From NCBI GenBank assembly GCA_051530055.1, contig CM121343.1, forward strand, positions 5,984,389 to 6,048,388: a stretch of DNA of 64,000 nt, written 5' to 3'. The notes under the pieces are model-generated. The model saw nothing but the letters and a program-made list of their open reading frames with translations. It made no database searches and was not told where the DNA came from. Position numbers and translations under genes: made by a program. The stretch comes from Neoechinorhynchus agilis. Lineage: Eukaryota; Animalia; Acanthocephala. The stretch's first letter is position 1, and each line of letters starts with the position of its first letter. Of this stretch, positions 1 to 64,000 are shown piece by piece.

Positions 1-387
1 GTATCGAAATATTCATTCGTTTTAAAGCGATCTCCTTCAGATGTTGACAAGCGACCTAAATAACAATAACTTTGCCTTCAACCGTCGATATTTTTACAGA
101 CGAAATTGCAAAAATTAAAATGTCATTGTTGTTACCATACAAATGCCTCGATCCGTCGCTCTACATTTTCCAACTTCTCTCCATTGAGACAATTGGCGCC
201 GCCGGACCAAGCAGAATTTTTAACTAAGGTTGGATAATGGTTTTATCAGAGAATCAGCGATTCAGAAAGGGAATGCATCCTCGAGGCAGTGGAGGGTAAA
301 GATATTTCGGCGTTGTCATTAAAACGCATATTAAAGAAAAAGGTTATAAAAATATAGATAAAATCCATCGGAATGATAAAGTTAGAA

Positions 388-511
388 GAGGTATTTGTTT
401 GAATTAAGAAATATTTCGAAAGGAGAACTCTCGCTTCGTAAGTCATGTAATTTTTTGTTTATTTGATAGGCTTCTTCTTTCGAAATATTTCTTAATTCAA
501 ACAAATACCTC
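388..511. repeat. Short fold-back element (~35-bp inverted arms containing GAAATATT)
   Basis: gaggtatttgtttgaattaagaaatatttcgaaag at 388 is the reverse complement of ctttcgaaatatttcttaattcaaacaaatacctc ending at 511. Confidence 0.8.
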
Positions 512-829
512 TAAACGGGTTGAAGGGAGAGTATTTTCATCCCAATTCTAATTAAATATTATAGTTTTCGAATAGATTTTCCAGTTAGAAGGCCAATGTG
601 CCAAGAATGGGTTTCTGAATTGTGAAGCACATGATGGTTGTAATTGTTAGTAGCGACTTCACAAAAGTGACGAACCCATAAAAGAAGGCACCACGTACAA
701 TTTTGCATTGCTCGTCATCCGTAATGGTGGAACTTCTTCGAGAAAAACTCATATCTCCAACGACGTTTGACATAGAGACTCCTATTTAATGCAAAAAATT
801 AAAAGACTAGAAATATGTCGATTACAAAC

Positions 830-1117
830 CGTGTTGTTGAACGAGTTGGCTGATTCCCATAGAAAACGCTTCAAGGTTGATGTTTCCAACGTCATCTGGG
901 TCAAGGGTGTTGACTATTCGTTCGATCTCCTAGGAAGGTTGGTCTAAATCAATTTCTTCGAACAACTAACCTCTTCGTTGTTTATATAGCTTTTGGCAAC
1001 CTCAATGAATCTAGCGATTCGTATGTGGCCGGTGTGTTCAACGTCACAAAAGTCGAAGATTTCTTTTATCTGACTCTGGAACACATCGCTCATTTGAGGA
1101 GCACCTTCATGTGGCAT
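830..1117 (-). CDS. RAB11FIP3/4 (Nuf)-like EF-hand protein, first two exons (971-1117, 830-929); gene continues toward position 1
   Basis: Spliced translation MPHEGAPQMSDVFQSQIKEIFDFCDVEHTGHIRIARFIEVAKSYINNEE|EIERIVNTLDPDDVGNINLEAFSMGI matches the paired EF-hand N-terminus of class II Rab11-FIPs; 41-nt GT-AG intron. Downstream exons not resolved. Confidence 0.7.
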
Positions 1118-2111
1118 GGAAGCAACTCTGAAATGAGAATTGTTCTGCACGAAAGTATTGTTAAGCTTTTGGACGGTTTTCAGTTAGCCAAAATATACCG
1201 GGAGGGTTGCGTGCTAATATTCTCAACAATAACCGTTATCAACGAAGCAAAAACATTTCCAATGAATATTTTCATGCACAATGCGGTTAGAGGCGATAAG
1301 AGTGACCTCGGTTCCCTTATGTGGGAAGATAATTCCTGTCAGATAATGTTTTCGGAGATATAAATCCATATTTCGTCCTTTTATTGGGGAAAAAAGGTAA
1401 TAACTATCAATGCCGATCTTTAAATTAATTCTTATTATGAAAAAAGCAGAAATTTCAAGTCCAATCATTCCTGCAAATATATAATCATGTATTTTTGGGA
1501 AATAAAAATAGAGATTGATTTCGTTAGACTTCTTCAGGTTGTAAATTAAGAGGAAGTCCGATGAAATATTCAGATGAATAACCTTTTTATTTGAGGTGAT
1601 TTATGAGGACGTCAACTTTGTGAACGCAAACATATAAACGATTTCTAAAAAAATGTAGAATAAATTCGGGATTATTATAAGACCTCGTAAAGCCGAAAAG
1701 TGTCTAGGGAATATTTAAGGAGATTCGGTATCCGCAGATGAAACGTTAAAATGTCGAAAATTCCCATTTCCGTCTATTTACGCCAGCTCATTAGCGAATG
1801 AGACAATGAATCTTCTAGATGTTCACAGTTGCTTTACAATGAATGTTTATTCTCTTACACCAACAAGTGCCGCCGAAAATAGCATTCATATAGGCTGAGT
1901 GGTTGACGGAATTCTGCTTACAAACAAAAAGGCGTTTTGCTTACACTACGGAAACAAGTAGATTATTTAATTCAGAGCCCGTTATGTATTGGGCCCTAAA
2001 GATGGTCGCCGCCATTAAATACGCGATCTATTGGCATTAATCTGTGCTTATACAAAGACGCAAATGGAAAAACAAGTACGTGGCACACACGAATCGATTT
2101 TCGGTTTGGAA

Positions 2112-4660
2112 CCATTTGCTCCGTGCGGATAATAAAAAATATTTTGAACTGAGATATTTCGAACGGGAAGAGAAGGGAATCTATTCGGTCATCAGTAATT
2201 ATATAGCTCGTCTTTAGATTAAAATTAATTGAAGACGTTTGCTTCGTGTGGATAATAAAACATATTTTGAATTGAGATATTTCGAACTGGAAGGGGAGTC
2301 TTTTCGGTCATCAGGAATTATAAAGTCCGTCTTTAGATTAAAATTAATTGAAGACGTTTGCCTCGTGTGGATAATAAAAAATATTTTGAATTGAGATATT
2401 TCGAACTGGAAGGGGAGTCTATTCGGTCATCAGTAATTATAAAGTTCGTCTTTAGATTAAAATTAATTGAAGACGTTTGCCTCGTGTGGATAATAAAAAA
2501 TATTTTGAATTGAGATATTTCGAACTGGAAGGGGAGTCTTTTCGGTCATCAGGAATTATAAAGTTCGTCTTTAGATTAAAATTAATTGAAGACGTTTGCC
2601 TCGTGTGGATAATAAAAAATATTTTGAATTGAGATATTTCGAACTGGAAGGGGAGTCTTTTCGGTCATCAGGAATTATAAAGTTCGTCTTTAGATTAAAA
2701 TTAATTGAAGACGTTTGCCTCGTGTGGATAATAAAAAATATTTTGAATTGAGATATTTCGAACTGGAAGGGGAGTCTTTTCGGTCATCAGGAATTATAAA
2801 GTTCGTCTTTAGATTAAAATTAATTGAAGACGTTTGCCTCGTGTGGATAATAAAACATATTTTGAATTGAAATATTTCGAACTGGAAGGGGAGTCTATTC
2901 GGTCATCAGGAATTATAAAGTTCGTCTTTAGATTAAAATTAATTGAAGACGTTTGCCTCGTGTGGATAATAAAAAATATTTTGAATTGAGATATTTCGAA
3001 CTGGAAGGGGAGTCTATTCGGTCATCAGTAATTATAAAGTTCGTCTTTAGATTAAAATTAATTGAAGACGTTTGCTTCGTGTGGATAATAAAACATATTT
3101 TGAATTGAAATATTTCGAACGGGAAGGGGAGTCTATTCGGTCATCAGGAATTATAAAGTTCGTCTTTAGATTAAAATTAATTGAAGACGTTTGCCTCGTG
3201 TGGATAATAAAAAATATTTTGAATTGAGATATTTCGAACTGGAAGGGGAGTCTTTTCGGTCATCAGGAATTATAAAGTCCGTCTTTAGATTAAAATTAAT
3301 TGAAGACGTTTGCCTCGTGTGGATAATAAAACATATTTTGAATTGAGATATTTCGAACTGGAAGGGGAGTCTTTTCGGTCATCAGGAATTATAAAGTTCG
3401 TCTTTAGATTAAAATTAATTGAAGACGTTTGCCTCGTGTGGATAATAAAACATATTTTGAATTGAGATATTTCGAACTGGAAGGGGAGTCTTTTCGGTCA
3501 TCAGGAATTATAAAGTTCGTCTTTAGATTAAAATTAATTGAAGACGTTTGCCTCGTGTGGATAATAAAACATATTTTGAATTGAGATATTTCGAACTGGA
3601 AGGGGAGTCTATTCGGTCATCAGGAATTATAAAGTTCGTCTTTAGATTAAAATTAATTGAAGACGTTTGCCTCGTGTGGATAATAAAAAATATTTTGAAT
3701 TGAGATATTTCGAACTGGAAGGGGAGTCTTTTCGGTCATCAGGAATTATAAAGTCCGTCTTTAGATTAAAATTAATTGAAGACGTTTGCTTCGTGTGGAT
3801 AATAAAACATATTTTGAATTGAAATATTTCGAACGGGAAGGGGAGTCTATTCGGTCATCAGGAATTATATAGCTCGTCTTTAGATTAAAATTAATTGAAG
3901 ACGTTTGCCTCGTGTGGATAATAAAAAATATTTTGAATTGAGATATTTCGAACTGGAAGGGGAGTCTTTTCGGTCATCAGGAATTATAAAGTCGTCTTTA
4001 GATTAAAATTAATTGAAGACGTTTGCTCGTGTGGATAATAAAAATATTTTGAATTGAATATTTCGAACTGGAAGAGTCTATTCGGTCATCAGTAATTATA
4101 AAGTTCGTCTTTAGATTAAAATTAATTGAAGACGTTTGCCTCGTGTGGATAATAAAACATATTTTGAATTGAAATATTTCGAACTGGAAATTGAGTCTTT
4201 TCGGTCATCAGGAATTATAAAGTTCGTCTTTAGATTAAAATTAATTGAAGACGTTTGCCTCGTGTGGATAATAAAACATATTTTGAATTGAGATATTTCG
4301 AACTGGAAGGGGAGTCTTTTCGGTCATCAGGAATTATAAAGTTCGTCTTTAGATTAAAATTAATTGAAGACGTTTGCCTCGTGTGGATAATAAAACATAT
4401 TTTGAATTGAAATATTTCGAACTGGAAGGGGAGTCTTTTCGGTCATCAGGAATTATAAAGTCCGTCTTTAGATTAAAATTAATTGAAGACGTTTGCTTCG
4501 TGTGGATAATAAAACATATTTTGAATTGAAATATTTCGAACTGGAAGGGGAGTCTATTCGGTCATCAGGAATTATACAGTTCGTCTTTAGATTAAAATTA
4601 ATTGAAGACGTTTGCTTCGTGTGGATAATAAAAAATATTTTGAATTGAGATAATTCGAAA
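2112..4660. repeat. Tandem satellite 1, 119-bp unit, about 21 copies
   Basis: Unit gtggataataaaa..gagatatttcgaactggaaggggagtcttttcggtcatcaggaattataaagttcgtctttagattaaaattaattgaagacgtttgcctcgt recurs every 119 bp. Confidence 0.97.
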
Positions 4661-5654
4661 ATAACAACAATTGAAAAGGAAATGGGTTTTTTTGCGACTA
4701 AGCGTTCACAAACAGCATTTTCTTTAGATATATCAAAATATTTTATACTCTCGGTGGGGGGGGGGAGGGTGGTGTCCACACGTTTTTATCACACGCGCGC
4801 ACTGAATGATTTTCGGTTCAATATCAAAGAACGTTTAATTTTTGAGATATTCATTGTGAAATAGGGTGAGATGTTAGAAGAAACGAGAGGTTAGGTAAGA
4901 TGAGGGCGAGAGCGAGCGAAATCAACGGAGCTAAATGTGAAAAAAGCGTTACGTGCGAACAAGTTGCTTTTTTGTTGCAGTGGCTCGTTGAATCATTTAC
5001 GAGCAGCAGCTATATAGATAGATGATAGATACACACAAAGCCGAACAAAAAGAGAGGTAGACGCAAGCGCGTTTTCGAATTCTTTTTGTGAGATTGAGTT
5101 TTAATCGTCTTTGAAATGAAGCATGGCAGCAATTCCAGTGAGAGGTCTTCCTAATATTGATTTAAGCCGCACACCTAATGAAGGTACACGCGCACTCCGT
5201 CGCTCACCGCCCCCCCCACGCACACAACGCGCCTATGAGCGGCGTGTCGTTTCGCTAGATTTTGTCTCTTACGCTATTTCCGCCTCCAGCGCCGCACCAC
5301 TCCACATACCACTTGGCTGTCATTTTAACACATATAAGATTCCAGCGTTTGAAGGATGAGAAATGGTCCATAATCTTAGATTCCGGAGATATCACACTAC
5401 TAAATCTGAACTGTCATCAGGTAGTGGTGATTAAGAACTATAGGAAATGCCCTAAAGGAACCAACGACATCTACACACACAACGGGAGATGCTTTTGTTA
5501 TCATTTTGAAGAAATGCGAGAGTTAGAAATCAGGAGGATGTCTGTTACACACAAAACACAATCGAAATGACCGTCACGTTTTTAGTTGTTAAATATTATT
5601 GTATCAGTAGTTATGGATAACAACGGTCATCCGCTCCATGCGGATTATTCCTCG

Positions 5655-6370
5655 TTACATAACCTTTCTCATTTGTCCAGCCTGAAAGTATTCGTGGTAA
5701 GGTTTACGGCATTTGGATGACATTTTCCTCAAAGAAGAACAAGCAACTCCAGCCACTCGACTCATCGTAACCTTCATCCCATCAATCGACTCGTCGCATA
5801 ATTGACCACAATAGCGTCTCAAGTAGTCTGTAGGGTGACTCGTACTGGAATCTCGGGTGAAATCCGACTCAAATTTCGTTACTCGCTTCTTCACGATCCC
5901 CGTCAATCGTTTATTCCGCATTATTGCTGCATCCTCTTCAATGTCATTCCACTCGTTATCCTTGGTAGCGTCATTAAGGGTCTCAAGGCTATAAAAAACA
6001 GTGTGACTATCATCACTGCAATGTCGGTGATGGGATTTTGTCGATGAATCACGAGCTGTAAAATAACACGTCTGATTACTTTTTATTGATTCATCGATTC
6101 CTTGTCTTGCCATTGACTCGGTTGATCGACTAAGATTCCGAGAAATCGATCGAAACTCATCATTGTTCCTTTCGGTGCCAATAGATGCTTCAACACTTGT
6201 CCACTTCGTTCGGTTTGTCTTTTTAGTCGTCACGACCTTGCACAAGACGCACTTAAACAATTGAGGAGGCTCTTTTCCCTGTTCCATTTCACAATTTCGA
6301 CCTCTTCTACTCTGATACCATCGCCCATTACCAGCGAACATTGTTGCAACTGACGAGTGAACGATTCTGA
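5655..6370 (-). CDS. Long exon of an unidentified Ser/Thr/Arg-rich protein
   Basis: Part of a 263-codon open frame, with a plausible acceptor (tttttatttcag) near 6370. No recognisable domain. Confidence 0.45.
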
Positions 6371-7259
6371 AATAAAAACACTGGATGATCAGGACTAATG
6401 CCAATTTTTTAACTAAAATACGACGACAAATTTCACACTCTGACAAAATGCAAAGATAACCTTAGAAAACGCAGCGTATAGTCCTCACCAATCTATAAGC
6501 AAATCAAAGTGTTTAAATTGGTTTAAGCAAATCACGCCTCGATCAAAACCATTTTACACATCCACGTTATTTACGAAACCTTCAAATGCAATTTTCAAAT
6601 CTATTACTAATCACATTTTACGGGAATAATAGAAAATCAATATAACTATTAATAAAAACTACGACTGACTATCTAAATAACGTCAAAAGTACGATTCTGA
6701 ATGTTCAATGAAGTAAACATGATGCAGAGCTACAAATAAATTCGCGATAATTTTCCAGTGACCGATTGCATTTAATTTTTGAGGATACTTCGACCTTCAA
6801 ACACAGTCAACCACTGAAAAATTAAAGTGAATCATTTTAGGTAAGGAAACCCCGTCACATATTCGTGAAACGAGAATGTTCACTGGGAACCTTTGTGAGC
6901 GACGAAGATTCATCTTCTGAGAATTGTAAAGTGCGAGTAGAGCTCTACTGGTAGAAAACAAAGTTTAAATTCTAACCAAAAACAGCATCAAAGAAAACTT
7001 AACTTTAAGCTTCTCCAGGGCTCATTGACACGAAGTGGATCGTAACAAGCCGAGTCAATGAGCATAAACTCGACCCCAATCGTAAGCAAGGATAGCGGGA
7101 AGAAGTCCAACCTTGCGGTGACCCCTTCTTCTAACCGTAAAGTTATTGGTAATGTTCGATTTCAGATAGTCTTAATATCAACTAATACCTTTCCTCCTAT
7201 GTTCATCCGAGTTTAATCATCGCTTCAAATCGTAACCTGGAATGAAAGAAGAAAATGTC

Positions 7260-10200
7260 CAGCTTTACGGACACGACCTCGACGGCGGCGAGATCATTAA
7301 ACTAATAGATTTTGATTAAATAGCCAATTAATACCATAAATGGATTCTGTTTAGGTTATTCTTGAACTATTTTGAACTTCTTGATATTTCCCTTCTTAAA
7401 AAAGACAACCTTCACGAATGAAACAGATCATAAAATTAAAACTTTGTCCTGTTCGCGACTTCGACGGGCGTCGAGATAATTAGACTAATAGATTTTGGTT
7501 AAATAGCCAATTAATACCATAAATGGATTCTGTTTAGGTTATTCTTGAACTATTTTGAACTTCTTGATATTTCCCTTCTTAAAAAAGACAACCTTCACGA
7601 ATGAAACAGATCATAAAATTAAAACTTTGCCCTGGGCTCCACTTCGACGGGCGTCGAGATAATTAGACTAATAGATTTTGGTTAAATAGCCAATTAATAC
7701 CATAAATGGATTCTGTTTAGGTTATTCTTGAACTATTTTGAACTTCTTGATATTTCCCTTCTTAAAAAAGACAACCTTCACGAATGAAACAGATCATAAA
7801 ATTAAAACTTTGTCCTGTTCGCGACTTCGACGGGCGTCGAGATAATTAGACTAATAGATTTTGGTTAAATAGCCAATTAATACCATAAATGGATTCTGTT
7901 TAGGTTATTCTTGAACTATTTTGAACTTCTTGATATTTCCCTTCTTAAAAAAGACAACCTTCACGAATGAAACAGATCATAAAATTAAAACTTTGTCCTG
8001 TTCGCGACTTCGACGGGCGTCGAGATAATTAGACTAATAGATTTTGGTTAAATAGCCAATTAATACCATAAATGGATTCTGTTTAGGTTATTCTTGAACT
8101 ATTTTGAACTTCTTGATATTTCCCTTCTTAAAAAAGACAACCTTCACGAATGAAACAGATCATAAAATTAAAACTTTGCCCTGGGCTCCACTTCGACGGG
8201 CGTCGAGATAATTAGACTAATAGATTTTGGTTAAATAGCCAATTAATACCATAAATGGATTCTGTTTAGGTTATTCTTGAACTATTTTGAACTTCTTGAT
8301 ATTTCCTTCTTAAAAAAGACAACCTTCACGAATGAAACAGATCATAAAATTAAAACTTTGTCCTGTTCGCGACTTCGACGGGCGTCGAGATAATTAGACT
8401 AATAGATTTTGGTTAAATAGCCAATTAATACCATAAATGGATTCTGTTTAGGTTATTCTTGAACTATTTTGAACTTTTGATATTTCCTTCTTAAAAAAGA
8501 CAACCTTCACGAATGAAACAGATCATAAAATTAAAACTTTGTCCTGTTCGCGACTTCGACGGGCGTCGAGATAATTAGACTAATAGATTTTGGTTAAATA
8601 GCCAATTAATACCATAAATGGATTCTGTTTAGGTTATTCTTGAACTATTTTGAACTTCTTGATATTTCCCTTCTTAAAAAAGACAACCTTCACGAATGAA
8701 ACAGATCATAAAATTAAAACTTTGTCCTGTTCGCGACTTCGACGGGCGTCGAGATAATTAGACTAATAGATTTTGGTTAAATAGCCAATTAATACCATAA
8801 ATGGATTCTGTTTAGGTTATTCTTGAACTATTTTGAACTTCTTGATATTTCCCTTCTTAAAAAAGACAACCTTCACGAATGAAACAGATCATAAAATTAA
8901 AACTTTGTCCTGGCTCCACTTCGACGGGCGTCGAGATAATTAGACTAATAGATTTTGGTTAAATAGCCAATTAATACCATAAATGGATTCTGTTTAGGTT
9001 ATTCTTGAACTATTTTGAACTTCTTGATATTTCCCTTCTTAAAAAAGACAACCTTCACGAATGAAACAGATCATAAAATTAAAACTTTGTCCTGTTCGCG
9101 ACTTCGACGGGCGTCGAGATAATTAGACTAATAGATTTTGGTTAAATAGCCAATTAATACCATAAATGGATTCTGTTTAGGTTATTCTTGAACTATTTTG
9201 AACTTCTTGATATTTCCCTTCTTAAAAAAGACAACCTTCACGAATGAAACAGATCATAAAATTAAAACTTTGTCCTGTTCGCGACTTCGACGGGCGTCGA
9301 GATAATTAGACTAATAGATTTTGGTTAAATAGCCAATTAATACCATAAATGGATTCTGTTTAGGTTATTCTTGAACTATTTTGAACTTCTTGATATTTCC
9401 CTTCTTAAAAAAGACAACCTTCACGAATGAAACAGATCATAAAATTAAAACTTTGCCCTGGGCTCCACTTCGACGGGCGTCGAGATAATTAGACTAATAG
9501 ATTTTGGTTAAATAGCCAATTAATACCATAAATGGATTCTGTTTAGGTTATTCTTGAACTATTTTGAACTTCTTGATATTTCCCTTCTTAAAAAAGACAA
9601 CCTTCACGAATGAAACAGATCATAAAATTAAAACTTTGTCCTGTTCGCGACTTCGACGGGCGTCGAGATAATTAGACTAATAGATTTTGGTTAAATAGCC
9701 AATTAATACCATAAATGGATTCTGTTTAGGTTATTCTTGAACTATTTTGAACTTCTTGATATTTCCCTTCTTAAAAAAGACAACCTTCACGAATGAAACA
9801 GATCATAAAATTAAAACTTTGCCCTGGGCTCCACTTCGACGGGCGTCGAGATAATTAGACTAATAGATTTTGGTTAAATAGCCAATTAATACCATAAATG
9901 GATTCTGTTTAGGTTATTCTTGAACTATTTTGAACTTCTTGATATTTCCCTTCTTAAAAAAGACAACCTTCACGAATGAAACAGATCATAAAATTAAAAC
10001 TTTGCCCTCCACTTCGACGGGCGTCGAGATATTAACTAATAGATTTTGTAATAGCCAATTAATCCATAAATGATTCTGTTAGGTTATTCTGAACTATTTT
10101 GAACTTCTTGATATTTCCCTTCTTAAAAAAGACACCTTCAGAATGAAACAGATCATAAAATTAAAACTTTGCCCTGGGCTCCACTTCGACGGGCGTCGAG

Positions 10201-10545
10201 ATAATTAGACTAATAGATTTTAGTTAAATAGCCAATTAATGCCATAAATGTATTCTGCTTAGGTTATTCCTGAACTATTTTGAACTTCTTGATATTTCCC
10301 TTCTAAAAAAAGACTACCTTCATGAATGAAACAGATCATAAAATTAAAACTTTGCCCTGGGCTCCACTTCGACGGGCGTCGAGATAATTAGACTAATAGA
10401 TTTTAGTTAAATAGCCAATTAATACCATAAATGGATTCTGTTTAGGTTATTATTGAACTATTTTGAACTTCTTGATATTGCCCTTAAAAAAGACAACCTT
10501 CACGAATGAAACAGATCATAAAATTAAAACTTTGCCCTACTGTGA
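7260..10545. repeat. Tandem satellite 2, 183-bp unit, about 18 copies, two sequence variants
   Basis: Register of aaaactttg shifts by 183 bp per copy; unit contains the hairpin tcgacg-gg-cgtcga; variants gtcctgttcgcgac vs gccctgggctccac. Confidence 0.97.
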
Positions 10546-11794
10546 TAAGATTAATTTCGTACCGAATAGTTTCGCTGGGCAGAATCAGTCTAAATCATTG
10601 ATTACTCACATAAACTTAATCCACGTTGAATATGAACATTTTGCGCATGTGGTCCAGTTAGAAAAGTTTATTGAGAAATCAACATTTACAAACTTTCCTA
10701 ATCGAATCACGGGTCGAACTCCATTGCATGAATCTATAAATAATCGGGATATTAAGCCGCCAAACATGTGATCGTTAGTGATCGCTACTGAATCAATCTA
10801 AGCAATTCAAACCGAAGGGCAATTTAAAAATTTGTCTGTGCCGCCGGAACCACCCTTTTGGCACTAATCTATTTTCCACTATAAATTTTCTTTTGATCAT
10901 GCTCGATACAAATATTTCTTCATTGACTGAATGCAGAGTTTGTAGAAACCTCTCAATTGATGAAACTACCAAGAACAATAGGAAATTTGTGTTTTCTAAG
11001 ATATTCTTTTCTGAGCAATAAATGCATGCGCGATACGAGAGTTCCCTATTGTTGTCTTAGAGGATATAAACCTTGGGAGTAGGTTATAAAAATGTATTAA
11101 CGTGTAGTTTACAAATTGGAACTTTTAGGAACCTTTCAGAATAATTTCCGTGTGAACGATTGCATTTTTGTTTTGTTTTAGGAAATGGTGATTTCGATCG
11201 ACAAAATTTAATTTGAAGTTCGGAATTGCCGTCAGCCAGAGACCTCTATTTCAACTACCAATTTAAATTCGTGATGGTTTTCGGTTATGGTTTCCGCAAG
11301 TATTTCAGCCGAATGCGTCATCTAGGATTCGTTTTGGTAAAACGAAGTGGTAAAGTTACGGAATGGTTTAGAGAGATTTGTATTTTGGTGTATCTATACG
11401 CCATGCGAATTCTGATCTCGACAAAATGTCAATTGAAATATCAGTAATTTCCGATCTAACCAACACATTCTGTGCATCGTCTTTTACCAGAAATGGCACA
11501 AAACCCCATAAGTATGTACGAGACATGACATCCAAAAGGAAGTCGTTTTTCGTTAGCAGCACTCCCTTCTCTGCTATGCGATACATTTGCCTTTGCACTG
11601 CAGTCGGCATTCGAGGCTGTAGTTTGGGCATTGTTTTTGGCCATAGAATAAAGGAAACTTTGCATGCATTACATTGCGATGCTCCATTGTTAAAGTTTAT
11701 TAACGATTAAAACTTTAATATCAAAGATACCGTCTCTTTGTCAATACAAACTTTTCTATTTATCGTGTCATTAATTTATTATAAAAACACTTTA

Positions 11795-13325
11795 TGACTA
11801 CATTCACATCATTTTAGTTATTTTGTAATGTTTATTATTTGATTCAATGCGATCCCATTTTTCTCTATGATCCACGTTTACCAGCTTCCAATTTGGTGGC
11901 CCAAGGAACGTACTTTCGAAAAAACCCAAGTCAAACACGGTAAAAACTATACTGATGAATGCAGATCTGACCATGAATTTATCATTGCAATCGAATAAGA
12001 CTACTTTCGGACAAATACGGAAACTAAGACGTTTAAGATCCTTGGACTTTACGGCTTCCTCTATTATCCGCTTTCAGAGTGAAATACATTTGAAGATACT
12101 TCACTTGAAACATTCACCTCATTTTAGTTATTTTTTTATTATTGTATTCGATGCGATCCCATTTTTCTCTATGATCCACGTTTACCAGCTTCCAATTTGG
12201 TGGCCCAAGGAACGTACTTTCGAAAAAACCCAAGTCAAACACGGTAAAAACTATACTGATGAATGCAGATCTGACCATGATTTTATCATTGCAATCGAAT
12301 AAGACTACTTTCGGACAAATACGGAAACTAAGACGTCTAAGATCCTTGGACTTTACGGCTTCCTCTATTATCCGCTTTCAGAGTGAAATACATTTGAAGA
12401 TACTTCACTTGAAACATTCACCTCATTTTAGTTATTTTTTTATTATTTTATTCAATGCGATCCCATTTTTCTCTATGATCCACGTTTACCAGCTTCCAAT
12501 TTGGTGGCCCAAGGAACGTACTTTCGAAAAAACCCAAGTCAAACACGGTAAAAACTATACTGATGAATGCAGATCTGACCATGATTTTATCATTGCAATC
12601 GAATAAGACTACTTTCGGACAAATACGGAAACTAAGACGTCTAAGATCCTTGGACTTTACGGCTTCCTCTATTATCCGCTTTCAGAGTGAAATACATTTG
12701 AAGATACTTCACTTCAAACATTCACCTCATTTTAGTTATTTTGTAATGTTTATTATTTGATTCAATGCGATCCCATTTTTCTCTATGATCCACGTTTACC
12801 AGCTTCCAATTCGGTGGCCCAAGGAACGTACTTTCGAAAAAACCCAAGTCAAACACGGTAAAAACTATACTGATGAATGCAGATCTGACCATGATTTTAT
12901 CATTGCAATCGAATAAGACTACTTTCGGACAAATACGGAAACTAAGACGTCTAAGATCCTTGGACTTTACGGCTTCCTCTTTATCCGCTTTCAGAGTGAA
13001 ATACATTTGAAGATACTTCACTTAAACATTCACCTCATTTTAGTTATTTTTTTATTATTGTATTCGATGCGATCCCATTTTTCTCTATGATCCACGTTTA
13101 CCAGCTTCCAATTTGGTGGCCCAAGGAACGTACTTTCGAGAAATCCCAAGTCAAACACGGTAAAAACTATACTGATGAATGCAGATCTGACCATGATTTT
13201 ATAATTGCAATCGAATAAGACTACTTTCGGACAAATACGGAAACTAAGACGTCTAAGATCCTTGGACTTTACGGCTTCCTCTATTATCCGCTTTCAGAGT
13301 GAAATACATTTGAAGATACCCCACT
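11795..13325. repeat. Tandem satellite 3, 304-bp unit, about 5 copies
   Basis: Near-identical ORF-track entries start at 11955, 12259 and 12563 (304-bp period). Confidence 0.95.
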
Positions 13326-13678
13326 TCTTCATGTTTACAAATGTTTTCCCATCTTATCTTTCGATCTCACATTTCGAATAAAATGAAAGTTTAAATTTTA
13401 AATTTTGTTTTTACATTGAGAGTGCGATTAGTTTAAGAAACATATTAGTGCCTCCACCACCTTAGAAAGGATATTTTGAATATTGATTTGATGTCATTAA
13501 TCTTAACTAAGATCATCATTGCTCAACCGTCAGATGTTAAAGTCGCATGCACCAAATGTTGCCATACTCGATGAGTGATGTTAAATTTTATATTTATGAG
13601 GCAGACGGCATTTGGAAGCAGTTTAAAATTTACATCTCCAAAGACTTCTCAGTGTTCGAGAGTCAACTCAGATACAAC

Positions 13679-13948
13679 ATGAAATCAGTACTCCTACTTC
13701 ATCTATGTATCCTGGTAGCAACAATGGTTCACCTCGTGAGTGTATCGGCTCATAGTGTTAAACCAAAGCGCCTTAGAAACTGCGAAGGTGAAGAATTTCT
13801 TGTCACAAAGAAGCATGATTGTAACCTGCGTGCATGCTCGGCAAGAGTACCCGGAAACTATATGCGCTATGAGTATAGGATGTCCCAAGGAAAGCGGTAT
13901 TGTACTTGCCTAGGATGTGATGTCATCTATAATCACCCACAAGTATGA
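13679..13948 (+). CDS. Small secreted cysteine-rich peptide precursor (89 aa)
   Basis: MKSVLLLHLCILVATMVHLVSVSA signal-like segment, KPKR dibasic site, then a mature region with 6 Cys (C-x12-C-x4-C-x21-C-x-C-x2-C); single exon. Confidence 0.7.
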   Translation: MKSVLLLHLCILVATMVHLVSVSAHSVKPKRLRNCEGEEFLVTKKHDCNLRACSARVPGNYMRYEYRMSQGKRYCTCLGCDVIYNHPQV

Positions 13949-15519
13949 ACGCTATTAAAACTTCGTCGTTTTTTGAATAAATAGCTTGAAATTTCCTCCT
14001 GGATTCGGGGTGAGTCTTTGGAATAGTTGCGAGCAATCGGAATTGATCGCAATTCCTATATATGAAGCAAAATACGACTTTGTAGGGAGTCCAATAGGTC
14101 AAGATCCAATCGTTGTACCGTTACTCGGTAAGCTGCATTCAATTCAGTTAATCAACGGGAAAACATCGGAGTTTGTGTTTATTCGCGAAACTCAACAATT
14201 AAGACGAATAATTCGACACTTTTCATCGGCGGAGGAACCATCAGCGCCTTCACATGAGCAATACAATCTTCATCAAAATTCATTTCATCCTCCCCTCATT
14301 TTTCCATAACATCAACCGAAATGAAAAGGAGGAAAGACCCAAACTCACAAGAATAACCACCGACTTTCGAACCCAACCGAACCCGTGATCCACTCCATAA
14401 TCAACAGTGTTTTTGTGAGGACCCAAACAGGGATATGGGTCCTATTCTTTTTGGATTAAGAAATAAACGTGTTATTATTCGAATTAAAGAGACTCTTGCA
14501 TTGTTCAGATTAATTGTTCTGGTTTCGCTCTACTCCATAATCTGGCATAAATCAAAATATAACGTTACGACCATAAAAAACTTTTTCAAAAACTTGGCGC
14601 CCGATTTAATAACTCTTCATTTTTAAGTCTCTCTTAAAATTTTAAGTGCCGTGTATGTTAGAGGTTCTGATTTAAATGCCGCGATGTTTTATTAAGCGGC
14701 GATTATGTGGTTTTCTTTTCAATTGCTTCGATGTTGAACCATTTTGAGCCGTAAACATCAACTTGAGAAAATGAAATATGCGTCAAAGCTGTGCTGCAAG
14801 CGTAAAGTCTCGCGAAATGTGCCTATAAATGTCACGATATCTTCAAATAACGATAGGGTGGTCTAATTTCTAAGTACTTTTCAAGATCGTCGTCCAATGA
14901 AAAACTTTCATCTTTAAGAAGGATCGCTATTTGAGTTCCGTAGTCCTGGTGTCAAAAGCATTTTGGAAATTTTAATTTCTAAATAAGAAATATCGATAAA
15001 ACTATCAACAAGTTCATTCCATTAATTCGTCGCTTACGTTTAATTAAATTTCAAATTTCGCCTTCTATTCACCTTGGAGCGTGAAATTATTCTAAATTGC
15101 ACATTGAACGCAGATTGGAGTAAACCCTTGAATGAATATTCATCAAAAGACAATGGAACCTCCAAAAAATCTATCCTTGCACGATTCTGAATCGTCTCCG
15201 GGGAATCTGATTGGTGGACTCATGATTTTTTTATCATTCATTTTCTCGATGCTTTTATGTACATTGTATAAACGCTCTAATGGATTACAAAATATGACAC
15301 TATTAATTATTTACACACTAATTTTGTTATATGAATATTTCAAGAAACATTTAAAAATGATTCGACAAAACAAAGTGTTTGATGAAACATTATATATAAG
15401 GTCTTCATTTAGATGATTACGAAGTTTAACACTGACACTCTCCTCGAGATATGGAATTATTGTTTAGAAGTCTACACCCGCGGTAAATGATTATTTTGAT
15501 TAAAGACGTTTCGAACCTT

Positions 15520-15612
15520 TTCATCCCCCCTCGCTCGTACCACTCTCTACCAAAAATCTTTCTTCCCCCAAGCCCAACCTTTCCTTAATAACCGGAGAAC
15601 AAGGAAAGACTC
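15520..15612 (+). mobile_element. 3-prime relic of a CR1/L2-type LINE ORF2
   Basis: Frame FIPLARTTLYQKSFFPQAQPFLNN resembles the RTxxYxxSFFPxxIxxWN C-terminal motif; locally C-rich. Confidence 0.4.
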
Positions 15613-17785
15613 TTAATCTGTCATCTCCTGTAACACCCCTTCAAAAACCAGTTCCACCTCCTTGCCTTCAACATCCGTCATCCATACACCTTCAGCAAAG
15701 ATAGATGCTGACAAGTGTGTGGATTCTGTATTTTTCCATAAATAAAAAGTGTTTATATATTCCCCGAAACCTCACATATCGACATCCTCGAGATATACCT
15801 TGACTGGTTGAATCTAAACTAAAGATGCATACCACTGTAATTATCAGTATGTCGAGATCGGCTGTTTGAGATTGATCAGACAAAATGATTTATTGACATT
15901 TCTGCTTCTATTGACCCCGATAATATTTGGTTCAGGAGACAAGCATTATGGGTCGCCATATTCCTCTCTAAGGAATTGATTGTCGCCGTTAGCGTGTTGT
16001 TCTTCGTCTGTCCAAATCGCTTTTCCATATAGCGCAATTGCACCGGCGATGGATTATTTGCGGCCATAAATTCAGTAAAAACAGCAATAGATTTTGAGCC
16101 TGAAAAATCTAAAATTTCTTTTTCCCTTCCTAAATGAAATCGATCAGAATTTTTTGGCATATTGGTTATGTAGATAGGTAACATCTCCATATTTTTGGAG
16201 ATAAAAAGAATTGAATGTGATTGATAATGAACATATTGGGCGCAGTTGGAGTTTCGACGTGACCGAGAGCTATAGATACAAACCACCGTTATAAGTTCGG
16301 ACAAATATACTTAAAAGAAGTCACGATGATTTTTCGTGCACTAGGAGGAAATCTGAACACATAAACACGGAGGACTGTCGGCAGCGACGAAGGTGATTTC
16401 TCTAGTAAATAAATTTAAGCATCAATAAAAACAGTCTTTTAAAAAGAAAGCGAACTTGCTCTTGTTAAAAAGACTTAAAACTATGAATGCTAGTTTTTTT
16501 ATTATTAGGTTGACGTTAGGGATATGAATATTCGTCGAAAAGTGTTTGGGATGCTGTTACAGACACTATTAGTCTTAGGTTATGAATTAAAATACATTTA
16601 TACGAATGCTAAGTCTTACATTTAAAGGAAAGTGTAACGCTTTAAATTGCCGATAGTCAATTTTAAAAGATTCAGCTTGAAATTTATCACATAAACGACC
16701 GAGATTTAAGGATCTCTAATTTCAAACAATGACTGAGAGCCATTTTCTTTGGAGATATCTAAATATTTTATACCCGCGGGAGCGGGGATGGCCACACGTC
16801 TCCACAATTCCATCAACCGGAAGGATATTTTCCTCTGGATGATCAGCATTAATGGATGTGTTTGCATAAGTTTTCTACTATTTAAGAGACCTGAGCTTAA
16901 ATAGTGGAAAACTGACAAGAAACCTTGATAAAGGCGTACAAGATTGTGCCTCCGAAATATTGGAACCAATAAATTCTTTTAATTTTTACGCCAGATGCAA
17001 ACATGAACAATTCAATCTTCAAACATTAATGGATGTCACGGGATGATTTCGTGCTTAAATATATTTCTGAAATAAAATCTCATTGTTCACAAACTGTATG
17101 AGTGTTCAATGAATGTTCAAAATTCGCCATAAAATCCTTCTTATACACACTTTCGACTTTCTTGCATGTCATCTACCTTTTTTTGTACGCGTGAAATGTA
17201 TACCTTCTCTCACATCGCCATTATAAATTTGAATGTTTAGTTGTTTTCCAACGATCGGCCTTGCATATTCAATCGAATATCAAACACATTCAATCTCGCG
17301 AATGGCTTATTAATCGATCCATTTAAGAATGACCGCTTCGTCAACTAGGTCTTCGGCGCGTTTATAATGTAGTTCATCATTTATTGAACGAAAATTATTG
17401 ATTGATTAATAATTCGTCCTCTTACAGCTTTGGAAATCAGCGAATACCTTGAACAACGCCTCCAAAGAATCGGTATTGCTTCTTATTTCCACGGTGTCTC
17501 GTTAGACGACATAGAAAGGTTCAGCGACTAAACGTTATCATCGAATAAGATCGTGATTGATTTCAGAAGGTTTTCATTATAATTCCGGGATCCGTGTTTT
17601 TGATTTTAATGGGAAAATTTGGACATCTCGGAGGAATGAAGATTTCATTGAAACTATGTGGATCGAACTTGAATTCAAACTTTATGTACGTTCAGTAGTT
17701 TTCTGCTGTGATTTTTCATGCCGTGCACTTTCAGTGTTGTTTGAAGGTTGAATTGTCCATAAAGTGGTTGTTTTCTGGTGGAGAA

Positions 17786-17907
17786 AAATTAAAATGATTT
17801 TATTTTAAAATCCGATTGGTTTCAGAGGCACAGCTCAGAAAACAACGTTGATAAAGATTATGCCTCCGAAGCTAATCGGATTTTAAGGGTAAAATCATTT
17901 TAATTTC
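17786..17907. repeat. Short fold-back element; core gattRtgcctccgaa shared with copies at ~16930 and ~38615
   Basis: aaattaaaatgattttattttaaaatccgatt vs aatcggattttaagggtaaaatcattttaattt form inverted arms. Confidence 0.65.
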
Positions 17908-18905
17908 TCTGTCAGAAAACAATCACTTTCAGTGTTCTCATTGTCATTGAATCGTTAGATTCCGAGCCAACATTGTCCTTCTTTGTTATTCCCGTTGTTT
18001 TCACATTGATGTGGCCCGAGGACTTTAGCAATGTTATATGAGAGACAGTTAACAAGGGACTCCGAAATGTAAGGTCTACAAGACTACGTGTATTAAAAAC
18101 ATAGAATGGATTGACTGTGTAATCAAAGCAGTATGAAATTTGAACTTTGAGGCCGTGTTGTGGTTATAACCTTTCTTTGATTTCGAATCTTAACCGTAAA
18201 TGTGATCACATTTTCTCCCAAAAGTAGTGCTTTTAATGTGCAAGGTTTTATGTTTTCCCGATAACATCTTTTCTATTCCCGTCTAAAGAGTCTTAAGTAT
18301 CCTTTTTATGCGTTTAAAGCAACCCATTTAAAAAATAATTCAATCAATCATTAACATTTAGTGGTTAGAACTAGCAACTTTATTGCTGAGTCTTAATTTG
18401 CGTTACGAGGTTGTTTATGTATCGTATTCGTTTAGTTCAATATCCAAGCACCGTGGCAATCAATTTTATTTCCCATTAAACGTTTTTGAAACATCCCTTT
18501 CCTTTAGTAAAATGTCGTCAAAAGCATTCTATTGATGTGGTTTGTGTTGCATGCAAACGATTCTGGGATGGAAAAGGGTTAAAATGTCATGGTTAAATGA
18601 ATAGGCTACAATAAAATTAAGATCGTAACGCTTTACCGGTATAAATTTAAAGTGAGTTGAATAATTGGGATCATTAATTATTTTAAGATTTCATTGGGTG
18701 CGGGTTTCAACCTTAAAACGAGCAGGGTGGACCGCAGAGACGAATGTTTAGGCACGGGTGTTTGGTCGTGAAATTCTACGGGCTGACCAAATAGTGAGGA
18801 CCACTCAAAGTCGAGATAGGTTACTTATAAATCGTCGATTTGGAACGCATTATGGATCAATGTGGATACTACTTATAGTTCTGTATATCGAAAAGTGTAT
18901 TCCCT

Positions 18906-20036
18906 GAGAAAAATAATTTCTATGGTCAATTCCTGTTATAGGCTCCATAGTGCTGAAAGGAATTAGAATTGTCTAAAATTATGTATCCTAATTTTGCGTT
19001 GATTTCGCATCTTAGTACGATACGAAAAAGGAAATCATTTCGATCTTGAGAAAAATAATTTCTATGGTCAATTCGTGTTATAGACTCCATAGTGCTGAAA
19101 GGAATTAGAATTGTCTAAAATTATGTATCCTAATTTTGCGTTGATTTCGCATCTTAGTACGATACGAAAAAGGAAATCATTTCGATCTTGAGAAAAATAA
19201 TTTCTATGATCAATTCGTGTTATAGACTCCATAGTGCTGAAAGGAATTAGAATTGTCTAAAATTATGTATCCTAATTTTGCGTTGATTTCGCATCTTAGT
19301 ACGATACGAAAAAGGAAATCATTTCGATCTTGAGAAAAATAATTTCTATGGTCAATTCCTGTTATAGACTCCATAGTGCTGAAAGGAATTAGAATTGTCT
19401 AAAATTATGTATCCTAATTTTGCGTTGATTTCGCATCTTAGTACGATACGAAAAAGGAAATCATTTCGATCTTGAGAAAAATAATTTCTATGATCAATTC
19501 GTGTTATAGACTCCATAGTGCTGAAAGGAATTAGAATTGTCTAAAATTATGTATCCTAATTTTGCGTTGATTTCGCATCTTAGTACGATACGAAAAAGGA
19601 AATCATTTCGATCTTGAGAAAAATAATTTCTATGATCAATTCGTGTTATAGACTCCATAGTGCTGAAAGGAATTAGAATTGTCTAAAATTATGTATCCTA
19701 ATTTTGCGTTGATTTCGCATCTTAGTACGATACGAAAAATCATTTCGATCTTGAGAAAAATAATTTCTATGATCAATTCGTGTTATAGACTCCATAGTGC
19801 TGAAAGGAATTAGAATTGTCTAAAATTATGTATCCTAATTTTGCGTTGATTTCGCATCTTAGTACGATACGAAAAAGGAAATCATTTCGATCTTGAGAAA
19901 AATAATTTCTATGGTCAATTCCTGTTATAGACTCCATAGTGCTGAAAGGAATTAGAATTGTCTAAAATTATGTATCCTAATTTTGCGTTGATTTCGCATC
20001 TTAGTACGATACGAAAAAGGAAATCATTTCGATCTT
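18906..20036. repeat. Tandem satellite 4, 142-bp unit, about 8 copies
   Basis: gagaaaaataat recurs at 18906, 19048, 19190 and onward. Confidence 0.96.
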
Positions 20037-20689
20037 GATCACTCAAATCTCAATTTGGTAACATGAAATGGCTGTTATTCGTGAATTATTTGCACCGGAC
20101 TATATGCTGCAATAGAAACATCCGTGCGCCATTTCATCTGAACTGTTTCTTTATTCTAACAAGAATCTTATGGGTATAATCTGAACAAAGCATTCACGTT
20201 CATGATAAGCTTTGAACTAAACAAATTAGTAGAAAAATGGCGGCGCGTTTATATTAATCTTTGGAAATTTTTTAAGGTCAATAAACAAGCATTAGAATGA
20301 TGATTGCATTTTTTGGATAAATTCCGGTAATACTCCTTCTTGATTGAAAAGAAAAAAACAATGAACATATTGATTAAAACCTATACAGTGATTGTTGAGA
20401 CGATTGCAATTTTTCTAACACCTATTTCTTGTAAAGCTATATTTATAACTTTCGCTGGGAGCTGTATTGGCGCTTCGGGTTCTTAAAAATTTATAAACAT
20501 GTTACTAAACATGACATATGAATTGTCAAGTTATTAAAGGGTGAAGAGTGATTTAAGGGATCAGTGGGTTCTTTTATACTCGTATAAGTGATAAAAAGCG
20601 CAATCGGTTATTTTTATCACCCACCATGATATATTCCGCCTTCAAAATGATTTTCTTTAGGCATTAAAAACTTTTAATCTTTCAAGAAT

Positions 20690-22171
20690 ATGCTTGGTCA
20701 GCATTCGTCATCATCATCATCGATTTTCCGATCATTACTTCGTGTTTTGCATTTAACGTTTAAGAGATTCAAGGAAAGGTAACTAATTTTTAAGATTATC
20801 TCACGCTAATCAAATGTCGGCAGGTCGTTCTGGTATAGTGTTTTATCTGGGCAGTTTTTATCTCTTTTGGTATGTCTCACAGCAATCTTCAGTGATCAGA
20901 TCATGAGTATGGGTATTCAAATTCCAGCAGGTAGGATTTTAAAAACAATAATATACGTGTATAAAAGAACTTAGCTCAATCCATGTTCGTGTTCGCTTTA
21001 CTTTTGATGATATTTGGACCCATATACTTGTTTTATGACAATCGACGACTTTCACCTGAACTATTCGTTTGTTCCTACATGTGGAAGTATATGTCCATAT
21101 CATTTATTGAAGTTCAAGCAAACAACTTGGCTATAACGGCCTACAAATATACCTCTCCAGTCAGTGTTCAGGTTAGTTCTAAGCCAATGTTCCTTTTAAA
21201 AATCAGACTAATAATGAGTTAATATGCTCAGATTTTAGATTGTATTGCAATTCCAACATGTCTAGTGCTTTCAAGGTTCTTCCTAAAATACAGATATCGA
21301 TTGATTCATTATGTATCTGTTGCAGTTGCAATCATCGGTGCAACGGTCATATTTGTTACCGACAAAAAGCAAGGTTCAAGCTTTTTGAATGGATTGACCA
21401 TGATTTTTTTTGTTAGGATCAAGCACGTTAGACCCCGTTTTCGGAAATGGTTTGGCAGTTGCGGCCGGAATGCTGTATGGTTTATCAAATGTAGCGCAGG
21501 AATTTATGATAAGTGAGAGACCTATCAGCGAGTACCTCTTCTCAATCGGATTGTTCGGAACAATCATGTCTCTTATACAATCGTCAGTTTTTAACACAAT
21601 AACCAGCTTATATTCATTGCTCTGCACAGGATTCCGTATGAAATCAGTGATTTTCAGCTGATTAGTGAGTTTACCGGCGCTCCTAAATTCGGTACGAAAT
21701 TGCTTTAATCACCTTACTTGAATTAGACTATTTGCTTTCAAGCATCGTTTTTGGTGCGAGATTTCATTGCTTTGTTTGTAATACCACCAAAAACGATGCT
21801 GTTTTGAAGATATTAAATTTACGGTCTAAAGTATATTTCTTTTAGCTGGATACCTTACTGGCTTCATATTAGTATTAGTGCTCTTTTACGTTTCGCTGCC
21901 TACTTTCATGTCAAGAAATGTTTTGAGTGCAGTCGGATTGAACATTTCTCTACAAACCTCGGACATTTATACATTCCTTGCCTACGTTGTTATTTTCGGC
22001 AACAGGGTATCTATGGGACGCATTTTACTCCCTTATTTGGTTAATATTTCATTTTAGTTTAATGCAATCTACCAAGTGGCATGGGTAGTTATTATCATCA
22101 GCTCAATTATGTTTCATCTTCGTCCATACAAATGCGTGCCTCCTTCTGCCGATGTATTGCTTGATGAATAA
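20690..22171 (+). CDS. SLC35F: SLC35F1/F2-like solute carrier (DUF914), multi-exon
   Basis: Spliced: SFWYSVLSGQFLSLLVCLTAIFS..IPA|AQSMFVFALL..IEVQANNLAITAYKYTSPVSVQ|ILDCIAIPTCLVLSRFFLKYRYRLIHYVSV..|..GMLYGLSNVAQEF; introns of ~43-60 nt. Confidence 0.9.
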
Positions 22172-22255
22172 AAGCAAATACTTTTTCACGATATGCATCC
22201 ACTCTCTCACTCTGAATATAATTTATTCACTATACTTTAAGTCAACTAAGCTGAC

Positions 22256-22597
22256 TTATTGGCAATGATGCCATTGTTCACATACTGAACATTGCTCAAT
22301 TACATCATCCTCGTCAGCGACTGCAGCGCCGGCTAATACGATCTCGGAATTATTAAATATTTGAAAGGCCGAAAGAGGCATATCTGGATGTCGATGAAGA
22401 TATTGACCCTCGTAGTATAATCGTTGCATGCATACAGGCACCAAACATTGGTCTTCGATATACTCTTGCAAGTGACAAACTAGAATCGGTTCAATTGATC
22501 GTAAATATAAAGGTGTTACAGTTGATCCGTGGCGAATAGTTAACTTTAACGTGTAGACTGTTGGATAGGATTCCGGATATTCTAATGGGAAATACAT
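22256..22597 (-). CDS. Ubiquitin-like domain protein with C-terminal CxxC-x3-HHC tail
   Basis: LKLTIRHG..V..LQEYIEDQCLVPVCMQRLYYEGQYL..D..LSAFQIFNNSEIVL follows the ubiquitin-fold pattern; ends CSVCEQWHHCQ. Confidence 0.65.
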   Translation of the reverse strand: MYFPLEYPESYPTVYTLKLTIRHGSTVTPLYLRSIEPILVCHLQEYIEDQCLVPVCMQRLYYEGQYLHRHPDMPLSAFQIFNNSEIVLAGAAVADEDDVIEQCSVCEQWHHCQ

Positions 22598-22869
22598 TGG
22601 TAATGATGTCAGCGACGAAGTTTCAGAAATTATCTATATGTATTTGTTTGCTATATCCCGTTGGCGTTTCCATGGTAACTCCCTCAAAAACTCAAAAATT
22701 ATGCACGGCCTTTAAAAAAGCGATTCCCATCAAAATGTATTGTAAAATTTATTAAAAAAACAAGTGTAAAATGCAACTAAAAGTTTTTATCCGCACTGTA
22801 TAAACTAGCGAGCATTTTGTGTCAGTATTGACTGGTGAGATAATTTATGGGTTTAGAAAGTGAATGTCA

Positions 22870-24492
22870 TTAGCCCTCATTCGAGTGTACAGTGCTACTC
22901 TCATAGCTCTCCATAGAAACCGTTCCACCTGCTGCGTCTGTCGATTCCATGGTTGCGCCATATCCGAATGATCCAGCGAGAGATGTGGATGAAGTTTCGA
23001 AGTCTGTACCGTCCACGAATCCGCCTATTGCACCTGCTCCATCGAATCCTTCGAATCCAGTGCCACCATAGGATGTAAACTGTGATGATGCGGATCCAAC
23101 TTCAACGCCGACTCCGCCGCCGCTGCCAGCACCCATGACTTCGTCGGCAAACCCGGCACTTCCATAACCTGCGGCATGCGATCCGCCGTACATCGCATCT
23201 CCCCCAGGAAAGGCGAAAGACGTATCAGCACTCATGAATCCCCCACTTAATCCAAGTTCTTCAGAACTTGAATAGGAGGATCCTCCTGTAATGGCAGTGG
23301 TGGAACCAGAGGCATAAACAAACCCGGGAGGTGTGAGATTCTCAAATATGCCGGCATTTCGGGCGGCGGCGACAAGTGCGGTATTGTCCAAAAGACTCGC
23401 GCCGTATTGTGAGGCATAAGTCAATGGGTTCATACTAACCACGCCAAGGCGCCTAAACACTCGTTGAACCGAAGGTTTAGGAACAGTGTATTGAATAATC
23501 ATGTTTTTCGCTGTACGATAGGCTCTTGCCTCGGCTGCTCTTTGGTAGACTACTTTTCGCCTGGGTAGTGGGCCATATTGGAGCCATCTTTCGATGATAA
23601 CATCACGTGGCTTGGCTGGAAGAGCTGGATAACGTTCAATGATTACTTGCCTTGGAGGTGCTGGAAGAGCTGCTAATCTTTTGATCACAGTTTGAGTTTT
23701 GGCGACAACCGGCATCTTTGGTGGTCGCTCTCGTAGAATGAGTGCCGGTGGTGTTTTTGGACGTGGTGGTCTTTGTCTTATAATGAGAGGTGGAGCTGGT
23801 CTTGGTTGCGGTGGACGAACTTCTTTGATTATAAGTGGGCCAGGCGCAGGTGGAGCTGGCGGTCTTAGAAAACGGACAATGATGTTTTGTCTATGGACAT
23901 TGGTCACGCCAGCCATTGTGCGTCGGATAACGATTGGATTTGCATCCACTTGAACACGATACGCATTGAGAGGAAGAACTGGTGCGGTTCCATGTACTAC
24001 TCCGCTCGAAGCGAACTCCGTTGATGAAGTTGAAAATCCACCCGCGTCCAATAATCCAGCTCCTGACGAATCAAAAGTACCGAACGGCCCTGAAGGTCTG
24101 CCTGCATTGTATATCGATGAACTTCCAAACGACGCACCCGTGAACGTTGGAGCAACATCACTACTGAACTGCATTCCTATGCCGCCCCCTTCTGGACCAA
24201 CGCTTAATCCGCCGGCACTTGACTCATAGGAATATGATTCGAGTGAATTACGTGCATCACTTGGATATACAATCTCAGGTATTTCACTTTGTCCATAAGA
24301 TTCATAAGAAGCCGCTGTAACTTGGCTATCAACGGGGAAACTACTTGCATTTGTGTATTCATGACCCGTGAACCCTCCCGATGAGAACGTTCCCAAAGTT
24401 GATGTACTCACTAAGTTACCGCTTTGTGGAAAAGCACTTCCAAACGTTTGCATTTGGTTGGCGTCCAAATCGCTGCCTGTAATTTCAGTCAT
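22870..24492 (-). CDS. 540-aa protein with central Pro/Arg/Ile-rich repeat domain and Gly/Ser/Phe-rich head and tail
   Basis: Single long ORF. Core QNIIVRFLRPP-PPAPGPLIIKEVRPPQP-PPLIIRQRPP-LILRERPP-VIIER-RDVIIERW-NMIIQY resembles an uncharacterised family I recall as abundant in bdelloid rotifers. Confidence 0.85.
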   Translation of the reverse strand: MTEITGSDLDANQMQTFGSAFPQSGNLVSTSTLGTFSSGGFTGHEYTNASSFPVDSQVTAASYESYGQSEIPEIVYPSDARNSLESYSYESSAGGLSVGPEGGGIGMQFSSDVAPTFTGASFGSSSIYNAGRPSGPFGTFDSSGAGLLDAGGFSTSSTEFASSGVVHGTAPVLPLNAYRVQVDANPIVIRRTMAGVTNVHRQNIIVRFLRPPAPPAPGPLIIKEVRPPQPRPAPPLIIRQRPPRPKTPPALILRERPPKMPVVAKTQTVIKRLAALPAPPRQVIIERYPALPAKPRDVIIERWLQYGPLPRRKVVYQRAAEARAYRTAKNMIIQYTVPKPSVQRVFRRLGVVSMNPLTYASQYGASLLDNTALVAAARNAGIFENLTPPGFVYASGSTTAITGGSSYSSSEELGLSGGFMSADTSFAFPGGDAMYGGSHAAGYGSAGFADEVMGAGSGGGVGVEVGSASSQFTSYGGTGFEGFDGAGAIGGFVDGTDFETSSTSLAGSFGYGATMESTDAAGGTVSMESYESSTVHSNEG

Positions 24493-24964
24493 TGTCGCAA
24501 ACTGCTTCGTCGAATGTGAAAGGAAAACGCGAGTAGATCGAAAAAGTTTTTCCCTTGGTATTTATGCTCATTCACCTATTGAGGAACACGATGCAAAATG
24601 ATGAGTTTTTCGGTTGAATCATGCTTTTATTGGCGCAGCAGACGAAAAATATTCATGTTCCAAGGTGAGTCTTTCTTGCACTTGTGGATTTCAACTTTCA
24701 CATTTCATTTCCTTTTAACTCAGTCCGTGTCCACAATTTCCAACCGACATTTTTGACCCTTCGATCTACTTGCTTTGATTGATCCTCGGAATATTCTACA
24801 ATATCTCGAGTTACCTAGTCAAATCAACTTCGGATGATCGCGTTAAAACTGCTAAATATTTTTTCCAATTATTTTAAGATCATTAACGAATTTCGATGTA
24901 TATATATTGTAAAGGTGCTCGTCATTTACTTTTTGATAACGAATTGGAAATACAAATAAGCTAC

Positions 24965-25925
24965 TTGTATTTTTCCCAAAGTTTTAAATGTGTGAGTTGG
25001 TGTCTTTGCGAATTCTGTCCCCGGTGTTGTCGATACTCATTTATTTGAGAAATATTTCACAAGGTTTTCCTTACCTCTTCAGTCTCTATTGTTTGTAAGT
25101 TTTAAATGTGTGAGTTGGTGTCATGGCGAATTCTGTCCTCGGGGTTTCGATACTCATTTATTTGAGAAATATTTCACAAGGTTTTCCTTAACTCTTCAGT
25201 CGCTATTGTTTGTAAGTTTTAAATGTGTGAGTTGGTGTCTTGGCGAATTGCCGGCGAATCTGTCCCCGGTGTTGTCGATACTCATTTATTTGAGAAATAT
25301 TTCACAAGGTTTTCCTTAACTCTTCAGTCTCTATTGTTTGTAAGTTTTAAATGTGTGAGTTGGTGTTATGGCGAATTCGGTTCCCAGTGTTGTCGATACT
25401 CATTTATTTGAGAAATATTTCACAAGGTTTTCCTTAACTCTTCAGTCGCTATTGTTTGTAAGTTTTAAATGTGTGAGTTGGTGTCTTGGCGAATTCTGTC
25501 CTCGGGGTTATCGATACTCATTTATTTGAGAAATATTTCACAAGGTTTTCCTTAACTCTTCAGTCGCTATTGTTTGTAAGTTTTAAATGTGTGAGTTGGT
25601 GTCTTTGCGAATTCTGTCCCCAGTGTTGTCGATACTCATTTATTTGAGAAATATTTCACAAGGTTTTCCTTACCTCTTCAGTCGCTATTGCTTTTAAGTT
25701 TTAAATGTGTGAGTTGGTGTCTTGGCGAATCCTGTCCTCGGGGTTATCGATAATCATTTATTTGAGAAATATTTCACAAGGTTTTCCTTAACTCTTCAGT
25801 CGCTATTGTTTGTAAGTTTTAAATGTGTGAGTTGGTGTCATGGCGAATTCGGTCCCCAGTGTTGTCGATACTCATTTATTTGAGAAATATTTTGCAAGGT
25901 TTTAGTTGCTTCTTCAGTCTCTATT
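24965..25925 (-). repeat. Tandem satellite 5, 118-bp unit, 8 copies, each carrying a minimal type-I hammerhead ribozyme
   Basis: Minus strand per unit: GAGA/GCGA-CTGAAGA-G-(G/T)TAAGG-AAAA-CCTTGT-GAAA-TAT-T-TCTC. This gives the core CUGANGA, helix II, GAAA, palindromic ATAT helix III and GAGA/TCTC helix I. Confidence 0.85.
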
Positions 25926-28667
25926 GTTTCGCAGAGTGGGAAACTAGAGCGGAGTTCGTGTCCTGCTTCTTCAGTGAATAGCGTTGTTCCTTCATCCTCC
26001 TCTAAAAGTTAATTATCTGGCCAATATAGCAGCGATCACAATTCGAGAAAGGTATTCTATATACCGCCCAATACTGGTGCTTCCGATTATTAACTAAAGA
26101 GCCTTTCGCTTTCCATTGAACAGCCATCAACATCTATCTTATGCGAAATTAAAATATAGTCAAATGCAGTGGCAAATTATTTTTTAAATTTGATCATCAT
26201 TATACAATAATCATGGTATTCTTCATTGTTTTTACTACTGGGAACGGATCTTTATTTTCATTATCAAAGGGGAATCAACAGATCACTCGTCAAAATAGGA
26301 AGATAGTTTTATCGATTTATGCTCAAAGATTAACAAAACTATTTGAAAATTCAAATCGGCGAGTTCGAATGAGTCATAAAACAATGAATAGCAACTTGAT
26401 TATAACTCACAAATTCTTATCAATAATTTTGTTCCATGATTAAGCCTTGTGCTCCAGTTAAGTATTAAACCATTACTCGCCGTTTAAATCGACAGTAAAA
26501 TCTTTATTTGCAAATGATTACTATTGGTAACTTTCGATATTGTCAATAACGCGTTTAACCTTCGACAAATCCTGCTCGTTTTATATGTTACAGTTCAAGT
26601 TAAGGCTAAAAATACCTACTGTCTTGATGTTCGTATTCAGAGCGTTAAAATAAAAATAATCAAGGGCTAAAAGCTGAAAACTTCCGTCAGTATTACGGCA
26701 TGAACCGCAAGCCATAAGAGTCAAATGTCTAAAACCACAAATTTGCTCATAAGATTATCCAGCGCAAAAGCCACAGTACACCACATCCCCGATTGGGCAG
26801 TGATTTATTCGAAACCTTTGGATCGGAGAAAGAAGATGAATCGTTCAATATCTCTGTCTCCCAATCGATGTAACACCTCCATCATTTCGCACAAAACGTA
26901 CTTTCCCAATTTCATAATTGTTTTTGCGTTTTTCGTATATTCAAAATCTATTCCATCTTCTAAGTTTGATTTTTTATAAGTGAAAGTTTCGTCCGGTGTG
27001 ACTTGTGCCTATAAACTGTGTCACGGAACAATTTTATAGTGCATTTATGTGTGTTTTTTAAAGAAAAGAGGTTCAGCCAAAACTCTGGCGATCTACATCT
27101 TCTAAGCTACAAATCCCATTGCCCAAATTTAAGCCGAACTGCCACAAAAAAATGAAACTTCCAGTCGTGCCAAATGAAGCCCATTTGCCACCGTCGCATC
27201 CGCTTAATTTTGAATTAACTTCAATTCAATTCGACTTTAGAGGATTTTCCAGCACGAAAACCGATATACGACAATGAATTGGCAAAAGATGGAACACAAA
27301 CACTAGGCGATTCGAAGTTGCCGGAAACCCACCTTTGCCGAATATGTTTGTGCCATGGGAAGAAACAATAACGTCAGTCAACAAACAAAGTGAACCAGAG
27401 AATCAGGCAAATACTCTTTCAGGTTCTCGAAATTTGCTTGAGTCGTGCTTATGGCAGCAAAGGGAGGATATAGAAACGGGAAATTGGACGATATCGAGTG
27501 TGCTATCAGGACAAAACGTAGCTCTAAATTCTCAAGACATAAATTTGAAATAAACAAATACAACGTCTCGAATAGAACCAGAAGTCGATCGAGAGCAATC
27601 ACCAAAGATTGTGTTGTCTTTGCCTGCAAAGGACCATCAATTTTGCCCAAACTCTCTGCATTTTTAAAGCCAGATCTTCTGAGATTAGAAAAGATCTTAT
27701 ATAATTTTTAACAATCTTATGAACCCTCAAAATGATTCACGTTTTTCCAATTTCAATACCCCACTCAAAATTCGAATTTTAGGAAACGCCCTGACCGTTA
27801 TTCTATGCCATAAAACAGACAGGGGAAATGAAAAACTTCTTAAATTAGGTAATAAAAAGGCCAAAAGAGCTCTAAAGCTTGGTTTAAATTATCATCAAGC
27901 ACAAGTTTTTGGAAAAACTGGAGCATCCCTGGCTTGGTTTTCTTTTCAAGAGGTCGTCCACCCTTACAAAAGGTTTTTTTCATTAATGCCTCCATAAAAC
28001 ACCTCGATTCCTTCCGTTTCAAGAGTTTCTGCCCATCACGGTTGCAGCACTAGACTTCATAAATTTCGATCGGAAATTGCTTGCCTTGTGCATTTCTATG
28101 TATGAATGATAAATAAAATCGGTTGTTGATGAAAACAGGAGGCGATTCGAAGAAATATTTAAGAATGTAAAGATGGTTGAAGCACGTCGATCAAAAAACC
28201 TCAGAGTACTTGATTAAATGAACATTATTAATGCCTGGTGATAGTTTTTATACAGATATTGATCGAGAATATCAATAAGCCGCTGTCTCCTACTACGAGT
28301 TCATATATTGCGTTTGAATTAATGGCATCAAATTTACAAAGATCGACATGTCCATTTATGTTCTCGTGAAGGCATTCAATACTGAAGGTCGCATCTTCGA
28401 ATTTAGAAAAATAACATTTACTTTTTTAACGAACAGTCGTTTCTAAGTCATAAAATCATTTTTATATCATCAACGAAGAATATTCAAAATCAAATTGAAA
28501 CATGAGAACATACTTAATATTGATTTTATTGACATCATACCTTAAATTTTTCAAATCAAAATTACTCCTTATAGAAAACGATCCGTTTTTGGATCAGAAA
28601 AAGAGAATTTGGAATTGAGCGAGTATTTAACTTACTGAATAGCGGATGGATTTTGACACGATAAATA

Positions 28668-29135
28668 GAATTCGAGTTTGGCGATGTTTTTCCCCCGGAT
28701 TGTTGTTGGTGTTGATCATTTATTTTAAAATATTTTGCAAGCTTTTTGCTTACCTCTTCAGTTATATCTACAAATTAAGCTAAAGTCAGAATTGGACTAT
28801 AGGCATGGATTCGCGGGTTCTCCGCCAGCTGCGGTGACCTAACGTTTTGTTTTGTCAAGAATTTTCGAAACTACAAGCGTATGATTCGCTTTGTTACCCT
28901 CCATGGTTACATTCCCTGTGATGTATATTGTCTCCATTACCAATCTCCTCCGTAAATTAGCCTCAGGCTGTATTGTTGATGCTCGTGTCCGAAGTCCACA
29001 CGGTATTTTTCCTTCTCCTGGTGATTGGGGATCGCTGGGGAACTATCAAACCTAAGCTTACGAAATATTTTAAAATAAATGATTAACACCAACAACAATC
29101 CGGGGAAAAACATCGTCAAACTCGAATCAAATTCA
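28668..29135. repeat. Fold-back of a diverged satellite-5-family monomer around a ~300-bp spacer
   Basis: 28670-28745 is the reverse complement of ~29055-29135; the right arm begins inside the HHR-like core (..cttacGAAATATT). Confidence 0.7.
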
Positions 29136-29214
29136 ACCCGACGACAATTCTCTATGATTAATAGAATCCCAGATTTATTATCGAACGGAAAATGGGTGTT
29201 TTATTTATTTTCTT

Positions 29215-29253
29215 ACTTCAAATTTTCGACGCCTTGCGTCTTCGTCAGGAAGC
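29215..29253 (-). ncRNA. Minimal Penelope-type hammerhead ribozyme (family B)
   Basis: GCTTC-CTGACGA-A-GACGC-AAG-GCGTC-GAAA-ATT-T-GAAGT: intact core, 5-bp helix II, palindromic AATT helix III, 5-bp helix I. Confidence 0.8.
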
Positions 29254-29624
29254 TTTTCTTCGGTTATCTGAAAAGGAATCAGAGGAGGGCAACGCTGTCC
29301 GTGATCCGTTGCTCCAAAATCTTTATCCTCTCCAGAGTCGCGAAGAAGTTTGAAGAGGCTCATAATATTATGGAAAGCCTCTTTTCCCAACACCATAGAG
29401 GCTTTCCATAATATTATGATCAATAGAATTCTTTGGCTACTGCATTTGCGATTTGGTTTTTTTATTAGGAACCGGCCTTTATGGGAAGTATGTGGTATGA
29501 AACTTACTGGGAAAGATTTTTTGGGATTGTCCACTCAAAGCTTCAGCTACATATAGCGTCGCCGAGCAGTTATTATTTTGTTAAATTTATTTATCTGATG
29601 TAAAAGGTTCCTCGGTGGTATTAG

Positions 29625-29704
29625 TGTTGCTGAGGTGATTCCTACTCTCCGGGCAATAAATCAATATCTTTATTGTCCGGAGAGTAGGAATCACCTCAGC
29701 AACA
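29625..29704. repeat. Near-perfect 80-nt hairpin (36-bp stem, 8-nt loop)
   Basis: tgttgctgaggtgattcctactctccgggcaataaa-tcaatatc-tttattgtccggagagtaggaatcacctcagcaaca. Confidence 0.9.
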
Positions 29705-29844
29705 TTATTTATATTTAATCGCACATACACACATTCGATTCGTATTCGTAGTTGCTTGCTAAAGTAGAAAAATCTAAATGCAATTAAAAGAGTTATAATT
29801 TTGGTACAAATATTTTATAAGCGAAAAGTTTTTTTATTTTTTTT

Positions 29845-30060
29845 GTCCCCTTTGGGGTAGAGACGTATGGAGCGCTCGGCAGCTCGGCACTCTCTCTGCT
29901 CCAGGATCTCTCGAAGAAATTGAGAGAGGCAACCGGAGACTCAAGAGCAGGCGTATTCCTTCGACAAAATATCTCGCTAGCAGAACAACGGGGCAATGCT
30001 GCCAGCGTGATGGCGACGGTCGAGGAAGGACAAAAGCTGGAATTCGGCGGGAGGTGGTGA
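29845..30060 (+). mobile_element. 3-prime end of a CRE-clade non-LTR retrotransposon (RLE domain tail)
   Basis: Frame VPFGVETYGALGSSALSLLQDLSKKLREATGDSRAGVFLRQNISLAEQRGNAASVMATV. Confidence 0.85.
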
Positions 30061-31464
30061 GTGTGTTAATTGTCGAGAAATGAAGATTGATTGAATTAAA
30101 AAAATCAGGTTACTAAAAAAAATATCTTTAAAAAATTTTTTTGAAAAGGAATCAATTTTTTTTCATTTACACCCACAACAACAAAACGTTTAAACAACCA
30201 CCACCGTCCACGAAGAAGAGACATTGCTCTCCAAACAGTGGTCGCGACCACACTCACTCACTGCGTTTCCTCCTTGGATCGCGAGACCAATGTTTTGACA
30301 CAGGAAGGCACCAGTTTATTAGTTAACAAAGCAAAGGACTCATGTATCTTTGGGTCTTCCGAACACTCGAGTCCTCCGATGGTTTAAAAGTCATTTAATC
30401 AGGAAAGTTAAGTCCTAGACAGATCCTTATGGCAGATTGACAAATCCTTAAGAATTTCCAAAAACAAGTCCTTACCCTCTGTATCAATGAAGATAAAAAT
30501 GCATAAAAAATTCATTATCCAAATACTTTATAAAATGTGATATGGCCGTAGATGTTGAGGATTATTTTTGAAACGTTGATTACTGAAAAAATATTTTGCT
30601 AATCTAGATCATCTCTTTTTTAATGCTCAACATAAGAACGTCCAACCGTACTTTTGTGAGAATAAAAGAAACTTGATTTTAGTTTGAGGATAGACGCAAC
30701 TTTGGCATGATCATTAAACTCGAGAACGACCCACATTCGTTCTCAGGACTCACTAAAATGTCCTCCTCCTTCCGTGCTATATCATTTGTAGCCAGAGAAC
30801 CGTTTTTCACTTTTTGGAAGGAAAGTCCATCGCTTTGAATTAAGTGCTTTAAAATGGTCGTGTAATTAATACCTCGCAGTCAAGAAGTATAAGAATTGTC
30901 GGTTGATTAGGAAGGCGGTCGTGTTTTCGTTTAAATTTTGCTAGTGATCGAAACCGTTGAGAAATGCCATAAAATGGACTGATTCTCTGTGGTTATTAAT
31001 TCCTAAAAACTAAGAACACGATACTAAAGAAAACTTTACTAACCACCGTATATTCATTATTTAAAATTTAGAGCATTGAAGATTTTGGGTTGTGGGATAG
31101 GAGCAGCTCGCATCCTCAGAAAAAAACTGAGGGACAACACGATGACATTCTTGAAAATGAACGTTAAATTTTGAACGGATTCCAGTATAAACGTTCGAAA
31201 GAATTGAACGTTTTTAGAGGCGATAAATGAGTTATTTGGCGTTCAATATTTAAAGATTTATGTCTTTAATTCGTTCTTATCGTGATTGGAGGTGTTAAGA
31301 CGTCTTTATGGGTTTTGAAATGTCCGAATGATTTTGAATTGTTTTCAAAAAAAAGTTGATATGAGTGATTGAAAGATTATTGGTTTATACACAAGATGAG
31401 AATTTCGTTTTTGTGTTATCTAAAATAAGTTCTGTTATAGATTTTCTGAAATGATTTTAGATAA

Positions 31465-32851
31465 ATGGAGACGATTATCGACGGTCAAAATCAAGTGCGT
31501 GATGTTCGTTTTAACCAAGACTGCAATTGCATTTTGGTTGCATACGATTCTAAGCTTCAAATCGTGAGTATAAGCGAAATGCTGGACGCGCCCGATAGAA
31601 TTATCCATGAAGCTGAAATAGCAAACGTTTACGTGATGGAACGACTTTTTTCAAGCAGTTTAATCGCGATTGTTACAAGTGATGATAAACTTCTTCTCCG
31701 TATGTACCAAGTAGACGATTGGAATGAGGTATGCAGGACTCGGCTCCCAGAAGCGATTTTGACGGTCAAACTGAACCGAGTACGGGTTGTAGTTGGTACA
31801 TTTTCAACGATCAATATATATTCGATAAATAATATGCAAGTTCTCCACACCATAACAAACCTTCAAAACCATAATGCAAGTTTAATTGCATTGTCTATAA
31901 GTTCCGTTGATTGTAATTTGGCATACCAATCACCCGCTGATCCCGGTAGTTTGCAATTATTTGATTCACTCATACAGAAGTCCAAAGGGTTAATAAAAGC
32001 GCACAATAGTTCTCTTGTCCATATCGCATTCGACCATTCTGGATTGCTTGTGGCAACAGCTTCTCATAAAGGTACTCTCATTCGGGTGTTCAACGTGCCG
32101 AATTGTACGCAATTATGTGAACTAAGACGTGGCCTTCGACGAGTTGCTAATATTAATTCAATGGCTTTTGATAAAAATGGTGAGTATTTGGCTGTTTGCA
32201 GCGATCTACGAACCGTACACGTTTTTAAACTGCCTCAATCGAACCCACCGACTACTACTACTGCTCCACATGTGGATCTAAGGGCATACAATAACTAAAT
32301 TGACACAGATCCACATACAAACACATGAGATTGCAACTTCTATTGGGAATAATGAAGATATTTCCAACAGCGCGACTAATACATGGACATCAACGGTTGT
32401 AGGTCTTGCAAGCTCCGTGGCTAATTCAATGATGTCAAAAGCAAGATCAACTTTAGTACGATCTCATGGACATTCAACGTCCGAAAAAAATCCAACCATC
32501 GTATTTGAACGGTCGTTCATATCCTTTAAACTACCAACTGCTGGATCGAAACCGGTCTGTGCATTAACTAGACTGAGGAACGACTTAAGGATCTTTATAG
32601 CCACAAAGTCTGGAATTATATATACCTATGGAGTTCATGAATATAAGCGAAACAAGTCAAACGACAACGAAGTCAGTGTGTATCTTGTATCAACATTCCC
32701 CCTTTACGATCTCGATTCGGGCTTTATGCAAACCACGAAGTATTCAACTGTTATTTTGTCCTCTCCTGCACGTAAGTCAAATGAAGGGACCGAAAAGTCC
32801 AATTCTAACGATATAAATGCCAATCTTAATCTGGATTCAGATATTGATTGA
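31465..32851 (+). CDS. WIPI: WIPI/ATG18 PROPPIN WD40 protein; 37-nt intron at 32272-32308 joins the two ORFs
   Basis: MERLFSSSLIAIV, IKAHNSSLVHIAFDHSGLLVATASHKGTLIRVF, ELRRG, VCSDLRTVHVFKL; the GT..AG intron restores the frame (TAPH|IHIQ). Confidence 0.93.
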
Positions 32852-34127
32852 ACATTATACTTTATGTTCCGTAGTTTTGCACTAAAAATGCTGATTTTGA
32901 CACGTCGAGGGACGGCTTATTCTGGACAAGTGGAATATCCGAAAATAACAATTCCAAATCAATGGTCTTGTTCACCAATTAAAAATTATTGATGCACTCT
33001 ATTTCGAATCTGATTTTGCTCTTATTAATTAATGATTTAAACCCAACATCACGAGTATAATTTTGAGATTAGCGCACCTTTTTAATACAATCAAAAGATT
33101 ATTGTGATAAATCACTTCTATTTATCAATTTTTATGCGTAGCAATTATTACGGCTGTCCAAATTGTTCTTGTTAACCTTTTTATGCCTTCGCTAAATGTT
33201 TCATTGGAATATAATCGCTAATCTTTTAATTTTTCACTATATCAAATATGACACGAAAAATTGCGCGATCTACAATTATTGTGGATTTAATTTTTTTCAA
33301 TACCACGTTTAATCGCTTCGTTTACGAATTTCACTCTAATTTTACAAAACTCATGATTCATTTCGATGATATTTTTCCTCGGGCGGCAAATCTTCTGTTT
33401 GCGCCATGTTTAACGCAGCTAAGTTTTAAATTTCAGGGTAATATATTGAGGAATCATCACAATAGAGAAACTTTAATTATTATTGTCGCTTTTGTGATAT
33501 GCGATTCACTCCAAGTCTACTTTTAGCAAGCTAGAAACCTTAAATAATTAGTCCAACTCTTCTAACAATAAGTCACTTGGTCTAGATTGTAATTTTCAAA
33601 AAGAGCGCCAGCGTTTGTAATTTATCCTAAGATTTTCCGATCGAACAACTGACCTTAACTCCATAACTCTCAAATCCATATTGCCGACATCCACTTACCC
33701 AGTTAAAGAACTCGAAATACTTTCACTTTTCAGGACTGATTGAGGCATAAATTCTGTGGCTTGTGGTTTGCCCTTCTTTACGGTGTGCTCATTGAGTTAA
33801 GGATTTGCAGTCTATGTAAAGGAAACAACCGAATCTTTCTTAACGAGTTTAAAATTTTCAATTGTGAAACAAAAAGCCGCCTGAACCAAAGTGCAATTGA
33901 AATTAAAACTGTGATTTTTCGAACAAGTAGCAAGTAATTTTCGAGAGAATTTTTACAACAGTTCTATTAATAAGTTTCCGAGAAAGGGAGTAAAAATCTT
34001 TGTCGTTGGTGTATTTCTGGGTGACATTTTATTGATTTTACTTGGGAAAATAAACAAGGATAAACACTATTCACACACTGTACTAAACTGCTTCAAAGCA
34101 ACAGGTTCTTCGCTGGTTGTGCTTGTA

Positions 34128-34553
34128 CTATTCATTAGAAGCGACGTTATCTACAACAGATTGTTGCCCATTTATCCTCGGTAATATTTCAGCATAAAGT
34201 GCATTCTCCTGCTGCTGCATAGCGCTCATTTGTCCAGTGGTAGATATTGCCTGATAATAGCTATCGTCGTGCCAGTATTGCCTGACAATAATGTCAGTGT
34301 AGAGGGGATACGCTGGCGTCGAAATACCACTATTGCTCTGTATACTTGCGTATAAATCGATCCTGTATCGATGATCGTCCACGTCGGTATCAGCTTGACG
34401 TTGTGGATTATGTTGAACCTGACTGTAGACTGCTTCACTTTCTCCATTGCCTTTTAATTTCATTCCAATTCTCTTATGGACCCAACATGGGCCTCGGCGA
34501 CGGTGTGGTTTACATTGGGAGTGTATATTTTGTTTCTGGCAACATGAACCCAT
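34128..34553 (-). CDS. 141-aa putative lipid-anchored adaptor (MGSCC N-terminus, repeated YxxI/V motifs)
   Basis: MGSCCQK start; VYSQV, LYASI, LYTDI, YYQAI, LYAEI. Confidence 0.55.
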   Translation of the reverse strand: MGSCCQKQNIHSQCKPHRRRGPCWVHKRIGMKLKGNGESEAVYSQVQHNPQRQADTDVDDHRYRIDLYASIQSNSGISTPAYPLYTDIIVRQYWHDDSYYQAISTTGQMSAMQQQENALYAEILPRINGQQSVVDNVASNE

Positions 34554-35031
34554 CTATAGACTTATGATGGCAGTTTCAGACATAAATTAAACTATTTAAA
34601 AGAAACAAGAAAGAGAGAACATGTATATCTTTATTGTATTTAAATTTTTTAGTCCAATAAGCTATAAATTTGTGGCCCCTATGGGGAATTATGAATTCAC
34701 CTATTAAAATGGGATCTAATGAATAAAAAAGAAATCGCTACACTCAATGGTTTCACAACATTTCGAATGTGGAGGCGAAAAGCTTGAAGATAAGAAGGTA
34801 GGATTCATTGCCAAGTCTTAGCGGGTATTAAATAAGTAAACAAATGTTGATGTCTATAAAAGAGCGAGATAAAAGCAAATGTTGTTGTTCAAATGATCTC
34901 GTAAGCCAAATATTGGACGAAAAACAGCACACCTGATCGTTCAATGTAAAAATATCTATTTCGAATATATATATAGGTACATAACAAGTCAATTAATAAA
35001 ATCTATCTGTAACCTTGGATATTTATCTGAT

Positions 35032-35170
35032 TTTTGACTTGTGGTGAAGATAGTCCCGATCAGAAATCATTTTCTGTTGTAATGAAATATTTCGAAAGAG
35101 GAAAGTTCGCCTTATCAATCATTACAATAAAATGATTTCTAACCGGGCTTATCTTCACCACAAGTCAAAA
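35032..35170. repeat. Fold-back element with ~52-bp arms; loop resembles a segment of satellite 6
   Basis: ttttgacttgtggtgaagata..gtaatga / tcattac..tatcttcaccacaagtcaaaa; loop aatatttcgaaagaggaaagttc vs satellite 6 aatctttcgaaagaggaaacttc. Confidence 0.8.
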
Positions 35171-36507
35171 TTTACTATCCCGATGGATTTTCTCGCAATG
35201 TGATTTATCTGAATGTTCACACGATCACGAAGGCGAGTAAAAACACAATTAGATCCAAAAACTCCGTAGTATATGAGCCGGAATGATATATTATGTCGAT
35301 AAGGTTGAAATCGGTCAAAGAATATCTGGTATGTGCCAAATTTGCATTAAGCACAAGAAGCTAAAAACATTGGGTATGGATTCTTAGCGAACGTCATCCT
35401 TAAAACCCGTTGAGATTGATTATTAGGATGCATATATTGCAACCAATGGAGTAAAGTACAGGACTAAGCGTTGACCCGAATGAAAAGCATTACGTTCACG
35501 ACTCGTGGTCACGATCTATTAAATGGTTATAAAATTAAGAAACTCGTCTAATCAATCGGTGTATTAGTGCCAGTTTTCCTTTTAAGATGTGATAATGCAC
35601 ACTGCTATAATGTACCTTCCATTAGCATACAAAAAGCCGATATAGTCGATGGAATAAGCGTAACCCGTCCTTCAACCGAAACCCAATTAAACCTCTTGCT
35701 TTCATGATTAGTGAACACTATCAATTTTATGATGATAAAGTTAAAATAATCGTCGCTTAATCGGCCTACACCGCTAAATACTGCATTCAAATTAGTTGTA
35801 AATTATGTTTTAAAGTAAGAGATTGAAGGTTGACATCAAGTGCTCGGCAATAGTGCAGAGAAATTTTATCAATATTTTTGAAGGCCCAAACTTTAGCCAT
35901 GATGGCAACTGTCGCCAAAATTTTATTAGTGTTTCAAAAAATATATATGTTATGATCGATCTACAAAAAATGGGAATTTTCTCTTGATTAAACAGATCTG
36001 ACTTAAGGCAGATTTCCAGCTATTTAAATTATTAAATGATCCTGCGACTCATTTTATTTAACATCCAGTGATGTACAAAATTCGTTTATGAGGCTGCTTT
36101 TCGGTGGACGGCACTCCAATTGGGTTTCCACTGATGCGGTTATTTTCCATTACTAAAATAAAAATGCCTTTTGTGGATTGCGAGATGAATTAACACTTTG
36201 CATTAGAAGCAAGATCGAGAATGTTGAAAGATTCCGATAGGAAATATTAGTCAAAAATTTATGGATCTGTTTTTTGTTTCGATGTAAGGTAAAAAATGCA
36301 AAACCTGCGGACGTGTTAAGTATGCAATATACAACCGTCGGCTGCCATCAATCCTGTGTTAGTTTTAGTGTATTTACTTCGGCGAGAAAATGGTCACTAT
36401 GGACGCCATTTCTATGCCAGTTAAAACATGGGAAACAAGATTCCACTGTAACTCTGAACAAAATATAGGAATGGTAATCAGTTTATATGAATTTTTTTTC
36501 TTTAATT

Positions 36508-36607
36508 AGAATAAGCCTCGCAATCCAACGAGGAAATGCGGTCAGCGTCCGGGGGAAGATTTAATCTAAAATTGTCTTTTAAAAAAAGAAACAATAAAAA
36601 GATTATT
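36508..36607 (+). mobile_element. CRE-clade retrotransposon extreme 3-prime end
   Basis: RISLAIQRGNAVSVRG* plus A-rich tail, nearly identical to 38200-38300. Confidence 0.75.
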
Positions 36608-38134
36608 AGCAAATTAAAATAAAAAGAATATTAAAGTTTATATGAATTGTGCCACCGAAATTTAGATGTTCCACATGTAAAAGCTCAGAATATTTCGAAA
36701 ATTGCCAAACTTAGTATTATTCGACGACTTCACAGTAAATAACATGAGGTTTTCGTCGGTCATGGATGCTTTTTGAGAACGTAAAAGTTTGGATTATGAA
36801 TTACAAATATTGGTGAATACGTCGTCGATATCCATTCGACACTATGGGTCATTAGCGTTAGGATGAAACGAGAGAAATAGTTAATGAGTCGTAAAAATGA
36901 TTACACGTAAAAAAACTAGCAAGTAAGCCATGAGAAACAAATTCTGTAAGGATTCCTCTAATAAAACCACATTCACTACCACGGACACCGAACTGCGTTT
37001 TCGGTACTTTCAAAAGAAAATGTCTTTTGATTATTGATGGAGTTAAATAATCGATTTCCCATAAGATTATAAACTTATTAGACTTGGGGAGTATCAGTTT
37101 TTTTGCAAAATACACGAGCGATGACTGATATTGATAGCTTAAATAACGATCAACACTGATGAGCATACCTCGCATTCCAAAGATTCCGTTCTCGACAATC
37201 TAAAACAAAATGTAGACGGACAAAGTGCAATCCTAGGGCAGACCAAACGCACACAACACTTGAGTTTCTTTGTAAGTATTCGTGTTGCAACACTATCCGG
37301 ACACTAAAGGAACTCATGTCGATTTCCTTCATCCACCGTCTAATCAAATCGATTGAACTTAACAACCATACAAATCCATGAGTTAAAAGCTTTCAGGATT
37401 ATATGTTTTTTTGGGTGATAACAAAAATAGAGATGGATTATTCTCAATATTTCGTCGGACTTCAGTTTCCTTGTTTTTCTCACATATTTAAAAACGCAAG
37501 TCCAACGAAATATCGACAATAATCAATATCGTCTCATTGGTTGAGCTTTTCGTGGAAGATGGATATGAAGATCCCTCAAATGCATCTCGATAAGCAATTT
37601 TGTCGAGGATCTGATGAGAAAAGTCATTAGAATGAACAAAGAGAAAAATTAAGTCACCATCGTCAATGTAGGACCGGAAAAATACGTGAAACTTACATTC
37701 AGAAAAAAACATTCTATAGGATCTTTATTAAAATATTAGTACTAAACTCAAAGCAAGAGACTGAACAGTTCAACAGAGGAAAGAGTTCAAATTACTAAAA
37801 TCACAATGCGGACTCTCTCATCGAATTGCGTTTTCCATTCAGTCTACGAGTCACTCATTGAACAACGGTTCTCTTTCAGACAAATGGTTGCTGATGCCGT
37901 TATTGCCGCCATAATGTAGCTTTCTTGCGGAACTTCTCACAGAGAAACTAAAAGTCAGTGGGTTTGCTTCTCAGTTTATGAACGTCTGATATCCCAGAAC
38001 GCTTCTTTAGTTCCATTGAACGTGTCCCGTTCAGAAATATAAACGAGCTAAGTTTAGTGGATGTTCAAAAAAAAGAACCGTAATCATCGGGATTGAAATC
38101 GTCGATTTTTTTGGTAAGGCGAAATAAAGAAAAT

Positions 38135-38300
38135 GCCGAACTCGGAAGACGACTTGCAGCACAAACAGGGGAGCGACGCGAGAGGATTTTCCTGATCCAA
38201 AGAATAAGCCTCGCAATCCAACGAGGAAATGCGGTCAGCGTCCGGGGGACGATTTAATCTAAAATTGTCCTTTAAAAAAAGAAACAATAAAAAGATTATT
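38135..38300 (+). mobile_element. CRE-clade retrotransposon 3-prime fragment
   Basis: AELGRRLAAQTGS..LIQRISLAIQRGNAVSVRGTI* (one frameshift). Confidence 0.8.
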
Positions 38301-39475
38301 TATCTTAAAAAAAATAAAGAAAAATAATTTTATTAATATTTCGTGCTCTACGTAGGATTTCTTCAGAATTGCGATCGATTAGTCCATTTCTGTCGAGATT
38401 ATGGAAAGTATTAAAATGCTTTTCTTATAATCTCTGCAGCTTTCGGTCAGTCTGTCACGAATTCGTAGTACAAAAAACGCATCCAATCACACTGATTATA
38501 TTGATTCGCCAAGTGGAAAAATTTGAAGGAAATAAAGCGGACTTTAGGTTCAATCTTACTACAGTGTATGCTGATCCTTTGAATACGTGAATTTTTTTGA
38601 ACCTTGATCAAAAGGTGTACAAGATTGTGCCTCCGAAACCAATTAGATCTTAAAATAAAATCACTTTAATCTTTCTACGCCATAAAATAACCGATAATGG
38701 ATCTCACGACCATCAACTTCTAGTTCACTTCCTTTCTTCGTTCTAAAATCACGGGAACAACGCGCATTTATTTTTGAACTTCGCCGAGAACTTTGCATCG
38801 GTTATTATCCATCGCCACAATACTAAAAGTCTAAGATGATATTCCGATGATTGCTAAATGTGCAATGTTCTTTGGACGCGTAAAAATCTAAGATACCGAA
38901 AAAAACCTGAAGTCCGACGAGACGGACGAAATATTGTCATAAAGGGAATTAATAAAACAAAAATATCCATGAACGACCGGTTCCGCATTCAACCATCGAC
39001 GATCAATTCAATCGGCGACTTAAACTATAAGGAATGAGCCCAAAGAGTCTGGCGGATACGTCGCCAGGATGCACAATTTAAGTTTAAAAACTCAACGGAC
39101 CATTGCCCGCGAAGGCGATTTTATCACCGAATTCACCCAAAGGCGAATTTCATTGCGTCTGCGGCAAAGTCCCGCATGTGATTGGAAATCGTCACTATCA
39201 ATGATCTAAAGATTCCTTTACGTTGAGAGATTTCCATTAGTTTTAAAGAATGCATAAAGGGTCGGAGTAAATTTGATCGTTGAAAAAGGTCCAGAGCAAT
39301 ACTACTTTATCAGTACGAGTTTTCATGAGTTTGAATAAATCGCGTATTGAACACCAAAACTTTTGTGATACACTGGACAATGGGTTTTTAGGCTTTATCA
39401 AACTTTTTACGCTGTGGATTTTGAGGTAGCTTTAACCAGACTGAAAAAGCATTAAAGTATGACAATGACAAAATA

Positions 39476-39690
39476 CTTGTGAATGTGTTCTTTGGTGATG
39501 AGAGAAGAATAGATATTGATTTATTGTTCTCAATATTTCGTCCGTTTCCTATTAAATTCCAAAACTTACAAGCAACCTGAAGAAGTCCAACGAGACGGAC
39601 GAAATATTGAGAACAATAAATCAATATCTATTCTTCTCTCATCACCAAAGAATACAAATGAACAATTTGTTTACAACTTGTGAATGTGTT
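39476..39690 (+). mobile_element. Palindromic HHR-bearing mini-element (family A) with 15-bp flanking direct repeats
   Basis: ~65-bp inverted arms; CTGAAGA-A-GTCC-aacgagac-GGAC-GAAA-TAT-T at 39577-39608; acttgtgaatgtgtt on both flanks. Relatives at ~1510-1570, ~37440, ~38905, ~47960. Confidence 0.75.
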
Positions 39691-39864
39691 AACGAAAATC
39701 GTTAAATGTTGTTAGGTTACTAAAAGTGCGGTCTGTCTTCAAAATCAAATAATTATTTTTAATTAAAAAGCGGAAAGTGTTATTTAAATGCAAGCATAAA
39801 TTATTCACTGCCGGTCTCGATATAGTTTTGCTTCTAATCCGTTTCGCAACGTTAATTTGGTATA

Positions 39865-41303
39865 TCACCGTACAAATCTGACTTTTGAACGTGGTATTGA
39901 ATGGTATTTATAAAGAGAGAAAGTGCAACCGGCGGTGAGTGCATTGAATAGTACGAAAGCCCAGCCAGTAAGGGCGCAGTTCATGAGTGGAAAGACGATT
40001 GCGACGAGGACATTGATTTCAGAACTGAGCAGAACTCCAAAGGATAGTGCCGTGTGTTTTTGTTCAGCGGAAAAAGCTTCGATTGCGAAGATTAAGGGCA
40101 TAGTGCCAAGTCCAAAAGAGTAACAAAAAATTAAGACTGAAATCAATACAACGGAGGTGTATGCGAGAAACAACCCTCCAGTGACAATTTGTGTGATGGT
40201 AATTTTCGTCGGAAAACGAAATGAGACGAAAAGTACGATCGTAAGGCAATAATGAACGGGAGAAATACCAGCACAATATTGATCGATAAGCATGAAGATA
40301 TGACCAGAGATCGTCGACCCCATGCATTCAATATTACAAACGACATCATAGCTCCTGTGAAATTCGCGATTCCGATGGTTAAGAGACAATAAGGTAAAAG
40401 TTGTTTTGATATTTTCATTTGTGAAAATATATCTGAACCGTAATAGAACACAGCCGTCGATCCACATAAAGGTTGAGCGGCAAAAAGACTTGATAGTACT
40501 AACCATTTTTGATTTTGTGACTGATGATTAGAGCAGTTATTGGCATCTATTTGTGTTGTATCGAAAAGTCGTGAATAATGGCTAGAGTCTTGATGAACGG
40601 GTGATACAAGTGGATTCAGTTGCACATACACATTATGATCACATTGAACATTTGATAATCCATCGGGAAAGTATTTAAGGAGTAAATAGCAAAATAGATT
40701 GCCGATACTCCATAATGATAATCCATACGGCCATGCTCTTGCATGAGTAAGGTAACATGGCAGGAGCATGAGATGTGCCATCAATAATCCAGTTGACATT
40801 AGTAAATGATGAAGACACATTGCATACGCTTTAAACTTTTCCGGGACAATTTTACTTAAGTATAACGGAATAAAGATGGAACATGTTCCACCGTACATTC
40901 CATTCAAGATTATGGATAATAGATAGATATTGTAGGATGATGTGAAATAAGCCGACAGTGCCAATAATGCACTGATCGGTTGAAATGGAATTATGATATA
41001 TAAAACAATTCTACAATTCTTAGAAAACAACTTAAAACGTCGACAAAACACTGCAATGATCATACCGAAATTCGCAGAAATCGTAAATACAATCACCGGT
41101 GTGGACTTCTTCATCTGCACAATCATTGAATCCGACGAAACGTTTAAGGCACTTAGACGATCGAGTACCACATTTGGAGACTGCCCAATTACACCAGTTG
41201 TAAATCCAAACGGAAACGACGTCGTCCAAGTTATGGTTAAACAAACAAATGCCAACCATGCGTTTGAACTAAGGTTTAATCTTCGGTGAAATTCAGGCAG
41301 CAT
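39865..41303 (-). CDS. SLC2A: SLC2A/GLUT-type MFS sugar transporter, one apparent frameshift near 40200-40250
   Basis: SFPFGFTTGVI, YLSKIVPEKFKA..LHHL, QPLCGSTAVFYYGSDIF, WGRRSL, then in another frame YSFGLGTMPLIFAIEAFS. Confidence 0.85.
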
Positions 41304-41825
41304 CTTTATAAATTCAAAAATGCAATATATTTGAATTACAGTTTCAGTTAATAGTTCGTTTTTTCGCATAGCTGTACGTGAAATGTGGCTTGCATGCATC
41401 AAAATTATTATAACTTTGAAACGGTCACAGTGCAGCTCAGCCGAAATAGTGTATTTTACGAATTTAATCACATATCATCACAGCTATCAGACATTTAAAA
41501 GCTTCATTCGCAACAAATAGGACACATCAACTCTTGACTTTAATTAACCCAAATATTTCTTTTCATTTAATAATCCCTGATTATATAGAAAATTACATCT
41601 TTTGCCGAGGAGCACAATTTTTAATGTCATATATCTTTGTCCTCGGGGTGAATTTGATTGTGCGTTGGCGAATCCTGTCCCCGGTGTTGTCGATACTCAT
41701 TTATTTGAGAAATATTTCACAAGGTTTTCCTTGCCTCTTCAGTCCATTGTTATAGTAGTAACAAATAATAAAGTTATGTTCCAGATTTATTATCGAGCGG
41801 AAAATGGGTGTTTTATTTATTTCTT

Positions 41826-41864
41826 GCTTCAAATTTTCGACGCCTTGCGTCTTCGTCAGGAAGC
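41826..41864 (-). ncRNA. Minimal hammerhead ribozyme (family B), intact core
   Basis: GCTTC-CTGACGA-A-GACGC-AAG-GCGTC-GAAA-ATT-T-GAAGC. Confidence 0.8.
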
Positions 41865-41988
41865 TTTTCTTCGGTTATCTGAAAAGGAATCAGAGGAGGG
41901 CAACGCTGCCCGTCAGCTCATCCCTCTTATTGAGAGCTGACGGACAGCGTTGCCCTCCTCTGATTCCTTTTCAGATAACCGAAGAAAA

Positions 41989-42027
41989 GCTTCCTGACGA
42001 AGACGCAAGGCGTCGAAGATTTGAAGC
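41989..42027 (+). ncRNA. Hammerhead ribozyme copy (family B) with GAAA changed to GAAG, probably inactive
   Basis: GCTTC-CTGACGA-A-GACGC-AAG-GCGTC-GAAG-ATT-T-GAAGC. Confidence 0.65.
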
Positions 42028-42870
42028 AAGAAATAAATAAAACACCCATTTTCCGTTCGATAATAAATCTGGAATAAAACATGAGGGTGTTGGGAAAAGA
42101 GGCTTTCCATAATTTTTAAAGTTATGTAGCTTTTTCGCAATGGAAGTTCGTTAGCAATAAATGAGTAACGAAAACACCGGGGACAGGATTCGCCAAAGCA
42201 CAAACAATTTTTAATCTTCTCTATTACTACAATATGTACACACAAATTTCCATCATTTTCCGATTTGATATACAATCATCACCATCTCGATATTGAAATT
42301 ATTACAAAAAATACGATTCGTGGAATTTACATCCATTAACACAAGTTCGTCCGATTTGAAACAGAGATTACAGTTGGCTTGCTCATGTAAAATACTACAT
42401 AATTTATGGAAAATAATTAACGCTTGTTTAAGATTGCTCTAATAAACGATTACAACTCCGCGAAGCATATAATAAAAAATTTGTTCCCTTTTATTTTTTT
42501 ATAAAAGTAGTATAATTACTCAATAAATTGTGAATGCCCGATTTTTTACTAGACGTAAAAATACCTATCAATAATGAAAAAATTAGTCAACATTAAAACA
42601 TCAATCAATAGTCTCAGTACGGGTTAGGTTTTTCGAGCACCCAATATTGTACGAATTATTGCACCAGGAGCAAAATTAATGCACGATGAGCTGTATTAAA
42701 GATCAACCTACGAAACAAATCTGGAGTTTAATTTATGCATAGAAAATTTCATGGAAATGGGAAGCATTATGAATTTCCATTTTCATTAATTTTAGACTTT
42801 CTTACTAACGCTTTGTTGAAGATCTTTTTTAATTTTCACAATCAAAATAATTATTTCATTTCAGGCACCA

Positions 42871-45800
42871 TTATACTTGCCCGCAGTCCGGAAATTCTTT
42901 TATGAGTAGTTGCTTATTGATTTCCTGTCCATCGGTTAATAAATGTCCAAATCTGTGATTGAGATACTCGATCGGTGCAAAATCGACAACTATCGGATGT
43001 TCATCTATCTTTGTCGTCTTTAATCTAGCAATACATTGAGACGCTTCGTCGAAATCTGTAAGGAAAATCAATGCCGTTCGTGTTGTATTATCCAAGAAAA
43101 CATTGTCAACCCGAGTGGCAGCCAAGTTCGCAATTTTTTCGTCAGTTACTGTCCTTGGTATCGATCCAAGCCAAAGTACTTTTGAAGGATAACTACGACC
43201 GTGACCGTATTTAACCATTCGCAGTTGATCATTCCCGACAATAGAGGCAATAGTAACAGAATCAAGTTGAAGAATACGTGCTACACTTCGAGCCTCCGAA
43301 AAATATACAAATGCATATTTTTGCGGATATTAGCATTTGAGATGTCTACAAACCACTCTCAATTATATCTATCGAAAAACTAAGGTTTCGTGTTATACTT
43401 TACTTAAAGTGATAACAAAATAAGTAAAAAAATTGCGCGTTGAGTATTTATATTCTCTTCGCAGATTAAGGACAGCTAATCTTTCAAGCATTTTGGAAGT
43501 CACTTTATTATCCGTACCGACATTAATAAGGGCTAATGCACAACCTCAAAAATCAAAAACATTCCAATCTTATCAACCTACTGCCTAAGCGCAAAAGGTT
43601 GTACATACACCAGAAAACCTTTTTTGCTTGATTTAGTTAAAAAACGTTTCCATTTAAACACGTATTTATGTGGATAAATGATAAAACCCATCTTGAGGAA
43701 ATGTGCAACTACAATTAGAATTCTAAGAAATTACGCACCAAATCCATTTCCATTTATTAATTATGCAGTATAAAGTATAAATTAAGCACATTGAAAGTCA
43801 ATATCAAATAAATCATTGAATATTGAATGGTTACAGTGAACATAATCTCCCGGTTAAAGATTCATTTATTATTATGAAATCGTTCGAAAGAGGAAACTTC
43901 ATCTCATTATTGTTTGCAAGTGTTTACGACTTTAAGATCGTGTTTTCCTCTCTCAAAATACTTCAAAAATAATAAAGGAATCTTTAATGAGGATTATGTT
44001 CACCACCATTTAATATTTACCATCCTGAAGGATATTCTTGATATGATTAAATAATAGAATGCGTGACATTCGATTCCTTTGTTATTATGAAATCTTTCGA
44101 AAGCGGAAACTGCATCTCATTATTGTTTGCAAGTGTTTACGACTTTAAGATCGTGTTTTCCTCTCTCAAAATACTTCAAAAATAATAAAGGAATCTTTAA
44201 TGGGGATTATGTTCACCACCATTTAATATTTACCATCCTGAAGGATCTTCTTGATATGATTAAATAATAGAATGTGTGACATTCGATTCCTTTAGTATTA
44301 TGAAATCTTTCGAAAGAGGAAACTTCATCTCATTATTGTTTGCAAGTGTTTACGACTTTAAGATCGTGTTTTCCTCTCTCAAAATACTTCAAAAATAATA
44401 AAGGAATCTATAATGAGGATTATGTTCACCACCATTTAATATTTACCATCCTGAAGGATCTTCTTGATATGATTAAATAATAGAATGTGTGACATTCGAT
44501 TCCTTTAGTATTATGAAATCTTTCGAAAGAGGAAACTTCATCTCATTATTGTTTGCAAGTGTTTACGACTTTAAGATCGTGTTTTCCTCTCTCAAAATAC
44601 TTCAAAAATAATAAAGGAATCTTAATGAGGATTATGTTCACCACCATTTAATATTTACCATCCTGAAGGATCTTCTTGATATGATTAAATAATAGAATGT
44701 GTGACATTCGATTCCTTTAGTATTATGAAATCTTTCGAAAGAGGAAACTTCATCTCATTATTGTTTGCAAGTGTTTACGACTTTAAGATCGTGTTTTCCT
44801 CTTTCAAAATACTTCAAAAATAATAAAGGAATCTATAATGAGGATTATGTTCACCACCATTTAATATTTACCATCCTGAAGGATCTTCTTGATATGATTA
44901 AATAATAGAATGTGTGACATTCGATTCCTTTAGTATTATGAAATCTTTCGAAAGAGGAAACTTCATCTCATTATTGTTTGCAAGTGTTTACGACTTTAAG
45001 ATCGTGTTTTCCTCTCTCAAAATACTTCAAAAATAATAAAGGAATCTTTAATGGGGATTATGTTCACCACCATTTAATATTTACCATCCTGAAGGATCTT
45101 CTTGATATGATTAAATAATAGAATGTGTGACATTCGATTCCTTTAGTATTATGAAATCTTTCGAAAGAGGAAACTTCATCTCATTATTGTTTGCAAGTGT
45201 TTACGACTTTAAGATCGTGTTTTCCTCTTTCAAAATACTTCAAAAATAATAAAGGAATTTATAATGAGGATTATGTTCACTGCCACCATTCAATATTTAC
45301 CATCCTGAAGGATCTTCTTGATATGATTAAATAATAGAATGTGTGACATTCGAAATAAGGAATTGCCATGAAATCTTAAATTTTCCAAAACCCGCAAAAT
45401 ATAATCTAGAAATCATGGTTATGCTTTTTGGAAAAGTTTCATGGAGTTTTTCTCGGAGAATTCAATTGAAGGAAACGTGGGTATTAAAATATTAAAAGTT
45501 AAGTTCCTTTAGATCACACTAATAACCGCTCCTTAAGATACAGCTAACCCTGTCTGCGCCTTTGCATCCACAAGCCAGATATCGCCAAATGCCAAATATG
45601 CCTTCCGAATATCATCCTGGGTTAAAGCTGCAGGTATATTTCCAACAAACAAGGTTCTTGTAGCCTTTTCTGCATAAAGTGAAGGTGGATCAAAGAATTC
45701 CAAATTGTTCATGTCTTTCACTATATTAAATTCAGATTATTTTAAAACATGAATTTTATACTTACACACAGGTAAAGTTTTGTCCACTCTTTTCCGTAAA

Positions 45801-46566
45801 AGTTCAACCTTCTCAAATGGCTTATTTCGTCCTACCATGGGAATGGTCGAGAACCCCTTCAGTGCGTCAATTGCCTCAACTTCATTTTTAAAGATAATTG
45901 AAGAAATTGACGGTGAACTGTGGATACAAATAACAGAACCGTAGCGAGAAGCTTCAAAATAAAGCATCTCCCGCAAACGGAGTTCTAAATACAGTCAACG
46001 GGATGAATATTTATCTACAACTTACTGTTTGGCTCTCCTATACTATCCGATATATTAATTTGTGGAATGTAGGTTTTGGATTTCCTATACAAACAAGTAT
46101 GAAAAAGAAGTTATAAGATTATTTCCTACAATATTTGTAATCGAGCATCCATGGTTTCACCTTGACATGAGATTGAGTCATCCGGTTGATCAGATGTCCC
46201 ATCAAAAGAATAAAATGGTTCTTTTTTCTGTTTTATATTCCGTATAGGAACATCTTCCTTTAAGATAAAAGCTGGCACTTCTGATTTGTACTGCTTAAAA
46301 TAAAAACTTAGACGTCTATCGAATAAATACACTCGGCAATGTATAATAGCCTCAGCTTCTGGGACGTTCAAAAATGAAACGATCGCGTAACGTATTTTAT
46401 CCTTCTGATGAATTGTACTGCCACATACCCTGCCATACCTAAAAAGTGGACAAAAAAGTGAAACTGTACATTTGTCTTACTTTTTTAAACAATAAGTAAG
46501 ACACTCCTCATCAACTTCGGGAGCCAAATTCCCCACGTACAGATATCGACTTTTTGTGCGGCTCAT
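42871..46566 (-). CDS. spen: SPEN/SHARP-like multi-RRM protein (exons flank satellite 6)
   Basis: MSRTKSRYLYVGNLAPEV..|YGRV (RRM1), AEKATRTLFVGNI..AFGDI, KYAFVYF..VKYGHGRSYPSKVLWLG..IVVDFA follow SPEN RRM order. One junction near 43320 needs a 1-nt correction in an A5 run. Confidence 0.75.
43860..45352. repeat. Tandem satellite 6, 213-bp unit, about 7 copies, intronic
   Basis: ttatgaaat recurs at 43872, 44085, 44298 and onward. Confidence 0.96.
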
Positions 46567-46687
46567 AAATCTAGAATGTTTTAATTTCCAATTCGGTCAA
46601 GGATTTTACAATTATTTTTACGATATCGCTCATTAAAAAACATGCGGATGTTGGTAGTCAAACTAACACAATCGATGTCGACAATTA

Positions 46688-46960
46688 GTCCAGGGGCCTA
46701 GTGGTGCGCGTTCGGAATGCGCTATGTATGTCGTTGGTTCAAGTCCATTGGTCGCTGGATTCCACGGGAGTCAGGTTTTGAGATCGCCCATTGACCTCAT
46801 AAAAGGGTTGGTCCTGTGTCCCTTCGGGTTCGACTGAGCGCTTCGGAAGTGCGTGAGTTAGCCAAGAGGCTCCAAAGGATAAGTAGCCGAGAGGCTTACA
46901 GAAAGATATGCAGTGATGCCATGAGTGTATGCGATTTAAGAATAAGTCTATTTCAAAAAT
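46688..46960 (+). mobile_element. tRNA-derived SINE-like element with a structured body
   Basis: A-box-like GGCCTAGTGG and B-box GGTTCAAGTCC within a tRNA-like fold (46688-46753), followed by a GC-rich body with UUCG and GNRA-like hairpins. Confidence 0.6.
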
Positions 46961-47959
46961 TATTCATTATTTTCGGAATTCACCATAGATCTGACGAATC
47001 AAATAATGCATACTGAAGTCGTTATAAAATTATTTCTTTTGCACGAAACAGCTGATCAAAAATATTCTTAAAGCACTCTTAATTTACAGATAATGTGAGA
47101 TTAATTATATGCTCACGTTTCCGAGTTTTTATAGCATATATTTAGAAGCAAAATATTGATTCAAATATGATAATGGGCAAAATTAAAAGGTTTGTACTGA
47201 ATTATTAAAATGGGCTGTTCAGTTCTTGAACGGTCCGTGAGTAAAATCCGGCCCACGAAGTAGCCTCATGTGCATTGAAAAGTCAAATTATGTTTGCAAT
47301 ATTAAAATAACATTTCAAAGAAAAAAGCGGTAGCATAATGTTGTCACTGAGACCATTCAATATTTTCCAGAAAAGAAACATGAATTTTATTAAACCCCTT
47401 CTAATCTCTCGCTCTAATGGACCTTCTTATGTCCACCTAACGAGTCATTTTTCACTAATGGCTCCGGGATAGACGGGTCGAAATTTAAGTGGACATTAAA
47501 AGCCTTTCCCATTATTCGTGTGATGTTGTGAACACATTACAGGCGTCTCAAGAAGGTCATTAATGTGTGGGTCAGGCAGCTTGCCATTGTCGCTCGATTT
47601 AGTCAATTCGCAGGAAAGAAGAGGAAGATTTAAAGAGTCGAAAATTTCGAGAAAGTGGACGAATTCGTGTTTTTTTGGAAACCATTGTGCTTCATCTATA
47701 CGGTAGCTGTGTTTGAGGAACATTTTGGCCAGCGCCGATTGTTGTTTTGCTTTTAAATAAAATTTCCAAGTTAAAAAAATATTAAAAGACAAACAAAAGT
47801 TTGTGATGGAAGCAGAATATTGGCAAATTGCGTGAAAAGATTGGTAGATTCACCAAGCTGTTCAATAAGAGGAGAAAGCAGCCGTTTGAAAAGGTTTCCG
47901 GATGGCTCATATATTGACTAGTTAAGCCAAACCCTTCTTTGCACTCCAGCTATAGAAGT

Positions 47960-48085
47960 TGTTCATTTGTATATGTGTTCTTTGGTGATGAAAAGAATAG
48001 ATTTATTGTTCTCAATATTTCGTGCCCGACGAGACGGACGAAATATTGAGAACAAATTGTTCTCATCACCTAAGAACACATTGCA
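47960..48085. mobile_element. Family-A palindromic mini-element, internally deleted
   Basis: tgtgttctttggtgatga..ctcaatatttcgt / acggacgaaatattgag..tctcatcacctaagaacaca; cagctatag on both flanks. Confidence 0.7.
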
Positions 48086-49535
48086 GCTATAGTAGAAGAA
48101 CTCAAGAGTGTAATTGAAGCCGTTGACGATCTTAAGACGAATCGATGACTTAGGACGCGATCTTCTGATCCATCTAAAGACCAAGGCAGACCAGTTTGAA
48201 TTTTTTTAGTTGATGATATGTTAGTGGTTAATCGTGATATAAAACCCAAGTTTGAAATTAGTGAATAACTAGCAATCATTGAAATAAGAAACAAGTAATA
48301 GCGAAGACTTGTTCAAAGAAGTATCATAAGTGATTGATGACTTTGAGCTCGACTGAAATTGTCGGACGCCACAGCAGCGGGTTAGTAGTTCATTTATGTG
48401 AACAAGAGGCGAGTACCAGCAGAATCCCTGCGGAAAGATGTTGAATTCAGACACTTTATTAGGTCCCATGCGCTAAACCATAGATAATCTCTGAAGGAAA
48501 TTAAATCTGAACAGAACTTTGGTCTTTAATAATGACAGTGATTTTTAAGATCTTTCTCTTGTACTTTCTTTGTAAAATCACAAGTCCGTCTTGCCACGTT
48601 CTATTCAATATCCTTTAGCTCCTGAACCAACCGAGCGCATTGAATATTTAGATACTTATACTCGGCAACTGTTGTCCGTCGATCCTCATCTGATTTTAGC
48701 GCTAAAACTTTTGCTTTGAGTTCAACGATTATTTCGGAGGCACTATCCGTTATCTCGAACAAAGTCTAATATTCCATTCGGGACCAAAACTGAAAAGTGG
48801 CGGTTAAAGCACTTGAACACTAACAAAGTGGTTTCTTTCGACACTTACTGATATTTCGTTCGGAAAATGTCTCAATATCCAAATCTTGGGGTAAAATTTC
48901 GCTATATGATTGCATTTTGAACGGACAAACTTTAATGAACCTGACGAAAGACCAACCTTACAAGCGCTCCTGTAAACAATATCCGCCAATTTTCATTTGA
49001 ACCGACTTCCCCCCCCGACCTGATATTCCCACTCAAACGGACATCCTCGACCGGAAATTCTCACTCGAGCGGACATTCCCACCTGAACGGGCATACCAAA
49101 AAACGCAAGGTAGATGGGTCTAATTTCTTAAACACAAAAATCAGTGAAACGTGTTATTATTATGTTATTTAATGGTTAAATATTGGCAATCGATTGGGCA
49201 GAAACTTTAGTGCAATAATAAATATACCGTTAACAATTTAAAAGGTTAAAGATAAAATCCATGAGTACATAATTTAAAAGGTTTCAATGTCTAATTTCGG
49301 CAATTTCAATTCTTTAGAGCTAATGGTTATATTTCCGTTCTGATTTTCGTAGAATTTTCTCAAATTCCTGCGATTAAAGTAAATGAAGACGTTCTGATCA
49401 CTTGATTATTGTACTCTGAAACACTTTATCTGTAATTTTTTTACAACCGACGTCAACTAAATTTATTTCAAATTCACTAAAAGATGGAAAACTTGAGAAA
49501 ATCGATTCGAGCGAATAGAACGTTTATTAATGTCA

Positions 49536-49612
49536 GAACATCCCTTACTCGGCTTTTACTTTAGGCACACATCCAATTGTCTAAGTGATTCAATGCCGAG
49601 TAAGGGATGTTC
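49536..49612. repeat. 77-nt hairpin with perfect 18-bp outer stem
   Basis: gaacatcccttactcggc ... gccgagtaagggatgttc, plus inner ttaggca/tgtctaa pairing. Confidence 0.85.
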
Positions 49613-50659
49613 CAAAAACACTAATTAATATAACCGCCTAGCGAGTAGACATTAAGCGTTGCCGTTGTGCAAATCTCAATGTCGGTTAACAAACTTTTCA
49701 CTCATAATTCAAATTCGACTGAGTGATTTTGACCGTAAATTCTGTTTTGATTTTCGCGCATCAGTCATATAAACGTTGTTTCAGCACCATTTTTATCATT
49801 GATCTTTCTAGGGCAGTATTATTAATACATCGTCAAAGCTGCACATTTATATGACGCTAACCATTACTACGTCACAAAAATCGGTTACGTCATTAAAAAT
49901 ATATGCGACAATTCTTTCGTGTCCTCGCGAGTTGTGCCATCGTTAATGCGTACTTGTATACCGGATCAAGGACCTCTTCTGCTATCAATGTCTCCTGATT
50001 GCCTAAGTGGCTAAAGACGGTTCGATTTCTGACGAAAGAGGTTAGCTTTGTTGATTTGGTTGGACTTACTAATGCATTCAACTTGCAGTTCCAAGTAAGT
50101 ATTATTCAAAGTTATACTTTTTATGGATAGTTGAGCATTTCGATCGGACTTTATAAGAATTTATTCGCTGGGTTCAGAAGTGTCAACAAAAATTATTTTC
50201 CCAATGGCAAAATGTTACACACTCGAACTTTATTATTGAAATCTTCATTGGGAATTTTCAAGGACTCAGTCTAAAGAAACAATTGGATAGAAGGAAAAAT
50301 TATTTTCTTGTCAATTACTGAGCAGTATTCGATGAAATCAGATTTTTATGATATTCTAACGTCAACCCAAACTGGCGTTAACGAAATCTCAAAATTGGTC
50401 TTCTTTTTCTTAGCCTTTTTCCCCTTTAGAGGCAGAGTCGGCTGTTGAGGACTTGCTTCCAATTGTCGTACACAACAAATGTTCGTGACGAAAGCAGCAC
50501 ACGTAAACAACGCCTAACATTGAACTCTTCTGTATTTCGTCAGCGTCTGCATTTCGTTTCCAATGTCATTATTGAACGCGTTTTATTGAAACGACCATAG
50601 ACGTTTTGTAGGTTCTTTGAAAGATGATGTAAATTCTTCAGTGGATGGGGAGAGCGGGA

Positions 50660-51131
50660 ACTTGTGTAGTAGGTTTTTGGGTCTTTCCTGATTGGGTCTT
50701 ATGGAAAAAGGAGTGGAGGTAGATTTAACGAGCTTTCAGAGTGAATATTGGACGTAAAGATTCAGTGGAAATCGGATGTCCGTTTTTCTGAAGAAGGCTC
50801 ACTTTAGCAGCTTTTAGGCATGAGGGTTAAGTACCATATAAAAAGAGTTCGGGATCATGCAGCGAAGAGACCAGTTTGGGATTGAAAGGACGAATTTCTT
50901 GAGATACTGTAGTACTTCATTTGACGAAACCAAGCGAAGTATCGGATAGTTGACTGAAGTGGGAGTGATAGTTCGTGCCGAGTCCGAGGTGGAGCAGTAA
51001 TTGTAATTTGAGCCAGGGCAGATATTCTGATTTATGGAGTTTAGGACCTGTTTTAATTCAGTGGAGGTCAAATTTGGGAAGGGATCCGGGTGGCGTAGAC
51101 CAAGTCCTTGACGGCTCGCTAAAATGTACAA
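50660..51131 (-). pseudogene. Degraded LINE (APE-type) reverse transcriptase N-terminal region
   Basis: LRLVSSNEVLQYLKK..IPN.., then after a frameshift LKAAKVSLLQKNGHPISTESLRPIFTL (KxAxVxxxxKxG..YRPISL motif). Confidence 0.65.
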
Positions 51132-51569
51132 GTATTTTTTAGTTAGAGCTATTTGTAAACGGGTAAAGTCAAGAGATTTATTTCGCTATGCCCTAGATGC
51201 CTGTTTTTGAAGAAGTAGCGAATTATAATAATTGATTTATTTGATAATTTTCGGCTTTCTCGTAGACCTTCAGTCTATCTAAAATGCACCCGAGAAGCAC
51301 TCAATTTCGTTTATCCGATGGGATTCGCAGATTGAGTGTGTAATCCGCTTTGTTGCCCACAAACGTATCCGTTTTTTGTGTCATTATGGCCTCCATCGTC
51401 CACTCCGCGCACTAATCTGAGTACCATCAAAATTAACATTGTATCTACTGCTCATAATACGGAGCACTATTGCCGAACTCAGTCTTCTTTAAAGCTGCTC
51501 TTCGGTGATCGGCAATCCTTTAGATTGTTCGTTTGTCCCACATATGAGATAGATTGCAGTTGCAGCATG

Positions 51570-51960
51570 GGATCTTGTAGACACAACAAGAAATATCATC
51601 CTCATTCTTCGACCGAAGTACACTAGTTGGAGAGTCCTGCCCTTGCTGTGGTTATCAGTCTTTTTGATCACAGTTTCCATTTTTGAGTTCCATAGACCAC
51701 TGATGAATGGTGCCTTAATGAAGTGATTCTTTTCTTGCTGGTAGCCTTTCTTACATTTGTCAATGTATCTCTTTGGATATCCACTCCATTTTAAACTTCT
51801 ACTATAGATGCAATTCAGCTCATCTTTGAGGCTCATTCCAACGAAACACGATCTAAATGCCCTGATGAACACCGACCTGACCCTTGTCAATTTGTATTTA
51901 ACCGGTTGAGATGCGATCCACCTCACCACCATATGCGGAACCCCCTATAGACCGATGTCT
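51570..51960 (-). pseudogene. Penelope-like element RT thumb fragment
   Basis: TSVYR, frameshift, then SQPVKYKLTRVRSVFIRAFRSC..LKDELNCI..SGYPKRYIDKC. Confidence 0.7.
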
Positions 51961-52052
51961 TTAATCCCTTGTTTTATTTTCGCCTAAAGCATACGTCAAA
52001 GAATGGCAAACTATCATTTTTTCTTCAATTTTTTTTAAAATAACTATTATTC

Positions 52053-52435
52053 TCAATCGTACTTCACCGTCCCCAAGACGCTCGCTGCGTTTCCTCGCTG
52101 GATAGCCAAGGATATTTTCTGCACTAGGAACGAACGAGCCCTCCTGTCATTGGTCGAGTTGATCAGTCGATGCCCCAGTTCGAAAACAAAACTCCTCGCC
52201 GCGCGTCCGAAAGCTCCTAAGGTTTCCACTGCGAAGGGGACAAAATGATGAGAATTCCTAAAATCAGCGTATTTTGCAACCTTACGAAGCTCAGCTGCTG
52301 ATGCGGCTCCCCCAGCCCCGGAGGATGCATATCGCAGATTGCTGGCTGCAAGGGAGTCGACGCATGTTGCGTCCCATAGGAGACATCTCCCCCTGCTCCA
52401 AGGAAAAACGGTAACTCCATCCGGCCTACGGGCCC
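52053..52435 (-). mobile_element. CRE-clade restriction-like endonuclease domain, 5-prime truncated
   Basis: RRPDGVTVFPWSRGRCLLWDATCVDSLA..AELRKVAKY..FVPFAVETLG..QKISLAIQRGNAASVLGT. Confidence 0.9.
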
Positions 52436-52743
52436 ATTTTATGTTCTGGTGACAGCTATTCAATTCTTTTTCGAGCTGTTCGGAAGCTGATCTGATTTCT
52501 GGCTTCTTGTCCATTACTGCAAGTTGAAAATCTTCGGGATACTCCTAGTGTTATGGAAGCGCTCGCGGTATTTTTCGACGAAACTAATGATGATATTGTA
52601 AAATTATTGCTCTTTACCTTGGGAAAATCTGTTTTATATATTGCCGACATCTATCAGAAGCAAAATTTTGTTACTTTAAAAATGTAATTGCACACTTGTC
52701 AGGATTTCGCAAAAAATCTTACAGTTAAAAATCAGTTTTTTTA

Positions 52744-55104
52744 TTAGCAGCGGTATGAGTCCTTTACGATCTTGGGTAAATAATAACTGCACAAAGATTT
52801 AAAATTAGTATGATAAAAATAAGAATGTATCCCGAGCGGGTTGTATTCCTCTCTCCTTAGTGCTGTCATTATTTCTCCTCTTTCTCTGGGTGGGAGTTGA
52901 CCCAAGTTGTCTGCAGAAACTAAACGCCGGACTAGTTCAATTGGCACTCCATATTTGGCGCAAACCACTTCCAAAGTGCGGTCTCTACTTCTCGCGAATG
53001 CCCTTTGCGAATGCTGCTTGATGAATGCTGCTGCCTTGTTCTTGTCCCGCTCAACTTGCTCCAAGTCCACTTGGGTGAAAACTAACTGTCTAACTAATCG
53101 CGGTATTCCTGCCTGATCGAATTGTTTCTGAACCTCATTGCAGTAATCCTTGTCAAGATCGTGGCGTATCAGCGCCGCATAGGCTCTTGCCTTCCTGTCT
53201 CTCTTCGTTGCCTTTTGTCCTACTCTGTCGGCCATTTCCCAGTAAGGATTCTCTATTCTCATCAGGTCATCTTGAGCCAGTTCGGGGGCTGCTTCTAATC
53301 TCAGTGCGAGTTGGCCACTTGGCTTCAATTTCGGTTCCTTCAGTGCAAGTCTTCCTCTCAACCCTAGCCATCCCAACAATGGCAGGTTGCTGTCATATTT
53401 AAGCTCCTGCCAGGGCAGCTTTCGCATTGATTCATTCTCTGGCATTTGCATGAACCAATTTATTGTTTCCACTGCTATCTGCCTTCCGAATTCTCCATCC
53501 ATGCCTTCTCTTACCATGTTCATGACTTGTGCTCCCACTGATGGAATCAATCCCACCAGATCTCTCACTGCATTCTTGTACCAATTGCCTGAGCTGTAAG
53601 TAGCCAATACAGGAGCGAGAGGGTAAGAAGGGATAGGCTCATTCTTGTCGCACATCAATTGCAGAAACTCCGCTCCACCCTCTGATATCAACAGTTTCTG
53701 TTTCTTGCCTTCGTATCCGGATAATTCCACCATTCTCACGTAAGCCAATGCGCTCAGCCAATCTCCTGTGAACACGACTTCATCATCTCCTGATTTGATT
53801 GTGTCCTCAAAACTGATGTCTATTCCAGTTGTATTCTTGAGATTTTCCAATAGGGCGAATGTGGCAGGGGAGCCGTCTCGATAATGATCGAGAGCTGTGG
53901 AACCGCAAAGTGTCAAGTAAGCCATCTTTTCGTTCCGACGACGGAGTAGGGGGGCAACTTGATTGACGGTGTGCAGAAGGCGGGTGAAATCCATCCGTGC
54001 GGATGTGTCCAAATCATCTGAAAGAATTAAACTAAACACTCTATCGAGACAAGGACCGCTCGAGATAGTGGTCGGAGGATCGATCGGATCGGGTGAGAGA
54101 GCGTGGAACATATTAGGATCAAGGTCCGTGCCGGGCTTCAACAGAACCTCTTCTTCACGCCACAGCTCGTTATATTCAGCACCAATGGGACCAGATGTGG
54201 CATAAGACAAACCCAAGGAGATACATACCGGTCCATGAGTTTCGGCCAAATGGGGCATGTCGCAAAGATAGTAATGTAGAGCTTTCTTTTCCTCGACGCT
54301 CTTCCCCTTGTAAAAGGGTACACTAACTTCTGCGACTCCTCTAGCCTTTTCACCGAGGAAGATATCATCTTGCTCAATAGTCAGACCTACGTCATGTAGG
54401 AATTCGGGTTCTTTCGCTGCAATGATGCCAAAAACTGTAGTTGGAATAGTCCGAAATAGAGAATAATTACCAGCCAAATCGGTAACTACTTTTGAAACGT
54501 GATCTGCCGACTGAACGGTCTCAACCGTCATCTGATACCCTACCGGCACATAGGGTCGCAAGATCGAATTGCCGTTGATAGAGTGCATAAGGCGGTTCCA
54601 TTCCTCGGAGAGCCTCTCAGCATAGCCGTCGCCACCAGCCAGGATGGAGGAGATATAGGAGCTAGTAAAACTGCTCACTCCATTTCCAGCTAAGGTGGAG
54701 ATAGCATCCGGTGAGAGCCATCCCGAAGAGTTAAACTGCCTGAAGTGCCTATTTTTTAGCGAGGCAAGCAAAGCTGTGCGCCTAGTGGCGCGCCATTCTA
54801 GATTTTCTGCTAATTCGCCTTGTCCGTTTAGAACATCCAACTCCTTACAGAAGGCGGCACATAAGCGCTGGTTACGGGAGTTGAGCCCATGTGCCAAGGC
54901 ATGCAACATGGGCTGATTGTTCCTGTGAGCGAAGCAGAGACCCATAAGTCTCTTCTTCGAAGTTCCGATCTTGTTAAGAAGGTAATGAGCACGAACCCGT
55001 ACATCATTACGAAGTTTGTGATCGACATTGTCTGATTTTTCCGCGATGGTCGTAGCCCCAACGAACGCAGCTTCATATTTGAAGTTTCGTATAGCGGCCT
55101 CCAT
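52744..55104 (-). CDS. RNA-dependent RNA polymerase of an endogenised dsRNA virus (toti/giardia-like, Ghabrivirales-like)
   Basis: 786-aa intronless ORF with ordered motifs: KEPE..EKARGV (F), LDPNMFH (A candidate), DGSPATFALLENLKN (B), KSGDDEVVF (C), GYEGKKQK (D), AEFLQ (E) and PLAPVLATYSSGNWY (toti-like motif 8). Confidence 0.8.
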   Translation of the reverse strand: MEAAIRNFKYEAAFVGATTIAEKSDNVDHKLRNDVRVRAHYLLNKIGTSKKRLMGLCFAHRNNQPMLHALAHGLNSRNQRLCAAFCKELDVLNGQGELAENLEWRATRRTALLASLKNRHFRQFNSSGWLSPDAISTLAGNGVSSFTSSYISSILAGGDGYAERLSEEWNRLMHSINGNSILRPYVPVGYQMTVETVQSADHVSKVVTDLAGNYSLFRTIPTTVFGIIAAKEPEFLHDVGLTIEQDDIFLGEKARGVAEVSVPFYKGKSVEEKKALHYYLCDMPHLAETHGPVCISLGLSYATSGPIGAEYNELWREEEVLLKPGTDLDPNMFHALSPDPIDPPTTISSGPCLDRVFSLILSDDLDTSARMDFTRLLHTVNQVAPLLRRRNEKMAYLTLCGSTALDHYRDGSPATFALLENLKNTTGIDISFEDTIKSGDDEVVFTGDWLSALAYVRMVELSGYEGKKQKLLISEGGAEFLQLMCDKNEPIPSYPLAPVLATYSSGNWYKNAVRDLVGLIPSVGAQVMNMVREGMDGEFGRQIAVETINWFMQMPENESMRKLPWQELKYDSNLPLLGWLGLRGRLALKEPKLKPSGQLALRLEAAPELAQDDLMRIENPYWEMADRVGQKATKRDRKARAYAALIRHDLDKDYCNEVQKQFDQAGIPRLVRQLVFTQVDLEQVERDKNKAAAFIKQHSQRAFARSRDRTLEVVCAKYGVPIELVRRLVSADNLGQLPPRERGEIMTALRREEYNPLGIHSYFYHTNFKSLCSYYLPKIVKDSYRC

Positions 55105-55165
55105 ATCACGGGTGAAAGAACCGTTCTTGTCAGTGGGAACAAAAGAATTATAATTGCGATGTCTG

Positions 55166-56662
55166 TCATATCTCTCGCTTCTCTACCCGAACGTGTTCGG
55201 CCTCACCAAGAGTGGCCTTCGCTCTACTCATGTAGGCCAAAAACGCGGTACCGAGATCGACCGGGCTATTCGGCAAAGACTCCAGATCTAAATCGTTGTT
55301 ATAAGCTGTCATGATCGGAAGATCGTCAAGATGAGACAAAGCTTGAATTTCTTCTCCGGTCCTCTCTATCAAAGCCAAACTAGAATCAATCTTAAGCTGT
55401 GCCCCTCTCAATTCTTCCAGAATCTTGAGAAGCACAGAATCGCGAGGGCGCTTAGCCAAAGATTCTCGAGTTGACTCAACTTGTTTTTGGTTTTGGGAGA
55501 GGAGCTCTCTAAATTCGATTCTCTTCTGAGCCAAGACTTTCTCGACTGCAACGCGGAATTTGGCTCGGATCCGCGTTGGGTTAGTGCTACGTAGAAGATC
55601 GGCCGGGGAGGCCCCAAAGACACGGGTAATAGCGGAGAGCTGATCCTGCGACGTTAAAGTCTCTTCGGGCAAAACCGAACGACTAAAGCTTACGCTCTCT
55701 GAAGGTTGGACTGTGACCACATCACCCCCAGTCTTCCTTTCAGTCAAAGGGGATGGAAGTGGCGGGCCAATTACTGACTCGACAAAATCAGGAAAGATAG
55801 TGGCTAAAGCTGCTCTAGCCCTGGTAAGAAGTGCCCTTGTAATCATCGAAATGCGAGCTTGACGGGTGGTAAGTGCCTCGAATGTAGGATTAAAAATGCC
55901 CAATTCTGTAACAAGCGCACCCCCAATCAATTCGCAATCTGGAACGAGTTTAAGCTTAAACAATTGTATAGCAACGAGAGCACGGATAAGGAGGAGAATC
56001 GACGTGTCACGTTTCAGTCTAACGGTATGATCGGATTTGGTTGTGTCGAAGATTTCCCGAACTGAGAGTTCGTCGTTCATGTCAAAATTGAGAAAGGTTT
56101 GATTAAACAAATAATGGGCCCAAGCGTGGATGTTTCTAGGCGAAGAAGAAGACTGCCCAATTTTCTTTTCGCAGTCGAGACACGACTTCCGGAGACGAAC
56201 ATACTGAGCGTAATAATCTTGAGCGCTGAGAACAGACTCAGAATTGACAGCTCTTTCATATTTGCTTACATCACCTGACTTCAGAACACAGGGGCGAGCA
56301 ATGTCCTTATAAAAGGCCAGAAATGCGTCCAAAAAGACCTTCTGCTCGTCGTAGGGCGTGTCTAAAGGCACGGCCGCTAACTCGAAACCCCCTTGTCTGA
56401 AAGCAGGACCCCGGAGGGAAGAATCGGCCTGGTAGAGATCGTCCGGACGGCGGGAGAATACGGCGAGAGCAAACTCAACCATACACTTCTGAGAGCCAGT
56501 AACTAGACGATAAATACTCAAGTTTTTCCAATCAAATGAATCGCCGGTAGATGGTGGCACGACGGCCTCAGACGAAGAAGACCCGGCAACGGAGGTCCGC
56601 GACAATGGAACAGTTGCCTCATCGTAGAGATCGGAGAAGGCGCGACAGGAAGTATTTGGCAA
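55166..56662 (-). CDS. Viral ORF upstream of RdRp, 498 codons, helical with C-terminal coiled coil; no early ATG
   Basis: Uninterrupted frame with the same GC-richer composition as the RdRp; heptad-like C-terminus (VEKVLAQKRIEFRELLSQNQKQVESTRESLAK). Function unknown. Confidence 0.7.
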   Translation of the reverse strand: MPNTSCRAFSDLYDEATVPLSRTSVAGSSSSEAVVPPSTGDSFDWKNLSIYRLVTGSQKCMVEFALAVFSRRPDDLYQADSSLRGPAFRQGGFELAAVPLDTPYDEQKVFLDAFLAFYKDIARPCVLKSGDVSKYERAVNSESVLSAQDYYAQYVRLRKSCLDCEKKIGQSSSSPRNIHAWAHYLFNQTFLNFDMNDELSVREIFDTTKSDHTVRLKRDTSILLLIRALVAIQLFKLKLVPDCELIGGALVTELGIFNPTFEALTTRQARISMITRALLTRARAALATIFPDFVESVIGPPLPSPLTERKTGGDVVTVQPSESVSFSRSVLPEETLTSQDQLSAITRVFGASPADLLRSTNPTRIRAKFRVAVEKVLAQKRIEFRELLSQNQKQVESTRESLAKRPRDSVLLKILEELRGAQLKIDSSLALIERTGEEIQALSHLDDLPIMTAYNNDLDLESLPNSPVDLGTAFLAYMSRAKATLGEAEHVRVEKREI

Positions 56663-56666
56663 GGTC

Positions 56667-56891
56667 CTACGCTTTCACACGAAGTCCGAACGGGAATGGA
56701 AAATTGCGGCTCACGCACGATGGTGGTCTCCATCGTATACGTCGCCTCCGTTCTATTTGTGAAATGCTTGCCCTCAAGCGACTCCCTGCCCAGTTAGGGT
56801 GCCCTCTTGCGCGCTCATCCCCAAAAAAGAACAAATCTGGCGAGAGCACTTTCTTTATTGCTCTTGCGCAGTACGCTGACCTCATCTCCAT
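56667..56891 (-). CDS. Short basic viral ORF starting at the TGATG overlap; possibly the true N-terminus of the 498-aa ORF
   Basis: ATG at 56889-56891 overlaps the upstream TGA; its stop lies 4 nt before the 498-codon frame. Confidence 0.45.
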   Translation of the reverse strand: MEMRSAYCARAIKKVLSPDLFFFGDERARGHPNWAGSRLRASISQIERRRRIRWRPPSCVSRNFPFPFGLRVKA

Positions 56892-57420
56892 CAACCTGCG
56901 CGTTTCTTCGAAAGCTTCTTTGAGGGTGCGATGTGGAGTGTAGATACATCCAATGCCGCATCCGCACTCGGGGCACCTTCCTCGCTCTTTCCTCTCTGGG
57001 GGCTTCTCCTGCTCGGGGATCTCGCAACCGATGCTTGAGCCCTCGATTCCCTTGATCGCTCTCTCGTCATCGGCGGTGAGGGCTGGGCAGCCGAAGAAAC
57101 CCCAGACTGAAAACCCTGGGGCTGGCCCTCTTTGGTGAGAAATCCTGCCTCTTCAAGCGAGTTGCGCTCTGACGCCGTCAAACTTTTTATAGCTTGTCTC
57201 TTTACTGATTGGTCCATGCCCTCAAATTCTTGTGACATCTTTCTCAGCGCTGTGAGTGGCATCTCTTTTATACGTTCCTCCATTTTCTTCGCTTCTTCTG
57301 CACTCTCCTGTGATGCAATCATGATCTTTTTAATTAGCCCTGCCTCCATTTTGTCAACCAATTCTCTTTGCTTTGCGGTTATCCTGGCTGATGATGCGTC
57401 TACTCGCTCCCTGACAGATA
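56891..57420 (-). CDS. Viral ORF1 C-terminal part: coiled coil plus Arg/Ser-rich disordered tail
   Basis: Frame open from LSVRERVDASSARITAKQRELVDKMEAG.. to SPSRRSPQRGK..KKLSKKRAG*. Confidence 0.55.
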
Positions 57421-57672
57421 GTTAAGTATTGCATGGGACGAACCATGTCGTTCAATGACCGTTAACTCCTGTGATGTCGTTTCTAACTTGGAGCTGATAC
57501 TTTCGGTATTGACCTTGGAAATCTCTGCCGCTTTGATGTTTTGAGCTGTTCGTGTTAATACTCTACGTCGGAAGGAACTTCTGGCTCTACCTCGCGATGG
57601 CCCTGTATATTCAGGCGGTCCAAAGGAATTTTGGTAGTCAGAACTGTTCAATTCGGCACCCTTTGATATCAT
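57400..57672 (-). CDS. Viral ORF1 N-terminal part (Arg-rich), probably frameshifted into the 56891 frame
   Basis: MISKGAELNSSDYQNSFGPPEYTGPSRGRARSSFRRRVLTR..; overlaps the open next frame by ~20 nt. Confidence 0.5.
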   Translation of the reverse strand: MISKGAELNSSDYQNSFGPPEYTGPSRGRARSSFRRRVLTRTAQNIKAAEISKVNTESISSKLETTSQELTVIERHGSSHAILNYLSGSE

Positions 57673-57775
57673 CAACTTTTACATCGTTCAATCACGTTGG
57701 TATGTTCATTTCTTTTGTCTCCTTCGAAGATAGGCGTCTTTAAATCCTGTTTTTTTGGTTATATCTTTAGCGTCA

Positions 57776-58284
57776 TTATTTAGTTTTTTGTGACTGCAAC
57801 GAATCAATGACCAAAGCTTGTTCTAATTTTCCACTAAATGTGAAAAGGGGCAATCAATTCTCGACGTAACCCCCAACCTGAATTCGCTCTATGTCTACGT
57901 ATCCTTGAGCGATGAAGGTGTTGGTAACTGAATTCACAAAGTAGATTTAAAGCTTTGTAGTTAAACTCATTGAATTTTTTGCGGAGCTCAACGCTCGTCT
58001 ACACGCTTTAAGTTTATATACGATAAACCCCAGTAATCTTCGAGCTTCGTCGCCAAGGTTTGCACGTCCTAATCGCGGCAACACTTCATCCAGGGTGGTT
58101 TTTTCCACTGAGTGCCATCTTGTTATCTGGTGACGTTTAATACAACATCGTCAAATTCTTTAACCGACTCTCAATCACTGTTCTGCACTCAAAAGTAGTT
58201 TCTTTTATTTCAGTTTTGCTGCAAAGAGTCAATCATGATCTTAGAGTTTTGCAAAATTTCTACTCCCTTGTCGATCTGTTTCAT
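57776..58284 (-). pseudogene. Degraded ORF of unknown origin directly upstream of the viral cassette
   Basis: ..TTLDEVLPRLGRANLGDEARRLLGFIVYKLKACRRALSSAKNSMSLTTKL*IYFVNSVTNTFIAQGYVDIERIQVGGYVEN*LPLFTFSGKLEQALVIDSLQSQKTK*: only 2 internal stops in ~110 codons. Confidence 0.35.
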
Positions 58285-59550
58285 TTATTTTGCCATGGTG
58301 GTATTTTATCCCTATGATATCTACTGTTATGGCTGTTGTCTTTTACACCAGTCTTTCCGAAAAAGCATGGAAGACCAATAAGGATTGCTCAGAAGCACTT
58401 GTTAATTGCCGTCTTTACTTTTATATAGAGCTTTAATTGTCGACGTTTTAGGGATTTTGTAAATGTTCCTTTCGATCTTTTTGAGAGTCCCAATGTGTTG
58501 ACCTTGAATTTGTCGAGTTGTATTCATCGGCTAACACTGGAATGAGTGCTGTGTACTTCTTTTCATTACTTTCTGTTGGTATCCTCAAAATGATTAAGCC
58601 GAGTTTGAGCAGGTTATTTGTTTTTAATATCATGGTATCGACCATTCAAATGAATTAGTTTGTTTCCTCAGCACCCTAGGAAGATCGCTATAAAACGAAT
58701 ATATTTCGACTGATTGAATCAGAGTCCGTTTATCAATTCAATCTAAAAACAATTGCAGTGAAATTTGTCACAAACACATACCAAATGATTGTTTTCGTTT
58801 TGACTCGCGTTAACCCGGGATTGTCAACCCCGTAGGCTGCCTCCCTGGATGCATTCAAACCAACTAAAGGTATTCGGAGGGAAACTTTTCCTTTGCTCCC
58901 TGTTCCATCATGTTAGCCATTTCAGTATGCATATCGACTCTTTTATCAGTCGATTGAATTTTCTATTTTCGGTACAGAGGACGAAAAAGAAGATTTATTC
59001 AGACAAAGGGGACACGGTGGATTAGGGAAGAGCAGGTTCGTGCACTTAACAGTGTTAAGAGCTTATATGTTCAGCTATTTTTTCATCTTGATAGCGGCCT
59101 GTAGAGGATCACGATCCAGCATCAAGGGTAGCTTTTGTTGAGCTTTTAGAAATACCTCGCGGAAATTCAGACGTTGATTAAAATATGAGGCCGGAAATAG
59201 CCCAGGAATTCTAGACGCTCTTGACTAGTTTGGCATCTAAGCGGAGCTTTAGAGCACATTGAGCGTGCACTTTGGCGACTTTCAACAATTTTTCATTTTG
59301 TTTAGGCCATCCTTGATTGCAAGGTTCGCCGTAAAGGTGTAATCCAAAAGATTCAACTTTTTGTGAACTAGTGGATCAGGAAGTGCCAGGATCTGGGCAA
59401 AAAACTGACGGATCCTGCGCTTGTCCACCGCGGACTTCAATTTAAAAATGAATTTCGTTTTTTGTTGATTTAGTGCCGGCCCCATTTGTGAAAGTATTCA
59501 CTGTAGATAGATTTTCCCAAAACGTTTCCGAGTACGATGTTTTTAATTTT

Positions 59551-59587
59551 GTCCGAATTTTCGCCGCTTTACGGCTTCTTCGGGGAC
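59551..59587 (-). ncRNA. Penelope 3-prime hammerhead ribozyme with CCGA (U4C) core variant
   Basis: GTCC-CCGAAGA-A-GCCGT-AAA-GCGGC-GAAA-ATT-C-GGAC, 18 nt downstream of the GIY-YIG ORF stop. Confidence 0.75.
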
Positions 59588-59916
59588 TCCCTCATTCTGA
59601 AAAGGTCAGAAAAGAGATAAACTGTCGGACAATTCATCCTTCCGATTGAGTAACCCATCCGTAGGTGCAACCGACCCTGCTACTCCTCCACGACTAATAC
59701 GCAGAGCCTCGGCAATGGAAAGGTCTACAGGATCAGGTGCCCTGTAGAGAACCCCCACCCCCAAGGCTGGGCTAACATTATTGTGGTGGCTAGCAAAATG
59801 GGTGGCCAACGGTGCTGACGCGTACGACGGTGCGTGCGGGTTACATGCATTACGGAAATGTTCAGTTACCCGCTGGTGTAGCCTCCGCTCCGTCTTTCCA
59901 ATGTAGCAGCAGGATT

Positions 59917-60606
59917 TCCCCTGGTCCTTGCAATTACCGCATGTGATCCAATATACCACGTTGTTCATCATAAAGGCTGCCTTCGGTCTTCGTCTTCCAT
60001 CTTCGTTGTCCAATAGACATTGAATGCACATTCCCCTGGTCCTTGCAATTACCGCATGTGATCCAATATACCACGTTGTTCATCATAAAGGCTGCCTTCG
60101 GTCTTCGTCTTCCATCTTCGTTGTCCAATAGACATTGAATGCACATTCCCCTGGTCCTTGCAATTACCGCATGTGATCCAATATACCACGTTGTTCATCA
60201 TAAAGGCTGCCTTCGGTCTTCGTCTTCCATCTTCGTTGTCCAATAGACATTGAATGCACATTCCCCTGGTCCTTGCAATTACCGCATGTGATCCAATATA
60301 CCACGTTGTTCATCATAAAGGCTGCCTTCGGTCTTCGTCTTCCATCTTCGTTGTCCAATAGACATTGAATGCACATTCCCCTGGTCCTTGCAATTACCGC
60401 ATGTGATCCAATATACCACGTTGTTCATCATAAAGGCTGCCTTCGGTCTTCGTCTTCCATCTTCGTTGTCCAATAGACATTGAATGCACATTCCCCTGGT
60501 CCTTGCAATTACCGCATGTGATCCAATATACCACGTTGTTCATCATAAAGGCTGCCTTCGGTCTTCGTCTTCCATCTTCGTTGTCCAATAGACATTGAAT
60601 GCACAT
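59917..60606. repeat. Six identical 115-bp tandem copies inside the Penelope ORF
   Basis: ATG of MCIQCLL recurs at 60031, 60146, 60261, 60376, 60491, 60606. Confidence 0.97.
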
Positions 60607-61259
60607 AATGATCCTCGTGGTGATTAATCCTCATTAGCAGTTTTCCTAAGGAAGGACCGGTCATATGCACAACCCGTGCTCTGACGTGGCATTCCCGAAG
60701 TATTCGCTTCACGTTCCATGTGAAATCTTCGGATATATACGGGATTCTCAACGGTGGTAAATCGATAAAACGATTGTTCCGATTTCGTCGGTTGTTTGCC
60801 CTGTCAATCATCCGGTCTACTTCTTGTGTAGAATATCCGTTGCTTGCGAAAATACCTCGGATTCGTTCCTCTGCATCTAATCTGCTCTGTCTAGTTGTCG
60901 AGCATAATCTAGCATTTCTCAACATGCCTCCTAGAATCGCCTGCTTAATCGCCCATGGGTGATGTGAGACCCGATGTAGGAGAATGTCCTTTTTACATAA
61001 CTTCCTATACCAAGCTCTTTGAGTTGGTTCGTCTACTCTGAAGATCATGTTGAGGAACGGTAGGTAGTCACGTGGTTGTTCTCTAGTAACCTCAATGTTT
61101 CCCTTAGGATCCATTCAGTTGAGATTCCGGTTAACCTCACTATCCTTCCGGTAAGAAAACAACACATCATCCACGTATCGGAGGTAAATTTGACTCGACG
61201 ATAACTGTGGAAAGATGCGCTGCCGTTCCAGACCATTCAGATATAAACAGCTTTAATGG

Positions 61260-63010
61260 TTAAAAAACCAAGAGAGTATTGGCTTTGATATTGATGGTTT
61301 GCTATGTCGCTTCCCCTGGCTGCTGCATTGGCCGTGTAGATTGCTGTTTGCCGGTTTAGGCTAAATTTTGCTAAGCGGTTGAGAAGGGTTGTCGAGAAAG
61401 ATCCTCGTGATCCGATAGGAATTCCAACTGTAGACACGTTATTAATATTTGTTTTGTAGAGTTGTGCCACAATTGGTCGTAGGACATCGTATTTGCTTTC
61501 TTTGGCTTTTGCCATATCGGCTGCTATATCGTTGACTTCGTAGTAAACGGCGATATCCACGATGTAAACTCTATCGGACTTCGTTTCGCTTATTATGAGA
61601 TCGGGTTTTAAGAGGTTACCGTTTGGGTCATGAAGTCTGGCGCTTTCTTCGATAATGTAGTTATTAACGCCTACTGAGTTTGTGTTGCGGCTGAGTGCTT
61701 TTACAAAGCTTTTTTGAACTTCATCATCGAGCCAGTCGAATAAGGGCACTTGTTTAAGACATGCAGGTACGTCTCGGCTATATGATTGCAATGCCGGCAG
61801 TTCTTTGTCCGCTGCTTATCCATCCTCGATAATACTGATCCGACTTCAAGGAGCTCACTCCTGAGCTTTATGAGTTCAAGGTAATTTTTATGGGTAGTTT
61901 GACGATAGCGATACAAAATCAGTTTCTGGTCCATGAACCCATTCACGAAGGATTGGTAGCCGCTGGATTGTGTAGGAGTTGAGTCCCAAGACTTGATTAG
62001 GAATTGAGTTTTTTAAGGCATCAACGGTCATTTGATTTATAACAACTTCCTTCATGACTGCAGTGATTAATTTGCTATCATTTGCCGCGAATATTGGTTC
62101 GTCCGGGAACGTTATTTCGAGGCTTAGGTAGGCTGCAATTCGTTGCTGAGACAGACTTCGTATTTCATGGACCTAAAGCCCAAGGCGCCCATTCTCAGGG
62201 GCAAGTAGAATAAACCTGTGCTAATATAAGGAGGGAAATATAATATTTTTTTGGCTTTTTCCGCCAGTATTCACCTATTTCGGTTAGAAATGTATGGCAT
62301 GTAGTTAGTGATGATGCTAACTCCGGTAAAAAAGAGGGTAATCAATAGCCATTCAATAAATGCGCTGCCTGGGTGGGTGATAATCCTGCACTTTTTGGTT
62401 GATAGGAATGCATCATCTATTTTGTTCAAGAATTCGATGTTTCGGCGGCCTACAAATGGGTTTCCTCCTATGTAATTGGGTCGCCATCTAATATTGGACT
62501 TAATGGACAGCCGGAAATGTTGGCAATCGGCTTTGTATCGACTATCATTCTTCCTTGCTTAAACCGAATCGAGTATGTGGAACATTTCAGTGGGTTAAAA
62601 AGGATAGACCTAATTCGGCTATTGAAGCCTGTGCAATGTCCAGCTTTGACTGTACGCCTTCGGTTGAACCACTAACCGAAAGGGTGTCGTCCGCGTAGAC
62701 CAAGTGTCCTATCGAGGTTTCGCTTAATTTTAGGTCACTATTGAGCAGACGTAATTTACGGAGCGAGCGACAATGTCGTATGATTTCGTTTAGGACTATA
62801 TTATTCGCGAGGCAAGCTGATCCATTAGGCAACGTCTGCCCACCGTCCAAATCGTAGCATTGACGGATTCGACCTAAAAGTACCCGATGAAATAAACGCA
62901 TTAAGAAAGACGGGATCGTTATTGGGGGCCAGCATGATATGTTGCGCAATTCTTCGTTTGAGTTAGCAGCTTTAGGTATTAGAATTGTTTTGTCTTCTTT
63001 CCATTGACTT
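61260..63010 (-). mobile_element. RLE-type (NeSL/R2/Utopia-like) non-LTR retrotransposon fragment: internally deleted RT, CCHC knuckle, PD-D endonuclease
   Basis: PSQWKEDKTILIPK..PITIPSFLMRLFHRVL..HLVYADDT; CRHCNHIAETYLHVLNKC; KPDLII..VYIVDIAVYYE..KESKY..GIPIGSRG. Confidence 0.88.
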
Positions 63011-63142
63011 GGGGACGCTCACTCTGAAAAGGTCAGAAAAGGGATAAACTGTCGGACAAAGAAACCGTGAAGCGGCGAAAATTCGGACAAAATTAAAAAA
63101 TAAAAACATCATACTCGGGAACGTTTTGGGAAAATCTATCTA
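63011..63142. repeat. Second copy of the Penelope 3-prime end: 48 bp direct plus ~84 bp inverted
   Basis: 63011-63058 matches 59582-59632 (direct); 63059-63142 is the reverse complement of ~59504-59578. Confidence 0.88.
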
Positions 63143-63379
63143 TAACAAGGCGAGTACGCAACAAAGATGCCTTCCATCAATTAGTATTCGCTGTAATTAA
63201 TCGAAGAGCGACGATAAAGTGAAAGTAGCCGAGAGGTAGTTGGAGAGCCTTACACTCATTGCTATGAAGAACAAAGTGGCACTCATAGACCCTGAAGTCG
63301 CGTACAACACTAGCCAACTTGACATTCCAAGCACAACGTTCAATGCGATATCCAGTTCCACTTTATCTTTTCTTTGACC

Positions 63380-63720
63380 CTACCAGACACGCCACGCTGC
63401 TGGGTTGCCCGATGTATGAAAGACGAATTAGGAGACGAGGATACTTAGTTGAAGCGTAAACGAGACCGACCCATTTTTTTATCTTCGCTTCGTTTAATCA
63501 AATATGATCGAACTGATCACGAAACCTTAGTAACTCCAATGCTCCTTCGAGGACAACCCTGTATCTCTGACAAAATCTATGGTTTCGTATGCAAAATGAT
63601 ACTGGTGCTCACTGATGAGTCCCGCTTTCCCGGAAAGTATCCGAGAATCCGGAGGGATGCATACAAACTTATAACCGTACGGTCTTGGGGCATTCAGCGC
63701 ATAGCAGCGGTTCCCCGACC
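63380..63720 (+). pseudogene. Possible highly degenerate Tc1/mariner transposase fragment
   Basis: RRIRRRGY, ILVLTDESRF (like the first DDE motif) and ITVRSWG (like VMVWG); broken frames. Confidence 0.3.
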
Positions 63721-64000
63721 AATGAATCGCTGGACTGTGTGTCCATTCGACCGTGTATGGAAAAAATATCTATCAAAAGACTACCGGCTGAGCCACATAT
63801 AAAAAAATTCTAAAAAAAGTAGTATTTCAAATAAATACCTCGTAATAAAAGTTTTTGATTCTATCAAGTATTAAATCTAGGTAATTTAAAATGTAACATG
63901 ACCTTATATAAAAAATACCTTGTCTAAACTTAGACAAAAGGGCAAAACCGGCTCATGTTCATGTCTAAGAGATAATTACCTTTATTTTGTCTTAAGATTT

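Follow-up and report, generated by a model that had tools for sequence, protein, structure and literature searches.

Results

Layout of the viral cassette

The window, that is, the whole 64,000-nt stretch of Neoechinorhynchus agilis DNA that was analysed, contains a viral cassette at positions 52744-57672 with minus-strand ORFs of 90, 152, 74, 438 and 786 aa. The GC content is 0.484 in the cassette vs 0.361 in positions 1-50000 of the window, and the ORF set and the GC step described in an earlier note on this DNA are real. The viral pieces were alike in GC (0.47-0.52), and the value dropped to 0.31 past 52825, where the polymerase homology ends, short of the C-terminus of the related polymerases. 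Hereafter, virus B denotes the source of the polymerase pieces and virus A the likely second virus, to which we assign a capsid-type piece (ORF1-A). The features are as follows.

57400..57672, minus strand: 90-aa ORF, matched at aa 55-88 only, with 65% to a segment of the mosaic gene model P0017
56891..57424, minus strand: likely C-terminal tail of the virus B capsid; the frame is open for 176 codons, 152 of them counted from the ATG at 57349
57110..57116, minus strand: in-phase slippery heptamer (G GGU UUU) at which a -1 frameshift in virus B is predicted
56749..57152, minus strand: start of the virus B polymerase frame, cut off at ~56749
53855..56748, minus strand: internal piece of virus A ORF1, 2,894 nt, one continuous ORF in paralogs
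52825..53854, minus strand: C-terminal half of the virus B polymerase (motif C, D region, E and thumb), 96% to P0004 aa 513-855
52744..55104, minus strand: 786-aa chimeric ORF, virus A ORF1 plus the C-terminal half of the virus B polymerase

The 90-aa ORF is probably a third captured fragment; no relatives were found among viral contigs, and the matching segment of P0017 had no match in the Atlas. An Rfam search of the 64-kb window gave 0 matches. Introns predicted in gene model P0011 were rejected, as contigs X2 56858-57231 and X3 56835-57177 cross one of them unspliced.

In-frame fusion in the 786-aa ORF

The 786-aa ORF had been taken for an intact RNA-dependent RNA polymerase (RdRp) with motifs F-A-B-C-D-E in order. 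It proved to be a fusion, in which aa 1-417 belong to the virus A ORF1 polyprotein, aa 418-~760 to the C-terminal half of a Ghabrivirales polymerase, and the last ~27 codons are read-through into AT-rich host sequence. Among 109 phmmer matches, 9 covered aa 1-425 only and 99 had their best stretch from aa 402 or later; both halves were spanned by the window's own protein only. The sequence after aa 417 diverged from the 786-aa ORF in all seven paralogs shown.

The GDD, EFL and SGNWY signatures reported earlier are present (GDD at aa 439, EFLQ at 479 and SGNWY at 505), and motif C GDD, motif E EFL and SGNWY are invariant across the polymerase alignment A6. The intact paralog P0004 carries PAGSS at 296 (motif G), DFSSYN at 414 (A) and TGTRNTARDN at 493 (B), and none of these three patterns was found in the 786-aa ORF. 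The conserved motif F block in alignment A6 corresponds to P0004 345-361, within the part missing from the window; the absence of motif F rests on this alignment, as the regular expression for it hit the wrong site in P0004 and had 0 matches in the window. Altogether, P0004 aa 96-512 had no match in the window, so that 417 of 866 polymerase residues are missing, including motifs G, F, A and B. The stretches DDLDTSARMDF and GSPATF, which resemble motifs A and B, recurred exactly or as close variants in 9/9 ORF1-type paralogs examined, and GDD occurred in the polyprotein of none of these nine. Judged from these sequences, the supposed motifs A and B are look-alikes from a capsid-type protein.

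The proposed check with Pfam RdRP_4 gave a divided answer: the 786-aa ORF matched at aa 430-508 only, below the cut-off (E 0.064), whereas P0004 scored above it. A sequence search of the PDB with the 786-aa ORF returned 0 matches at E 10, and the best PDB matches of profiles A3 and A1 had E values of at least 0.15. Furthermore, X8 DNA reads contained frame-breaking length variants inside the ORF (6/12 reads at 54039 and 6/22 at 54751). As predicted from its sequence, the 786-aa ORF cannot be an active polymerase, and its in-frame fusion is most simply a one-in-three accident.

Virus B: polymerase and capsid tail

The predicted fold of P0004 (pLDDT 82.5) matched toti-like RdRps, with Erysiphales associated totivirus 24, Ahus virus, Hubei toti-like virus 6, Persimmon latent virus and Spissistilus festinus virus 1 as the best named matches. 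Upstream of the virus A insert, the first ~50 polymerase codons are present, and positions 56897-56751 showed 84% identity to P0004 aa 47-95. The virus B polymerase piece is young, as it is still 96% identical to P0004.

The nearest sequence relatives of the virus B polymerase are the environmental contigs P0008, P0020, P0021 and L001, with 34-47% identity. They formed their own clade (SH-aLRT 100) in a quick tree of 90 rows, namely the window piece, which fills 46% of the columns, and 89 of 121 candidates, the other 32 having been dropped by a motif/length filter. The earlier note was right about the Ghabrivirales (toti-like) origin and the new lineage. Motif B of the virus B polymerase is TGTRNTARDN, not of the SGWKWT type, and polymerases of the latter type (P0014, L033 and L035) lay on a separate branch. 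The SGWKWTALLD-type motif B is linked to Giardiavirus/IMNV-related families. The virus B relatives have genomes of 5.2-6.3 kb and capsids of 889-1155 aa, which are unrelated to ORF1-A (hhalign probability 0.1).

The capsid-tail and polymerase frames share 262 nt in the -1 phase, an arrangement also seen in 9/9 relatives, and the stop of the capsid-tail frame overlaps the next ATG (TGATG). An AUGA overlap, such as serves Victorivirus-type stop/restart, was found in 4/7 relatives shown; the window has TGATG plus the heptamer. In each of the nine related genomes where capsid and polymerase overlap, the overlap holds one in-phase GGAUUUU. The window heptamer alone is weak evidence, because in-phase heptamers also occur at 5 of the 1,218 codons of the two long window ORFs. 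The sequence 3' of the heptamer, searched for a stimulatory fold with pseudoknots excluded, folded no better than shuffles (z +1.41; 191/200 fold as well). The similarity of the polymerase start to P0019 reaches upstream of the ATG. Comparison of the 152-aa ORF with the capsid tails of the relatives was not significant (68/1000 shuffles; hhalign probability 0.3), and it is from the geometry and the heptamer that we regard this ORF as the likely C-terminal tail of the virus B capsid. Assignment of the 152-aa ORF to host STK19 was rejected, considering that the Stk19 match was below the cut-off (E 1.7e-5), the GC content is virus-like and the ORF overlaps the polymerase frame.

Virus A: ORF1 polyprotein

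The virus A piece spans the 438-aa ORF together with the first 417 residues of the 786-aa ORF. Its frame is broken between 56653 and 56620 and near 55170, whereas the same region is one continuous ORF in the paralogs P0003, P0005, P0006 and P0007. Virus A pieces were found in 17 other N. agilis gene models on nine contigs, with 40-88% identity where measured. ORF1-A matched ORF1 of Schistocephalus solidus toti-like virus 3 (SsTV3), a 1624-aa protein on a 7,954-nt record, with an hhalign probability of 96.7 and an E value of 4.6e-10. This was the sole relative found outside the genome, with none among viral or metagenome contigs, and the 438-aa part gave no significant alignment to it. No match to ORF1-A was found in the PDB, Pfam or the Atlas, where the search with its paralog P0002 gave nothing usable (0.75), and the predicted fold of P0002, from a four-sequence alignment, had a pLDDT of 28.2. 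By its position, ORF1-A would be a capsid-type protein.

The paralogous ORF1-A models have a C-terminus of their own rather than the 152-aa tail, to which they had no tblastn match. In gene model P0014, which may join exons and is the only source of this link, ORF1-A is followed by a different polymerase with the SGWKWT motif and 23% identity to P0004 over 74 aa. In P0019, a diverged ORF1-A piece adjoins a diverged virus-B-type polymerase start. The SsTV3 polymerase is described in PMC7305300 as closest to Dumyat virus. One soldier-fly endogenous viral element (EVE) locus is described in PMC9231314 as matching Dumyat virus and LbTV, the LbTV clade being related to Giardiavirus.

The cassette is integrated in host DNA

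Raw DNA reads of runs X8 and X6 showed flat, single-copy depth over the cassette and the upstream flank, and at 90% likeness the read ends did not pile up. The internal junction at 53854 was crossed by contigs from X1, X2, X3 and X4, and that at 56748 by contigs from X1, X2 and X4; paralogous reads and contigs lost their match at 53855 and 56748. The upstream edge was crossed by contigs X1 57075-59208, which extends to a high-copy host repeat, and X4 57590-58098, and the downstream edge by contig X3 52622-54568. The window may itself have come from X1, which is therefore not independent, and an RNA origin of runs X2-X5 is only a guess. Linkage between the cassette and unique host genes depends on the assembly. 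With its single-copy depth, its junctions to host sequence and multiple diverged copies, the cassette is a non-retroviral EVE, and integration rather than contamination, as the first reading had it, held up.

Retroelement fragments lie on both sides of the cassette, also as noted earlier.

57700..58500: single-copy AT-rich upstream flank, GC 0.378, with the depth of the cassette and bridged by contigs
59606..63018, minus strand: broken GIY-YIG (presumably Penelope-like) and non-LTR reverse transcriptase fragments, on the viral strand
52053..52514, minus strand: high-copy 3' fragment of a presumed non-LTR retrotransposon, downstream of the viral pieces

The upstream fragments matched RVT_1 at 62590-63018 (E 9e-5), zf-RVT at 61704-61934 (E 4e-4) and, weakly, GIY-YIG at 59609-60031 (E 0.028). 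The downstream fragment had no Pfam match, and we take it, by its motifs, to be a non-LTR retrotransposon with a restriction-like endonuclease; its depth in run X8 was ~330-530 vs 10-17 in the cassette. About 310 nt of AT-rich sequence separate it from the cassette, and a direct virus-retrotransposon junction was not found. Host genes farther upstream encode a PROPPIN, a sugar transporter and an SLC35F protein. The minus strand carries all five viral-type pieces as well as the retroelement ORFs recognised between 51.5 and 63 kb, albeit in a small sample. N. agilis is described as keeping PIWI and piRNAs (PMC12256650). The locus cannot replicate, and on the present analysis it is likely either inert or a piRNA source.

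Discussion

Origin of the locus

We consider it probable that the locus is of a known kind, a fragmented endogenous RNA-virus mosaic, and that it derives from two previously undescribed viruses, with a 2.9-kb capsid-type piece of virus A in place of ~1.25 kb, the catalytic middle, of the virus B polymerase gene. Because the polymerase middle is replaced by a capsid-type piece, the locus is a broken viral fossil and not the virus captured almost whole of the earlier note: capsid and polymerase ORFs are both partial and interleaved, and the atypical upstream gene set resolves into a likely capsid tail, ~50 polymerase codons and more virus A polyprotein. RNAs of two toti-like viruses infecting the worm lineage may have been copied by a host non-LTR/Penelope reverse transcriptase, and the resulting cDNAs would then have become linked in the absence of long homology, whether because the enzyme switched templates (B-A-B) as it copied or because an A-cDNA was inserted afterwards into a B copy already in place.

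The strongest alternative, though an unlikely one, is that one toti-like virus of ~8 kb, rearranged during or after integration, supplied the polymerase, ORF1-A and the 152-aa tail alike. The similar GC of the pieces is consistent with a single source, as is P0019, where both the ORF1-A-like and the virus-B-polymerase-like piece are strongly diverged from the window. The separate C-terminus of the ORF1-A paralogs, the unrelated ~900-1150-aa capsids of the virus B relatives and the other polymerase type joined to ORF1-A in gene model P0014 argue against it. A fused protein expressed and retained by the host, e.g., as an antiviral decoy poisoning capsid assembly or polymerase packaging, is improbable. 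Its frames are long and open, contigs of three runs guessed to be RNA (X2-X4) span most of the cassette, and a toti-like EVE is described as co-opted in planthoppers (PMC10636211); however, frame-breaking variants are common in DNA reads, the polymerase piece is young, the fusion junction occurs in no other protein among the 109 matches, and the RNA status of those runs is itself a guess. Even less probable is that co-infecting viruses gave rise to a defective interfering or recombinant RNA, which was then captured whole. The virus B pieces are indeed colinear and of the same sense on either side of the insert, but the 5' part of virus B is absent, with an unrelated 90-aa segment in its place, homology stops at 52825 in sequence of low GC before the polymerase C-terminus, and replication termini appear to be missing. 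A near-complete virus, a mis-assembly or a contaminant, for which the GC-rich, tightly packed ORFs could speak, can be dismissed in view of the absent motifs G, F, A and B, the contigs from two studies across the junctions and the flat raw-read depth in a third.

Comparison with known systems

The patchwork resembles the EVEs in Aedes aegypti piRNA clusters, described (bioRxiv 10.1101/127498, 10.1101/438911) as fragments of different viruses lying among retroelement fragments in one orientation, with joining reported as not homology-driven. Here, by contrast, the host is an acanthocephalan, the neighbours are non-LTR and Penelope-like rather than LTR elements, and fragments of two viruses are fused to one another directly and in frame. 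The toti-like EVEs described for Trichinella (PMC13483474), black soldier fly (PMC9231314) and planthoppers (PMC10636211) are likewise partial capsid and polymerase fragments in invertebrate genomes, often young and polymorphic, but they are described as pieces of single viruses, with no mention of an in-frame fusion of two viruses. Multiple fragmented RNA-virus copies are also described in the assembly of another acanthocephalan, Pomphorhynchus laevis (PMC12548735), where they are rhabdovirus-like RdRps of negative-strand viruses on unplaced contigs, whereas here copies of dsRNA viruses are recorded on multi-megabase scaffolds, and integration is supported by reads. In open-access main text, no paper was found on toti-like EVEs in acanthocephalans, nor on a "chimeric", "composite" or "mosaic" EVE in the sense of a two-virus fusion.

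ORF1-A is homologous to SsTV3 ORF1 (QJD26159.1; PMC7305300) over 573 profile columns with 27% identity, and both have, by eye, a CxxC-x-HA motif at a similar position. The estimated length of virus A ORF1 is ~1,680 aa, close to that of SsTV3 ORF1. The host of SsTV3 is also a fish-gut helminth, and the virus itself is described as exogenous and vertically transmitted (PMC7305300). Virus B has its kin among unclassified Ghabrivirales with an SGxR[ND]TARDN motif B, with which it shares the polymerase fold and motifs as well as the gene order, the polymerase ORF coming after the capsid ORF and overlapping it in the -1 frame. Hubei toti-like virus 6 is placed in the proposed "Deltatotivirineae" in PMC13483474.

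Implications

The locus is a warning case, in which a chance in-frame fusion and look-alike motifs together mimic a "divergent polymerase", and automated gene models at such loci (P0001, P0011, P0014, P0017 and P0019) mislead virus-mining pipelines. One broader conjecture, which we offer tentatively, is that acanthocephalans may build strand-uniform multi-virus archives, in which non-LTR/Penelope reverse transcriptases would jump between co-infecting dsRNA viruses, even of different suborders, and feed a mosquito-like piRNA antiviral memory. In the literature searched, no account was found of piRNA antiviral memory from such archives in acanthocephalans. The locus is young, polymorphic and defined, and could be used for the question of virus-derived piRNA memory outside arthropods. 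The viruses of acanthocephalans are almost unknown, and the two-virus reading would place on record two undescribed dsRNA virus lineages of thorny-headed worms, one of them related to a tapeworm virus.

The 786-aa ORF

The five minus-strand ORFs of the cassette (52744-57672) lie where the earlier note had placed them, and the GC-richness that it described was borne out (0.484 versus 0.361 for bases 1-50000). Its reading of GDD, EFLQ and SGNWY in the 786-aa ORF also held (aa 439, 479 and 505). Its claim of a near-complete toti-like virus with a whole RdRp did not, as sequence comparison shows that this ORF is a chimera that fuses two proteins. The seven matches of the first homologue search (7/7) were gene models of the acanthocephalan Neoechinorhynchus agilis, and the protein P0001 equals the ORF except for nine residues. 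The paralogs P0002, P0003, P0005, P0006, P0007, P0014 and P0015 match the ORF through GSPATFA (aa 417), beyond which all seven diverge into another protein, with ~550 further residues where complete. P0004, an intact paralog of the polymerase, shares 96% identity (328/342) with the ORF between aa 418 and about aa 760. N-terminal of this shared part, P0004 carries motifs G (296), F (block 345-361), A (414) and B (493), which are missing in the window along with the rest of P0004 residues 96-512. What was presumably read as motifs A and B is ordinary sequence of the N-half protein. When 1.84 billion proteins were searched without filtering, 109 matches were obtained, 9 to the N-half, 99 to the C-half and 1 being the window's own protein. 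Pfam RdRP_4 did match the 786-aa ORF, but only at aa 430-508 and below the cut-off (E 0.064). P0004, judged by its RdRP_4 score (34.9 bits), structure model (pLDDT 82.5, pTM 0.84, 59 sequences) and fold matches, is a true polymerase; the best fold matches of the model were toti-like RdRps (BFVD) and rotavirus VP1 (PDB).

Upstream fragments

The upstream ORFs, previously described as an atypical gene set, proved to be fragments. The 74-aa ORF is the start of the polymerase of virus B, the source of the polymerase pieces (56897-56751 match P0004 aa 47-95 at 84%). Position 56748 marks a change to the N-half protein family (from P0016 aa 169 on), which runs through the 438-aa ORF into the 786-aa ORF; the same pieces form a single frame in P0003, P0005, P0006 and P0007. 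In the window the frame shifts at two places, one between 56653 and 56620 and the other near 55170; at the latter a length variant segregates in reads (X8 6/12, X6 8/9, X7 7/10) and is present in contigs of X1, X3 and X4 and absent in X2. The only match of the 90-aa ORF is to part of a different mosaic gene model.

The 152-aa ORF is likely the tail of the virus B capsid, a prediction made because it shares 262 nt with the polymerase frame in -1 phase and contains an in-phase heptamer (G GGU UUU), as in related viral genomes with a capsid/polymerase overlap (one in-phase GGAUUUU in 9/9, overlap 160-274 nt). Its protein similarity to the relatives' capsid tails was not significant, and the RNA fold 3' of its heptamer was unremarkable. 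A Pfam Stk19 match on this likely capsid tail (56894-57421, minus strand) was below the cut-off (E 1.7e-5; 24.9 versus 27 bits) and is probably due to chance. Two expression routes may exist side by side in the related viral contigs L001, L003, L005 and L010, since their capsid-polymerase junction holds an AUGA stop/start overlap as well as an in-phase GGAUUUU heptamer.

Two probable source viruses

The virus B polymerase grouped with P0008, L001, P0020, P0021 and P0028 (SH-aLRT 100, quick tree) at 29-47% identity, the longer members lying on 5.2-5.6-kb contigs. The capsids (889-1155 aa) of its viral-contig relatives did not resemble the N-half family (hhalign prob 0.1). The sole outside match of this family was the 1624-aa ORF1 of Schistocephalus solidus toti-like virus 3 (SsTV3; E 1.9e-6). 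The cassette pieces thus appear to come from two viruses, with the capsid-type polyprotein of the N-half (ORF1-A) likely from a second one, virus A. P0019, in which ORF1-A-like and virus-B-like pieces adjoin, speaks against two viruses. Profile alignment of ORF1-A with SsTV3 ORF1 gave prob 96.7 over 573 columns. Virus A ORF1 and that of its nearest relative share only 27% identity; summing paralogous pieces suggests an ORF1-A of ~1,680 aa. The nearest relative of the SsTV3 polymerase is given as Dumyat virus (PMC7305300). One soldier-fly element is described with best hits to Dumyat virus and LbTV, whose clade is related to Giardiavirus (PMC9231314).

In the gene model P0014, the end of ORF1-A is followed by a second polymerase type with SGWKWTALLD. 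Relatives of the latter include 8.4-8.8-kb contigs, whose first ORFs did not resemble ORF1-A. Two SGWKWT-type viruses have long first ORFs (L033:91-6237, L035:143-5020) with Nudix-like stretches recognised by eye; L033 also has NPGP (2A-like) motifs, and this motif was absent from the ORF1-A paralogs.

Integration and read support

Flat read depth and contigs crossing the edges and junctions bear out the earlier note's view of integration rather than contamination. At 52.9-58.5 kb, the raw DNA reads of X8 and X6 (single sample label, study P3; likeness threshold 90%) added up to a depth of about 7-20 per bin, against several hundred in flanking repeats; the depth did not change abruptly at the upstream edge, and read ends did not accumulate. 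Junction 53854 is crossed by contigs of X1 (52861-54556), X2 (52840-54211), X3 (52622-54568) and X4 (52822-54233), and junction 56748 by those of X1 (54769-56802), X2 (56613-56881) and X4 (56429-56821). The upstream edge is crossed by X1 (57075-59208) and X4 (57590-58098), and the downstream edge by X3. X1 is possibly the source of the window, and X2-X4 are one study (P2); X2-X4 contigs are present over the cassette and become sparse or absent in the upstream flank, and an RNA origin for them is a guess. In reads of other copies, the match to the window breaks off at 53855 and 56748. Nine contigs, including three of 7.8-19.4 Mb, hold a further 17 gene models with ORF1-A pieces. Frame-breaking variants in X8 at 54039 and 54751 disfavour constraint on the fused 786-aa ORF. 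Another copy, a separately deleted paralog, lacks 1,579 nt of the ORF1-A stretch (53971-55551), as seen in a contig of X3 and a small number of X7 and X8 reads.

Surroundings

Host genes and satellite arrays (six, 91-98% matches) recognised in the window
21223-21516, host SLC35F transporter exon
31465-32851, host PROPPIN (Atg18-like)
39865-41474, host sugar transporter
42871-43329, host RRM protein
2115-4659, satellite, 119-bp unit
7274-10538, satellite, 183-bp unit
11800-13326, satellite, 304-bp unit
18905-20038, satellite, 142-bp unit
24979-25929, satellite, 118-bp unit
43859-45353, satellite, 213-bp unit

A GC-rich 563-codon open frame (22870-24561, minus strand), with Gly/Ser ends flanking a Pro/Arg/Ile-rich repeat core, had no Pfam match and looks like a host structural protein. 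The 67-codon frame within the single-copy upstream flank (57950-58150, minus strand), also without a Pfam match, might be one more captured fragment. Six 100% identical tandem 115-bp copies within a Penelope-like GIY-YIG fragment (59916-60606) are either very recent or an assembly artefact.

Novelty and proposed origin

Toti-like endogenous viral elements (EVEs) are already known, with reports from Trichinella (PMC13483474), soldier flies (PMC9231314), sea lice (PMC10287012), bumblebees (PMC12922265) and planthoppers (PMC10636211). Another acanthocephalan is reported to contain rhabdovirus-like copies (PMC12548735). Our literature search, which covered open-access article text, found no report of such a locus in acanthocephalans; in the N. 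agilis genome/transcriptome paper, the few 'virus/viral' matches shown are in the reference list (PMC12690905). Virus B is a new species under the 70% polymerase-identity criterion quoted in PMC13483474.

In the 51.5-63 kb interval, the minus strand carries every viral piece and every retroelement fragment that was recognised. Template jumping is a property of non-LTR enzymes. A host reverse transcriptase would have captured the viral RNAs, and the pieces could have been joined by template jumping B-A-B during capture, or A-cDNA could later have entered a B copy, which lost ~1.25 kb; the data fit both alike. No direct virus-retrotransposon junction was found at the locus. In Aedes piRNA clusters, EVEs of different viruses are described as interspersed with retroelement fragments on the same strand, with an origin by reverse transcription and non-homologous recombination (10.1101/127498, 10.1101/438911).

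Besides those of the window, mosaic gene models of N. agilis were P0014 (tandem ORF1-A pieces of differing divergence and an SGWKWT-type polymerase), P0017 (ORF1-A and a zinc knuckle), P0019 (diverged ORF1-A and a diverged start of the virus B polymerase), P0012 (a segment of unassigned source joined to the host mRNA capping enzyme), P0117 and P0024. These models suggest that EVE clusters are numerous genome-wide. The locus may have a piRNA role. N. agilis is reported to retain PIWI and piRNAs (PMC12256650).
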